Assembly (NCBI RefSeq): GCF_964204645.1
Contig: NC_134025.1
Span: forward strand, 14,012,001-14,076,000
From: Tubulanus polymorphus
Lineage: Eukaryota > Animalia > Nemertea
Length of the DNA stretch: 64,000 nt
Direction: 5' to 3'
Shown: positions 1 through 64,000 of the stretch, one piece after another
Layout: each line of letters opens with the position of its first letter
Position numbering within the stretch: position 1 is the first letter of the stretch
Translations under genes and position numbers: made by a program
Notes under the pieces: generated by a model
The model's database searches: none
What the model was told of the DNA's origin: nothing
What the model saw: only the letters and a program-made list of their open reading frames with translations

Positions 1-128
1 CGAATAGAAATTCTTTAAATTCAAATAGCTAGTATCAGTAGTCAATACTAGAATTCTTTAACTTTAACTAGCTAGTATCATTTGAAGAATACTTATAATA
101 TTTTTTTTGCTTTTTTTCTCTAATATAA

Positions 129-731
129 ATGTCAAAGAAATCTAATAAGAATAGTATTGATATTGAAAAAACATTAGATGATTTAGGTATTAGTGATAAT
201 AAAGATACAGTTGTTTCTAATTCTATTCAAGTTAATAACAATATAGATTATGAATACTATTTATATTGTAAGCATCATCTAGAACTATTGATTGCCGGTG
301 GAAAAACTAAAGAGTTTTTAACTAAGACTATTACTTTTCAAGAATTAGATGCTATGAAACCCGATAAAGTAATAAAATATTTTAAGATTTATGAAGAGGC
401 AAGATTATCTAAAATAAATGATTCTATTTCGAATGGTATTGTCAAATGTTATTCTAAGTTATGTAACCAGTTAATACCAATTGATGATGAAAATAAATTA
501 TATAATGATTTGAAAAATGACTATTTAGTTATGACTGAATTACAAAAATGGGTTGGTTACGCTTCATTTCAATTAGGATCGGTTATGACATTAATTTCTA
601 CTGGTGTCATAACATTTTCGAACATCAAGCCTATGGAATATAAATCAGGTAAGAACGAAACAGATGTACTACAACCAAACATCGAAACAGAAGATGAATC
701 AGAACAAAAATTAACTAAAATAAATGAGTGA
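129..731 (+). CDS. Conserved Polinton hypothetical protein (200 aa)
   Basis: Intact ORF with TAAATG start; homologs at 22162, 43993 and 54630(-). Confidence 0.8.
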   Translation: MSKKSNKNSIDIEKTLDDLGISDNKDTVVSNSIQVNNNIDYEYYLYCKHHLELLIAGGKTKEFLTKTITFQELDAMKPDKVIKYFKIYEEARLSKINDSISNGIVKCYSKLCNQLIPIDDENKLYNDLKNDYLVMTELQKWVGYASFQLGSVMTLISTGVITFSNIKPMEYKSGKNETDVLQPNIETEDESEQKLTKINE

Positions 732-1119
732 TGGAGTTAAGAAAAAGGCTAGATCCGAGAAACAAATTAAATGGGCAAGAGAATTAGGTAAAAGATCTTC
801 AGAATTAAAAAAAGCTAAGAAAAAGAAATTAACTGATATAAATGAATCACAGAAATTATCTGATGGTGCCGTACGGCACCCACACGGTGGTATTGATTCA
901 AATAATAATCCATCTAATTCTTCTAATAGTGGAAGAAATAATTACTTATATATTACAATTGGGTTAATCACAATTATTATATTCTCCGGTGTAATATATA
1001 AATCAAAATTCAAATCTGATGATAAAGATGATTCCAATGATGATAAACCTATCATACCCGAAAATAAGTCAAATCATAAATCAAATGAAAATAAATCTAA
1101 AATATTATTAATGGATTAA
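724..1119 (+). CDS. Small protein with basic N-terminus and one TM helix (131 aa)
   Basis: KKKARSEKQIKWARELG; hydrophobic YLYITIGLITIIIFSGVIY; homologs in E2, E3 and the fragment. Confidence 0.78.
   Translation: MSDGVKKKARSEKQIKWARELGKRSSELKKAKKKKLTDINESQKLSDGAVRHPHGGIDSNNNPSNSSNSGRNNYLYITIGLITIIIFSGVIYKSKFKSDDKDDSNDDKPIIPENKSNHKSNENKSKILLMD
865..891 (+). repeat. GC-rich micro-palindrome insertion, copy 1 (in frame)
   Basis: GGTGCC-GTAC-GGCACC-CACACGGTGGT; absent from the E2 homolog (CTGAT/ATTGATTCA). Confidence 0.75.
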
Positions 1120-1122
1120 AAT

Positions 1123-2238
1123 ATGATGAAAAAAGAACAATATTTAAGAGATTTATATTATAACCCAGAAAGTGAAGTTTCATATTCAAGTGTTTCGGAA
1201 TTATGGGATAAAATTAAATCTGATAAAGAAAATGGTGCCGTATGGCACCCACATGGTGACATAAAATATAGTGAATTAAAATCATGGTTACAAAATCAAC
1301 CCACATATCAAATTCATAAAAAGATGGATAAAAAATATTTAACAAGAAAAGTAATGGTTTCATATATTGACCAACAATGGCAAGCTGATTTAATTGATAT
1401 GAAAAACTTAGAAGAATATAACAAAGGATATTTTTGGATACTAAATGTTATAGATATATTCAGTAGATACGCATGGAGTATCCCGATTAAAAATAAAACT
1501 GGTATAGAAGTTACAAATTCTTTCAAATTAATATTTAAAGAAGCTATCCCAGATAAAATACAATTTGATGAAGGTAAAGAATTTTATAACAAACATTTCA
1601 AAAAACTATTATCTGATAACGATGTAGAATATTTTTCAACACATTCAGATAAAAAAGCATCCGTTATAGAAAGATTTAATAAAACATTGAAAACTAGAAT
1701 GTGGAAATATTTCACCGCTAATGAAACATATAAATATATCGATGTGTTAGATGATTTAGTTAAAGGTTATAATAATTCTAAACATAATTCTATAAATATG
1801 AAACCTATACAAGCTAGAAAAGAAGAAAATTCAGAAATAGTTTGGAATAATTTATATGGTGCGTTTGTTACACATGATTTTGGAGAACCTAAATTTAAAA
1901 TAGGACAACATGTTAGAATTTCTAAATATCGAAAAACATTTTATAAAGGTTATACCCCTAATTTTACTGAAGAAATATTTAAAATTAAAAAGATAATATT
2001 AACTAAACCTTTTGTTTATAAATTAGAAGATCTAAAAGATGAAGAAATATTAGGTTATTTCTATGAACAAGAATTATCACTTGTACCAAATCCAGATGAA
2101 ATAGAATACAAAATAGAAAAAGTATTGAAAACAAAAACTCTTAAAGGAAAAAAGTATTCTCTGGTGAAATATAAAGGATATGATGATAAATTTAATGAAT
2201 GGATTTTATCTAGTAAAATTAAAAGAATAAATGAATAA
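1123..2238 (+). CDS. Retroviral-like DDE integrase with C-terminal chromodomain
   Basis: WQADLID, QFDEGKEF, VIERFNKTLK catalytic motifs; C-terminal YKIEKVL...SLVKYKGYDDKFNEWI chromodomain pattern. Confidence 0.95.
   Translation: MMKKEQYLRDLYYNPESEVSYSSVSELWDKIKSDKENGAVWHPHGDIKYSELKSWLQNQPTYQIHKKMDKKYLTRKVMVSYIDQQWQADLIDMKNLEEYNKGYFWILNVIDIFSRYAWSIPIKNKTGIEVTNSFKLIFKEAIPDKIQFDEGKEFYNKHFKKLLSDNDVEYFSTHSDKKASVIERFNKTLKTRMWKYFTANETYKYIDVLDDLVKGYNNSKHNSINMKPIQARKEENSEIVWNNLYGAFVTHDFGEPKFKIGQHVRISKYRKTFYKGYTPNFTEEIFKIKKIILTKPFVYKLEDLKDEEILGYFYEQELSLVPNPDEIEYKIEKVLKTKTLKGKKYSLVKYKGYDDKFNEWILSSKIKRINE
1234..1260 (+). repeat. GC-rich micro-palindrome insertion, copy 2 (in frame in integrase)
   Basis: GGTGCC-GTAT-GGCACC-CACATGGTGAC; the E2 integrase has only GGTAAT here. 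Confidence 0.75.
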
Positions 2239-2845
2239 AGATTTATTTATATTTGAACCACATAATATGTTAGTTACTGGAGTTACAAATTGTGGTAAAA
2301 CACACTTCATATTATATTTATTAGAAACTATTTATCAGAATCATTTTGATAATATAATATTATTCTGCCCAACTTATGAAATGAATGAAACGTATAATAG
2401 AGATATAGTTTTTAAAGATAAAAAGTTTATTATATTAAATTCTAAAACAGTGAAAGATAATTTAGATAATTGTATAAAAATTGCAATAGATATCTATAAA
2501 GGATCTAATACATTATTTATTATTGATGATTGCGCAAATTTACATGATTCTAAAATTAGAGAAAGTGAGTTATGTTATTTAGCTTTCTCTGGTAGACATT
2601 TTGGGATAACAACATGGGTTTTAAATCAGAAATATAATTCAATTGTGAAAGATTTTAGAGAGAATATAAGATTTCTAGTTTTATTCTACAACAAAGATAG
2701 AAAATCTATGCAACAATCATTGGAAGAAAATCAAATTATACCTCCTGAATTACATGATGAATATATGAATAAATTAAAGAATAATAAAGGTTCAAAATTA
2801 TTAATGAGATTACAATTTCCCTATGAATATAAATTTATAAAATAA
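2231..2845 (+). CDS. A32/FtsK-HerA-type DNA packaging ATPase
   Basis: Walker A GVTNCGKT, Walker B FIIDD, SGRH arginine motif, LNQ. Confidence 0.92.
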   Translation: MNKDLFIFEPHNMLVTGVTNCGKTHFILYLLETIYQNHFDNIILFCPTYEMNETYNRDIVFKDKKFIILNSKTVKDNLDNCIKIAIDIYKGSNTLFIIDDCANLHDSKIRESELCYLAFSGRHFGITTWVLNQKYNSIVKDFRENIRFLVLFYNKDRKSMQQSLEENQIIPPELHDEYMNKLKNNKGSKLLMRLQFPYEYKFIK

Positions 2846-2861
2846 AATCCTAATTCAAAAT

Positions 2862-3221
2862 ATTATAGAATTCACTGTATACTAATGGATGAGTGGATGA
2901 ATTGGATGAGTGGATGAATGGATGAGTGTAATAATATATAATTTACATATGTTTTTTATTTTTAAAACAGTAAGAGTTTGATTTGAAGTTATTTTATCAA
3001 TTTTATACTATATTTAAATATTATTTTAATAATATATATATATTGTGTTAAATTTAATAAAGAATAAAAATATTATATTTATACTCATACTATTCTTCCA
3101 ATTTATGTGTTAAAAAGTAAAATATATATATTATTATACTCATCCACTCTTCCACTCATCCAATTCTTCCAACTCATCCAACTCATCCATTCATCCATCA
3201 ATATACAGTGAATTCTATAAT
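2862..3221. repeat. 360-bp inverted-repeat cassette with GGATGAGT/GGATGAAT iterons
   Basis: ATTATAGAATTCACTGTAT at 2862 mirrored by ATACAGTGAATTCTATAAT ending 3221; tandem 8-9-mers in opposite orientation in the two arms. Confidence 0.88.
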
Positions 3222-3225
3222 CTTT

Positions 3226-4287
3226 TTAATTTTCATTTTCATATTTTTCTTTAAGCTTATTGTATTCTAAATATATATCCCTTTGCATTTTCTTTGGTAT
3301 AATTCCTAAATAATTCTCGAGTTTATATTTCCTGAATGTTTCTCTTGAAAATATTTTTGGAATATAATTTTCGATTTCAGTTTTAGATGGATGTTTATTT
3401 AAAAATTCTCTAAAATCATCATATTTAAGTTCAAATAAGTTCATTGTATAAGTTACATTTGGTTTAAAGTTATCTAACTTTTTCAATATGGTAACTATAT
3501 CATTACTCAAGAAATAATCTATAAATGTTTTTCTATACCACCGATAATCTGATATATTCTTATTATTAAATTTTGGATTTATAACTGTTGGATTTTCTAT
3601 TACATTATCTGTACCAATATGTTTAATTGAGTATTTATGATTCAATTGTTTATCATATATTACATATTCTTTACATTTTTCACACCAAGATTTAAATACT
3701 TGTATTGCATGGGCTGAATCATTTCCACCTTTTGTTTTTAATTTATAATGTTTTGCCCAATTAGCCTTTGTTATACATTCATTACAGAAGGCACAATAAT
3801 TCTGATCCTCTTTGCATTTATCTTTATATATATTGGCATATGTTTTTACTAATTGTAAAATATGTTCATCTTTTTTGATGTGTAATAAATAATCATTATA
3901 ATTATCAAAATCTTCTTCACAATACATACATCTAATGTTATCTTTTGGTTGAACATTTGATTTTTCTATTTTAGGTTCAATATTATATTCTATTTTTGTT
4001 TCAATCTTATCATCATTCGATGTAGAAGGTATAACATTATCTTCTATTTTATATTCAATATCATTCTTATCTTCTATTTTATATTCAATATCATTCTTAT
4101 CTTCTATTTTAGGTTCAATATTATCTTCTATTTTAGGTTCAATATTCTTATCTATTTTACTTATTCTATATTTGAATTGATTAAAGTAATCTCCAAAATA
4201 CTTACTGTATTCATCATAAGGTAATATATAATATATATCTGATATCATTTCACTTGGAGATTGTATTTCATATATTCCACCTTCCAT
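3226..4287 (-). CDS. Multi C2H2-type zinc-finger protein with IEYKIEDKND repeats (353 aa)
   Basis: CMYC..H..H, CAFC..H, CEKC..H..H motifs. Confidence 0.75.
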   Translation of the reverse strand: MEGGIYEIQSPSEMISDIYYILPYDEYSKYFGDYFNQFKYRISKIDKNIEPKIEDNIEPKIEDKNDIEYKIEDKNDIEYKIEDNVIPSTSNDDKIETKIEYNIEPKIEKSNVQPKDNIRCMYCEEDFDNYNDYLLHIKKDEHILQLVKTYANIYKDKCKEDQNYCAFCNECITKANWAKHYKLKTKGGNDSAHAIQVFKSWCEKCKEYVIYDKQLNHKYSIKHIGTDNVIENPTVINPKFNNKNISDYRWYRKTFIDYFLSNDIVTILKKLDNFKPNVTYTMNLFELKYDDFREFLNKHPSKTEIENYIPKIFSRETFRKYKLENYLGIIPKKMQRDIYLEYNKLKEKYENEN

Positions 4288-4319
4288 TTAATATAAGATT
4301 TTTTATTAAAGTTAAAATT

Positions 4320-5567
4320 TTAATACATAACACTATCTAATTGTGAATTTACAATATTTAATTGCGCGTCAGATATAATATAAATATGCATTTTAAAATT
4401 TTTGATTCCCTTTTTCTTTGTCATAAATAATTGTATTCCATCTTTTGTATTTTGTAATTTTTTCCCAGAACCATGTAATGAATTATCTTCAGTTGTTCTA
4501 AAATCTAACCATAATGCATATTTATTACCGGTATAATAATCAATTTGATTAATATTACAATTTTCAAATGATTTTACTTTTTCATTCATAAAATGTTTTT
4601 TAATTTCTACCCATTGATCAATCATTCTCATTCCTTGACAAAATATTTTATTCGCTATTCCTTCGATAGTTATTTCTACTTTTGTTATTTCAGGATTATA
4701 ATAATTGTCAACATTTATTGCGCCATTAGTATACGTTCCAATGGTAAAAAATATTAATATACCTTTAATAGATCTTCTAGGAAAGTTAATATTCTCATTA
4801 ATTATTTCATCATTTGCATTAATAGTTACAGTTTTAAATTTATCAATATAATCATATAATAATGAAAACCCTTGATTATATTTAGTTTGAATTATACTTG
4901 AAATATTTTCATCAGTTACTGTATCATATTCTAAACATATATTCGATAATTTATAACTCATATCTTTATTAACGCTAGATAATACAATTTCATTTACAGG
5001 AGCAAATGTTATCTCAAATATAATATCTTCTTGAATTGCGTATTTATATAAAGGTGCATTATTATTTATCAATTCAAAATCTAATGGAATTTTATATTTG
5101 CTTCCATATATACTTTTTATCAATTTATCTACATCATTTGTTAATATTGCGCTATTAGCTTCTGATCTTAATTTATTTTGGTTTTCTGATTGAATTCCTT
5201 GAAATATCATATTATTTCTATTTTCTTTAGTTAACCATAAATCTTTATAATGCATAAATAAATTATAATCATCTAATGAGAAAACTGTTTCTGGACCAAT
5301 CTTTATTGTTAACTTTTTAATCAAATATCTTCCAACATTATCAACAACATAATTATTATTATTACCGATTACTTTTATATCAGCTGATAAATAAATACTG
5401 TTTGGAACATAAAAAGTATTTTGTGTTAATCTCGGAATTCTAACGTATAAAGTTTCATCGGGATTAATATTTGAAGGGTTATGAGTAATTATATGATGTG
5501 ATCTTTCTGCTTTAATAGCGTTAGATATTCTAGAAATCTTCGAAGGATTTATATAACTCCCACTCAT
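4320..5567 (-). CDS. Putative major capsid protein (double jelly-roll)
   Basis: 415 aa, beta-rich, highly conserved in all copies; N-terminal NP..R...IKAER.H.IITHNPS pattern resembles Polinton MCPs; genomic context. Confidence 0.75.
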   Translation of the reverse strand: MSGSYINPSKISRISNAIKAERSHHIITHNPSNINPDETLYVRIPRLTQNTFYVPNSIYLSADIKVIGNNNNYVVDNVGRYLIKKLTIKIGPETVFSLDDYNLFMHYKDLWLTKENRNNMIFQGIQSENQNKLRSEANSAILTNDVDKLIKSIYGSKYKIPLDFELINNNAPLYKYAIQEDIIFEITFAPVNEIVLSSVNKDMSYKLSNICLEYDTVTDENISSIIQTKYNQGFSLLYDYIDKFKTVTINANDEIINENINFPRRSIKGILIFFTIGTYTNGAINVDNYYNPEITKVEITIEGIANKIFCQGMRMIDQWVEIKKHFMNEKVKSFENCNINQIDYYTGNKYALWLDFRTTEDNSLHGSGKKLQNTKDGIQLFMTKKKGIKNFKMHIYIISDAQLNIVNSQLDSVMY

Positions 5568-5588
5568 TTAATTAACAAAAAAAATTAA

Positions 5589-6755
5589 TTATTTATTTTT
5601 TGATATCATATTTACTAAACCAAAAATAATAGCACTTACAACCGTAATTAAAAATAAAATAATATGTTCAGCAGCAAAGTTAATAATGTTTCCTGCAGAT
5701 TTCAATATAAAACCAACAATTGAAGCAATAACTCCTGGTAGTGCTGCAGCAGATTTCTTTGATAGTTCCCATAAATATTTTGCTAATTTCTTTAAACCAT
5801 CTTTAACTTTATCTTGTATAGAATTATTATCATTCGGGGGTTTATCCGGTTTATTTGGAGTAGGAGTAGATTTCAAAGCATTTGATATTGCTAAACCAAT
5901 TGTTGTAAATAACATAGTTACAGCTGTTAGAATTGAAAGAATTGTTATTCCTTCTAACTTAAATAATAACTTTATTCTATCTTTTAATGATATTTCAGAA
6001 TTTGGTTTTATCAACAAATCTTTAAAAATAACTTTTAATCTATTAATATTATAATCATATGATTTTAATAATGATTTAATTTCTTCTTTTTGTAATTCTA
6101 TGTTATATTCTAAATCATCTTTTTCTTTTTCTAAATATGCATTTCTTTTTTTAAATTCAATTTCTTCAATAACTTTATTATCTCTATCTAATTTTAGTTG
6201 TTCTATTTCTTTATTTTTATCAGTTAATTCTTTTTCTAAAGTTCTAATCTTAAAATCTCTTATACTTTTATCATGCGCAATTTTATCAGATGCAAGTCTT
6301 ATACTAATAATTTCTCTAATTGCTTTATCAGAAAATATATCTAAATCTTCTAATTCTTGATCTGTTGCATCAAGTAACCCATTTGGTAAAAGTTTTTCAA
6401 TTGGAACTTCATTTGATTTAAGTTTTCTAGTTTTGGAAGTTATATTCTGTTCAGAAGTTGTTTCTTTTTCAAATATAGGTTTGAAATTATAAATATATTC
6501 ATTATATTCTAAATTTTGTTTTACTAAATCTGGATTTTCATTTTCAGGATTTATTCTCGATCTAGTTCTTCTATCAAATTCATCTGTTGATTGACCTTTA
6601 GAACCACTATCTGCTAAATTAGAATTATATGCTGATTCATCATCATTATCAATATTAGTTTCATTAAAATCGGGTTGTGGTTCATCATCAATATATCCTT
6701 CATTATTATTTCCCATTTCTCCCATTTCATAATCTTCTCCACCTTCTACATCCAT
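5589..6755 (-). CDS. Acidic/coiled-coil protein with C-terminal TM and amphipathic helices (388 aa)
   Basis: Acidic N-terminus, heptad-rich middle, ITILSILTAVTMLFTTIGLAI, GLKKLAKYLWELSKKSAAALPGVIASIVGFIL. Confidence 0.75.
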   Translation of the reverse strand: MDVEGGEDYEMGEMGNNNEGYIDDEPQPDFNETNIDNDDESAYNSNLADSGSKGQSTDEFDRRTRSRINPENENPDLVKQNLEYNEYIYNFKPIFEKETTSEQNITSKTRKLKSNEVPIEKLLPNGLLDATDQELEDLDIFSDKAIREIISIRLASDKIAHDKSIRDFKIRTLEKELTDKNKEIEQLKLDRDNKVIEEIEFKKRNAYLEKEKDDLEYNIELQKEEIKSLLKSYDYNINRLKVIFKDLLIKPNSEISLKDRIKLLFKLEGITILSILTAVTMLFTTIGLAISNALKSTPTPNKPDKPPNDNNSIQDKVKDGLKKLAKYLWELSKKSAAALPGVIASIVGFILKSAGNIINFAAEHIILFLITVVSAIIFGLVNMISKNK

Positions 6756-6771
6756 TTACATAATAAAAAAA

Positions 6772-8160
6772 TTAAAATTTAAAATATAATATTCCTCCGA
6801 TTACAATTCCTATACAAGTTATAGCTAATTTAGTATTTTCATGGGATTTATTATCATCATTTTGTTTAATTATATCATGTTGAATTTTATCAGTTCTATT
6901 ATTTTCTGATGTATTGTAATCTTTTATTTTAGAATCATTATTTAATTTAATATTCTTAGTTTTAGTTTCTGTTGATTGAATATGTTTTTTATTTTTTTCA
7001 CCTTCCATTAATTTTGGAGCAGTAATAATCTTTTTATTTATATCATTTAACCCAAATGAATTATTTATTGTTGCAGTTTTAATTAGATTATTATAACCAA
7101 TTATATTTCCCATCTTCAATACTAAATCATTAGAAATAATTAATAGATTAGGGCCTATACAATAATTAAGTCTTACATGAGATTTATCTAAATAATTTTG
7201 ATATCTTATAATGTTTTCTGGAATCGATCTATTTTTATCATTATGTATGGAATCTTCAAATAAAACTTTAAATTGTTTTTGTGTATCGAATGATGTATTC
7301 AAATTTCCAATTATCGGTGATCTTGTTTCAACTTGCGCACCTAAAATACATATCAAATAAGTTCTAATAGATTGATTTATTCTTTCTATACCTGATTTAG
7401 TAAAACCTTCACTATTTTCTAAAATAAAATATACCCAACCATTATTGTTTTCTTGTTTTAAATTATCATAAAATTTCGGTAATTTATTAAAATTTAATGT
7501 TTCTAAATCCTTAGTTTCTATTTTACCATAACCTAATTTATTATTATAGATATTATAAAAACTATTAGATGGTATGGGAAGTGCACAATATTCTGCAATC
7601 TTTTTAGGGCAAGGAAGTGATCTTATTGTTCCAATTTTTGTTCTAAAATCAGAATTATTCATATCTATATTAAATTCATTGCAAATTTTATAAAACTTAG
7701 ATAAATTAATATTATTATCTAATTCTTTAAAATATCTAGATCCTGGTAAAGCGCACTCTAATTCATTTAATATTATTCTGATTTGAAAGTATGTATGAAA
7801 TCTAAATAAACTTTGAATTAATTTATATTTAGAATTATTCAAATGATCATTCCAACTAATTCCACATCCTGTTGTTGCACAATAAACAGCAAAATTTAAT
7901 TGGTTCTGCCAATACTTCATATTAGATTTTAATAACCATTGTTTTTCATCTTTCAATTTTTTAAAATTAATTAAATATATATGAAATATATTTTCCATCT
8001 TTGCATTAAAATTATTAGTTTCAGTAACATAAATTTCTAAATTAGTTAATGAATCTAAAACTTCATTTCTATATGTAATATCTTTATTAAAATCTATTGC
8101 TGGAATATTATATTTAATTGATTTATTATATTGGAAAGCTTTTGGAAAACTATCTACCAT
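6772..8160 (-). CDS. Conserved Polinton protein of unknown function with C-terminal TM (462 aa)
   Basis: YWQNQLNFAVYCATTGCG block conserved in E2 and E3; hydrophobic C-terminus. Confidence 0.78.
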   Translation of the reverse strand: MVDSFPKAFQYNKSIKYNIPAIDFNKDITYRNEVLDSLTNLEIYVTETNNFNAKMENIFHIYLINFKKLKDEKQWLLKSNMKYWQNQLNFAVYCATTGCGISWNDHLNNSKYKLIQSLFRFHTYFQIRIILNELECALPGSRYFKELDNNINLSKFYKICNEFNIDMNNSDFRTKIGTIRSLPCPKKIAEYCALPIPSNSFYNIYNNKLGYGKIETKDLETLNFNKLPKFYDNLKQENNNGWVYFILENSEGFTKSGIERINQSIRTYLICILGAQVETRSPIIGNLNTSFDTQKQFKVLFEDSIHNDKNRSIPENIIRYQNYLDKSHVRLNYCIGPNLLIISNDLVLKMGNIIGYNNLIKTATINNSFGLNDINKKIITAPKLMEGEKNKKHIQSTETKTKNIKLNNDSKIKDYNTSENNRTDKIQHDIIKQNDDNKSHENTKLAITCIGIVIGGILYFKF

Positions 8161-8176
8161 TTATATAATTAAAAAA

Positions 8177-8611
8177 TTAATAATTTATTAATTCTTTTAA
8201 TAATTTATCTTGTTCTTCAACTGTTATATGACCATTTAAACTTATTATATAATCTAGTGTATTCTTTAATTTATTAATTTCTTTTATATTAGTTTTAATT
8301 TTTTCTTTATTACTTTTTATATTTAATTTTGAACTTATACCAGTTAAAACACTTGAACTTAATCCTAACACACCAATTGATATAGCTAAAGGTGTTAATG
8401 GACTGAATATTGCTAGAAATGTTATTACAGAACTAATTGTAACCGAACCACTTATAATCAAATAATATATAATTTTACTTTTTAAATATTTATTCTTTTT
8501 AACTTTTAAGTCACTTTCAAATTCTAATATTTGTTTTTCTAAATATGTTTTTAATTTAGTTTTATTTATATCATGAGGAATAATATCAATACTATCAACT
8601 TTATCTTCCAT
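8177..8611 (-). CDS. Two-TM membrane protein flanked by coiled coils (144 aa)
   Basis: Two adjacent hydrophobic helices; conserved in three copies. Confidence 0.75.
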   Translation of the reverse strand: MEDKVDSIDIIPHDINKTKLKTYLEKQILEFESDLKVKKNKYLKSKIIYYLIISGSVTISSVITFLAIFSPLTPLAISIGVLGLSSSVLTGISSKLNIKSNKEKIKTNIKEINKLKNTLDYIISLNGHITVEEQDKLLKELINY

Positions 8612-8630
8612 TTATTTAGAATAAAAATCA

Positions 8631-9053
8631 CTAATTAGTAAATTTATAAGCAACAAATATAACAATAACTGTTCCACCTAAAATCCATATTATTTCATAT
8701 TTCTGTTGTTCTTTACTTGGGGTATAATAATCTGATAATTTGGGTTTGTATAGATGTAATTTTTCTTTATTTGTTACTGCGTTATATAAACTCATTGCAT
8801 CATCAACTGATTGAAAATCTCTATGTGAAATCTTCTGATCATATAATTCTTTATTGATGTAATCCATATAGTTTTGTCTCTTTTCTCTATATTCTTCTGC
8901 AGCTTTATTGTATTTCTCTAACGCTAAGTTATGTCTTCTTTGTTCTCCTAATGAACTATTTTTATCAATATGTTTAAATAAATAACCACCACCAGTAAAT
9001 GCTAAAGCGTTAACAATTGCCGATCCTATAATAGTTATAATTGCAGAAGCCAT
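8631..9053 (-). CDS. Membrane protein with hydrophobic N- and C-termini (140 aa)
   Basis: MASAIITIIGSAIVNALAFTGGG; IIWILGGTVIVIFVAY; near-identical in E2 and E3. Confidence 0.78.
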   Translation of the reverse strand: MASAIITIIGSAIVNALAFTGGGYLFKHIDKNSSLGEQRRHNLALEKYNKAAEEYREKRQNYMDYINKELYDQKISHRDFQSVDDAMSLYNAVTNKEKLHLYKPKLSDYYTPSKEQQKYEIIWILGGTVIVIFVAYKFTN

Positions 9054-9078
9054 TTATTTAGCAAAAAAAATTATGTAT

Positions 9079-9300
9079 TTATATGGGAGGAATATATTTT
9101 TGTTTTTCCAAATAATCAATAGTTAAATTAGATAAAGTAACTGCTAACGTTAATTTCAAAATATCATTTATATCAAATCTATCAACATTAACACTTCCCA
9201 TTTTGAATACTTTTTTTAATACCATTGAATAACCAACCGTTCCAACTGATAGTAATGCGCCATTATATAATCCAGTTATTATCCACTTATTATCACTCAT
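9079..9300 (-). CDS. Small hydrophobic protein (73 aa)
   Basis: Conserved in three copies; TAAATG start. Confidence 0.72.
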   Translation of the reverse strand: MSDNKWIITGLYNGALLSVGTVGYSMVLKKVFKMGSVNVDRFDINDILKLTLAVTLSNLTIDYLEKQKYIPPI

Positions 9301-9642
9301 TTATTTATCAAAAAAATTACTATCTTCAAAATATTTAGTTAACTTATTTATGATTAATTCAACATTTATTTCATTACTAGTTTTATGATTATCATATATT
9401 TTGGATAATATGTTTTTAATATCTTCAATAATTCCATCTTCATTTAATTCATAATATTCTAAAGGTGATTTAATTAAATCAATTACTTTTTCTATATTAT
9501 AATTTTCTTTATCAATCATTGATGCATTGTTAAATGATTTACTTTTTATATCAGTAATTACATCATTTAGTTTAATTCTCATTTCTTTACCATGTTTAAA
9601 ATCAAACCCAAAACATATACTCGGTCCAACAGTTATATTCAT
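9301..9642 (-). CDS. Hypothetical protein (113 aa)
   Basis: Conserved in three copies; stop abuts the next ATG. Confidence 0.72.
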   Translation of the reverse strand: MNITVGPSICFGFDFKHGKEMRIKLNDVITDIKSKSFNNASMIDKENYNIEKVIDLIKSPLEYYELNEDGIIEDIKNILSKIYDNHKTSNEINVELIINKLTKYFEDSNFFDK

Positions 9643-9659
9643 TTATATAGTGAAAAAAA

Positions 9660-10418
9660 TTACTCTTTACATCTTATAACTAATTCATAAATTACAGGGA
9701 AATTATTTAAATCAATTAAGTATCCATTATGATTTCTAATTTCTAATCTAAAATTATTAAAACTAGGAATGCATGGTTTGAAATCACATTCTGTTAAATT
9801 ATAATTTATTTGCGTTCCAAATTCTTTAACATTTTTTAATGGTAAAATATTTAATATACTAGAATTACATGTTGTATCTTTAGTTGCTTCAAATGTTTTT
9901 GTTGGGTCAATTAAATTGCAATAAATATAAAAATGTGTAAAAGGTATTATATTTGAAATACCTTCTACGTTTACTGTAACAACATCTGGTTCAATTCCTA
10001 GCAATTTAGCTATAGGTTTTTTTACCATAAATGCATGTTGACTTTCATCAAATACCTTTATTTTAATTCTATTTGAGCTATCACTTTTTATAAATCTTAT
10101 TAAAAATTTATCATCTTTTCTAATTTTCAACCGTGCTCTACGATTAATTTCTTGAGATAATGTTTCTAAATTATATAATCCTGGTCTTAGAAATAGATGA
10201 AACCATTTATTTATATTTCTAATATGAATTAAAAAAGTATTATGTTCAATAGTTTTATTCGATATATTATAAAAAGAATTACATAAACTTATATTTACTA
10301 ATTTTAAATCTACACAATTCTTGAATTCTCTATCTAATTGTACTAATAAATTATGTGATTTATAATTTGTAAGTTTTCTAGAATCTACAAATATTCTGTA
10401 TTCTTTTAATTCCACCAT
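9660..10418 (-). CDS. Putative minor capsid (penton, single jelly-roll) protein
   Basis: IFVDSR, FYNIS, PGLYN, YIYCNLI, RLEIRNHNGYLIDLNN resemble Polinton/virophage penton patterns. Confidence 0.7.
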   Translation of the reverse strand: MVELKEYRIFVDSRKLTNYKSHNLLVQLDREFKNCVDLKLVNISLCNSFYNISNKTIEHNTFLIHIRNINKWFHLFLRPGLYNLETLSQEINRRARLKIRKDDKFLIRFIKSDSSNRIKIKVFDESQHAFMVKKPIAKLLGIEPDVVTVNVEGISNIIPFTHFYIYCNLIDPTKTFEATKDTTCNSSILNILPLKNVKEFGTQINYNLTECDFKPCIPSFNNFRLEIRNHNGYLIDLNNFPVIYELVIRCKE

Positions 10419-10435
10419 TTATTTTACATATTTTC

Positions 10436-10777
10436 TTATTCGAAATCTATTTCATGGTGCCCTTTTTCATTCTTACCTTTGTATACGAAATAGAAATCTC
10501 CAGAACATAATTCTTCTAGATCTTCACTTGATAATCTATGAAATCTATCTGGTAAATAAGTTCTGAATTTATATTTATTTCCTTTTAATCCTTCATATTC
10601 TAAATGAATTACTAATTTATCTCCATATTTGTTAGTAATTGTTTCAATGTTAGTAATTAAATATTTCTTGTGAATTGTTAACTCAGTTAGTTTTTTAAAT
10701 TTATAATCTACAGATTTGACGCTTGAAGTATCTTTAATTCTATCTAAGAATTCACTGTGTACTTGTTTACTCTCCAT
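10436..10777 (-). CDS. Small protein, possible OB-fold ssDNA-binding protein (113 aa)
   Basis: FKKL.EL...Y.I.....KYG.K..I.L...LPDRF pattern; adjacent to pPolB; function is inference. Confidence 0.55.
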   Translation of the reverse strand: MESKQVHSEFLDRIKDTSSVKSVDYKFKKLTELTIHKKYLITNIETITNKYGDKLVIHLEYEGLKGNKYKFRTYLPDRFHRLSSEDLEELCSGDFYFVYKGKNEKGHHEIDFE

Positions 10778-10805
10778 TTATTATACAAATTTTTATTGAA
10801 ATTGA

Positions 10806-13800
10806 TTAACACGTTAGAATCCTTTTCATAATCTCATTTTCTTTTGTTTCTTCTCTTTTGAATTTTATATATTCATCTAAATTGCAACCATAGGCGACTG
10901 TGTGGATTCCATCATCTAAAATATATCTTTTATCATCAAATGGGTTTAGACTTATCTTCTCTATCTCTTCAATATACATTTCATGATCTTCAGATCTTAA
11001 ACATTTCATCTTATGTTTTCTAACTTCTTCATTAAATATACAATTGATGTAATCTTTGAAATGAATATTCTTTTCAACAACGCTTTTGGTAATTCCTTTT
11101 AACATTTTAGCTTCATGTTCTTTAGTTTTATATGAATACATTTTAGATCTAATACCAATGAACTCTATCATTTCTTCACCACCTAATTCATCCTTAAACT
11201 TCCCAGGAACTTTTTTATTATCATTGGTAAACAATTCATGATTTTTTGGATAGTTACTGAAATCAAAATGGTGTTTTAATGTTTTTAAATCATCTGTTAT
11301 GTTATCAGTTTTTATCTTTAATATGTAAGAATCTGTATCAAAATATAAGATTTCTATGTGTTTTTCTCCAAAATGAGGTTGTAATATATTATAATAGAAT
11401 TCATACATTAGTAATTTTGATAATTCTAAAACTGCAGCTCCAACATAAATTGGTTTATTAAATTTCATAGAAGTTCTTTTTAATTTAACTGCTGCTAAAT
11501 TTTCATCGAATATTCTATTACCTATAAATTTCGGATACGATTGTAAATGTCTAATTCTTTTACCATTACTAACTAACTCAATATCATTTCTATTTCTTAT
11601 GTTTTCACATGTTTTTCCATAGAATGCATTATTCATTAACTTAAAAAAATCTTTTTCAAAATCAGTTTTAGATTTAGTTCTCTGTGTAGTATTAAAATCT
11701 ATATATTTTTCTAACCATTTAGATTGACTGAATGAAATATATCTATGTACTTTTTTTAATATCATTCCTTGTCTCAAATAAAACTTCAACATTCTATAAT
11801 GCACAACGTAATTATATTTATCTTCTTGAGTTACCATTAACTTTTCAGTATGAATATGATTATCAGGTTTAATTCTTTTTTGATAATTTGATAATTCTTC
11901 ATGTTTAACAGTTTTATGTTCAGGACAGTAAGCTAGATTTCTAGATTTAAATTTAATATGTTCAGGATATTCTAAATCTACAACAAAAAAGTAACCAGTA
12001 TCTGAATCATCTGCAATATCTAGAATTCTTTTCTTCCAATCAAATTTATCAATTTGTAAAACTTCAGTTATTTCAAACATCCCATAAGGTTGTGGTTCCA
12101 TCATTGCCCAACCATAAAGATTATTTGCATCTATGTTTAATAATTTATATCCAGGATTATCATTTACATTGAAATATCTATCACCCAATACACCTGAAAC
12201 ACCTCCTCTTATAGATTTTTCAAATAATAATAATTGATCTATATTTGTTAACAAATCCATTTTTATATCTGTAAATTTTAATCCACAATCCCATGTTAAT
12301 CCCGGTGATGAATAACAATGACAAGGATCAATATTGAAATATTTTAGGTTTACATCTCTAAACCTTTCGAATATATCGGTTAATAATAATACATCTGATT
12401 TTAAATATAAATCTACTAATTGTCCATGATTTTCTATTTTGAAATGATTCCAAATATTCAATGTTCTATTATAAACTTCATCTTTAACATATTCATTTTT
12501 TAATTCATCATAAAATTGTTCTTTTAATAATTCAGTTATTTTAAAATCATTATGCGATTTATAAAATGAATATGGAATTGCGCCTTTATATCTCATTAAT
12601 TGAAAATCATCATTATTTGGGTAATATTCTTTTAATATCTTTAATTCATCATCAACTAATGATTTTGATAAGTTATCTAATGAACTACTTAAAAATCTAT
12701 ATGAATCTATAAATCTTAAGCATCCAAATTGGAAAGATATATAATTCTCAGATGTTTTAGCTAACATTCTAAATTTATAAGTTGGTATTTTATCTTTTGA
12801 TCTATTTGAATTTAATATTTCTATTTCATTATTGATTTCTTCTATTTTATGACATAACTGTTTGATGAATAAATGCGCATCATATCCTGATAGGTTATGA
12901 AATATAACTGGTACAAAGTTAATTTTCTTAGCTTGTAAGTTACAATTCTCATGTGCAGCGCCTCTAAACTTTCCATTCAAATGATCATGGTCTCTTACTT
13001 TTTTATCTTTATAATTAAATATCTTTTCACAATAATAACATTTATCTGCAAACGCAAATACTTCTTTATCTTCTTCTGTCATAATTATTTCTTTATTTGT
13101 ATTCAATAATTTACTAAATCTTATTTCATATTCAATTAATAAGTCACAAAAATGATTGATAACATTTTCATTTCTATAATCATAATATTCACTTTCAATT
13201 AGTTCTGGATAATCAGATTTAATATATAACCCGAAAGCTGCAGCTGATTGATGAATCTTTTTAATAGTATTTGTTATTGGTGGTTCATCTGAATAATCAC
13301 TTTCATTAGAATTTAATTTCTTTCTTTTATAATATATATCTTTTCTATCTTTATCTGTTAATTCTTTATTTAATGATTCAAAATCTCCATATATTACAAA
13401 TGGTACTTTATTTTTGTAATCATATAATTTGAATTCTAATATTTTATCCTTTTCATTTGGTAAAACTAATTTACAATAATCATGATTATCACATAGTTGT
13501 TTATGATTTAATAATGTACTTTCATTACTAAATTTATGTAAACATTTTCTACATAGATATATTTTATTATGGTGATCACTTTCTGTTCTAAAAAATAAAT
13601 CTATTTGTTTAATCCACATATAATGATTCTCATAATATAGTATATCTATAACATCATTTGAATCATAATCTTTTGATAGGTATAAAGGTTCTAATGTATA
13701 ATGTTTAATATTATTTCCTTTTGTATTTGGTAATTTGATTAAATCAAATACATTTATCTTTATATTATTATCTCTTTCTATTTTTGGAATATTTTTAATT

Positions 13801-16800
13801 CTAACAGGATACTTATCTATCTTATAATTATTTTCAAATTGTTTATAATGAGTTAATCTAAAACTATGTTGTTTATAATCTTCAACTGGGTGTAAGCAAC
13901 TTATAATTGTCCATAGAAAACATTTATCATCTTCATTTTGTACATTTATTACAGCATTAGTTTTAAATGGTAGTTTAATATAACTTGATGCTTCAATATC
14001 TGGTTCTTTATAATATGATAAATTATTTTCATCAATTGGTTTTGATTTAGTTAACTTATAAAACTTCAGTTATTTCAAACATCCCATAAGGTTGTGGTTC
14101 CATCATTGCCCAACCATAAAGATTATTTGCATCTATGTTTAATAATTTATATCCAGGATTATCATTTACATTGAAATATCTATCACCCAATACACCTGAA
14201 ACACCTCCTCTTATAGATTTTTCAAATAATAATAATTGATCTATATTTGTTAACAAATCCATTTTTATATCTGTAAATTTTAATCCACAATCCCATGTTA
14301 ATCCCGGTGATGAATAACAATGACAAGGATCAATATTGAAATATTTTAGGTTTACATCTCTAAACCTTTCGAATATATCGGTTAATAATAATACATCTGA
14401 TTTTAAATATAAATCTACTAATTGTCCATGATTTTCTATTTTGAAATGATTCCAAATATTCAATGTTCTATTATAAACTTCATCTTTAACATATTCATTT
14501 TTTAATTCATCATAAAATTGTTCTTTTAATAATTCAGTTATTTTAAAATCATTATGCGATTTATAAAATGAATATGGAATTGCGCCTTTATATCTCATTA
14601 ATTGAAAATCATCATTATTTGGGTAATATTCTTTTAATATCTTTAATTCATCATCAACTAATGATTTTGATAAGTTATCTAATGAACTACTTAAAAATCT
14701 ATATGAATCTATAAATCTTAAGCATCCAAATTGGAAAGATATATAATTCTCAGATGTTTTAGCTAACATTCTAAATTTATAAGTTGGTATTTTATCTTTT
14801 GATCTATTTGAATTTAATATTTCTATTTCATTATTGATTTCTTCTATTTTATGACATAACTGTTTGATGAATAAATGCGCATCATATCCTGATAGGTTAT
14901 GAAATATAACTGGTACAAAGTTAATTTTCTTAGCTTGTAAGTTACAATTCTCATGTGCAGCGCCTCTAAACTTTCCATTCAAATGATCATGGTCTCTTAC
15001 TTTTTTATCTTTATAATTAAATATCTTTTCACAATAATAACATTTATCTGCAAACGCAAATACTTCTTTATCTTCTTCTGTCATAATTATTTCTTTATTT
15101 GTATTCAATAATTTACTAAATCTTATTTCATATTCAATTAATAAGTCACAAAAATGATTGATAACATTTTCATTTCTATAATCATAATATTCACTTTCAA
15201 TTAGTTCTGGATAATCAGATTTAATATATAACCCGAAAGCTGCAGCTGATTGATGAATCTTTTTAATAGTATTTGTTATTGGTGGTTCATCTGAATAATC
15301 ACTTTCATTAGAATTTAATTTCTTTCTTTTATAATATATATCTTTTCTATCTTTATCTGTTAATTCTTTATTTAATGATTCAAAATCTCCATATATTACA
15401 AATGGTACTTTATTTTTGTAATCATATAATTTGAATTCTAATATTTTATCCTTTTCATTTGGTAAAACTAATTTACAATAATCATGATTATCACATAGTT
15501 GTTTATGATTTAATAATGTACTTTCATTACTAAATTTATGTAAACATTTTCTACATAGATATATTTTATTATGGTGATCACTTTCTGTTCTAAAAAATAA
15601 ATCTATTTGTTTAATCCACATATAATGATTCTCATAATATAGTATATCTATAACATCATTTGAATCATAATCTTTTGATAGGTATAAAGGTTCTAATGTA
15701 TAATGTTTAATATTATTTCCTTTTGTATTTGGTAATTTGATTAAATCAAATACATTTATCTTTATATTATTATCTCTTTCTATTTTTGGAATATTTTTAA
15801 TTCTAACAGGATACTTATCTATCTTATAATTATTTTCAAATTGTTTATAATGAGTTAATCTAAAACTATGTTGTTTATAATCTTCAACTGGGTGTAAGCA
15901 ACTTATAATTGTCCATAGAAAACATTTATCATCTTCATTTTGTACATTTATTACAGCATTAGTTTTAAATGGTAGTTTAATATAACTTGATGCTTCAATA
16001 TCTGGTTCTTTATAATATGATAAATTATTTTCATCAATTGGTTTTGATTTAGTTAACTTATAAAACTTCAGTTATTTCAAACATCCCATAAGGTTGTGGT
16101 TCCATCATTGCCCAACCATAAAGATTATTTGCATCTATGTTTAATAATTTATATCCAGGATTATCATTTACATTGAAATATCTATCACCCAATACACCTG
16201 AAACACCTCCTCTTATAGATTTTTCAAATAATAATAATTGATCTATATTTGTTAACAAATCCATTTTTATATCTGTAAATTTTAATCCACAATCCCATGT
16301 TAATCCCGGTGATGAATAACAATGACAAGGATCAATATTGAAATATTTTAGGTTTTCATCTCTAAACCTTTCGAATATATCGGTTAATAATAATACATCT
16401 GATTTTAAATATAAATCTACTAATTGTCCATGATTTTCTATTTTGAAATGATTCCAAATATTCAATGTTCTATTATAAACTTCATCTTTAACATATTCAT
16501 TTTTTAATTCATCATAAAATTGTTCTTTTAATAATTCAGTTATTTTAAAATCATTATGCGATTTATAAAATGAATATGGAATTGCGCCTTTATATCTCAT
16601 TAATTGAAAATCATCATTATTTGGGTAATATTCTTTTAATATCTTTAATTCATCATCAACTAATGATTTTGATAAGTTATCTAATGAACTACTTAAAAAT
16701 CTATATGAATCTATAAATCTTAAGCATCCAAATTGGAAAGATATATAATTCTCAGATGTTTTAGCTAACATTCTAAATTTATAAGTTGGTATTTTATCTT

Positions 16801-19800
16801 TTGATCTATTTGAATTTAATATTTCTATTTCATTATTGATTTCTTCTATTTTATGACATAACTGTTTGATGAATAAATGCGCATCATATCCTGATAGGTT
16901 ATGAAATATAACTGGTACAAAGTTAATTTTCTTAGCTTGTAAGTTACAATTCTCATGTGCAGCGCCTCTAAACTTTCCATTCAAATGATCATGGTCTCTT
17001 ACTTTTTTATCTTTATAATTAAATATCTTTTCACAATAATAACATTTATCTGCAAACGCAAATACTTCTTTATCTTCTTCTGTCATAATTATTTCTTTAT
17101 TTGTATTCAATAATTTACTAAATCTTATTTCATATTCAATTAATAAGTCACAAAAATGATTGATAACATTTTCATTTCTATAATCATAATATTCACTTTC
17201 AATTAGTTCTGGATAATCAGATTTAATATATAACCCGAAAGCTGCAGCTGATTGATGAATCTTTTTAATAGTATTTGTTATTGGTGGTTCATCTGAATAA
17301 TCACTTTCATTAGAATTTAATTTCTTTCTTTTATAATATATATCTTTTCTATCTTTATCTGTTAATTCTTTATTTAATGATTCAAAATCTCCATATATTA
17401 CAAATGGTACTTTATTTTTGTAATCATATAATTTGAATTCTAATATTTTATCCTTTTCATTTGGTAAAACTAATTTACAATAATCATGATTATCACATAG
17501 TTGTTTATGATTTAATAATGTACTTTCATTACTAAATTTATGTAAACATTTTCTACATAGATATATTTTATTATGGTGATCACTTTCTGTTCTAAAAAAT
17601 AAATCTATTTGTTTAATCCACATATAATGATTCTCATAATATAGTATATCTATAACATCATTTGAATCATAATCTTTTGATAGGTATAAAGGTTCTAATG
17701 TATAATGTTTAATATTATTTCCTTTTGTATTTGGTAATTTGATTAAATCAAATACATTTATCTTTATATTATTATCTCTTTCTATTTTTGGAATATTTTT
17801 AATTCTAACAGGATACTTATCTATCTTATAATTATTTTCAAATTGTTTATAATGAGTTAATCTAAAACTATGTTGTTTATAATCTTCAACTGGGTGTAAG
17901 CAACTTATAATTGTCCATAGAAAACATTTATCATCTTCATTTTGTACATTTATTACAGCATTAGTTTTAAATGGTAGTTTAATATAACTTGATGCTTCAA
18001 TATCTGGTTCTTTATAATATGATAAATTATTTTCATCAATTGGTTTTGATTTAGTTAACTTATAAAACTTCAGTTATTTCAAACATCCCATAAGGTTGTG
18101 GTTCCATCATTGCCCAACCATAAAGATTATTTGCATCTATGTTTAATAATTTATATCCAGGATTATCATTTACATTGAAATATCTATCACCCAATACACC
18201 TGAAACACCTCCTCTTATAGATTTTTCAAATAATAATAATTGATCTATATTTGTTAACAAATCCATTTTTATATCTGTAAATTTTAATCCACAATCCCAT
18301 GTTAATCCCGGTGATGAATAACAATGACAAGGATCAATATTGAAATATTTTAGGTTTTCATCTCTAAACCTTTCGAATATATCGGTTAATAATAATACAT
18401 CTGATTTTAAATATAAATCTACTAATTGTCCATGATTTTCTATTTTGAAATGATTCCAAATATTCAATGTTCTATTATAAACTTCATCTTTAACATATTC
18501 ATTTTTTAATTCATCATAAAATTGTTCTTTTAATAATTCAGTTATTTTAAAATCATTATGCGATTTATAAAATGAATATGGAATTGCGCCTTTATATCTC
18601 ATTAATTGAAAATCATCATTATTTGGGTAATATTCTTTTAATATCTTTAATTCATCATCAACTAATGATTTTGATAAGTTATCTAATGAACTACTTAAAA
18701 ATCTATATGAATCTATAAATCTTAAGCATCCAAATTGGAAAGATATATAATTCTCAGATGTTTTAGCTAACATTCTAAATTTATAAGTTGGTATTTTATC
18801 TTTTGATCTATTTGAATTTAATATTTCTATTTCATTATTGATTTCTTCTATTTTATGACATAACTGTTTGATGAATAAATGCGCATCATATCCTGATAGG
18901 TTATGAAATATAACTGGTACAAAGTTAATTTTCTTAGCTTGTAAGTTACAATTCTCATGTGCAGCGCCTCTAAACTTTCCATTCAAATGATCATGGTCTC
19001 TTACTTTTTTATCTTTATAATTAAATATCTTTTCACAATAATAACATTTATCTGCAAACGCAAATACTTCTTTATCTTCTTCTGTCATAATTATTTCTTT
19101 ATTTGTATTCAATAATTTACTAAATCTTATTTCATATTCAATTAATAAGTCACAAAAATGATTGATAACATTTTCATTTCTATAATCATAATATTCACTT
19201 TCAATTAGTTCTGGATAATCAGATTTAATATATAACCCGAAAGCTGCAGCTGATTGATGAATCTTTTTGATAGTATTTGTTATTGGTGGTTCATCTGAAT
19301 AATCACTTTCATTAGAATTTAATTTCTTTCTTTTATAATATATATCTTTTCTATCTTTATCTGTTAATTCTTTATTTAATGATTCAAAATCTCCATATAT
19401 TACAAATGGTACTTTATTTTTGTAATCATATTTTTTGAATTCTAATATTTTATCCTTTTCATTTGGTAAAACTAATTTACAATAATCATGATTATCACAT
19501 AGTTGTTTATGATTTAATAATGTACTTTCATTACTAAATTTATGTAAACATTTTCTACATAGATATATTTTATTATGGTGATCACTTTCTGTTCTAAAAA
19601 ATAAATCTATTTGTTTAATCCACATATAATGATTCTCATAATATAGTATATCTATAACATCATTTGAATCATAATCTTTTGATAGGTATAAAGGTTCTAA
19701 TGTATAATGTTTAATATTATTTCCTTTTGTATTTGGTAATTTGATTAAATCAAATACATTTATCTTTATATTATTATCTCTTTCTATTTTTGGAATATTT

Positions 19801-20846
19801 TTAATTCTAACAGGATACTTATCTATCTTATAATTATTTTCAAATTGTTTATAATGAGTTAATCTAAAACTATGTTGTTTATAATCTTCAACTGGGTGTA
19901 AGCAACTTATAATTGTCCATAGAAAACATTTATCATCTTCATTTTGTACATTTATTACAGCATTAGTTTTAAATGGTAGTTTAATATAACTTGATGCTTC
20001 AATATCTGGTTCTTTATAATATGATAAATTATTTTCATCAATTGGTTTTGATTTAGTTAACTTATTATATTTTGTGTTATAAACATGTAAAGTTATAAAT
20101 ATTATCTCATCAAATATTAAACCAGATCCTTCAAAATATTTCTCTTCTATTTTAGTTTTTATTTCATTATAACATTTATTTAATTTATCATCTATATGTT
20201 GTTTAGATATAATATGTTGTGAATGAGAATTTATATTATATATTGGTTTATCTTCAGATTTTATAAACTTTACTTTAACTGATATACTAATTTTAGGATA
20301 TTCAACATCTGTAATTATTTTTATTATTTCTTTCATATTTTCTAAATGTTTTTTATTTTCTTCTATTGTTTTACTTTTATGAAATTTAAACTCGATAGCT
20401 GCTGGACCAATATCACTTTTAAATGCTTCGGTTATCTCTATATCTTTTTTATTATCTAATGAATTAATATAATTTCTTACATCTTCCATGTATGGTCTTT
20501 TATTGTTTAATTTATTTTTTATTCTTTTAATTGCGCTTTGTTTCTTATCGTTATCATTATCAAAATAATCTTCACCTATAATATCATTATTCTTATTTCT
20601 AATATGACTTATAGATTTTAAATGTTCTTTATAATATCTTTTATCACTGAATGATTGATTACATGTATCACATTCATATGTTTCTTTTTCATTCTTTAAT
20701 TCTTCTAATTTAGTTTCTAATATATCATCTTTATATTCTAGTTTCAATTTATTTTCTAAATGTGTTCTAGTTTTATTGTGTCTTGCTTTTTGGGATTTAT
20801 CTATATCGATATTACATGTTGGGCAGTAGTATTTATTTGCTTCCAT
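10806..20846 (-). pseudogene. polB: Protein-primed family B DNA polymerase (reconstructed 1344 aa) interrupted by tandem amplification
   Basis: Exo YGDFES/FHNLSGYD, motif A DANNLYG, B KLMNNAFYGK, C YFDTDS; N-terminal zinc fingers; EndoVII-like CYYC..RDHDH..G.FRG..H..CN insert; split into ORFs of 928, 521, 521 and 937 aa. Confidence 0.93.
12057..20065. repeat. Four tandem copies of a 2002-bp internal pPolB segment
   Basis: Junction GTTAACTTA-TAAAACTTC recurs at 14059, 16061 and 18063; each junction creates a TAA on the minus strand. Confidence 0.95.
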
Positions 20847-20926
20847 TTTAATACTATATTTTTTATTAAAATTGATTTTAGAAGTTCAATGATTTAAATG
20901 TTATTCATTTATGTGAATATTTTAAG

Positions 20927-21195
20927 AGTAATAGGGGTAATAGGCTTTCAAGCTGAAAGGTTGAACGGGCGGGTGAGTAAAAATGAAAAACATGAAAATA
21001 ATTACAATTTCTACTTGAATTAGGAGTGAAACTCATAAAAATGAAAAATAAATTCGAGCGTGTGAGAATTTATTTTTCATTTTTATGAGTTTCGCGAGTA
21101 ATTCAAGTAGAAATTGTTATTATTTTTATGTTTTTTCATTTTTTACGAGCTCGACCGTTCGACCTTTGGCTTGAAAGCCTATTACCCCTATTACT
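20927..21195 (+). repeat. Terminal imperfect palindrome (269 bp), right TIR tip of E1
   Basis: AGTAATAGGGGTAATAGGCTTTCAAG ... CTTGAAAGCCTATTACCCCTATTACT. Confidence 0.92.
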
Positions 21196-21410
21196 GACAT
21201 CTTTTAGATTAAAATGGAATACAGAGATCAACCAGAAATTCTAAGCCAACCAACGGATGAGGAACGATTGCTACTGGATAGTGAAACTCAGGAATCAATA
21301 GAAATGGAGGATGAAACTCTCGTAACGCACTGAAGGTCTTTGTAATATAGATATCAAAAAATGTAATCTCGATTGTATATATCTGTTTTAATATTGTATT
21401 GTTTACTGTT

Positions 21411-21750
21411 AACTGTGTATTGCGCAATAACCGGTCCGATTGGACCGCTTTTCTATTGTTCTCCATTGTTCTATTATTGATCGTTGTTAATGGCGGCGGT
21501 TGTTCTGTATTGATTGTTTACTGTTAACTAAGTATTGCGCAATAACCGGTCCGATTGGACCGCTTTTCTATTGTTCTCCATTGTTCTATTATTGATCGTT
21601 GTTGACGGAAACAGCTGCTCAATATTGATTGGTTACATTTCTATGTTTGAATGTTGTAGTTTACAGAATAAAAATATAACTGTGTATTGCGCAATAACCG
21701 GTCCGATTGAACCGCTTTTCTATTGTTCTCCATTGTTCTATTATCGATCG
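21411..21750. repeat. Three ~75-bp direct repeats with internal palindromes
   Basis: GTATTGCGCAATAACCGGTCCGATTGGACCGCTTTTCTATTGTTCTCCATTG near 21417, 21532 and 21684. Confidence 0.85.
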
Positions 21751-21846
21751 CTAAAATTTACATAATAAATATATGTGTTTATGAAATATTAATTCCACCA
21801 GTCGTTTCTTTGAATTTATTTTCAGTTTGAGGATTTATTATCGAGG

Positions 21847-21915
21847 ATCCGAAATGACTTATCTGGACAGTTATAGTTACTGCTCCTAATAGATAGACAA
21901 TAGTAGTGAGATATT
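21847..21915. other. Conserved noncoding motif (also 44870-44936 inverted and 53582-53675)
   Basis: ATCCGAAATGACTTATCTGGACA-hairpin-CTCC..TAGATAGACAA.AGTAGTGAGATATT. Confidence 0.7.
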
Positions 21916-22161
21916 AAATCCTAATTTAAATAAAATATGATAAAAAAAAACAATAACTTCAACTGCTAGTGAATTCTATTATATTTTTAATATTTTCTTT
22001 TCAAAAAGAGAATACTTTGTATTTTGAATAGATTCAAATAGAAATTCTTTAAATTCAAATAGCTAGTATCAGTAGTCAATACTAGAATTCTTTAACTTTA
22101 ACTATCTAGTATCATTTTATAATACTTATAATATTTTTCTTATTAAATTTCTCTAATATAA

Positions 22162-22770
22162 ATGTCAAAGAAATCTAATAAGAATAATAATGATATTGAA
22201 AAAACATTAGATGATTTAGGTATTAGTGATAATAAGGATATTCCGGTCAAAATTGAAAATAATATTCAAGTTAATAACAATATTGATTATGAATACTATT
22301 TATATTGTAAACACCATCTAGAACTATTGATTGCTGGCGGAAAATCTAAAGAGTTTTTAAATAGAATCATTACTTTTCAAGAATTAGACTCTATGAAACC
22401 CGATAAAGTAATAAAATATCTTAAGATATATGAAGAAGCAAGATTAGCTAGAATAAATGATTCTATTTCAGATGGTATTGTCAAATGTTATTCTAAGTTA
22501 TGTAACCAGTTAATACCAATTGATGATGAAAATAAATTATATAGTGATTTGAAAAATGACTACTTAGTTATGACAGGATTACAAAAATGGGTTGGATATG
22601 CTTCATTTCAATTAGGATCGGTTATGACATTAATTTCTACTGGCGTCATAACATTTTCGAACATCAAACCTATGGAATATAAATCAGGTAAGAACGAAAC
22701 AGATGTACTACAACCAAACGTCGAAACAGAAAATGAATCAGAACAAAAATTAACTAAAATAAATGAGTGA
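22162..22770 (+). CDS. E2 homolog of ORF 129..731
   Basis: Highly similar protein; intact. Confidence 0.8.
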   Translation: MSKKSNKNNNDIEKTLDDLGISDNKDIPVKIENNIQVNNNIDYEYYLYCKHHLELLIAGGKSKEFLNRIITFQELDSMKPDKVIKYLKIYEEARLARINDSISDGIVKCYSKLCNQLIPIDDENKLYSDLKNDYLVMTGLQKWVGYASFQLGSVMTLISTGVITFSNIKPMEYKSGKNETDVLQPNVETENESEQKLTKINE

Positions 22771-23122
22771 TGGAGTTAAGAAAAAGGCTAGATCCGAGAA
22801 ACAAATTAAATGGGCAAGAGAATTAGGTAAAAGATCTTCAGAATTAAAAAAAGCTAAGAAAAAGAAATAAACTGATATAAATGGATCACCTGATATTGAT
22901 TCAAATAATAATCCATCTAATTCTTCTAATGCTGGAAGTAATTATAAATTATATATTACAATTGGATTAGTAACAGTTATTATATTATCCGGTGTAATAT
23001 ATAAATCAAAATTCAAATCTGATGATAAAGATGATTCCAATGACAATAAACCTATTATACCAGAAAATAAGTCAAATCATAAAGTCATTGAAACTAAATC
23101 TAAATTATTATTAATGGATTAA
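22763..23122 (+). pseudogene. E2 homolog of ORF 724..1119
   Basis: TTA>TAA premature stop at ~22868. Confidence 0.8.
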
Positions 23123-23128
23123 AAGAAG

Positions 23129-24201
23129 ATGAAAAAAGAACAATATTTAAGAGATTTATATTATAACCCAGAAAGTGAAGTATCATATTCTAACGTTTCA
23201 GAATTATGGAATAAAATTAAATCTGATAATGAAAATGGTAATATAAAATATAGTGAACTAAGATTATGGTTACAAAATCAACCAACATACCAAATCCATA
23301 AGAAAATGGATAAAACTTATTTAACAAGAAAAGTTATGGTTTCATATATCGATCAACAATGGCAAGCAGATTTAATTGACATAAAGAACTTGAAGAATAC
23401 AACAAAAGATATTTCTGGATATGAAATGTTATAGACATATTCAGTAGATACGCATGGTCAATTCCAATCAAAAATAAAACTGGAATAGAAGTGACAAATG
23501 CTTTTAAATCAATATTTAAAGAAGCTATTCCAGATAAGATACAATTTGATGAAGGTAAGGAATTTTATAACAAACATTTTAAAAAACTATTATCTGATAA
23601 CGATGTAGATTATTTTTCAACACATTCAGATAAAAAAGCATCTATTATAGAAATATTTAATAAAACATTGAAAACTAGAATGTGGAAATACTTTACTGCT
23701 AATGAAACATATAAATATATCGATGTATTAGATGATTTAGTGAAAGGTTATAATAATTCTAAACATTCAAGTATTGGTATGAAACCTATACAAGCTAGAA
23801 AAGAAGATAATTCAGAAATAGTTTGGAATAATTTGTATGGTGTGTTTGTTACACATGATTTCGGTGAACCTAAATTTAAAATAGGACAACACGTAAGAAT
23901 ATCTAAATATAGAAAAACATTTTATAAAGGTTATACTCCTAATTTTACTGAAGAAATATTTAAAATTAAAAAGATAATACTAACTAAACCTTTTGTTTCT
24001 AAATTAGAAGATTTAAAAGATGAAGAAATATTAGGTTATTTCTATGAACAAGAATTATCACTTGTACCAAATCCAGATGAAATAGAATACAAAATATTGA
24101 AAACAAAAACTAAAAAGTATTCTTTGGTGAAATATAAAGGATATGATGACAAGTTTAATGAATGGATTTTATCTAGTAAAATTAAAAGAATAAATGAATA
24201 A
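23129..24201 (+). pseudogene. E2 integrase-chromodomain, frameshifted
   Basis: Frameshift near 23390 splits it into 101- and 236-aa ORFs; small deletions in the chromodomain. Confidence 0.9.
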
Positions 24202-24784
24202 AGATTTATTTATATTCGAACCGCATAATATGTTAGTTACTCGTGTAACCAATTGTGGTAAAACACATTTCATATTAGATTTGTTAGAAACTATTTATAA
24301 GAATCATTTTGATAATAAAATATTATTCTGCCCTACTTATGAAATGAATAAAACATATAATAGAGATATAGTTAAGATGAAAAAGTTTATTATATTAGAT
24401 CCTTAAACAGTAAAAGAAAATTTAGATAATTGTATAAAAACAGCAATTGATACTTATAAAGGGTCAAATACATTATTCATTATAGATGATTGCGCAAATT
24501 TACATGATTCAAAAGTTAGAGAAATTGAGTTATGTTATTTAGCTTTCTCTGGGAGACATTTTGGGATAACAACATGGGTTTTAAATCAAAAATATAATTC
24601 AATTGTTAAAGACTTTAGGGAGAATATAAGATTTCTAGTATTATTCTACAATAAAGATAGAAAATCTATGCAACAATCATTGGAAGAAAATCATGATGAA
24701 TATATGAATAAATTAAAGAATAATAAAGGTTCAAAATTATTACTGAGATTACAATTCCCATATGAATATAGATTTATAAAATAA
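24194..24784 (+). pseudogene. E2 packaging ATPase, disrupted
   Basis: Walker A G>R (RVTNCGKT), stop at 24404, internal deletion near 24690. Confidence 0.88.
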
Positions 24785-24802
24785 CTATTTATAATTTGGA
24801 AT

Positions 24803-25167
24803 ATTATAGAAACTAATTTATATATCTATATACTAGACGTACGATTAAGAAAGTAAGATTCTTACCAAGAAAGTAAGATTCTTAGATTCTTACGTACGTC
24901 TAGTATATAGATATATAAATTATTAAATGAATTATATAAAAATGAATAAATTATATGTTTTCTCTTAATAATAATAAAAATAGATTATATTATAACTATT
25001 TCTATATTAGATTAATAATTTTATGTTTTTAATTTTTATGCAAACTATTATATATATATATCTACGTACTAGACGTACGAGTAAGAAAGTAAGATTTCTT
25101 GGATTCTTGGATTCTTGGATTCTTACTCGTACGTCTAGTATATAGTTATATAAATTAGTTTTATAAT
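24803..25167. repeat. ~365-bp inverted-repeat cassette with two internal hairpins and GATTCTT iterons
   Basis: TACTAGACGTACG...CGTACGTCTAGTA occurs twice; outer arms ATTATAGAAACTAATTTATATA / TATATAAATTAGTTTTATAAT. Confidence 0.85.
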
Positions 25168-25169
25168 AA

Positions 25170-26196
25170 TTATTCTAATTTTGTTTCTAATATATTTATG
25201 AAATCATCTCTGTTTATATCTAATTCACCAAAAGTCTTAGGTAGATTTATTAATTTTGATTGATCCATCTTAACATAATTATTAGTAGGTAAATTAGCTT
25301 TTTCTCTTAATTTTTCTAAGTATTCATCAAAATCATCATAATCAAAATCAAAATGATGTCCAAAATTATTTATCAGATAACTTAAATCTATTTTTCTAAA
25401 ATATAATAATTTATATATTTGTTTAGGATTATCTTCTGCATAAGCTAATAATTTATCAAATAACAACTTATAGAATATATTATATTGGTTAGTTTTAGGA
25501 TTCAGATATTTGATATATTTATTTGGGTTATTTAACAATGGTATCATACTCACCTTTTTATAAACATTAATTAGATGTAATTTTGATTTATAATGAACAT
25601 TTTCATCAACAGGTTCAATTTTCTTATTACAATATTGGCACATTTTATTTCTTTCTATTTCTTCTAATTTCTTTTCATGTTCTTCTAACTTCCTTTCATT
25701 TTCGATATGCGCTGGTATCATTTGTTTCAATTGTATTAACATTATCTATGATATTATCTATTATATTATTATCAGATATATTATTATCATTATTATTCTT
25801 TTCTTTTTCTATATGTTTATTTGATTTCTTATGTGATGCCCAATTTTTATATGATATATATTTCTTACATACATCACAATATTTTTCATTTGTCTTTTTG
25901 GTTTTGATATCAGGTTCAATCTTATCATTATTTCATGTAGAAGGTATTACATTATTAGATGTAGAAGGTATTACATTATTAGATGTAGAAGGTATTACAT
26001 TATTATCAATTACATTACTTAAATTATCAGCAACACCACTTTTATTATTATCGAATTCTATTAGTTTAGTTTTATAAATTTTGAAAATAGGATCAAATAT
26101 CAAAGCTATATTACAAAGTATTACATAATATAAACCATCATTATTTTCATGTGTATCGATGTATGGAATATGTTTATATACTTTACCTCCTTCCAT
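25170..26196 (-). pseudogene. E2 variable zinc-finger protein, disrupted
   Basis: MEGG start and NNVIPSTS repeats as in the E1 3226..4287 ORF; in-frame TGA at 25933, then CDVC..H..H, a frameshift, then CQYC..H..H; C-terminus not recognisably similar to E1. Confidence 0.7.
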
Positions 26197-26228
26197 TTAT
26201 TATATAAATTTTTATTAAAGTTAAAATT

Positions 26229-29200
26229 TTAATACATAACACTATTCAATCGGTTCCTGAACTTCGCTGAAAAAGCTGAATCACTGAAACGCTGAAACGC
26301 TGAAATAAAAACGCTGAAATTTCAGGGAATTTCCGAAAAACGCTGAAATTTCAGGGAATTCCCGAAAAACGCTGAAATCGTGCTAGGTACCAACAATACA
26401 CGTTTTGAAATATTTTCCGGGCCGGTGTCCGCTGCCGAGTCCTGAACCGTGTTTTAGTCTCTACCTTCGGTTACAGAGACATGCATGGACAGTATGTGTG
26501 GAGTATATTTCTAGAGGGCCACTTGTTGGACAAATTAATTCGCTTGAAATCCGGATTTTTAATGCATACAGGCAGCATAATTAGGAAAACCCATTCACAA
26601 ACCGTGCAAGCCAACTTAAACACTATGCTCAATATTCCCTGCAAGACGCAAAATATCTTATTTGAACGTTCATGTATAAAACATGCAGCAACTTTTCTTT
26701 TGTCAACACGTTGATGGGCGACGGACTATGTCACTATGGTATTCTGTGAAGGAGGTAAATTAAATTTGACAGCTAGTTATATAAATGATGCAGCTTTTGG
26801 ACAAAAGGGATCTAACTAAATTTCTTTTTAATTCACTGTGGAATGGAATGGAATGGATTGACGCCAATGGCATGCAGTAGGCCCCTACGTATGGGTCATA
26901 CTGATTAGCGTCAACCAATTAATCTAAATCGGGCTAACCATTCAACAACTGTGAATAATTTATTTGCTGTGGCGTGATAATATTTAGTTTTTTTGAAGAA
27001 ATGACATACCAACTGTTAGAAAAATGTACCGATTCTTATTTTTAGACTACTACTGAATCTATAAAAGGAGGAGTCATAGACAAAGTTGATTTGCTTAGCT
27101 GGTGACACTTCTTGTCAAGTACATCATCTCAAGTACTGGGTGTTTTGTAAGTTTAATTTCAGTATTTATTTACTAAGTGCTGTTCTCTCGGACCTCAGTG
27201 CTTTCAAACTAGGCCCACCCCATAGGCTATATAGTCCAGGGTGCATTAGCCACTATTCTTTTTTATCCGACTAAAATGCACCTTTTTCTATTTTTAGATT
27301 CAGGCTTAGAATGTGCAAATTTTTTGAGATACTGAGAAATCAGATGGCACCAGTAAACTTCAACTGCGAAATTTGCAGCAGGATAGCTGAACGACACAAT
27401 TTTTAAAAATAAAATGGCTATTCGAATGCTATTTCAATAATAACTTGATTCAACCTGAGAGAAATAAGTCAATTGCGGATGTACAGTACACCCACTTTTC
27501 TTCCCTGTTTCCTGGTACCAAATTTTTAGTCTTAAGCTAAGCGATATTCTAAGGTATACTAGTGGATTTCATTAGAATATGAAGCAATGGAACCAGAATT
27601 CTAGCCAGAGTTAAGCGAACTATTGATTCTGATATAATGTAAGAACTGATTTCCTTTGTATACTCTTGCAGAATGTGTTATGTTTTATTTCAAGCTGTTA
27701 AATAATATAGTTAGACAAATGTCCAATTATTGGATCTTTCTTGTTGACTCGTTTAATTTTGTGAGTTAAGAGTTCCAGTGAATCCACAATGTGCAGTGCC
27801 TAGCCTTCATCTACACTAAAGCCAAGCCTGTGTATGGGAAAAAAATATCGTTCGACTCCTATAGGCCAGACACATCAAAGCATGCAATACATTGCAGATA
27901 GTAGTCTCCGGCAAGTCGAAAGAGAAAGTGAACCACCTACCCGGGAACAAAGACACTTAAAGATTCCTTCCTCCTTGTAGAAATTGTAGAAATATGGCAC
28001 CCAATTGTAGCAATGCTAAGTACAGTATACTATGACGGTTGAACCTTTCTTAACGAATTTCAATGACACCGAAAATAGAATCAAAATAATCATTAGTTCC
28101 ATGCTAGCACTTAATTTGGGTTATCAGGTTCAGCCTAACTGTACTTTCATTCAGCTACTACTTGTATGAGACTTGGCAATGATAAGTTGCAAGAAATCAC
28201 CAAACATAAGAAAAAATATTGTGAATTAATATTACTGTGATTAAGAATTTATTCAAATGAAGTGATAACTTCATTGTTAGATCGTACCGGTATATGCACA
28301 TAAAACTATGGCAAAAAATACATCTAACAATCCACGCAATCCGCAATCGATCAAGTCGATCATGACGTCGACCTTAAGGCATGTCTCTGTAACCGAAGGT
28401 AGAGCATAAAACACGGTTCAGGACTCGTCAGCGGACACTGGCCCGGAAAAAATTTCAAAACGTGTATTGTCGGTACCTAGCACGATTTCAGCGTTTTTCG
28501 GGAATTCCCTGAAATTTCGGCGTTTTTCGGAAATTCCCTGAAATTTCAGCGTTTTTATTTCAGCGTTTCAGCTTTTCAGTGTTTCAGCTTTTTCAGCGAA
28601 GTTCAGGAACCGCTATTCAATTGAGAATTCACAATATTTAATTGCGCGTCAGATATAATATAAATGTGCATTTTAAAATTTTTGATTCCTTTATTCTTTG
28701 TCATGAATAATTGTATTCCATCTTTAGTGTTTTGTAATTTTTTCCAGAACCATGTAATGAATTATCCTCTGTTGTTCTAAAATCTAACCATAATGCATAT
28801 TTATTACCGGTATAATAATCAATTTGATTAATGTTACAATTTTCAGATGATTTCACTTTTTCATTCATAAAATGTTTTCTAATTTCTGGCCATTGATCAA
28901 TCATTCTCATTCCTTGACAAAATATTTTATTTGCTATTCCTTCGATAGTTATTTCTACTTTTGTTATTTCAGGATTATAATAATTATCAACATTTATTGC
29001 GCCATTAGTATATGTTGCAATGGTAAAAAATATTGATATGCCTTTAATAGATCTTCTTGGGAAGTTAATATTCTCATTAATTATTTCATCATTTGCATTA
29101 ATAGTTACAGTTTTAAATTTATCAATATAATCATATAATAATGAAAATCCTTGATTGTATTGAGTTTGAATTATACTTGAAATATTTTCATCAGTTACTG

Positions 29201-29846
29201 TATCATATTCTAAACATATATTGGATAATTTATAACTCATATCTTTATTAACGCTAGATATTACGATTTCATTAACAGGAGCAAATGTTATTTCGAATAT
29301 AACATCTTCTTGAATTGCGTATTTATATAAAGGCGCATTATTATTTATCAATTCAAAGTCTAATGGAATTTTATATTTGCTTTCATATATACTTTTTATC
29401 AATTTATCTATAGCATTAGTTAATATTGCATTATGCACTTCTGATCTTAATTTATTTTGGTTTTCTGATTGGATTCCTTGAAATATCATATTATTTCTAT
29501 TTTCTTTTGTTAACCATAAATCTTTATAATGCATAAATAAATTATAATCATCTAATGAGAAAACTGTTTCTGGACCAATCTTTATAGTTAATTTTTTAAT
29601 CAAATATCTTCCAACATTATCAACAACATAATTATTATTATTACCGATTACTTTTATATCGGCTGATAAATAAATGCTATTTGGAACATAAAAAGTATTT
29701 TGTGTTAATCGAGGAATTCTAACATATAAAGTTTCATCGGGATTAATATTAGAAGGGTTATGAGTAATTATATGATGTGATCTTTCTGCTTTAATAGCAT
29801 TAGATATTCTATGATTCTTAGAAGGATTGATATAACTCCCACTCAT
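26229..29846 (-). pseudogene. E2 major capsid protein, frameshifted and split by a DNA transposon
   Basis: 1-nt loss near 28745; last codons (LNSVMY*) resume at 26250..26229. Confidence 0.85.
26251..28612. mobile_element. Non-autonomous MULE/Foldback-like DNA transposon
   Basis: 234-bp TIRs (26251-26484; 28379-28612) with CGCTGAAA subrepeats; 9-bp TSD CTATTCAAT; no transposase ORF. Confidence 0.9.
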
Positions 29847-29886
29847 TTATTGAACAAAAAAATTAATTATTTATTTTTGATCATGT

Positions 29887-31617
29887 TTACTTGATATTTT
29901 TTGATATCATTTTCACTAATCCAAAAATAATAGCACTTACAACTGTAATTAAAAATAAAATAATATGTTCAGCAGCAAAGTTAAGAATATTCCCAGCAGA
30001 TTTCAATATAAAACCAACAATTGATGCAATAATTCCTGGAAAAGCTGCAGCAGACTTTTTAGATAGCTCCCATAAATATTTTTCTAATTTCTTTAAACCA
30101 TCCTTAACTTTATCTTGTATAGAATTATTATCTGGGGGTTTATCCGGTTTATTGGGAGCAGGAGTAGATTTCAGTGAATTTGATATAGCTAAACCAATTG
30201 TTGTAAATAACATAGTTACAGCTGTTAGAATTGAAAGAATTGTTATACCTTCTAACTTAAATAATAATTTTATTCTATCTTTCAATGATATTTTAGAATC
30301 TGGTTTTATCAACAAATCTTTAAAAATAACTTTTAATTTTTTAATATGATTAAGATCATATGATTTTAATAATGTATCTCTTTCTTTTTCCTGAAATTCT
30401 TTGTTATATTTTAAATCATCTATTTCTTTTTCTAAAGCTAACTTTCTGCTTTCATAATCAGCTTCCTCTATTACTTGAAGATTTTTATTAAATTCTAATT
30501 GTTTTAATTCTTCATTTGCATTAGCTAATTCTTTTTCTAACATGGTTATTTTAGAAAATCTCATCTTAATATTAGCAATTTCACCAGCTGATATTTGTAC
30601 ACCTTTAATTTCTCTACGTGCTTTTTCAGGAAATGGTTTTAATTCTTCATCAGTTAAATCAAGTAATCCTTTTTCTAGTAAAGATTGTATTTGATTTATT
30701 CCAGTTTCAGCACCAGATGTATCTGATATACTATTCATCTCTTCTTCTGAATCTCTTAATCTATCAATTTGTTTTTCTAATGTTAATTGTAATTGACTTG
30801 AATCATTATCAATTGGGTGAGTGTCTCTTCTCGATGTTTCTGGTGTTGAAGTTCTTAATTTATCTAATCGATTTGCAAAATCTTCATCAGTTTCTGGATC
30901 AACATCAGTAGGAGTTGGATTTGGATTTTTAAATGGTGAATATTTGTTTATATCAATATTAGGAATTGGTTCTTCTTTATTTATTCTATCGAGTGCATTC
31001 CATATAATTCTGAGAAATTCTCTACCACCTTTTGAACCTTCAATTGTAGATAATGCTCGCATTCCAGGTTCAAAAATATTTTCTTGACCCATTCTAGATA
31101 ATTGAATTGTTACAATATTCCTATTTAATTCAAGATTATAATACCATGAATCATTTTTAAATTCTAAATTATTCATGAAAAATGGGTCATCTTTTAAAAT
31201 TTGTTCTACAACACCTTCTGAATCAATTTCATCTATTACAACTTTTGGTAATAATTCGTTAACAATTGTATCTGTTACTCTAGATTTCATTCTATATAAT
31301 TCCATAGGTTTATCAGGATATTTTTCTTGTTGTTTTTCTAATAGTTTCATAAATTCTTTTCTTTCTGTTCTAGTTGAAATTCTACCACTTTCAGGAGCTT
31401 TTAAATATTTAATTAATTTTTCACGTAATTCGGAATTAATTCCATCATAATCATCATCATCAAAATCATCATCTTCATCATTATTTTAATTATTGTTATA
31501 TGCTGTTTTATTATCATCATTAAAACTTGCTTCATCAAAATCAGGTGGTTGTTCATCAGTTATGCCAGGTTCATCTAAAGTATCCATTGGAAAATCTTCT
31601 CCGCCTTTTACATCCAT
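29887..31617 (-). pseudogene. E2 coiled-coil/TM protein with a different central region
   Basis: Start MDVKGGED at 31617, premature TAA ~31487, 487-aa remainder; C-terminus matches E1. Confidence 0.78.
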
Positions 31618-31632
31618 TTACATAATAGAAAA

Positions 31633-32958
31633 TTAAAATTTAAAATATAATATTCCTCCGATTACAATTCCTATACAAGTTATAGCTAATTTAGTATTTT
31701 CATGGGAATTATTATCATCATTTAGTTTAATTATTTCATGTTGAATATTATCAGTTTTAATATTTTCTGATATATTGTAATCTTTTATTTTAGAATCATT
31801 ATTTAATTTAATATTCTTAGTTTTAGTTTCTGTTGATTGAATATGTTTTTTATTTTTTTCGCCTTCCATTAATTTTGGAGCAGTAATTATCTTTTTATTT
31901 ATATCATTTAATCCAAATGAATTATTTATTGTTGCAGTTTTAATTAAGATTATTGTAACCAATTATATTTCCCATCTTTAATACTAAATCATTAGAAATA
32001 ATTAATAGATTAGGGCCTATACAATAATTTAATCTAATATGTGATTTATCTAAATAATTTGATATCTTACAATGTTTTCTTGAATAGATCTATTTCTATC
32101 ATTATGAATGGAATCCTCGAATAAAACTTTGAATTGTTTCTGCGCATCGAATGAAGTGTTATCATTTCCAACTATTGGTGATCTTGTTTCAACTTGTGCA
32201 CCTAAAATACATATCAAATAAGTTCTAATAGATTGATTTATTCTTTGTATACCAGCTTTAGTAAAACCTTCACTATTTTCTAAAATGAAATAAACCCAAC
32301 CATTATTATTTTGTTGTTGTATATTATTATAATATTTTGGTAATTCATTCCAATTTAGTGTTCTTATATCTGAATTTGTCATTATTTTTCCAAATTCTTT
32401 AGTATATAATATTCCTAATCCACCCATTGTTCGAATTTTTGCTCTAAAATCTTTATTTGAATTAATATTGAATTCATTACATATTTTATAAAACTTAGAA
32501 AAATTAATATTATTATTCAATTCTTTAAAATATTTTGAACCTGGTAAAGGACATTCTAATTCATCTAATATTAATTTTATTTGAAAATATGTATGAAATC
32601 TAAAAAGTGATAACATCAATGGTAAACTTGGTTTATTTAAATGATCATTCCAACTAATTCCACATCCTGTTGTTGCACAATAAACAGCAAAATTTAATTG
32701 GTTCTGCCAATACTTCATATTAGATTTTAATAACCATTGTTTTGCCTCATTTAAATTTTTAAAATCAATTGTATACACATGAAATATATTTTCCATCTTT
32801 ACATGAAAATTATTACTTTCAGTAACATAAATATATAAATCAATTAATGAATTTAAAACTTCATTTCTATATGAAATATCTTTATTAAAATCTATTGCTG
32901 GAATATTATATTTAATTGATTTATTATATTGGAAAGCTTTTGGAAAACTATCTGCCAT
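31633..32958 (-). pseudogene. E2 homolog of the 462-aa protein, frameshifted
   Basis: Split into 302- and 109-aa ORFs. Confidence 0.8.
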
Positions 32959-32974
32959 TTATATAATTAAATAA

Positions 32975-33400
32975 TTAATAATTTATTAATTCTTTTAATA
33001 ATTTATCTTGTTCTTCAACTGTTATATGACCATTTAAACTTATTATATAATCTAGTGTGTTCTTTAATTTATTAATTTCTTTTATTTTAGTTTTAATTTT
33101 TTCTTTATTACTTTTTATATTTAATTTTGAACTTATACCGGTTAAAACACTTGAACTTAATCCTAGTACGCCAATTGATATAGCTAAAGGTGTTAATGGA
33201 CTGAATATTGCTAGAAATGTTATTACAGAACTAATTGTAACCGAACCACTGATAATAAGATAATATATAATTTTACTTTTTAAATATTTTTTCTTTTTTA
33301 TCTTTAAGTCACTTTCAAATTCTAATATTTGTTTTTCTAAATATGTTTTTAATTTAGTTTTATTTATATCATGAGGAATAATATCAATATTATCATCCAT
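32975..33400 (-). CDS. E2 two-TM protein
   Basis: Homolog of 8177..8611. Confidence 0.75.
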   Translation of the reverse strand: MDDNIDIIPHDINKTKLKTYLEKQILEFESDLKIKKKKYLKSKIIYYLIISGSVTISSVITFLAIFSPLTPLAISIGVLGLSSSVLTGISSKLNIKSNKEKIKTKIKEINKLKNTLDYIISLNGHITVEEQDKLLKELINY

Positions 33401-33420
33401 GTATTTAGCAAAAAAAATTA

Positions 33421-33843
33421 CTAATTAGTAAACTTATAAGCAACAAATATAACAATAACTGTTCCGCCTAAAATCCAAATTATTTCATATTTCTGTTGTT
33501 CTTTACTTGGGGTATAATAATCTGATAATTTAGGTTTGTATAGATGTAATTTTTCTTTATTGGTTACCGCGTTATATAAACTCATTGCATCATCAACTGA
33601 TTGAAAATCTCTATGTGAAATCTTCTGATCATATAATTCCTTGTTAATATAATCCATATAGTTTTGTCTCTTTTCTCTATATTCTTCTGCTGCTTTATTG
33701 TATTTCTCTAATGCTAAGTTATGTCTTTTTTGTTCTGTTAATGAACCATTTTTATCAATATGTTTAAATAAATAACCACCACCAGTAAATGCTAAAGCGT
33801 TAACGATTGCCGATCCTATAATAGTTATAACTGCAGAAGCCAT
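33421..33843 (-). CDS. E2 140-aa membrane protein
   Basis: Homolog of 8631..9053. Confidence 0.78.
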   Translation of the reverse strand: MASAVITIIGSAIVNALAFTGGGYLFKHIDKNGSLTEQKRHNLALEKYNKAAEEYREKRQNYMDYINKELYDQKISHRDFQSVDDAMSLYNAVTNKEKLHLYKPKLSDYYTPSKEQQKYEIIWILGGTVIVIFVAYKFTN

Positions 33844-33867
33844 TTATTTAATAAAATAATTATGTAT

Positions 33868-34089
33868 TTATATGGGAGGAATATATTTTTGTTTTTCTAA
33901 ATAATCAATAGTTAAATTAGATAAAGTAACTGCTAATATTAATTTTAAAATATCATTGATATCAAATCTATCAACAATAACACTTCCCATTTTAGATACT
34001 TTTTTTAATACCATTGAATAACCAACAGTTCCAACTGATAGTAATGCTCCATTATATAATCCAGTTATTATCCACTTATTATCACTCAT
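33868..34089 (-). CDS. E2 73-aa hydrophobic protein
   Basis: Homolog of 9079..9300. Confidence 0.7.
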   Translation of the reverse strand: MSDNKWIITGLYNGALLSVGTVGYSMVLKKVSKMGSVIVDRFDINDILKLILAVTLSNLTIDYLEKQKYIPPI

Positions 34090-34096
34090 TTATTTA

Positions 34097-34432
34097 TCAA
34101 AAAAAATTACTATCATCAAAATATTTAGTTAACTTATTTATGATTAATTCAACATTTATTTCATTACTACTTTTATGATTATCATATATTTTGGTTAATA
34201 TGTTTTTAATATCATGAATAATTCCATCTTCATTTAATTCATAATATTCTAAAGGTGATTTAATTAAATCAATTACTTTTTCTATATTATAATTTTCTTT
34301 ATTAATCATTGATGCATTGTTAAATGATTTACTTTTTATATCAGTAATTACATCATTTAGTTTAATTCTCATTTCTTTACCATGTTTAAAATCAAACCCA
34401 AAACATATACTCAGTCCAACAGTTATATTCAT
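34097..34432 (-). CDS. E2 hypothetical protein
   Basis: Homolog of 9301..9642. Confidence 0.7.
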   Translation of the reverse strand: MNITVGLSICFGFDFKHGKEMRIKLNDVITDIKSKSFNNASMINKENYNIEKVIDLIKSPLEYYELNEDGIIHDIKNILTKIYDNHKSSNEINVELIINKLTKYFDDSNFF

Positions 34433-34449
34433 TTATATAGTGAAAAAAA

Positions 34450-35202
34450 TTACTCTCTACATCTTATAACTAATTCATAAATTACAGGGAAATTATTTAA
34501 ATCAATTAAGTATCCATTGTGATTTCTAATCTAAAATTATTAAAACGAGGAATGCATGGTTTGAAATCACATTCTGTTAAATTATAATTTATTTGCGTTC
34601 CAAATTCTTTAACATATCTTCAATGGTAAAATGTTTAGTAAACCAGAATTACAAGTTATATCTTAAGTTGCTTCGAAAGTTTTTGTAGGCTCGATTAAAT
34701 TGCAATAAATATAAAAGTGTGTAAAAGGTATTAAGTTTGGTGTAATGTCAACATTTGAATAAAGTTTATCTAGATTAATTCCTAACAGTTTAGCCATAGG
34801 TTTTTTAACTAAAAATTTATGTTGTTCATCTTTATCTAACTTTATTCTTACTTTATTATTGATATCACTTTTTAAAAATTTAATTACAAATCCAGCAGCC
34901 GCGCCCATTTTTGCCCTAGCTCTTCTATTAATTTCTTGCGCTAATGTTTCTAAATTATATAATCCTGGTCTTATAAATATATGATACCATTTATCGGCAT
35001 TTCTATCAAAAATCATAAACAATCTATGTTCAATAGATTTATCCGATATATTATAAAAAGAATTACATAAACTTATATTAACTAATTTTAAATCAACACA
35101 ATTCTTGAATTCTCTATCTAATTGTACTAGTAAATTATGTGATTTATAATTTGCAAGCCTTCTAGAATCAACAAATATTCTGTATTCTTTTAATTCTACC
35201 AT
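34450..35202 (-). pseudogene. E2 minor capsid (penton), disrupted
   Basis: Stop at 34663; remainder homologous to E1. Confidence 0.7.
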
Positions 35203-35219
35203 TTATTTTACATATTTTC

Positions 35220-35573
35220 TTACTCGAAATCTATTTCATGGTGCCCTTTTTCATTCTTACCTTTGTATACGAAATAGAAATCTCCAGAACATAATTCTTC
35301 TTAGTCTTCACTTGATAATCTATGAAATCTATCTGGTAAATATGTTCTGAATTTATATGTATTTCCTTTTAGTCCTTCATATTCTAAGTGTATAACTAAT
35401 TTATCTCCATATTTGTAAGTAACTGTATCAATATTTGTAATTAGATATTTCTTATGGATTATTAATTCTTTTAACTTCTTAAATTTATAATCTACTGATT
35501 TGACATTTGAAGTATCTTTTATTCTATGTAGAAATGATTTGTTGTTCTCACTGTGCGCTTGTTTACTCTCCAT
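35220..35573 (-). pseudogene. E2 putative ssDNA-binding protein, premature stop
   Basis: Homolog of 10436..10777 with stop at 35301. Confidence 0.65.
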
Positions 35574-35602
35574 TTATAATACATATTTTTATTAAAATTT
35601 GA

Positions 35603-36450
35603 TTAACACGTTAGAATTCTTTTCATAACCTCATTCTCTTTTGTTTCTTCTCTTTTAAATTTTAAGTATTCATCTAAATTGCAACCATAAGCAACTGTAT
35701 GAATTCCATCATCTAAAATATATCTTTTATCATCAAATGGGTTTAGACTTATCTTTTCAATTTCTTCAACATATTGTTCATTATTTGGTTCATTGTTCCA
35801 TAATTCAATGAATTTCTTTGCTTTATCTAATTGATCCAAATATAACTGAAAATCTAGTTTATTAGATTAGATTTGATTTTCTTTCTTTTCAAGAGGTCTT
35901 AGATTCTTCCAATTCCAAATTAATTTCTGATTGTGTTCATCATTCATGTTAAATTTAGATATCGGTAACACATGATCAATATGAAAGTATTCACCATAGT
36001 TTTTTTCATTCATTTTATCGTCGAATTGATATACAATCCATGATTTGAGAAATTCATCTGAACACCCCAATAAATTAGATAGTGTAACTGAATGCGTTTC
36101 TTTGTTGAATAATTGTGATAATCTATTACCTAGACATTGTTTCATTTTAAAATTAAAATCTGTTTGATATCTTTCTTTATGATATTTATTTTGATACGCT
36201 TTAACGCGTTCTGGATTATTTTCCTTCCATTGCTTAATTTTATCGTTGCGCGCTTCAATATTATCTCTATAATATTGTTGATTATTCTGATTATAACAGC
36301 TTTTGCAATTATGGCGTAAACCATCTTTACCAATCTTGCGTTTATAATAATCTGTAAATGGCTTACTTATTTTAATGTGCAACATGTTTTATGATATATA
36401 TTTATAACACTATTTGTAATATTGATAGTTTGTGATTGTTCCGGCTCCAT
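35603..36450 (-). pseudogene. HNH endonuclease with zinc ribbon, fused in frame to the displaced pPolB C-terminus
   Basis: TAAATG start at 36450; KTCCT[C]KISKPF...DGLRHNCKSC; HIDHVLP...NWKNLRPLEKKENQI[*]SNK; continues in frame into YVEEIEK...RILTC. Confidence 0.82.
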
Positions 36451-36479
36451 TTATAATATATATTTTTATTAAAACTGAA

Positions 36480-39400
36480 TTAACACGTATAATCCTGTTC
36501 ATTATTTCCTTTTCTTTCTCTTCTTCTCTTTTAAATTTTATATATTCATCTAAATTGCAACCATACGCGACTGTGTGTATACCATCATCTAATATATATC
36601 TTTTATCATCAAATGAATTCAAACTTATCTTCTCTATTTCTTCAATAAACATTTCGTGGTACTCAGATCTTAAACATCTCATCTTATGTTTTCTAACTTC
36701 TTCATTGATTATACAATTGATGTAATCTTTGAAATGAATATTCTTTTCTACTACACTTTTGGTTATTCCTTTTAACTTTTTAGCTTCATGTTCTTTAGTT
36801 TTATATGAATACATTTTAGATCGAATACCAATGAATTCAATCATTTCTTCACCACCTAATTCATCTTTGAATTTACCGGGAACTTTTTTATTATCATTGC
36901 TAAACAATTCATGATCTTTAGATAATTACTGAAATCAAAATGATGTTTTAATGTTTTTAAATCATCAGTTATGTTATCAGTTTTTATCTTTAATATGTAA
37001 CTGTCGGTATCAAAATATAATATTTCTATATGTTTTTCTCCAAAAAGTGGTTGTAATACATTATAATAGAATTCATACATTAGTAATTTTGATAATTCTA
37101 AAACTGAAGCGCTAACATAGATTGGTTTATTAAATTTCATTGATGTTCTTCTCATCTTAACTGCAGCTAAATTTTCATCAAATATTCTGTTACCAATGAA
37201 CTTAGGATATGATTGTAAATGCCTTATCCTTTTACCATTACTAACTAACTCAATATCATTTCTATTTCTAATATTTTCACAAGTCTTACCATAGAATGCA
37301 TTATTCATTAACTTGAAGAAATCTTTCTCGAAATCAGTTTTAGCTTCAGTTCTCTGTTTGGTGTTAAAATCTATATATTTTTCTAACCACTTAGATTGAC
37401 TGAATGAAATATATCTATGTACTTTTTTTAGAACCATTCCTTGATTCAAATAAAACTTTAACATTCTATAATGTACTACATAATTATATTTATCTTCTTG
37501 AGTTACCATTAACTTTTCTGTATGAATATGATTTTCGGGTTTAATTCTTTTTTGGTAATTTGATAATTCTTCATGAGTTACAGTTTTATGTTCGGAACAG
37601 TAAGCTAGATTTCTAGATTTAAATTTTTTATCTTCAGGATATTCCAAGTCTACAACAAAGAAGTAACCATTATCTGAATCATCTGCAATATCTAGAATTC
37701 TTTTCTTCCAATCAAATTTATCATTATTTTCACGTTGTAAAACTTCACTTATTTCAAATACTCCATAAGGTTGTGGTTCCATCACTGCCCAACCATACAA
37801 ATTATTTGCATCTATATATAATAACTTATATCCAGGGTTATCATTTACATTGAAATATCTATCACCTAATACACCTGAAACACCTCCTCTTATAGATTTT
37901 TCAAATAATAGTAATTGATCTATATTTGTTAACAAATCCATTTTTATATCTGTATATTTTAATCCACAATCCTATGTTAATCCTGGTGATGAATAACAAT
38001 GACAAGGATCAATATTGAAATATTTTAGGTTTACATCTCTAAACCTTTCGAATATATCGGTTAATAATAATACATCTGATTTTAGATATAAATCTACTAA
38101 TTGCCCATGATTTTCTATTTTGAAATGATTCCAAATATTCAATGTTCTATTATATACTTCATCTTTTACATATTCATTTTTTAATTCATCATAGCATTGT
38201 TCTTTCAATAATTCAGTTATGTTATAATCATTATGATTTTTATAGAAAGAATATGGAATTGCTCCTTTATATCTCATTAATTGAAAATCATCATTATTTG
38301 GGTAGTGTTGTTTTAATATTTTTAATTCATCATCAACTAATGATTTTGATAAGTTATCTAATGAACTATTTAAAAATGTATATGAATCTATAAATCTTAA
38401 ACACCCAAATCGGAATGATATATAATTCTCAGATGTTTTAGCTAACATTCTAAATTTATAAGTTGGCATTTTATCTTTTGATCTATTTGAATTTAATCTT
38501 TCTATTTCATTATCAATTTCTTCTATTTCATGACATAACTGTTTGATAAATAAATGTGCATCATATCCTGATAGATTATGAAATATAACTGGTACAAAGT
38601 TAATTTTCTTAGCTTGTAAGTTACAATTCTCATGTGCGGCGCCTCTAAACTTTCCATTCAAATGATCATGGTCTCTTAATTTTTTATCTCTAAAATTAAA
38701 TATCTTTTCACAATAATAACATTTATCTGCAAACTCAAATGCTTCTTTATCTTCTTCTGTCATTATAATTTCTATATTTGTATTCAATAATTTACTAAAT
38801 ATTATTTCATATTCAATTAATAAGTCACAAAAATGATTGATAACATTTTCATTTCTATAATGATAATATTCACTTTCAATTAGTTCTGGATAATCAGATT
38901 TAATATATAACCCGAAAGCTGCAGCTGATTGATGAATCTTTTTAATAGTATTTGTTTTTGGTGGTTCTTCTGAAAAATCATTTTCATTAGAATTTAATTT
39001 CTTTCTTTTATAATATATTTCTTTTCTATCTTGATCAGTTAATTCTTTATTTAATGATTCAAAATCTCCACATATTACAAATGGTACTTTATTTTTGTAA
39101 TCATATTTTTTGAATTCTAATATTTTATCCTTTTCATTTGGTAAAACTAATTTACAATAATCATGATTTTCACATAATTGTTTATGATTTAATAATGTAC
39201 TTTCATTACTGAATCTATGTCAACATTTTCTACATAGATATATTTTATTATGGTGATCACTTTCTGTTCTAAAGAATAAATCTATTTGTTTAATCCACAT
39301 ATAATGATTCTCATAATATAATATATCTATAACATCGTTTGAATCATAATCTTTTGATAGATATAAAGGTTCTAATGTATAATGTTTTATATTGTTACCT

Positions 39401-40512
39401 TTTGTATTTGGTAATTTGATTAAATCAAATACATTTATTCTTAAATTATTATCTCTTTCTATTTTTGGGATGTTTTTAATTATAACAGGATACTTATCTA
39501 TCTTATAATTATTTTCAAATGGTTTATAATGAGTTAATCTACAAATATTATAAGTTGCAGGATGTAAACAACTTATTATAGCCCATAGAAAACATTTATC
39601 ATCTTCATTTTGTACATTTATTACGGCATTAGTTTTAAATGGTAGTTTAATATAACTTGATGCTTCAATATCTGGTTCTTTATAATATGATACATTATTT
39701 TCATCAATTGGTTTTGATTTAGTTAACTTATTATATTTTGTCTTATAAACATGTAAAGTCATAAATATTATTTCATCAAATATTAAACCAGATCCTTCAA
39801 AATATTTCTCTTCTATTTTAGTTTTTACTTCATTATAACATTTATCTAATTTATCATCTATATGTTGTTTAGATATAATATGTTGTGAATGAGAATTTAT
39901 ATTATATATTGGTTTATCTTCAGATTTTATGAATTTAACTTTAGAAGATATACTTATTTTAGGATATTCAACATCAGTTATTATTTTTATTATTTCTTTC
40001 ATATTTTCTAAATGTTTTTTATTTTCTTCTAATGTTTTTCCTTTATGAAATTTAAACTCGATAGCTGCTGGACCAATATCACTTTTAAATGCTTCGGTTA
40101 TCTCTATATCGTTTTTATTATCCAATGAATTAATATATTTTCTTACATCTTCCATGTATGGTCTTTTATTGTTTAATTTATTTTTTATGTTTTTAATTGT
40201 CTTCTGTTTCTTATCATTATCTTCATCAAAATAATCTTCACCTAAAATATCATTATTCTTATTTCTAATATGACTTTTAGATTTTAAATGTTCATTATAA
40301 TATCTTTTATCACTGAATGATTGATTACATGTATCACATTTATATATTTCTTTTTTATTCTTTAATTCATCTAATTTAGATTCTAATATATCATCTTCAT
40401 ATTCTAGTTTCAATTTATTCTCTAAATGTGTTTTAGTTTTATTGTGTCTTGCTTTTTGGGATTTATCTATATTGATATTACATGTTGGGCAGTAGTACTT
40501 ATTTGCTTCCAT
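36480..40512 (-). pseudogene. polB: E2 protein-primed DNA polymerase B, multiple stops and frameshifts
   Basis: Fragments of 430, 271, 361 and 165 aa collinear with the reconstructed E1 pol; no internal amplification. Confidence 0.93.
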
Positions 40513-40770
40513 TTTAATACTAAATTTTTTATTAAAATTGATTTTAGAAGTTCAATGATTTATATCATGTATTATTTCAATCACACTTTACTAACACTTT
40601 TAATGTTTAAAAATCTAACTCATACAAATATGAATATTGAAATAATGTTGTAAATATATCTATATATCTATTCTATAAGAGCTTACACTTTTATATTGAA
40701 TAATCTGTCAATTTAAATGTTATTCATGTAAATTATGTTTATATATATATATATATATGAATATTTTAAG

Positions 40771-40958
40771 AGTAATAGGGGTAATAGGCTTTCAGGTTAA
40801 AGGTTGAAGGGGCGAGTGGTAAAAAATGAAAATAACAATAATTTACAGTTGAATTAGGAGTGTGCGCGACTAATTCAACTGTAAATTATTGTTATTTTCA
40901 TTTTTTTACGAGCTCGACCCTTCGACCTTTGATCTGAAAGCCTATTACCCCTATTACT
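40771..40958 (+). repeat. Terminal imperfect palindrome (188 bp), right TIR tip of E2
   Basis: AGTAATAGGGG...CCCCTATTACT; unrelated sequence follows immediately. Confidence 0.92.
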
Positions 40959-43899
40959 AGTGTTCCCTCGTGGGACGACCCACGCGCCGCGCCCGACGCA
41001 CCGCGAATAGGATGTTGCCGAGACCAACACACGGATTGCGGCATTAAATGTTTGTGGATTATTTAACAAAATGAAATCACCTGACTTAGGCGATTGTATA
41101 ACACAATTTGACTTTTTTGTTTATCGGAAACTAAACTCGATGCGTGCGACTCGGAATTAGTTAAAGAACAACTACCTAGCGGATACAGTGCTATTTTTAA
41201 GAACAGACATAATCTAGCCGTTAGAAAATCTGGCAGAATTGGGATAATATACCGAAGCGAATATAGTAAATATGTCAAAGAAATACAAACCGAAAAATAT
41301 AGCTGCAAAGCAGCGATAACGGGTTTTCTGAGTAGGCGTGCTATTCATAATTTGAAAAGTGGATAAAAGAAATATATCAATACGGGATACGCATTTCATG
41401 TGTCAAGTCACACCAATGCGGTTTAACATAACATAATTTATAGTTATAGTCAAATTGGGGGTTACTCGGGTCGTTTATTTGTCTGTGGAGTCGAGTAGAT
41501 TGGTTACCCGTCTGTAACATTGGTTAGGGAAACGACTCGTCAGCTTGATGAGTTGTATGTATTATGATTGTGCGCCACCTGCATTTTCCGAAATAATGTT
41601 CATATAATTATTTGAAGGGACGATTAAAATCAATTATCAACGTACATCTGAATATGTAATAGTCCTTAGTAACTTTCTGTTGCAGAGGGCATAGAAAAGA
41701 TTTTGAAATTATTTAATTAAAATATAAATTTTATTTACGAAAAAGAAACTATTATGGTCAGTACAAATTGAAAATTCATAGTGTATTTTTAAGAACAAGC
41801 TTACATAGCTTACAGAATACATCACGTACATTTGAATCTTATAAGTGATGGGTAAAAAATCAACGTGTGACAGAAAAAAATGTAGTTAATTATTTAACAA
41901 TATCGAAATATGTGCTCTCTTTTTAAACTAATGGAGTGATACGCAATTAATCACATGGCCTGTATTAAAAGATAGAACATACAAATTGGATATTTATAAG
42001 TCGAAACATGTGAACAGAAACTAAAACTTTGATGTCAGTGACCAGTAGTATGGAATTACACAACGACAATTGGCTTTAAACTCAACAAACATTATTAAAG
42101 AATGTTTCAAACAAAATGCTTTATAAAACGACATGAATAAACTTGTTTTACAAAACAAGAAAGTACATTTTGAACTTTTGAATGGTCGAATCCCATTTAT
42201 TCACAGTAACCTGTGATGTGGCGATCCTCGGAGCCATCATTCTTGATGACGTCACTAACAAGTGGTCACGGCCGTCGCGTGCACTCATTTCTTTGAAAAT
42301 CTAGCTTCCTCGCGGAGCGGGTCCTGGTGACGCTTCGCCCTGCCCCCTTCGCGCTGAGAAATATCTTATTCCCAGTCAGCAAAGACAGGTTCTAAAGATC
42401 ATAGAGTGCATCGCTGGAGGGTTTCCGATCCAATTTGAATTGGTGCGGTGGCGCTCTCAATGCGGAAGTTTTTGTGAATTTTTCAGTCGGCGACGGACGT
42501 TTATCGTTGTAAGTGATGTAATATGTAAAAAATGCAGGGAAACCTATCTCAATTTGTTTTTAGCGATGCAGCGGAACTAATAAGGAACATTTTGATATAT
42601 AACATGACTATAGTACACTATCCCTGATGGAATAATAAGCTCCACTCGACAAACTCGTTCCCGTGCATTTTTATCTGTTTCAGCCACAGGGGCTCGTATC
42701 AGAGTTGTTGGTAATGTAAAAACGAAAATCTGTTAATCCAATGTATATAGTATATATGAAATAACAAGGGGGCTAACGACGATCACAAACTACTCAACTT
42801 CAGTCGCTTACTTTTTCGTTATTTTGAGTTTGTCCGCGAGTTTGTATACTGTCAAATGAAGTTTCTTCGTCAATTTGTCGTATGTAAGTATCAATCTATA
42901 GGTTATATTGGCCCTATTAGGGGTTCGATACCGAAATTTGGTGAATTCCTCAGATTTATTTTAATTTATTCCAGGTTGTTATCAGAAAAATATGTACTTT
43001 ATTTCATAGGTTAGTCTTTGATTGAAAACTAAAAATGGATGATAGTTCTAAATTTGATGTTGATTCACATGACCAATCTAGTAAGTATGGCTCACTCGTC
43101 TTTTAGAATAAGAGACCTATTGCATTAATGCTTCAATTCAAGTTGCTATACAACCTTTTATACAGATATTTACCTTATCAATATAAACATGTATTTGCCA
43201 TTAGCCATACAATTCAGTAAAACTTTTCCCGTCCAGATTTTGAAACATCATTTGACTCAATTTTTCCTCCTAGAAAATTGCTTTAGCTCATTCCAATGTT
43301 CGCAGTAAAAGTGAATGTAGCATGTATGATTCCCATCCATCAATTTTGTCTTGTTTCGTATTTTTAGCGAAAATCTCGAAAAAGTCTGACGTCGAGGCAG
43401 GTGGTGGCTAGACAAAGACATATTCTTGGGAAATATTTAAAGACGCATGGCATGACTTATTGTTCACTTTTTCACTTTTTCCTATCCTTATTTAGAAATT
43501 GAAGTATTGTAATAAACTATTGATTTATTTTTGTTGATCAACGCAACTAGTTTTGTTGTTTTCTTTCTTAATTTACATTTGAATTGGATGGTCATCTTGC
43601 GTAGGAGTCAGTTTGTCATCGAAGCAATACAGTCTAACTTGTTGACGTCTCAGATGCAGCGGGGCAGGGCGGTCATTATATTGTGGACTTATCCAAATAA
43701 CACTTACACAGCCCAACGTGTTTCAGTGTGTAAACTCCGTCGTACTCGGCATTATAAGACCGTGAGGAATTGAGTTTTAGTCACCTGAGCCCTCGGCTTG
43801 ATTCGACCAAAAAGATCTTAACTGACTTCACAGAATTTGATTATGAGTCAAGGATTTTCTAAATTTCTGAATGGGTAGTTGAAAAAAAAATAAAAACAA

Positions 43900-45387
43900 C
43901 AATATTTCAACTAGCTTGTTAATCTAGTATATTTTTAGTTACATTCTAGTTAAATTCTAGTTGCAACAACACAATTTTTGTTTGTTATATAAATGGGAGG
44001 TGGAAAGAAAATAAAATCTAAAAATAGTGATGTTCCAATTGAACAAACTTTGGATGATTTAGGTATAACAGAAACAAAATTAGCGTCAGATAATAATGGT
44101 GCTTTAAATGATATTGTAAAAGTTTTATTAGTAAAAATTTAACTTATAATGAATTAGATACAATGAAATCAGATGAAATTATTAAATTATTTAAGATTTA
44201 TGAAACTGCGAGAATAGCTAGAATTAATGATGCTATATCAGAAAATGTAGTAAAAGGTTATAGTAAATTATGTAATTATATGCTGCCAACTCAAGATGAA
44301 AATAGATTATATTCCGATTCAAAAAATGATTATTTAGTTATGACTGAATTAAATAAATGGATTGGATATTTATCATTTCAATTAGGTGGATTTATGACGC
44401 TATTATCAACTGGAGTTATAACATTTTCAAATATTGAAAGTAAAAATTTTTCTACAATAAATGAACGAAGTGGAAGAGGTGAAAGAATTAACTGTGAAGA
44501 AAAAACCGAGAACTCAGAAACAAATTGAATGATCTCGGCAATTAGGAATTAGATCAAGAGAATTTAAAAAAGCTATAAAAGAAAAAATAAATAATAATGA
44601 TGTTAATAAAAATGGTGAAAATATTGTTATTTCTACTCCTTCTGGTAATAGATTGATAGATATTTATATTTTACAACTGGATTTGTAATTGTATTCATTT
44701 TGATTGGGTGTAGTTGGTATAAGAAATCAAATAAAATCCATGGTATTAATAATTCTGAAACTACTGCTATTGAAAATGAAAATACTTCTGAAATTCCAAA
44801 ATTCACAATAATAAAAATGGATTAATATTTTAGAAAAAAGCAAAAAAATATTTTTATTTTAATTAATTGAATATCTCACTACTTTTATCTATCTACGCGA
44901 AGCAATTGAATTGTCCAGATAAGTCATTTCGGATTCTTGATATAAATTTTTTTATTTTTTTATTATTTTATTTCTTAATTATTTAGTCAACAACTTCTAA
45001 ATCATGATGCCCGTCTTCATTTTTCCCATGGTAAATTATTTTAAATCCCTCTAAACCTTCTAATTCCTCTGTACTCAATGCAACCCATTTATCAGGTTAA
45101 AATACATTAAATTCTCGCGTTGTACTAACATTACAGTAACTTAATTTTGCTGTTACTTTCTCTCCATATTTAGTTTTTATCTTCAATATTTATTTTATTT
45201 CAATATTTTGTGTTCAATTTCTTTTGTAACATCGACAAACTTTTTTATTTCAAATTGTTTTTTTGTTGGTTTTATTCTGTTATTTATTGTTGCTAAGAAT
45301 GCTTTTCTATCTCCCATTTATTATGGGCAAACATTACTTGTGGTGATGTGTGGTGTGTCGTCCTCACGTCCTCTGGTCTGAAACCCT
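43900..45387. mobile_element. Degenerate inverted fragment of an E3-type Polinton left arm
   Basis: Reverse-complement homology to ~53110..54730: ACTAG repeats, 200-aa-family gene (43993..44528, with deletion), TM gene, conserved motif, SSB-like gene (44983..45317, -). Confidence 0.88.
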
Positions 45388-45735
45388 GATATTCCAATTA
45401 CTTCCAGTCACTGCAAATATTGTAAGCACGAAAAAGCATGGTATTGATGAGTCCTATTTTCCATTTGTACGTGCACATAGCGTTGAAATTCAAAAGAAGG
45501 CCTGTGTTGGAAGTTTTCCTGTACACTCGAGATATAAAATCATAACCGGTTTCTAACGGAATTTGTATTTCGGTATCGAGAAAAGCTAATAGATTAGGAC
45601 CCAGTTCAAAAGTGAATTTCAAGTTAGAATGGAGGCGATTCAATTCTTCAAAAAATAGTCTCTAAGTGGATTCATTTCGAAATATGCCGAAAATATCGCC
45701 AACGTATCTCAGGTATAATGTCGGTTTGTACACGC
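45388..45735 (-). mobile_element. Penelope-like reverse transcriptase fragment
   Basis: YLRYVGDIFGIF (degenerate YxDD), LKFTFE, LAFLD, VYRK, RAYNICS. Confidence 0.75.
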
Positions 45736-45762
45736 CGGTAAGACAGTGAGTGACAGTTTTAC

Positions 45763-47508
45763 AGACAGTGAGTAGACAATTTGAGCAACAACATGCCATA
45801 AACAAAGACAGAAAGAACATATGACTAATTACTTTACAAAAACGACAAAAAATACATTTCTACACAAAACATCAAGTTGCTATACTCCACTTTACTTTCA
45901 CTGCGACTTTTGCATATACATGTACGCCAAAGTCGAGAAACAACTACCGGGATAAATCATGTAAAAAATAGAAAAAAAACAATAGTATCCATACTTGTTG
46001 ACCAAGCACAACAACGTTACAAAATTTAAAAAAAAACATATCTCTAACGTAACAATACTTGTTGACTATAAAGCGCAACAACGTTACAAAATCATTAAAA
46101 AAACGTATCTCGAACGTAACAATACTTGTTGACTATAAAGCCCAACAACGTTACAAAATCATTTAAAACCTTATTACTCGGAATCTCATCTTATCTAGAA
46201 AACATGTAATACATAATATATGAAAAATTACACAATGAACATAAAAACAATAATAACAACAAGTGCTCAAATTGTTTAAGAAATCTAAGGTATATATAAT
46301 ATGAAAACAAAAAAACAGACAGAGGGGTATGTGGTACGTATTTCACAATACATGTGAAACAAGGCATTTGACATTGAAATATTGACCAATCTACTGGCAC
46401 ATTTGCCATCTCAATATCGCTTTAGAGGTGGTCGCGATCGTATCCAAAAAATTAATGAGCATCAAATCAATCACGACACTATTCCTTTTATTCCATGAAA
46501 TTTATGTCTTTTCAATCGATCGCAAACGGAACACAAATTTAGAATTTTCGCATCGAGAATAGAAATATCGGCTGCGGATTCCTCGGCAGAATACACAATA
46601 TCTACTAAGATACACTGATGGATGATCAGTGACATGATTTGGGATTTTTTCGAAATTGAGATCCAGCTCAATCACGCTAAAAACTGGGCTCACGAATTCA
46701 AGCAGCTTTGATGTGTCTAGTCGCTCCGGTTGTAAAATATCCACAGACAAATGCTCATTATCCCAGTCTAAGATGGAAACAACGTCGATTGGTGAACTAA
46801 CTATCATTGGGCACTGATTCTCGCCCAGATTCATGCATAAACCTTCTCTGATAATTCGGAGGTTTTCAATTTGTTTACGCTAATTGAACATCATAAGCCC
46901 CTGCAGATCTCGAATTTTCTTCTTCGCGGACTTTTGACGGGTTCGCTTCTCAGGGTTCCAGCAAAATCGGGTAAATTGTCCGATCATATAACAACGGTTG
47001 CAGCGTGTCCTGTGCGTGACAACATGTCCGGCTCCAACACTTGAGTCCACAATTCTTGCAAAGTACAGCCATTACTTATCCAAAACTAGGCACAAGATTG
47101 TTAACCTGCAGTGCCTGTCAGATCTTGCCAACGGGTTCTCCACCAATTGTAACCACTAGCATTTTCAGTGCACTCGGGAACTAGCCCGTCAAAATAAATC
47201 CAAGTCATCAATTCCATCTTGATGAAATATCTTTTATTCAAATGCTTGGTCGGCTTCCGACCGCAACAAATGCTCAGTACAAACTGCCAACTAAAAGTGT
47301 GTGTTGTATCCTTCATTCTATCTCAACTGACTCATATATATTCGTGCATAGTAACAAAAACTTAGGTATGAAAAATAAAGGTGACAGACAGTGAGTAGAC
47401 AATTTGAGCTACAACATACCATAAACAAAGACAGAAAGAACATACGACTAATTACTTTACAAAAACGACTAACAAATACATTTCTACACAAAACAAAAAG
47501 TTGCTATA
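45763..47508 (-). mobile_element. Degenerate element with ~120-bp direct repeats and a gag-like zinc-knuckle relic
   Basis: ACAGACAGTGAGTAGACAATTTGAGC...AGTTGCTATA at ~45763 and ~47384; CKNCG.../CNRCYMIGQFTRFC near 46960-47080. Confidence 0.45.
45990..46165. repeat. ~60-67-bp tandem repeat, 3 copies
   Basis: ATACTTGTTGAC...CAACAACGTTACAAAAT repeated. Confidence 0.75.
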
Positions 47509-47692
47509 TTAGCTGAGAATTTATTATTAATTATTCGACCACGACTGACACTAATTTAAACTAGATTACAACAAACGAATCAATGATGCATAGTCGACAA
47601 ACATTAATTAAACCGGTTGATAACAAACGAAAACGTTGCGTTGATTAATTTAATTCTTTGCTGCCAGATAATCCCCTTTTAAATACAGTTTA

Positions 47693-47997
47693 CAAAGGCG
47701 GATCCAGGGGCATGTTGTGACCAGGTCGACCAATAAGAAGGGCATATATTCTTAATTTAGGGCGGAAAGGCATATCAGCAAAATCTTTTTTTGAAATTTT
47801 ACTATCATTTTAGAGCTTTCTGAGCATCTCTGAGAGGCATTTAGTCAAGAAACATAGGTTACATATTTAGGAAAAATATCTATTGTATATCTCAGGTGGT
47901 TACAACGGCAAATTTTTGATCCAGAGAAAAAATGAAAAGGCACTTCAAAATGACGAGTGTCGGGCGACACGGTCGACACGGTCTAAATCCAGCCCTG
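47693..47997. mobile_element. Possible ~300-bp MITE
   Basis: Imperfect termini AGGCGGATCCAG / CTAAATCCAGCCCTG; TSD not clean. Confidence 0.3.
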
Positions 47998-48630
47998 GTT
48001 TATATATAGATTATATATATTTATTGAAACTTACCAATTAGTTTTTTTCTTTTTCAACTACAGAATCAGTGTGACTACATTCGGTGAGATCCGGAGAAAA
48101 TGGCGGTCAGACAAAGTGTTTCCCCCTAGGAAGCAACAGGAGGCTGTATCAAAACAGAGCCAGAATCGCCAGGCCGCAGCTGATCCTGATTAAGGACAAG
48201 CAGCTCCAGGGCAAATACTAGAGCAGAAACATTTAAAATCGTCCGAGGGAACGACACGTGAGGGAGCAGACAGCGGAATATCGTACTTGATGCGATTCTT
48301 TCCCAGCTTGCGAAATTACAGCTCCTAAATGACTTACAGAACCCATTACCAACAATGCGCGACATCAACAATACGCATGCGTTAAAAATATTTCACGCGG
48401 CTATTGACAAACAGAAGCTGGAATCTAAAAAGTCCCTATCACTGTCTTCCAGTTTATGGAAACTGAATATTGCATACCCTATCTTGTATCTCAAATTCCG
48501 GTCTTTCTTGTGGTACAAAAATCAATAATATTTACTAATATATTATGCAACATCCAATTCTAACGCGCTATCCGTGCATTCGTTAATTCAATGGGCGTTG
48601 GGCGCAAATGCGCGGTAAGCCGCTTTCAGC

Positions 48631-49056
48631 TGTAACCGTCGATCTGTGAAGGTAAATCCGGTTCTCCGCCATCTGTAACCGGCTGGTTGTTGTATCGGCA
48701 GGCTGGCTGGGGGAACTAGCATTTACACCAGCGGTACAGGATTCCATCCATCAGGAACAACAAGGCAGTTAAACCTTATATGTACAATCTTTATTGCATC
48801 CCGGAATGAGAATGATTATCAAAGCTTTACATAGTCTTTATATACAGAATCATGAGTATAATGTGAGAACTAGGAGTCAGACAAGTTGTAGACATCAGGA
48901 CTCACAAACAAACACCTAGTGACATGTTTGAGAGACATTAATTAATTATCGATGAGCACTGACTATAGCTAATTATCGTGAAAACATGTTGAGTAATGTC
49001 ACATGTTGATTACGATCTTAAAGCACATATCGACACTATAGTCATAAGTTATATTA

Positions 49057-49099
<43 letters not shown>

Positions 49100-50897
49100 T
49101 ATAATATGTAGTAGAGCTATGAAATGTTATGAACTGTTCGATATGACATTGTAGATCTATATGATTATGAAATATGCAAATTATATCAGGGTGACAGATG
49201 CCCCCTTGTCCAATTAAATTTGGTCCTCCAAATTTGCGGAAAACGCAGATGCTATAACTTCATTAAAACTCCTTCCACTGCGAGAACGTGTAAAATTGAG
49301 TTCCACCGTGCGAAAATGTGCAAACGTTGGACAGTAACATCCGGATGCTCAGTCATACACGAAAGAGTCACATGTTGTCGTTATTTACGGACGATGCGAT
49401 AATACGTTAACTGTGATTTTGAATGATCTGCAGAGGATCCCTGAATTCTGGTTGGTTCTGCGACGAACAGAAGTAGCGACGTGTTGTGTAGTTATAGCGT
49501 CCCGAAGATCAGTTGGTGATGCAAGTTGCAAGCAGTACGCATTTCTCTGTTTTGAAGATCTTTCGATTACTGACTGGAAATAACTTCGTGACACAATGAT
49601 AGTAACATGCAACATTTGACATCAGAGCAGAGTTCAGGCAATGACACAACACGAATACAGTTACCCTTGTCAACCAAAAGGAAAAAATTATCATCATCCA
49701 AAATAAGTGGCCAGGTGTAACTGAGATTATATATTTGTCCACATAAAAATTCAACCAATTCATCTTCATGTTTTAGTTATACTAACAAACAAAAAATATG
49801 AACCTATGAAAATGAAAATTGCCGATTAAACCTTTAGTATAGTCGAAATAGTTTGTTGCGAAAAAAGTATAGATACACACTGTCCTGTAAGTAGATGAAT
49901 TTGACTAATTAACCTTAGACATATCCCCTGAGAAGTGTTCCGTATTCTAATACTTATAGTACGAAATGAAACTAAAATTGATTTATGCTGATTGGAACTA
50001 GATGCCTAGAAAAAAAAGAATTGTGAATCATACTATTTAAACCGGCGATAACTTTTTTGATCGTACGGTAGTATCTTATATCCAAATTCCTATAATTTTC
50101 TATCATGTTCATCTGACCACTAATTCGAGACAAAGAAGAAACTGTATTACCTTCGGTTGACAAAAAGTTACCGTAATGCATTGTATCCACTGAAAAAGCA
50201 GCAATGTTCATGATCAGTACGGCCATCTCGTCACAGGTGTAGTTGAATACGATCTTCTCGTGAGGTCAACGTTCCAGTCCCAACCAATAGTTTAACAGCT
50301 TCATCTGTACTTGTGTAAGTCACGAGGACTTAAATTTGGGTTCTCCACCATCTGTAACCGTCGATCTGTGAAGGTAAATCCGGTTCTCCGCCATCTGTAA
50401 CCGGCTGGTTGTTGTATCGGCAGGCTGCCTGGGGGAACTAGCATTTACACCAGCGGTACAGGATTCCATCCATCAGGAACAACAAGGCAGTTAAACCTTA
50501 TATGTACAATCTTTATTGCATCCCGGAATGAGAATGATTATCATAGCTTTACATAGTCTTTATATACAGAATCATGAGTATAATGTGAGAACTAGGAGTC
50601 AGACAAGTTGTAGACATCAGGACTCACAAACAAACACCTAGTGACATGTTTGAGAGACATTAATTAATTATCGATGAGCACTGACTATAGCTAATTATCG
50701 TGAAAACATGTTGAGTAATGTCACATGTTGATTACGATCTTAAAGCACATATTGACACTATAGTCATAAGTTATATTATATTATCATTATTATTATTATT
50801 TATAATATGTAGTAGAGCTATGAAATGTTATGAACTGTTCGATATGACATTGTAGATCTATATGATTATGAAATATGCAAATTATATCAGGGTGACA
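48631..50897 (-). mobile_element. Non-autonomous LTR retrotransposon (Gypsy-like)
   Basis: TG..CA LTRs 48631-49196 and 50353-50897, near-identical except for TTA tract length; 4-bp TSD CAGC; PBS TGGTGGAGAA (tRNA-Ala-like) and PPT GGACAAGGGGG on minus strand; no coding interior. Confidence 0.9.
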
Positions 50898-51199
50898 CAG
50901 CCTTTAGCTATGAATAACATGAAAGACTACCGTACTACTTGCACGGGAGAAAATCGCGAGTCACTTCCATTTCGCTGAAGTTGCAACTTTCAGGGCATCT
51001 TTCAGCTTTTGATGCTGTCTGGATCAAGAAGTCTTCCTAAGGAAAATCTTTTTTGCATAAATCTTAGTGCAAATTTCCATTTTGACATACAAATTAAATG
51101 ATTTTCAGGCATGGTCCCCATAAAAATTTTGCCACTATGGATATTACGCAGCGCTCACGCGGCGGGGTGGCAAACTATTATGGTGCTCATTGTTGGCAA

Positions 51200-51816
51200 T
51201 GAGGACATGGCCGAAGTAAATCAATCGCTCGAATTTTGCCACCAGGACGTACTTACAACTACAGAGTGAAAATGAACAAGTTACCAAAGTTCGGGATTTA
51301 GAGAAAGTTTTAGCTGATCAGGACGCAATTATTAAATCGGACCATGAGCTCCTCCCGGCCTAGATCAGCAATGGCGTAGCATGACATTGATCTTCTTCGG
51401 CGTCGAGGAATCAAAAAATGAAAATACCGAGGCCATAATAATTAAAGGCTTTTGCGGGAAACGCCTTAAGTTATCGATGACGACTATATCAAATTCGCGA
51501 GACCGCATCGCCTTGGAAGAAAGAAAGACGACCAGAAAGAACCGCGGCCAATTGGGTAATATTCTCACTCCCTGTTGTGCGGACATACTACAGAAATATA
51601 TAGATATGGGGAGAAACCGGGACTGCAGCATGCTCGCACAAAGGAGCGAGACCTACAATAACGTTTTTTTTTTAACTGACTCCCGCGGACTAATAAACTC
51701 CACTCAACAGCACAGATGGCCTAACCGACTCAACCAAAGCCAAACTGATTTCTTCCGTCTGTCCGCAGCGCCACGTAGTGAGAATAGGATAATATTCTCA
51801 CTCCCTGCTGTGCGGA
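51200..51816 (+). pseudogene. Degenerate LINE ORF1-like fragment
   Basis: LIFFGVEESKNENTE resembles the start of a LINE ORF1 RRM; frame-disrupted. Confidence 0.45.
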
Positions 51817-52009
51817 AGTAATAGGGGTAATGGGCTTTCAGGCCAAAGGTCGAACGGTCGAGAAATTTTCCAAATATGAAAATAACAATAATTTCTACTT
51901 GAATTAGTCGCGTACACTCCTAATTCAAGTAGAAATTATTATTATTTCACATTTGGAAAATTTCTCAACCGTTCAACCTTTAACCTGAAAGCCCATTACC
52001 CCTATTACT
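51817..52009 (-). repeat. Terminal imperfect palindrome (193 bp), left TIR tip of E3
   Basis: AGTAATAGGGGTAATGGGC...GCCCATTACCCCTATTACT. Confidence 0.92.
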
Positions 52010-52092
52010 CTTAAAATATTCATATACATGAATAAAATATATATGAATAACATATAAATTGATAGATTATTCAATATAAAAGAGTTAGTAAA

Positions 52093-52528
52093 AAAGTAAC
52101 GAGTAATTAACGAGCTCTTATAGAATAGATATATAGATATATTTTAAACATATTACAATACTTATATTTGTATGAGTTAGATTTTTAAACATTAAAAGTG
52201 TTAGTAAAGTGTGGATTGAAATAATTCATATTTAAATCATTGAATATTTATATTTACATGCGTTAAATTCTTATTTTCAGTATAAAAGTAACGAGTAATT
52301 AACGAGTGAAATAATTCATATTTAAAACAGTGAATATTTATATTTATATGTGTTAAATTCTTGATTTTTAATATAAAAAGTAACGAGTAATTAACGAGTG
52401 AAATAATTCATATTTAAAACAGTGAATATTTATATTTATATGTGTTAAATTCTTGATTTTTAATATAAAAAGTAACGAGTAATTAACGAGTGAAATAATT
52501 CATATTTAGAACATTGAATATTTATATT
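52093..52528. repeat. Subterminal iterons AAGTAACGAGTAATTAACGAG (4x) and 92-bp tandem unit
   Basis: Motif near 52094, 52286, 52378 and 52470. Confidence 0.85.
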
Positions 52529-52531
52529 TGA

Positions 52532-53101
52532 ATGAGTTTTAATAAAAATTTTGTTATAAGAATGAAGAAAGAAGAAGAACTCAACTTTAAAATCGAAATC
52601 AATGAAACCAATAAATCATTTTCACAGTTTAACATCAGAAATTATATTTCAGCAACAAATTTAGTGTCCGCCAGACATTATAAAATCGATAACATAACTA
52701 TGATTAATCTAATATTATCAAATGAAACATATTTAATTACTAAACTAATTGATACTTTTGATAATGGTGTCAAAAATCCTAAAATGTTCAATACAGTTTT
52801 AAATTTTAAAGGAACTTTAGATGAAAACATAATTAATATTCTTAAAACTCCTTTCAATGAAAGAAATGATGATATAATACTTTCAAAAGATTATAATGAT
52901 TCGATTAACTTAAGAATTGAAAAAAGACAATTATATTATTTCAATTTTGTTAATAAACAAATTATCTATAATGAAAATTCATCAAATATTGGTATTCAAT
53001 GTGAATCAGTTAATAATAATTCTTATAAAGATGTTGGAATTCAATGTAACTTAGATAATGAAATTGTTACGCCTAAATATAATCCTAATGAAAGCGAGTA
53101 A
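52532..53101 (+). CDS. Hypothetical protein (189 aa)
   Basis: Open frame with element-like composition; IGIQC/VGIQC repeats; no homolog in window. Confidence 0.6.
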   Translation: MSFNKNFVIRMKKEEELNFKIEINETNKSFSQFNIRNYISATNLVSARHYKIDNITMINLILSNETYLITKLIDTFDNGVKNPKMFNTVLNFKGTLDENIINILKTPFNERNDDIILSKDYNDSINLRIEKRQLYYFNFVNKQIIYNENSSNIGIQCESVNNNSYKDVGIQCNLDNEIVTPKYNPNESE

Positions 53102-53212
53102 TTAGAAAAGTAGGCTTTCAGATCAGAGGACGAGAGGACGAGACACCACTCATCACCACAAGTAATTTTTTTCCTAACACTCATCACCACAAGTAATTTT
53201 TTTTCCTAATAA

Positions 53213-53539
53213 ATGGGAGATAGAAAAGCATTCTTAGCAACAATAAATAACAGAATAAAACCAGCAAAAAAACAATTTGAAATAAAAAAGTTAGTTGATG
53301 TTACAAAAGAAATTGAACATAAAATATTGAAATTAGAAAAGATAAAAACTAAATATGGAGAGAAAGTATCAGCTAATTTAAGCTACTGTAATGTTAGTAC
53401 ATCGCGAGAATTTAAAGTGTTTTTACCCGATAAATGGGTTTCATTGAGTACGGAGGAATTGAAAGATTTAGTAGGATTTAAAATAATATATCATGGGAAA
53501 AATGAAGACGGTCATCATGATTTAGAAATTGTTGATTAA
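53213..53539 (+). CDS. Divergent homolog of the putative ssDNA-binding protein (108 aa)
   Basis: TKYGEKV, FLPDKW, YHGKNEDGHHDLE align with 10436..10777. Confidence 0.65.
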   Translation: MGDRKAFLATINNRIKPAKKQFEIKKLVDVTKEIEHKILKLEKIKTKYGEKVSANLSYCNVSTSREFKVFLPDKWVSLSTEELKDLVGFKIIYHGKNEDGHHDLEIVD

Positions 53540-53625
53540 ATTTTAAAAAAAATAAATTAATAGAAATAATGAATATCTAGAATCCGAAATGACTTATCTG
53601 GACAATTTAATTGCTCCACATAGAT

Positions 53626-53654
53626 GGTGCCATAAACAGCACCCACACAGTGAT
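53626..53654 (+). repeat. Micro-palindrome insertion, copy 3 (noncoding, degenerate)
   Basis: GAT-GGTGCCATAAACAGCACCCACACAGT-GAT; empty sites TAGATAGA in the other two motif copies. Confidence 0.7.
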
Positions 53655-53720
53655 AGACAAAAGTAGTGAGATATTCAATTAATTAAAAAAAATTATTTTT
53701 TTTGCTTTTTTTCTAAAATA

Positions 53721-54092
53721 TTAATCCATTTTTTTTATTATCAATTTTGGAATTTCAGAAGTACTTTCATTTTTGATAGCAGTTGGTTCAGAATTACTAC
53801 TAATATCATGAATTTTATTTGATTTCTTATACCAATTATACCCAATCAAAATGAATACAATTACAAATCCAACTGTAAAATATAAATATTTATCAAATAT
53901 TCTACTATCAGAAGGAGTAGAAATAACAATATTTTCACCATTTTTATTAAAATTTTTATTACTTATTTTTTCTTTTACAGCTTTTTTATATTCTTGTGAT
54001 TTAATTCCTAATTGTCGAGACCATTCAATTTGTTTCTGAGTTCTCGGTTTTTTCTTCACAGTTAATTCCTTCACTTCTTTCACCTCGCTCAT
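53721..54092 (-). CDS. E3 basic/TM protein
   Basis: KKKPRTQKQIEWSRQLG homologous to 724..1119. Confidence 0.75.
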   Translation of the reverse strand: MSEVKEVKELTVKKKPRTQKQIEWSRQLGIKSQEYKKAVKEKISNKNFNKNGENIVISTPSDSRIFDKYLYFTVGFVIVFILIGYNWYKKSNKIHDISSNSEPTAIKNESTSEIPKLIIKKMD

Positions 54093-54630
54093 TTATTATA
54101 GAAATATTTTTACTTTCAATATTTGAAAATGTTATAACCCCGGTTGATAATAATGTCATAAATCCTCCTAATTGAAACGATAAATATCCAATCCATTTAT
54201 TTAATTCAGTCATAACTAAATAATCATTTTTTAAATCGGAATATAATCTATTTTCATCTTCAATTGGTAGTATATAATTAAATAATTTACTATAACCTTT
54301 TACTACATTTTCTGATATCGCGTCATTAATTTTAGCTGTTCTCGCAGCTTCATAAATCTTAAATAATCTAATAAATTCAACTGATTTCATTGTATCTAAT
54401 TCATTATAAGTTAAATTTTTATCAACAAATTTTTTACATTTTCCAGATGCTATTAATATTTCTAATTGATGTTTGCAATAAAGATAATATTCATAATTAT
54501 TATTTGTTGTAACATTATTTAAAGCACCATCATCTGGAATTAATTTTGTTTCTGTTATTCCTAAATCATCTAAAGTTTTTTCAATTGGAACATCACCATT
54601 TTTAGATTTTATTTTCTTTTCACCTCCCAT
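54025..54630 (-). CDS. E3 homolog of ORF 129..731
   Basis: YEYYLYCKH, KNDYLVMTEL conserved. Confidence 0.78.
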   Translation of the reverse strand: MGGEKKIKSKNGDVPIEKTLDDLGITETKLIPDDGALNNVTTNNNYEYYLYCKHQLEILIASGKCKKFVDKNLTYNELDTMKSVEFIRLFKIYEAARTAKINDAISENVVKGYSKLFNYILPIEDENRLYSDLKNDYLVMTELNKWIGYLSFQLGGFMTLLSTGVITFSNIESKNISIINERGERSEGINCEEKTENSETN

Positions 54631-54649
54631 TTTTATAATAAAAAAATTA

Positions 54650-55005
54650 GTTGTGATGTTGCAACTAGAATTTAACTAGAATGTAACTAGAATTCAACTA
54701 GATTAACAAGCTAGTTGAAATATTGTTGTTTTTGTTTATTTCTTGTTAAATCTAGTTGATTTTTGTTTCAACTACTAACAACAAGAATTCAACTAGAATG
54801 TAACTAGAATTAAAATAGATTAACAAGCTAGTTAAAATATTGTTAAATCTATTTGATTTTTGTTACAACTACTAATAACTAGAATGTAACTAGAATTAAA
54901 ATAGATTAACAAGCTAGTTAAAATATTGTTAAATCTATTTGATTTTTGTTACAACTACTAATAACTAGAATTCAACTAGAATTCAACTAGATTAACAAAC
55001 TAATT
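54650..55005. repeat. ACTAG(AAT) iteron array with internal duplications
   Basis: Many AACTAGAAT/AACTAGATT units; related CTAG units at 25-80, 22060-22110 and 43905-43965. Confidence 0.8.
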
Positions 55006-55009
55006 GAAT

Positions 55010-55618
55010 TTAAATAAATTCATATCTAAATGGGTGTTGTAATCTAAATAGTAATTTTGATCTTTTAATATTTTTCAACTTATCCATATATTCATTATGT
55101 AAATCATGTGGAATAATATCATTTTCCTCAAGTGCATTTTTCATCGATTTTCTATCTTTATTGTAGAATAAAACTAGAAATCTAATGTTTTCTCTAAAGT
55201 CTTTAACAATTGAATTATATTTTTGATTTAAAACCCAAGTTGTTATCCCAAAATGTCTCCCAGAGAAAGCTAAATAGCATAACTCACTTTCTCTAATTTT
55301 TGAATCATGTAAATTTGCACAATCATCTATGATAAATAATGTATTTGATCCTTTATAAATATCAATTGCTATTTTTATACAATTATCTAAATTTTCTTTT
55401 ACTGTTTTAGGATCTAATATAATAAATTTATTATTCCTAGTAATATTTCTATCATAAGTTTGATTAAATTCATATGTTGGACAAAATAATACTATATTAT
55501 CAAAATAGTTTTTGTAAACAGTTTCTAATAAATTTAATATAAAATAAGTTTTTCCACAATTTGTTACACCAGAAATTAACATATTATGAGGCTCAAATAT
55601 AAATAATTCTTTATTCAT
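55010..55618 (-). CDS. E3 packaging ATPase
   Basis: GVTNCGKT, FIIDD, SGRH; intact. Confidence 0.92.
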   Translation of the reverse strand: MNKELFIFEPHNMLISGVTNCGKTYFILNLLETVYKNYFDNIVLFCPTYEFNQTYDRNITRNNKFIILDPKTVKENLDNCIKIAIDIYKGSNTLFIIDDCANLHDSKIRESELCYLAFSGRHFGITTWVLNQKYNSIVKDFRENIRFLVLFYNKDRKSMKNALEENDIIPHDLHNEYMDKLKNIKRSKLLFRLQHPFRYEFI

Positions 55619-56746
55619 TTATATATTTTTAATTTTACTTGATAATATCCATTCATTGAATTTATCTGGCCATCCAACCCATTTTACTAAAGAATATTTT
55701 TTTCTTTTAATAGTTTTTGTTTTTAATACTTTTTCAATTTTATATTCTTGTTCTAGATTTTCAGTAGTTAAACTTAATTCTTCTTCGTAAAAGTAACCAT
55801 CAACTTCTTCACCATCTAAATCTTCTAATTTATAGACATATGGTTTTGTTGTTATTACCTTTTTTATTTTATATATTTCTCTAGTAAAATTTCGATCGTA
55901 TCCTTTGTCAAATATCTTTTTATACTTAGAAATTCTAACATTTTGACCAACTTTAAATTTAGGTTCACCAAAATCATCTACAAGAAATGCTCCATATAAA
56001 TTATTCCAAACAATTTCAGCATTTTCAGATTTTCTAGCATCAATAGGTTTCATTCCAATAGAAGAATGATAAGAATTATTATATCCTTCTATCAATTTTG
56101 GTAAAACATCAATCCATTCAAAAGTATTATTTGCTGTAAAATATTTCCACATTCTTGTTCTTAATGTTCTATTAAATCGTTCAACAACTGCTGCTTTTTT
56201 ATCTGATTTTGTTGAAAAATATTTAATATTATGATTATCTAAGAGTTCATGAACAAGTGAATTATCAAACTCTTTTCCATCATCAAATTGTATTTTTTCT
56301 GGATTTAGTTTATCATCCGAAAGAAATTTTCTTAAAACATTTGATGTTTGTACAGCATCTTTTCTATAAAGTGGGAAACTCCATACATAACGACTAAAAA
56401 TATCAATTATATTCAATAACCACCAATAATCATCATTATCTTTCTTAACATTTTTCATATCAATTAAATCTCCTTGCCACTGTTGATCTACATAACTTAC
56501 CATAGTTTTACGAGTTTTATATTTTCTAACAATTTTTTTATGTGTTGTATATGTTGGTTGTTCTAACATAAATTCATTTATATCTTTATATTTAACTAAA
56601 TTTTGTGGGATTATCTTATCTAATTTATCTTGTTTTACTTTACACCATATATTTTTAGTAGAAGAATAAGCAACCGAACTCTCAGGGTTGTAATATAAAT
56701 TTCTTAAATATTGTTCTTTAGTATTAGGAGTTTTTTTACCACTCAT
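55619..56746 (-). CDS. E3 DDE integrase with chromodomain
   Basis: WQGDLID, QFDDGKEF, VVERFNRTLR, LVKWVGWPDKFNEWI; intact. Confidence 0.95.
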   Translation of the reverse strand: MSGKKTPNTKEQYLRNLYYNPESSVAYSSTKNIWCKVKQDKLDKIIPQNLVKYKDINEFMLEQPTYTTHKKIVRKYKTRKTMVSYVDQQWQGDLIDMKNVKKDNDDYWWLLNIIDIFSRYVWSFPLYRKDAVQTSNVLRKFLSDDKLNPEKIQFDDGKEFDNSLVHELLDNHNIKYFSTKSDKKAAVVERFNRTLRTRMWKYFTANNTFEWIDVLPKLIEGYNNSYHSSIGMKPIDARKSENAEIVWNNLYGAFLVDDFGEPKFKVGQNVRISKYKKIFDKGYDRNFTREIYKIKKVITTKPYVYKLEDLDGEEVDGYFYEEELSLTTENLEQEYKIEKVLKTKTIKRKKYSLVKWVGWPDKFNEWILSSKIKNI

Positions 56747-56776
56747 TTATATATCCTTAATTTTAACTTTATATTT

Positions 56777-57966
56777 CTAATATTGAATACTATCTAATTG
56801 TGAATTTACAATATTTAATTGTGCGTCAGATATAATATAAATGTGCATTTTAAAATTTTTGATTCCTTTATTCTTTTTCATGAATAATTGTATTCCATCT
56901 TTAGTGTTCTGTAGTTTTTTTCCAGAACCATGTAATGAATTATCTTCAGTTGTTCTAAAATCTAACCATAATGCATATTTATTACCGGTATAATAGTCAA
57001 TTTGATTAATATTACAATTTTCAAATGATTTTATTTTTTCATTCATGAAATGTTTTTTAATTTCTACCCATTGATCTATCATTCTCATTCCTTGACAAAA
57101 TATTTTATTTGCTATTCCTTCGATAGTTATTTCTACTTTTGTTATTTCAGGATTATAATAATTATCTACCTTTATTGCGCCATTAGTATACGTTCCAATA
57201 GTAAAAAATATTAATATACCTTTAATAGATCTTCTTGGAAAGTTAATATTCTCATTAATAATTTCATCATTTGCATTAATAGTTACAGTTTTAAATTTAT
57301 CAATATAATCATATAATAATGAAAATCCTTGATTGTATTGAGTTTGAATTGTGCTAGCAATATTTTCATTAGTTACTGTGTTATATTCTAAACATATATT
57401 CGATAATTTATAACTCATATCTTTAACAACGCTAGATAATACAATTTCATTTACAGGAGCAAATGTTATCTCAAATATAATATCTTCTTGAATTGCGTAT
57501 TTATATAAAGGTGCATTATTATTTATCAATTCAAATTATTTACTACTGCGTTATTAGCTTCTGATCTTAATTTATTTTGGTTTTCTGATTGAATTCCTTG
57601 AAATATCATATTATTTCTATTTTCTTTAGTTAACCATAAATCTTTATAATGTGAAAATAAATTATAATCATCTAATGAGAAAACTGTTTCTGGACCAATC
57701 TTTATTGTTAACTTTTTAATCAAATATCTTCCAACATTATCAACGACATAATTATTATTATTACCGATTACTTTTATATCAGCTGATAAATAAATACTGT
57801 TTGGAACATAAAAAGTATTTTGTGTTAATCTAGGAATTCTAACATATAAAGTTTCATCGGGATTAATATTTGAAGGGTTATGAGTAATTATATGATGTGA
57901 TCTTTCTGCTTTAATAGCATTAGATATTCTAGAAATCTTTGAAGGACTTATATAACTCCCACTCAT
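56777..57966 (-). pseudogene. E3 major capsid protein, frameshifted
   Basis: ~58-bp deletion at ~57535 relative to E1 splits it into 146- and 250-aa ORFs. Confidence 0.8.
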
Positions 57967-58010
57967 TTATTTAACAAAAAAATTAATTATTTATTTTTTG
58001 ATATCATGGT

Positions 58011-59454
58011 TTACTTGATATTTTTTGATATCATATTTACTAAACCAAAAATAATAGCACTTACAACTGTAATTAAAAATAAAATAATATGTTCAGCAGC
58101 AAAGTTAAGAATATTCCCAGCAGATTTCAATATAAAACCAACAATTGATGCAATAACTCCTGGCAATGCTGCAGCAGATTTTTTAGATAGTTCCCATAAA
58201 TATTTTGCTAATTTCTTTAAACCATCCTTAACTTTATCTTGTATAGAATTATTGCCTGGAGGTTTATCTGGTTTATTGGGAGTGGGAGTAGGAGTAGATT
58301 TTAAAGCATTTGATATAGCTAAACCAATTGTTGTAAATAACATAGTTACAGCTGTTAGAATTGAAAGAATTGTTATTCCTTCTAATTTAAATAATAATCT
58401 TATTCTGTCTTTTAGTGATATTTCAGAATTTGGTTTAATCAACAAATCTTTAAAAATAACTTTTAATCTATTAATATTATAATCATATGATTTTAACAAT
58501 AATTTAATTTCTTCTTTTTGTAATTCTATGTTATATTCTAAATCATCTTTTTCTTTTTCTAAACGTAATTCTTTTTGCCTATATTCTATTTCATCAATTA
58601 CTTGATGATCTAAATCAGACTTTAATTGTTCTATTTCTTTATTTTTATCAGTTAATTCTTTTTCTAAAGTTCTAATTTTAAAATCTCTTATACTTTTATT
58701 ATGTGCAATTTTATCAGATGCAAGTCTTATACTAATAATTTCTCTAATTGCTTTATCAGAAAATATATCTAAATCTTCTAATTCTTGATCTGTTGCATCA
58801 ATTAATCCATTCGGTAAAAGTTTTTCAATTGGAACTTTATTTGATTTAAGTTTACTATTTTTGGAAGTTATATTCTGTTCAGAAGTTGTTACTGTTTCTG
58901 ATTTCTTTTTGATTATTTCAAATAATTCATTAATTATTTGTTTAAATACATCTATATTATCATCTATTTCTTTTTGTGTAACATCAGTTATTTCATTACT
59001 ATTACTTATTATTTTAATTCTATCTGGTTTTAATTTTTCTAAAGTTGATTCTGATAATATTTTATTTTTATTATTTTTATAAGTGATATCAATATAATAA
59101 TCACCTTTCAAACGATAATTAACATTTACCATTATCTAAAAATTTTAATTGATCTGCTAAAAGTCCAACGTCTTCATCATTTATGTTAAAATTAGATTTT
59201 TCAATTAAATCTTCTAATTTAGGTATTTTGTTTAAATTATCTAAATCTTGTTTTACTAAATCTGGGTCTAAATTTTCAGGATTTAATTGTGATTCAGCAT
59301 TTTTAATATAATCAGGCATATTTAAATTATTGTTATATTCTGGTTCATTACCATCATTAAAACTTGTTTCATCAAAATCAGGTGGTTGTTCATCAGTTAT
59401 GTTAGGTTCATCAAAAGGATCCATTCCAATATCTTCTACACCTTCTACATCCAT
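58011..59454 (-). pseudogene. E3 coiled-coil/TM protein, frameshifted near 59125
   Basis: 111- and 373-aa overlapping ORFs; termini match E1 and E2, centre differs. Confidence 0.75.
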
Positions 59455-59477
59455 TTATATAATAAAAAAATTAAAAT

Positions 59478-60851
59478 TTAAAATATAATATTCCTCCGAT
59501 TACAATTCCTATACAAGTTATAGCTAATTTCATGTGATTTATTATCATCATTTAGTTTAATTATATCATGTTGAATAATATCAGTTCTATTATTTTCTGA
59601 TGTATTGTAATCTTTTATTTTAGAATCATTATTTAATTTAATATTATTAGTTTTAGTTTCAGTTGATTGAATGTGTTTTTTATTTTTTTCACCTTCCATT
59701 AATTTTGGAGCAGTGATAATCTTTTTATTTATATCATTCAATCCAAATGATTTATTTATTGTTGCAGTTTTAATTAGATTATTATAACCAATTATATTTC
59801 CCATCTTCAATACTAAATCATTTGAAATAATTAATAGATTAGGGCCTATACAATAATTAAGTCTTACATGAGATTTATCTAAATAATTTTGATATCTTAT
59901 AATGTTTTCTGGAATAGATCTATTTTTATCATTATGAATTGAATCTTCAAATAATACTTTAAATTGTTTTTGAGTATCGAATGATGTATTCAAATTTCCA
60001 ATTATCGGTGATCTTGTTTCAACTTGTGATCCTAGAATACAAATCAAATAAGTTCTAATAGATTGATTTATTCTTTCTATACCTGATTTAGTAAAACCTT
60101 CACTATTCTCTAAAATAAAATATACCCAACCATTATTGTTTTCTTGTTTTAAATGATCATAAAATTTCGGTAATTTATTGAAATTTAATGTTTCTAAATC
60201 CTTTGTTTCTATTTTACCATAACCTAATTTATTATTATAGATATTATAAAAACTATTAGATGGTATGGGAAGTGCACAATATTCTGCAATCTTTCTAGGG
60301 CAAGGAAGTGATCTTATTGTTCCAATTTTTGTTCTAAAATCAGAATTATTTATATCTATATTAAATTCATTGCAAATTTTATAAAACTTTGATAAATTAA
60401 TATTATTATCTAATTCTTTGAAATACCTAGATCCTGGTAAAGCGCACTCTAATTCATTTAATATTATTCTGATTTGAAAGTATGTATGAAATCTAAATAA
60501 ACTTTGAATTAGTTTATATTTAGAATTATTCAAATGATCATTCCAACTAATTCCACATCCTGTTGTTGCACAATAAACAGCAAAATTTAATTGATTCTGC
60601 CAATACTTCATATTAGATTTTAATAACCATTGTTTTTCATCTTTCAATTTTTTAAAATTAATTAAATATACATGAAATATATTTTCCATCTTTGCATTAA
60701 AATTATTAGTTTCAGTAACATAAATATATAAATCAATTAATGAATCTAAAACTTCATTTCTATATGTAATATCTTTATTAAAATCTATTGCTGGAATATT
60801 ATATTTAATTGATTTATTATATTGGAAAGCTTTTGGAAAACTATCTACCAT
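59478..60851 (-). CDS. E3 homolog of the 462-aa protein; C-terminal TM lost by a small deletion
   Basis: Near-identical to E1 until KSHE, then frameshift. Confidence 0.75.
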   Translation of the reverse strand: MVDSFPKAFQYNKSIKYNIPAIDFNKDITYRNEVLDSLIDLYIYVTETNNFNAKMENIFHVYLINFKKLKDEKQWLLKSNMKYWQNQLNFAVYCATTGCGISWNDHLNNSKYKLIQSLFRFHTYFQIRIILNELECALPGSRYFKELDNNINLSKFYKICNEFNIDINNSDFRTKIGTIRSLPCPRKIAEYCALPIPSNSFYNIYNNKLGYGKIETKDLETLNFNKLPKFYDHLKQENNNGWVYFILENSEGFTKSGIERINQSIRTYLICILGSQVETRSPIIGNLNTSFDTQKQFKVLFEDSIHNDKNRSIPENIIRYQNYLDKSHVRLNYCIGPNLLIISNDLVLKMGNIIGYNNLIKTATINKSFGLNDINKKIITAPKLMEGEKNKKHIQSTETKTNNIKLNNDSKIKDYNTSENNRTDIIQHDIIKLNDDNKSHEISYNLYRNCNRRNIIF

Positions 60852-60868
60852 TTATATAATTAAAAAAA

Positions 60869-61313
60869 TTAATAATTTATTAATTCTTTTAATAATTTAT
60901 CTTGTTCTTCAACTGTTATATGACCATTTAAACTTATTATATAATCTAGTGTATTCTTTAATTTATTAATTTCTTTTATATTAGTTTTAATTTTTTCTTT
61001 ATTACTTTTTATATTTAATTTTGAACTTATACCAGTTAAAACACTTGAACTTAATCCTAATACACCAATTGATATAGCTAAAGGTGTTAATGGGCTGAAT
61101 ATTGCTAGAAATGTTATTACAGAACTAATTGTAACCGAACCACTTATAATCAAATAATATATAATTTTACTTTTTAAATATTTTTTCTTTTTTATCTTTA
61201 AGTCACTTTCAAATTCTAATATTTGTTTTTCTAAATATATTTTTAATTTAGTTTTATTTATATCATGAGGAATAATATCAATATTATCAACTTATCAACT
61301 GATTATCTTCCAT
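60869..61313 (-). pseudogene. E3 two-TM protein, 5' frameshift
   Basis: Duplicated TTATCAAC near 61285-61300. Confidence 0.65.
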
Positions 61314-61332
61314 TTATTTAGAATAAAAATTA

Positions 61333-61755
61333 CTAATTAGTAAACTTATAAGCAACAAATATAACAATAACTGTTCCACCTAAAATCCAAATTATTTCAT
61401 ATTTCTGTTGTTCTTTACTTGGGGTATAATAATCTGATAATTTAGGTTTGTATAGATGTAATTTTTCTTTATTTGTTACCGCGTTATATAAACTCATTGC
61501 ATCATCAACTGATTGAAAATCTCTATGTGAAATCTTCTGATCATATAATTCTTTATTGATGTAATCCATATAGTTTTGTCTCTTTTCTCTATATTCTTCT
61601 GCAGCTTTATTGTATTTCTCTAACGCTAAGTTATGTCTTCTTTGTTCTCCTAATGAACTATTTTTATCAATATGTTTAAATAAATAACCACCACCAGTAA
61701 ATGCTAAAGCGTTAACAATTGCTGATCCTATAATAGTTATAATTGCAGAAGCCAT
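61333..61755 (-). CDS. E3 140-aa membrane protein
   Basis: Same protein sequence as E1. Confidence 0.78.
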   Translation of the reverse strand: MASAIITIIGSAIVNALAFTGGGYLFKHIDKNSSLGEQRRHNLALEKYNKAAEEYREKRQNYMDYINKELYDQKISHRDFQSVDDAMSLYNAVTNKEKLHLYKPKLSDYYTPSKEQQKYEIIWILGGTVIVIFVAYKFTN

Positions 61756-61779
61756 TTATTTAACAAAAAAATTATGCAT

Positions 61780-62001
61780 TTATATGGGAGGAATATATTT
61801 TTGTTTTTCCAAATAATCAATAGTTAAATTAGATAAAGTAACCGCTAATGTTAACTTTAAAATATCATTTATATCAAATCTATCAACATTAACACTTCCC
61901 ATTTTGAATACTTTTTTTAATACCATTGAATAACCAACCGTTCCAACTGATAGTAATGCGCCATTATATAATCCAGTTATTATCCACTTATTATCACTCA
62001 T
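61780..62001 (-). CDS. E3 73-aa hydrophobic protein
   Basis: Same protein sequence as E1. Confidence 0.72.
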   Translation of the reverse strand: MSDNKWIITGLYNGALLSVGTVGYSMVLKKVFKMGSVNVDRFDINDILKLTLAVTLSNLTIDYLEKQKYIPPI

Positions 62002-62004
62002 TTA

Positions 62005-62343
62005 TCAATCAAAAAAATTACTATCATCAAAATATTTAGTTAACTTATTTATGATTAATTCAACATTTATTTCATTACTAGTTTTATGATTATCATATAT
62101 TTTGGATAATATGTTTTTGATATCTTCAATAATTCCATCTTCATTTAATTCATAATATTCTAAAGGTGATTTAATTAAATCAATTACTTTTTCTATATTA
62201 TACTTTTCTTTATCAATCATTGACACATTGTTAAATGATTTACTTTTTATATCAGTAATTACATCATTTAGTTTAATTCTCATTTCTTTACCATGTTTAA
62301 AATCAAACCCAAAACATATACTCGGTCCAACAGTTATATTCAT
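62005..62343 (-). CDS. E3 hypothetical protein
   Basis: Homolog of 9301..9642. Confidence 0.72.
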   Translation of the reverse strand: MNITVGPSICFGFDFKHGKEMRIKLNDVITDIKSKSFNNVSMIDKEKYNIEKVIDLIKSPLEYYELNEDGIIEDIKNILSKIYDNHKTSNEINVELIINKLTKYFDDSNFFD

Positions 62344-62359
62344 TTATATAGGTGAAAAA

Positions 62360-63118
62360 TTACTCTTTACATCTTATAACTAATTCATAAATTACAGGAA
62401 AGTTATTTAAATCAATTAAGTATCCATTATGATTTCTAATTTCTAATCTAAAATTATTAAAACTAGGAATGCATGGTTTGAAATCACATTCTGTTAAATT
62501 ATAATTTATTTGCGTTCCAAATTGTTTAACATTCTTCAATGGTAAAATGTTTAGTAAACCAGAATTACAAGTTATATCTTTAGTTGCTTCGAATGTTTTT
62601 GTAGGATCGATTAAATTGCAATAAATATAAAAGTGTGTGTAAGGTATTAAGTTTGGTGTAACTTCTACGTTTCCTGTAGCAGTAAATGGTTTAATTCCTA
62701 ACATTTTAGCTAATGGTTTGTTTACCATAAATGCTTGTTTGTTTCCTTCATCTAACTTTATTTTAATTTTATCAGAACTATCACTTTTTATGAATCTAAT
62801 TAAAAATTTATCTTCACTTCTAAGTTTTAATCGTGCTCTTTTATTAATTTCTTGAGCTAATGTTTCTAAATTATATAATCCTGGTTTTAATAATAGATTA
62901 TACCATTTATCTATATTTTCTACATAAATCATAAACAATCTATGTTCAATACTTTTATCCGATACATTGTAAAAAGAATTACATAAACTTATATTTACTA
63001 ATTTCAAATCAACGCAATTCTTAAATTCTCTATCTAATTGTACTAATAAATTATGAGATTTATAATTTATAAGTTTTCTAGAATCAACAAATATTCTGTA
63101 TTCTTTTAATTCTACCAT
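62360..63118 (-). CDS. E3 putative minor capsid (penton)
   Basis: Homolog of 9660..10418; intact. Confidence 0.7.
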   Translation of the reverse strand: MVELKEYRIFVDSRKLINYKSHNLLVQLDREFKNCVDLKLVNISLCNSFYNVSDKSIEHRLFMIYVENIDKWYNLLLKPGLYNLETLAQEINKRARLKLRSEDKFLIRFIKSDSSDKIKIKLDEGNKQAFMVNKPLAKMLGIKPFTATGNVEVTPNLIPYTHFYIYCNLIDPTKTFEATKDITCNSGLLNILPLKNVKQFGTQINYNLTECDFKPCIPSFNNFRLEIRNHNGYLIDLNNFPVIYELVIRCKE

Positions 63119-63186
63119 TATTTATAACATAAAAAAATTACCGCTCATCACTAAAAATTAATTTTAATAAAATTTTTCCTTAATAA

Positions 63187-64000
63187 ATGGATGAGAAGAT
63201 AGCATGCGAAATTTGTGGTGAACTTCTAAGAAAAAGTAATAAGTCTCGACATATGAAAAAACATGATGAAAATTATAAACCCCCTAAAATAAACTGTCCA
63301 AATTGTAATAAAACATTCTCTAGAAATTATTTCAAAAAACATTCGGAGAAGTGTAAAAAAAATAACTTAATAGTTAATGTTGATAGTAACGAAAGTAATA
63401 ATAATTCTGTTGAAGTTGAACCTGAAATTATTTGGAAAAGACCTTTCTTATTCTATGATAAGGATAATATAAAAGATCATTTCTGTGAGCCTTGTCGAAT
63501 AAAATATAACCCTGAAAATATAGAAGATTGGGAGAATCATCAATTTCATAAAGTACATATAGATAAAATTTCTAATAAATTTGAAGCAGAATTCAATGAA
63601 AGAAAAAATAATTTATTAGAAAAAATAAAATATGAGAAAACGTTACCAGATAATAAAGAAACAGTTGAAAAGTTAGAAAAACAATATAATGAATTAACAA
63701 GAAAAACATATTATTGTAAATATTGTAAATTGATTATTACAACAAGTAATTCAAATCTACATAATAGAACAATAAAACATAAAGAAAACGTAAGAAAATA
63801 CCAAGAGCTTAATGAAGATCTATTACCAGTAAATTATAAACAAAAATGCCCACAATGTATTTATGTGACCTTAAGGCAAGAAGGTACTGTGTTATTTTGT
63901 GTTGATTGTGGATGGCAAAGGAATTTATGGGGTGAAGAAAAAACTAGAAATTTTCTTATAGAACCAAAATTAAATTATCTTGATGAAATCTTTAAAATAT
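63187..64000 (+). CDS. Multi zinc-finger protein, runs off window (not in ORF track)
   Basis: TAAATG start; MDEKIACEICGELLRKSNKSRHMKKH, CPNCNKTFSRNYFKKH, CEPC, CKYC, CPQC; no stop seen. Confidence 0.75.
   Translation, partial: MDEKIACEICGELLRKSNKSRHMKKHDENYKPPKINCPNCNKTFSRNYFKKHSEKCKKNNLIVNVDSNESNNNSVEVEPEIIWKRPFLFYDKDNIKDHFCEPCRIKYNPENIEDWENHQFHKVHIDKISNKFEAEFNERKNNLLEKIKYEKTLPDNKETVEKLEKQYNELTRKTYYCKYCKLIITTSNSNLHNRTIKHKENVRKYQELNEDLLPVNYKQKCPQCIYVTLRQEGTVLFCVDCGWQRNLWGEEKTRNFLIEPKLNYLDEIFKI

What the first reader, a model, noticed from the sequence alone, without database searches (positions are those of the whole stretch)
20927..21195. Polinton termini are strand-specific fold-back hairpins with G-T and tandem G-A pairs (candidate self-priming ends)
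Seen: all three visible termini (20927-21195, 40771-40958, 51817-52009) are imperfect palindromes ending exactly at the terminal base. The arms covary between copies (TAATAGGC/GCCTATTA vs TAATGGGC/GCCCATTA; TTCTACT/AGTAGAA vs TTACAGT/ACTGTAA). Many mismatches are G-T wobbles and tandem GA/GA pairs (tGAg/cGAg, gGAg/cGAc) on the strand whose 3' end is the terminus (+ for E1 and E2, - for E3); on the other strand these become C-A and pyrimidine mismatches. E1 has an extra apical module with the same pairing pattern. Established: Polinton TIRs are usually modelled as end-to-end panhandles for protein priming, and tandem sheared G-A pairs stabilise ssDNA hairpins. Inference: selection acts on a local ssDNA hairpin that leaves a paired 3'-OH, usable for parvovirus-like self-priming, end protection or excision. 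This is my best candidate for an undescribed mechanism here.
Basis: partly seen in the sequence, partly recalled or inferred. Interest (0 to 1): 0.82.

Follow-up and report, generated by a model that had tools for sequence, protein, structure and literature searches.

The report
Polinton ends fold on one strand
The ends of this virus-like transposon, and of several distant relatives, are long fold-back hairpins whose mismatches are almost all G-T or G-A pairs on the strand that ends there, so that strand likely folds as single-stranded DNA to form the site where copying starts, most likely from a protein primer.

Summary
All three visible Polinton ends are 188-269 nt hairpins reaching the last base; about 1,800-1,900 reads diverge into mixed flanks there. 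On the 3'-terminal strand 29 of 30 mismatches contain G and none is A-C, C-T or C-C. Five other lineages (pPolB 24-41% identical) show the same: 38 G-type against 7 C-type. One element has both hairpins flush with a 6-bp TSD. Tandem GA/GA steps number 13, mirror steps 0. Other Polinton tips lack hairpins. Simulated neutral decay or deamination does not give tandem GA. Self-priming is less well supported: all 14 ends are one isomer, and the polymerase keeps a terminal-protein-like domain and vOTU Cys/His. Best reading (about 45%): a folded single-stranded 3' end serving as origin for protein priming and end repair; self-priming about 25%. Terminal palindromes with hairpin priming were proposed in a July 2026 preprint on protist virophages and PLVs, and this scan noted Polinton end hairpins on other DNA. 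The strand-specific non-canonical pairing was not found in my searches.

The parts
20927..21195 (+). E1 terminal hairpin, right end of element 1; + is the 3'-terminal strand; 27-bp perfect outer stem, 2 tandem GA steps in the stem and one more by eye in the 10-nt apex
21029..21090 (+). Extra apical stem-loop in E1 (62-nt insert relative to E2 and E3), probably made by template switching (inferred)
   Evidence: joints skipping this part in reads
20877..20926 (.). Inner part of the TIR of element 1, shortened relative to E2
40771..40958 (+). E2 terminal hairpin, right end of element 2; 25-bp perfect outer stem, tandem GA 3 bp below a 2-nt loop
40551..40770 (.). Inner, non-palindromic part of the TIR at E2 (whole TIR about 410-430 bp, 79% identical to the E3 TIR)
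51817..52009 (-). E3 terminal hairpin, left end of element 3; - is the 3'-terminal strand; 26-bp perfect outer stem, tandem GA 3 bp below the loop
52010..52244 (.). Inner part of the TIR at E3
18060..20846 (-). 5' part of pPolB (928 aa frame): C2H2 fingers, terminal-protein-like domain, vOTU-like domain, Endonuclease VII-like insert. Starts 80 bp inside E1; the gene is interrupted by a 2002-bp tandem repeat
20079..20441 (-). Predicted terminal-protein-like domain (beta-sheet with two long helices); best PDB rows are Y-family polymerases including an isolated little-finger domain, all at E above 0.001
   Evidence: compared with section 7 of bioRxiv 10.1101/2024.03.18.585575
19629..19928 (-). 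vOTU-like segment from the Cys to the His, both invariant in 57 of 57 aligned sequences
10806..13619 (-). 3' part of pPolB (Pfam DNA_pol_B_2, E 2.7e-14)
1123..2238 (+). rve integrase with chromodomain, element 1
2231..2845 (+). A32-type packaging ATPase, element 1
4320..5567 (-). Probable major capsid protein; label inferred from size and position, no Pfam hit, fold not tested

Best explanation
Each end of these Polintons is a long imperfect palindrome whose mismatches are G-T, G-A or G-G on the 3'-terminal strand, so that strand likely folds back when single-stranded and would present a 19-28 bp duplex identical to the genome tip, likely used as origin for terminal-protein-primed synthesis and as template for end repair. 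Shown: the hairpin, the strand bias, the exact terminal position, one isomer at all ends seen, arm covariation. Predicted: terminal-protein and vOTU domains in pPolB. Inferred steps: (1) strand-displacement synthesis releases a single strand; (2) its 3' end folds locally, without waiting for a 15-20 kb panhandle, capped by tandem sheared G-A pairs and very small loops; (3) pPolB-TP, or a partner that reads the mismatches, binds this end and primes opposite the tip; (4) a trimmed 3' end is refilled on the inner arm up to the tip, which keeps the outer stem perfect and copies blocks between arms without inverting the hairpin.
For: Strand bias in six lineage representatives: 50 G-type against 7 C-type (G-T 17/A-C 5, G-A 25/C-T 2, G-G 8/C-C 0); without the window 38 against 7. 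Tandem 5'-GA/5'-GA 13 times in 10 of 14 ends; AG, TC and CT tandems 0. Simulated symmetric decay gives no C-type among 10 mismatches in 0.25% of 4,000 runs; a tandem GA arises in 0.025% of runs under symmetric decay and under 3'-strand deamination. Perfect outer stems of 19-28 bp in 10 of 14 ends. All 14 ends are one isomer, including both ends of L166 and L195. In reads, all 10 listed changes that would give A-C, C-T or C-C against the reference partner have a listed partner change giving Watson-Crick (9) or T-G (1) (unphased). The pPolB model has the TP-linker-vOTU layout with invariant Cys and His. Precedent: Streptomyces 3' overhangs fold, carry sheared G-A loops, template TP priming and are repaired by fold-back extension (PMC5449611, passages).
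Against: No free or replicating DNA was seen and no binding or priming was tested. A recessed paired 3'-OH is a primer-template junction, and nothing found here explains why extension would stop at the tip. The hairpin is not universal: tips in L009, L017, L110 and L183 lack it although they carry a related pPolB. The lineages are not fully independent: L147 resembles the L166 family, and L195 shares capsid-module genes and host contigs with L166. L048 is the weakest case (15 against 6, tip at a contig start). Tandem GA or TC steps also occur in 5 of 25 non-terminal control hairpins, 4 of them host repeats on one contig. Read depth on the outer arm is about three times that on the inner arm and is unexplained; some inverted or corrected ends could hide there.
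Confidence: 0.45

Rival explanations
1. Self-priming: the paired 3'-OH is extended inward to give a hairpin-closed duplex, later resolved asymmetrically so that only one isomer survives, as at the left end of minute virus of mice.
For: The geometry is that of a parvovirus 3' hairpin. Asymmetric resolution with a single left-end isomer is described for autonomous parvoviruses (PMC1185569, passages). The same model is drawn for Halocafeteria virophages and a PLV. The window's pPolB has an Endonuclease VII-like insert at about Pfam's cut-off.
Against: All 14 ends are one isomer, so symmetric resolution is not supported. No Rep/HUH nickase among the 17 window proteins scanned. TP-like and vOTU-like domains are kept. 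The Endonuclease VII region was not matched in the hairpin-ended L195 element, and loci without hairpins match across it.
Confidence: 0.25
2. The folded 3' strand is a recognition structure for excision, integration, protection or packaging, not for starting synthesis; the mismatches are read by a protein, as vaccinia I1 reads hairpin mismatches.
For: Fixed mismatch positions and a one-base bulge about 20-28 bp from the tip in several lineages. Vaccinia hairpin mismatches matter for assembly but not DNA synthesis (PMC8956199, abstract). Single-strand excision is part of the standard Polinton model (figure legend).
Against: Cruciform extrusion from double-stranded DNA would act on both strands. 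One single strand offers only one 3'-OH, while an rve integrase joins two (established knowledge). No binding data.
Confidence: 0.15
3. The selected structure is RNA: outward transcripts run through the TIR and fold with G-U and tandem G-A pairs.
For: G-U and sheared G-A are common in RNA (established knowledge). The same strand folds better with RNA parameters too (-167 against -141 for E1).
Against: The stem closes on the last base of the element, which suits a DNA end. None of the 14 apices is a GNRA or C(UUCG)G tetraloop by eye. Three are GAA triloops and 9 of 13 tandem steps are in pyrimidine-GA-purine context, both recalled as DNA-stabilising motifs. Rfam gives only generic hairpin matches below gathering scores.
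Confidence: 0.08
4. No selection: palindromes arise by arm-to-arm copying and the bias comes from strand-biased damage or inheritance from one ancestor.
For: Block-wise covariation and the E1 insert look like copying. Five-fold deamination on the 3' strand gives no C-type mismatch in 27% of simulations. The preprint names accidental annealing as an alternative.
Against: G-A outnumbers G-T in the pooled set (25 against 17), and tandem GA recurs 2-3 bp below the loop in arms of unrelated sequence. Neither simulation gives this. Non-terminal hairpins are far less biased: median best-strand share 0.62 in 21 scorable of 25, against 0.71-1.0 (p 0.003).
Confidence: 0.07

Closest known systems
Terminal palindromes of Halocafeteria seosinensis virophages and PLV subtype 4 (bioRxiv 10.64898/2026.07.28.741278; section 7 and two passages read)
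   Same: Palindromes inside TIRs next to the TSD in rve-integrating Polinton-like elements; hairpin priming proposed.
   Different: There about 52 nt in the example and mostly in elements without pPolB; strand bias, non-canonical pairs and isomers are not mentioned in the text read. Here 110-270 nt, beside a TP-bearing pPolB.
Streptomyces linear replicon telomeres (Tpg/Tap end patching; PMC5449611, passages)
   Same: Folded 3' single strand, sheared G-A motifs, protein priming on it, fold-back repair of the tip, no inversion.
   Different: Several short palindromes, internal origin, Tap primase and no B-family polymerase; no integration. A functional analogy only.
Parvovirus terminal hairpins (MVM left end; AAV ITR; PMC1185569 passages, AAV from search listing and recall)
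   Same: Paired 3'-OH at the genome tip, mismatch bubbles; single isomer at the left end of autonomous parvoviruses.
   Different: They need an NS1/Rep nickase, none found here. AAV ends come as flip and flop. These ends are unbranched rods.
Polintons/Mavericks (adintoviruses; PMC8502044 passages; bioRxiv 10.1101/2024.03.18.585575 passages and section 7)
   Same: pPolB with TP and vOTU, rve integrase, A32 ATPase, TIRs starting AGT, 6-bp TSD in a relative.
   Different: The usual model uses an end-to-end panhandle; terminal hairpins are not mentioned in the passages read. No adenain-type protease was found among the proteins scanned.
Poxvirus hairpin telomeres (PMC8956199, abstract)
   Same: Imperfect terminal hairpins with functionally needed mismatches.
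   Different: Covalently closed, flip and flop isomers, concatemer resolution.

Membership tests
Polinton/Maverick | Protein-primed family B polymerase with TP and vOTU domains | tested here: met
   PF03175 E 2.7e-14; model layout and invariant Cys/His; best viral fold matches are adintovirus and MELD polymerases; PDB rows for the TP-like part are weak, E above 0.001
Polinton/Maverick | Retrovirus-like rve integrase and A32 ATPase | tested here: met
Polinton/Maverick | TIRs of some hundred bases | tested here: met
   E2 and E3 ends align over 444 columns at 79% in inverted orientation; they belong to different copies
Polinton/Maverick | 5-6 bp target site duplication | tested here: inconclusive
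   No two-ended element in the window; 6-bp TSD in relative L195; L166 lies in a microsatellite and is ambiguous
Polinton/Maverick | Double jelly-roll capsid protein | not tested
   415-aa candidate has 925 homologues and no Pfam hit; not folded
Polinton/Maverick | Adenovirus-type cysteine protease | tested here: inconclusive
   No Pfam hit among 17 proteins; the left part of element 1 lies outside the window
AAV/poxvirus-type hairpin resolution | Flip and flop isomers | tested here: not met
   14 of 14 assembled ends one isomer; reads allow only a rough bound
Parvovirus rolling-hairpin replicons | HUH/NS1 nickase | tested here: not met
   None in 17 window proteins scanned against Pfam
Parvovirus rolling-hairpin replicons | Extension from the hairpin 3'-OH; hairpin-closed intermediates | not testable with these tools
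   Only 150-nt genomic reads and contigs were available
Streptomyces end-patching telomeres | Folded 3' strand with sheared purine pairs | tested here: inconclusive
   Sequence pattern present; sheared geometry inferred, not measured
Streptomyces end-patching telomeres | Tpg/Tap proteins, no B-family polymerase | tested here: not met
   Element encodes pPolB

The most novel reading that the evidence does not exclude
A widespread subset of terminal-protein-bearing Polintons replicates through a single-stranded stage whose 3' hairpin self-primes and is resolved asymmetrically without a Rep nickase: a hybrid of protein priming and rolling-hairpin replication that links Polintons to bidnaviruses and parvoviruses.
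Probability: 0.18. Interest if true: 0.85.

Novelty: new variant of a known kind. Interest (0 to 1): 0.6.

Why it matters
Polinton replication has not been shown experimentally as far as I recall, and the single-stranded intermediate of the standard model is a hypothesis. A fold selected on one strand only is sequence evidence that the 3' end acts as single-stranded DNA or RNA. The fixed isomer narrows the mechanism. It gives a short natural substrate for asking whether pPolB primes from its terminal protein or from the hairpin, and extends terminal hairpins from non-pPolB protist elements to pPolB Polintons.

Tried and rejected
No whole genome is held for the window, so its copies could not be folded one by one. 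Exact tip pattern in viral contigs: 0. Single-protein and capsid scans of viral contigs: no loci. No RNA holder listed; no evidence either way on expression. Rfam: 11 matches, all below gathering score. Sequence search of solved structures: zinc fingers and one chance row. The wide structural search was busy and not repeated. A conserved AG just inside the hairpin (window, L121, L116, L132) suggested a 2-nt overshoot trimmed by integrase; rejected as general because L166, L195, L198 and L147 lack it. A link between the Endonuclease VII insert and hairpins was not supported. Hairpins left out of the terminal set because they are not demonstrably terminal, with + strand G-type:C-type counts: L030 21:33 (would agree if a left end), L049 6:0 (would agree if a right end), L096 7:5 and L071 1:4 (would disagree). 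L017 (subterminal), L086 and L127 were also left out. The half-split alignments misplace some apices, so counts are. Phasing flip and flop failed because the tool skipped the inner flank as a repeat. A paper search for DNA tandem sheared G-A chemistry found nothing relevant, so that chemistry is recalled.

Full report
What the window holds. The window carries three large, partly decayed Polinton copies and a fragment. Element 1 has an rve integrase with chromodomain, an A32 ATPase and a family B polymerase with an Endonuclease VII-like insert, plus a probable capsid protein (925 homologues; fold not tested). Named homologues of the polymerase include insect, spider, coral and mollusc entries, so the host is probably an animal. 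E1 and E2 are right ends, just upstream of the pPolB start; E3 is a left end. No element shows both ends.

The observation. Of 9 groups of perfect stems of 19 bp or more in the window, 7 lie in these hairpins and 2 in one internal palindrome. With an alignment that gives no credit to wobble, the 3'-terminal strands carry 30 non-Watson-Crick pairs: 29 contain G, one is T-T, none is A-C, C-T or C-C. That strand folds 9-11 kcal/mol better. The copies are related, so this alone is weak statistics.

The tips are true ends. From one raw-read run (about 12% of it read), 12,754 reads lay on the E1 region; 1,791 leave the reference right behind 21195 with agreement 0.34. On E2, 1,910 of 5,703 leave behind 40958 at 0.36. 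The family therefore has many insertion sites and the hairpin closes on the last base. Variant letters on the two arms match in frequency at stem positions 11 (0.30/0.30), 16 (0.55/0.54), 69 (0.12/0.11) and 78 (0.30/0.27), less closely at 75 and 76. All 10 listed changes that would give A-C, C-T or C-C have a listed partner change restoring Watson-Crick (9) or T-G (1). Unmatched changes give G-T at three positions and G-G, G-A, T-T or A-A at five. These data are unphased, 12 variant rows were not shown, and reads can be laid on the wrong arm.

Other lineages. Searches gave 157 loci with a related pPolB; 100 had the polymerase start and at least 150 bases upstream. Six of the 100 have a hairpin that looks terminal: L113, L147, L121, L116, L132, L048. 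This is not a prevalence, since many loci do not reach an end. The 28 new loci added none. Following L113 gave a complete 19.4-kb element with hairpins at both ends. It also led to a 15.1-kb element whose polymerase matches at only 24%, with both hairpins flush with a 6-bp TSD, and to two more ends.

The bias across lineages. One representative of each of six lineages gives 50 G-type against 7 C-type mismatches (binomial p 4e-9), and 38 against 7 without the window. Tandem 5'-GA/5'-GA steps occur 13 times in 10 of 14 ends, in 8 ends 2-3 bp below a 2-3 nt loop; AG, TC and CT tandems never occur. The p-values treat sites as independent and the lineages are partly related, so they overstate the case. 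Rows left out as not demonstrably terminal are listed under Tried and rejected; two would agree and two disagree. Tips without a hairpin exist (L009, L017, L110, L183; less surely L101, L066, L190).

Controls. Of 25 non-terminal hairpins, 21 had at least 5 informative mismatches; their best-strand share has median 0.62, against 0.71-1.0 for five terminal ones (p 0.003). Five of the 25 have a tandem GA or TC step; four are host repeats on one contig that look strand-selected themselves. The motif is therefore not private to Polinton ends. In 4,000 simulations each, symmetric decay rarely removes all C-type pairs (0.25%), 3'-strand deamination often does (27%), and neither yields a tandem GA (0.025%). 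Damage bias could explain G-T but not G-A.

Mechanism. Selection on one strand points to a single-stranded molecule. A DNA end is favoured over RNA because the stem ends on the last base and the loops look like DNA mini-hairpins (recalled chemistry; one search found no paper). But resolving a hairpin-closed duplex by symmetric nicks inverts half the ends (inference; flip and flop in PMC8956199 abstract and PMC1185569 passages). All 14 assembled ends are one isomer. In one search no loose-end row appears before 20927 among the six shown for the raw run (smallest 320 reads), against 2,149 at the outer tip; if rows are ranked by count, inverted ends are under about 13%. The unexplained excess depth on the outer arm weakens that bound. 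Asymmetric resolution as in MVM remains possible, but no nickase of that kind was found.

The priming apparatus. The pPolB N-terminal model (mean pLDDT 85) shows a beta-sheet with two helices, a disordered linker and a domain with invariant Cys and His. Its best PDB rows are Y-family polymerases, one an isolated little-finger domain, at E 0.004 or weaker. This fits the terminal-protein and vOTU layout described in bioRxiv 10.1101/2024.03.18.585575. I therefore favour a folded 3' end used for protein priming and fold-back repair, as in Streptomyces telomeres (PMC5449611), at about 45%, with self-priming at about 25%. Neither was tested.

Prior knowledge. bioRxiv 10.64898/2026.07.28.741278 (section 7 and passages; supplements and figures not seen) already reports terminal palindromes next to TSDs and a hairpin-priming model in protist virophages and one PLV subtype, mostly without pPolB. 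Searches, with passages of PMC11296320, PMC6431247, PMC8502044 and PMC12220804, showed no account of strand-biased non-canonical pairs at Polinton ends. Subscription papers, Kapitonov and Jurka 2006 (seen only as cited) and Repbase entries were not searchable. This scan noted Polinton end hairpins in other genomes; two searches returned nothing.

Verdict. The feature is real and recurrent, and the single-strand signature is the new part. It is a new variant of a known kind, interest 0.6.

Noticed in passing
window 12044-20065: A 2002-bp unit inside pPolB is repeated four times at 99.6-99.9% identity, splitting the gene; a recent tandem duplication or an assembly artefact.
   Followed up: no
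window 2844-3239 and 24802-25168: Degenerate palindromes between the convergent ATPase and the next ORF, of different sequence in the two copies; the second holds a hairpin at 24814-24922. G-type:C-type counts 9:21 and 10:7.
   Followed up: partly
window 53097-56746: Element 3 has the ORF1/ORF2 and integrase/ATPase blocks inverted relative to elements 1 and 2; 43875-45402 is a further partial copy.
   Followed up: no
window 26251-28612: A 2.4-kb insertion with 234-bp inverted ends (96%) interrupts element 2.
   Followed up: no
L200 16571-16725, 6373-6508, 5899-6005, 15053-15177: Host repeats with no Polinton marker gene found in that 20-kb stretch fold with 1-3 tandem GA steps on one strand, three with GNA triloops; possibly another element family with a single-stranded stage.
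   Followed up: partly
L195 169-464: One hairpin-ended Polinton is inserted 2 bases plus its TSD from the tip of another; the window also holds clustered copies. Possible preference for inserting near element ends.
   Followed up: no
L147 8376-11756: A hairpin end and pPolB start abut bacterial-looking genes 67 bases away; most likely a chimeric contig.
   Followed up: no
window 21100-21195 and 40896-40958: Read depth on the outer arm is about three times that on the inner arm; cause not found.
   Followed up: partly
L017 134-192: A Polinton tip without terminal hairpin has a 59-nt hairpin about 130 bases inside the end.
   Followed up: partly
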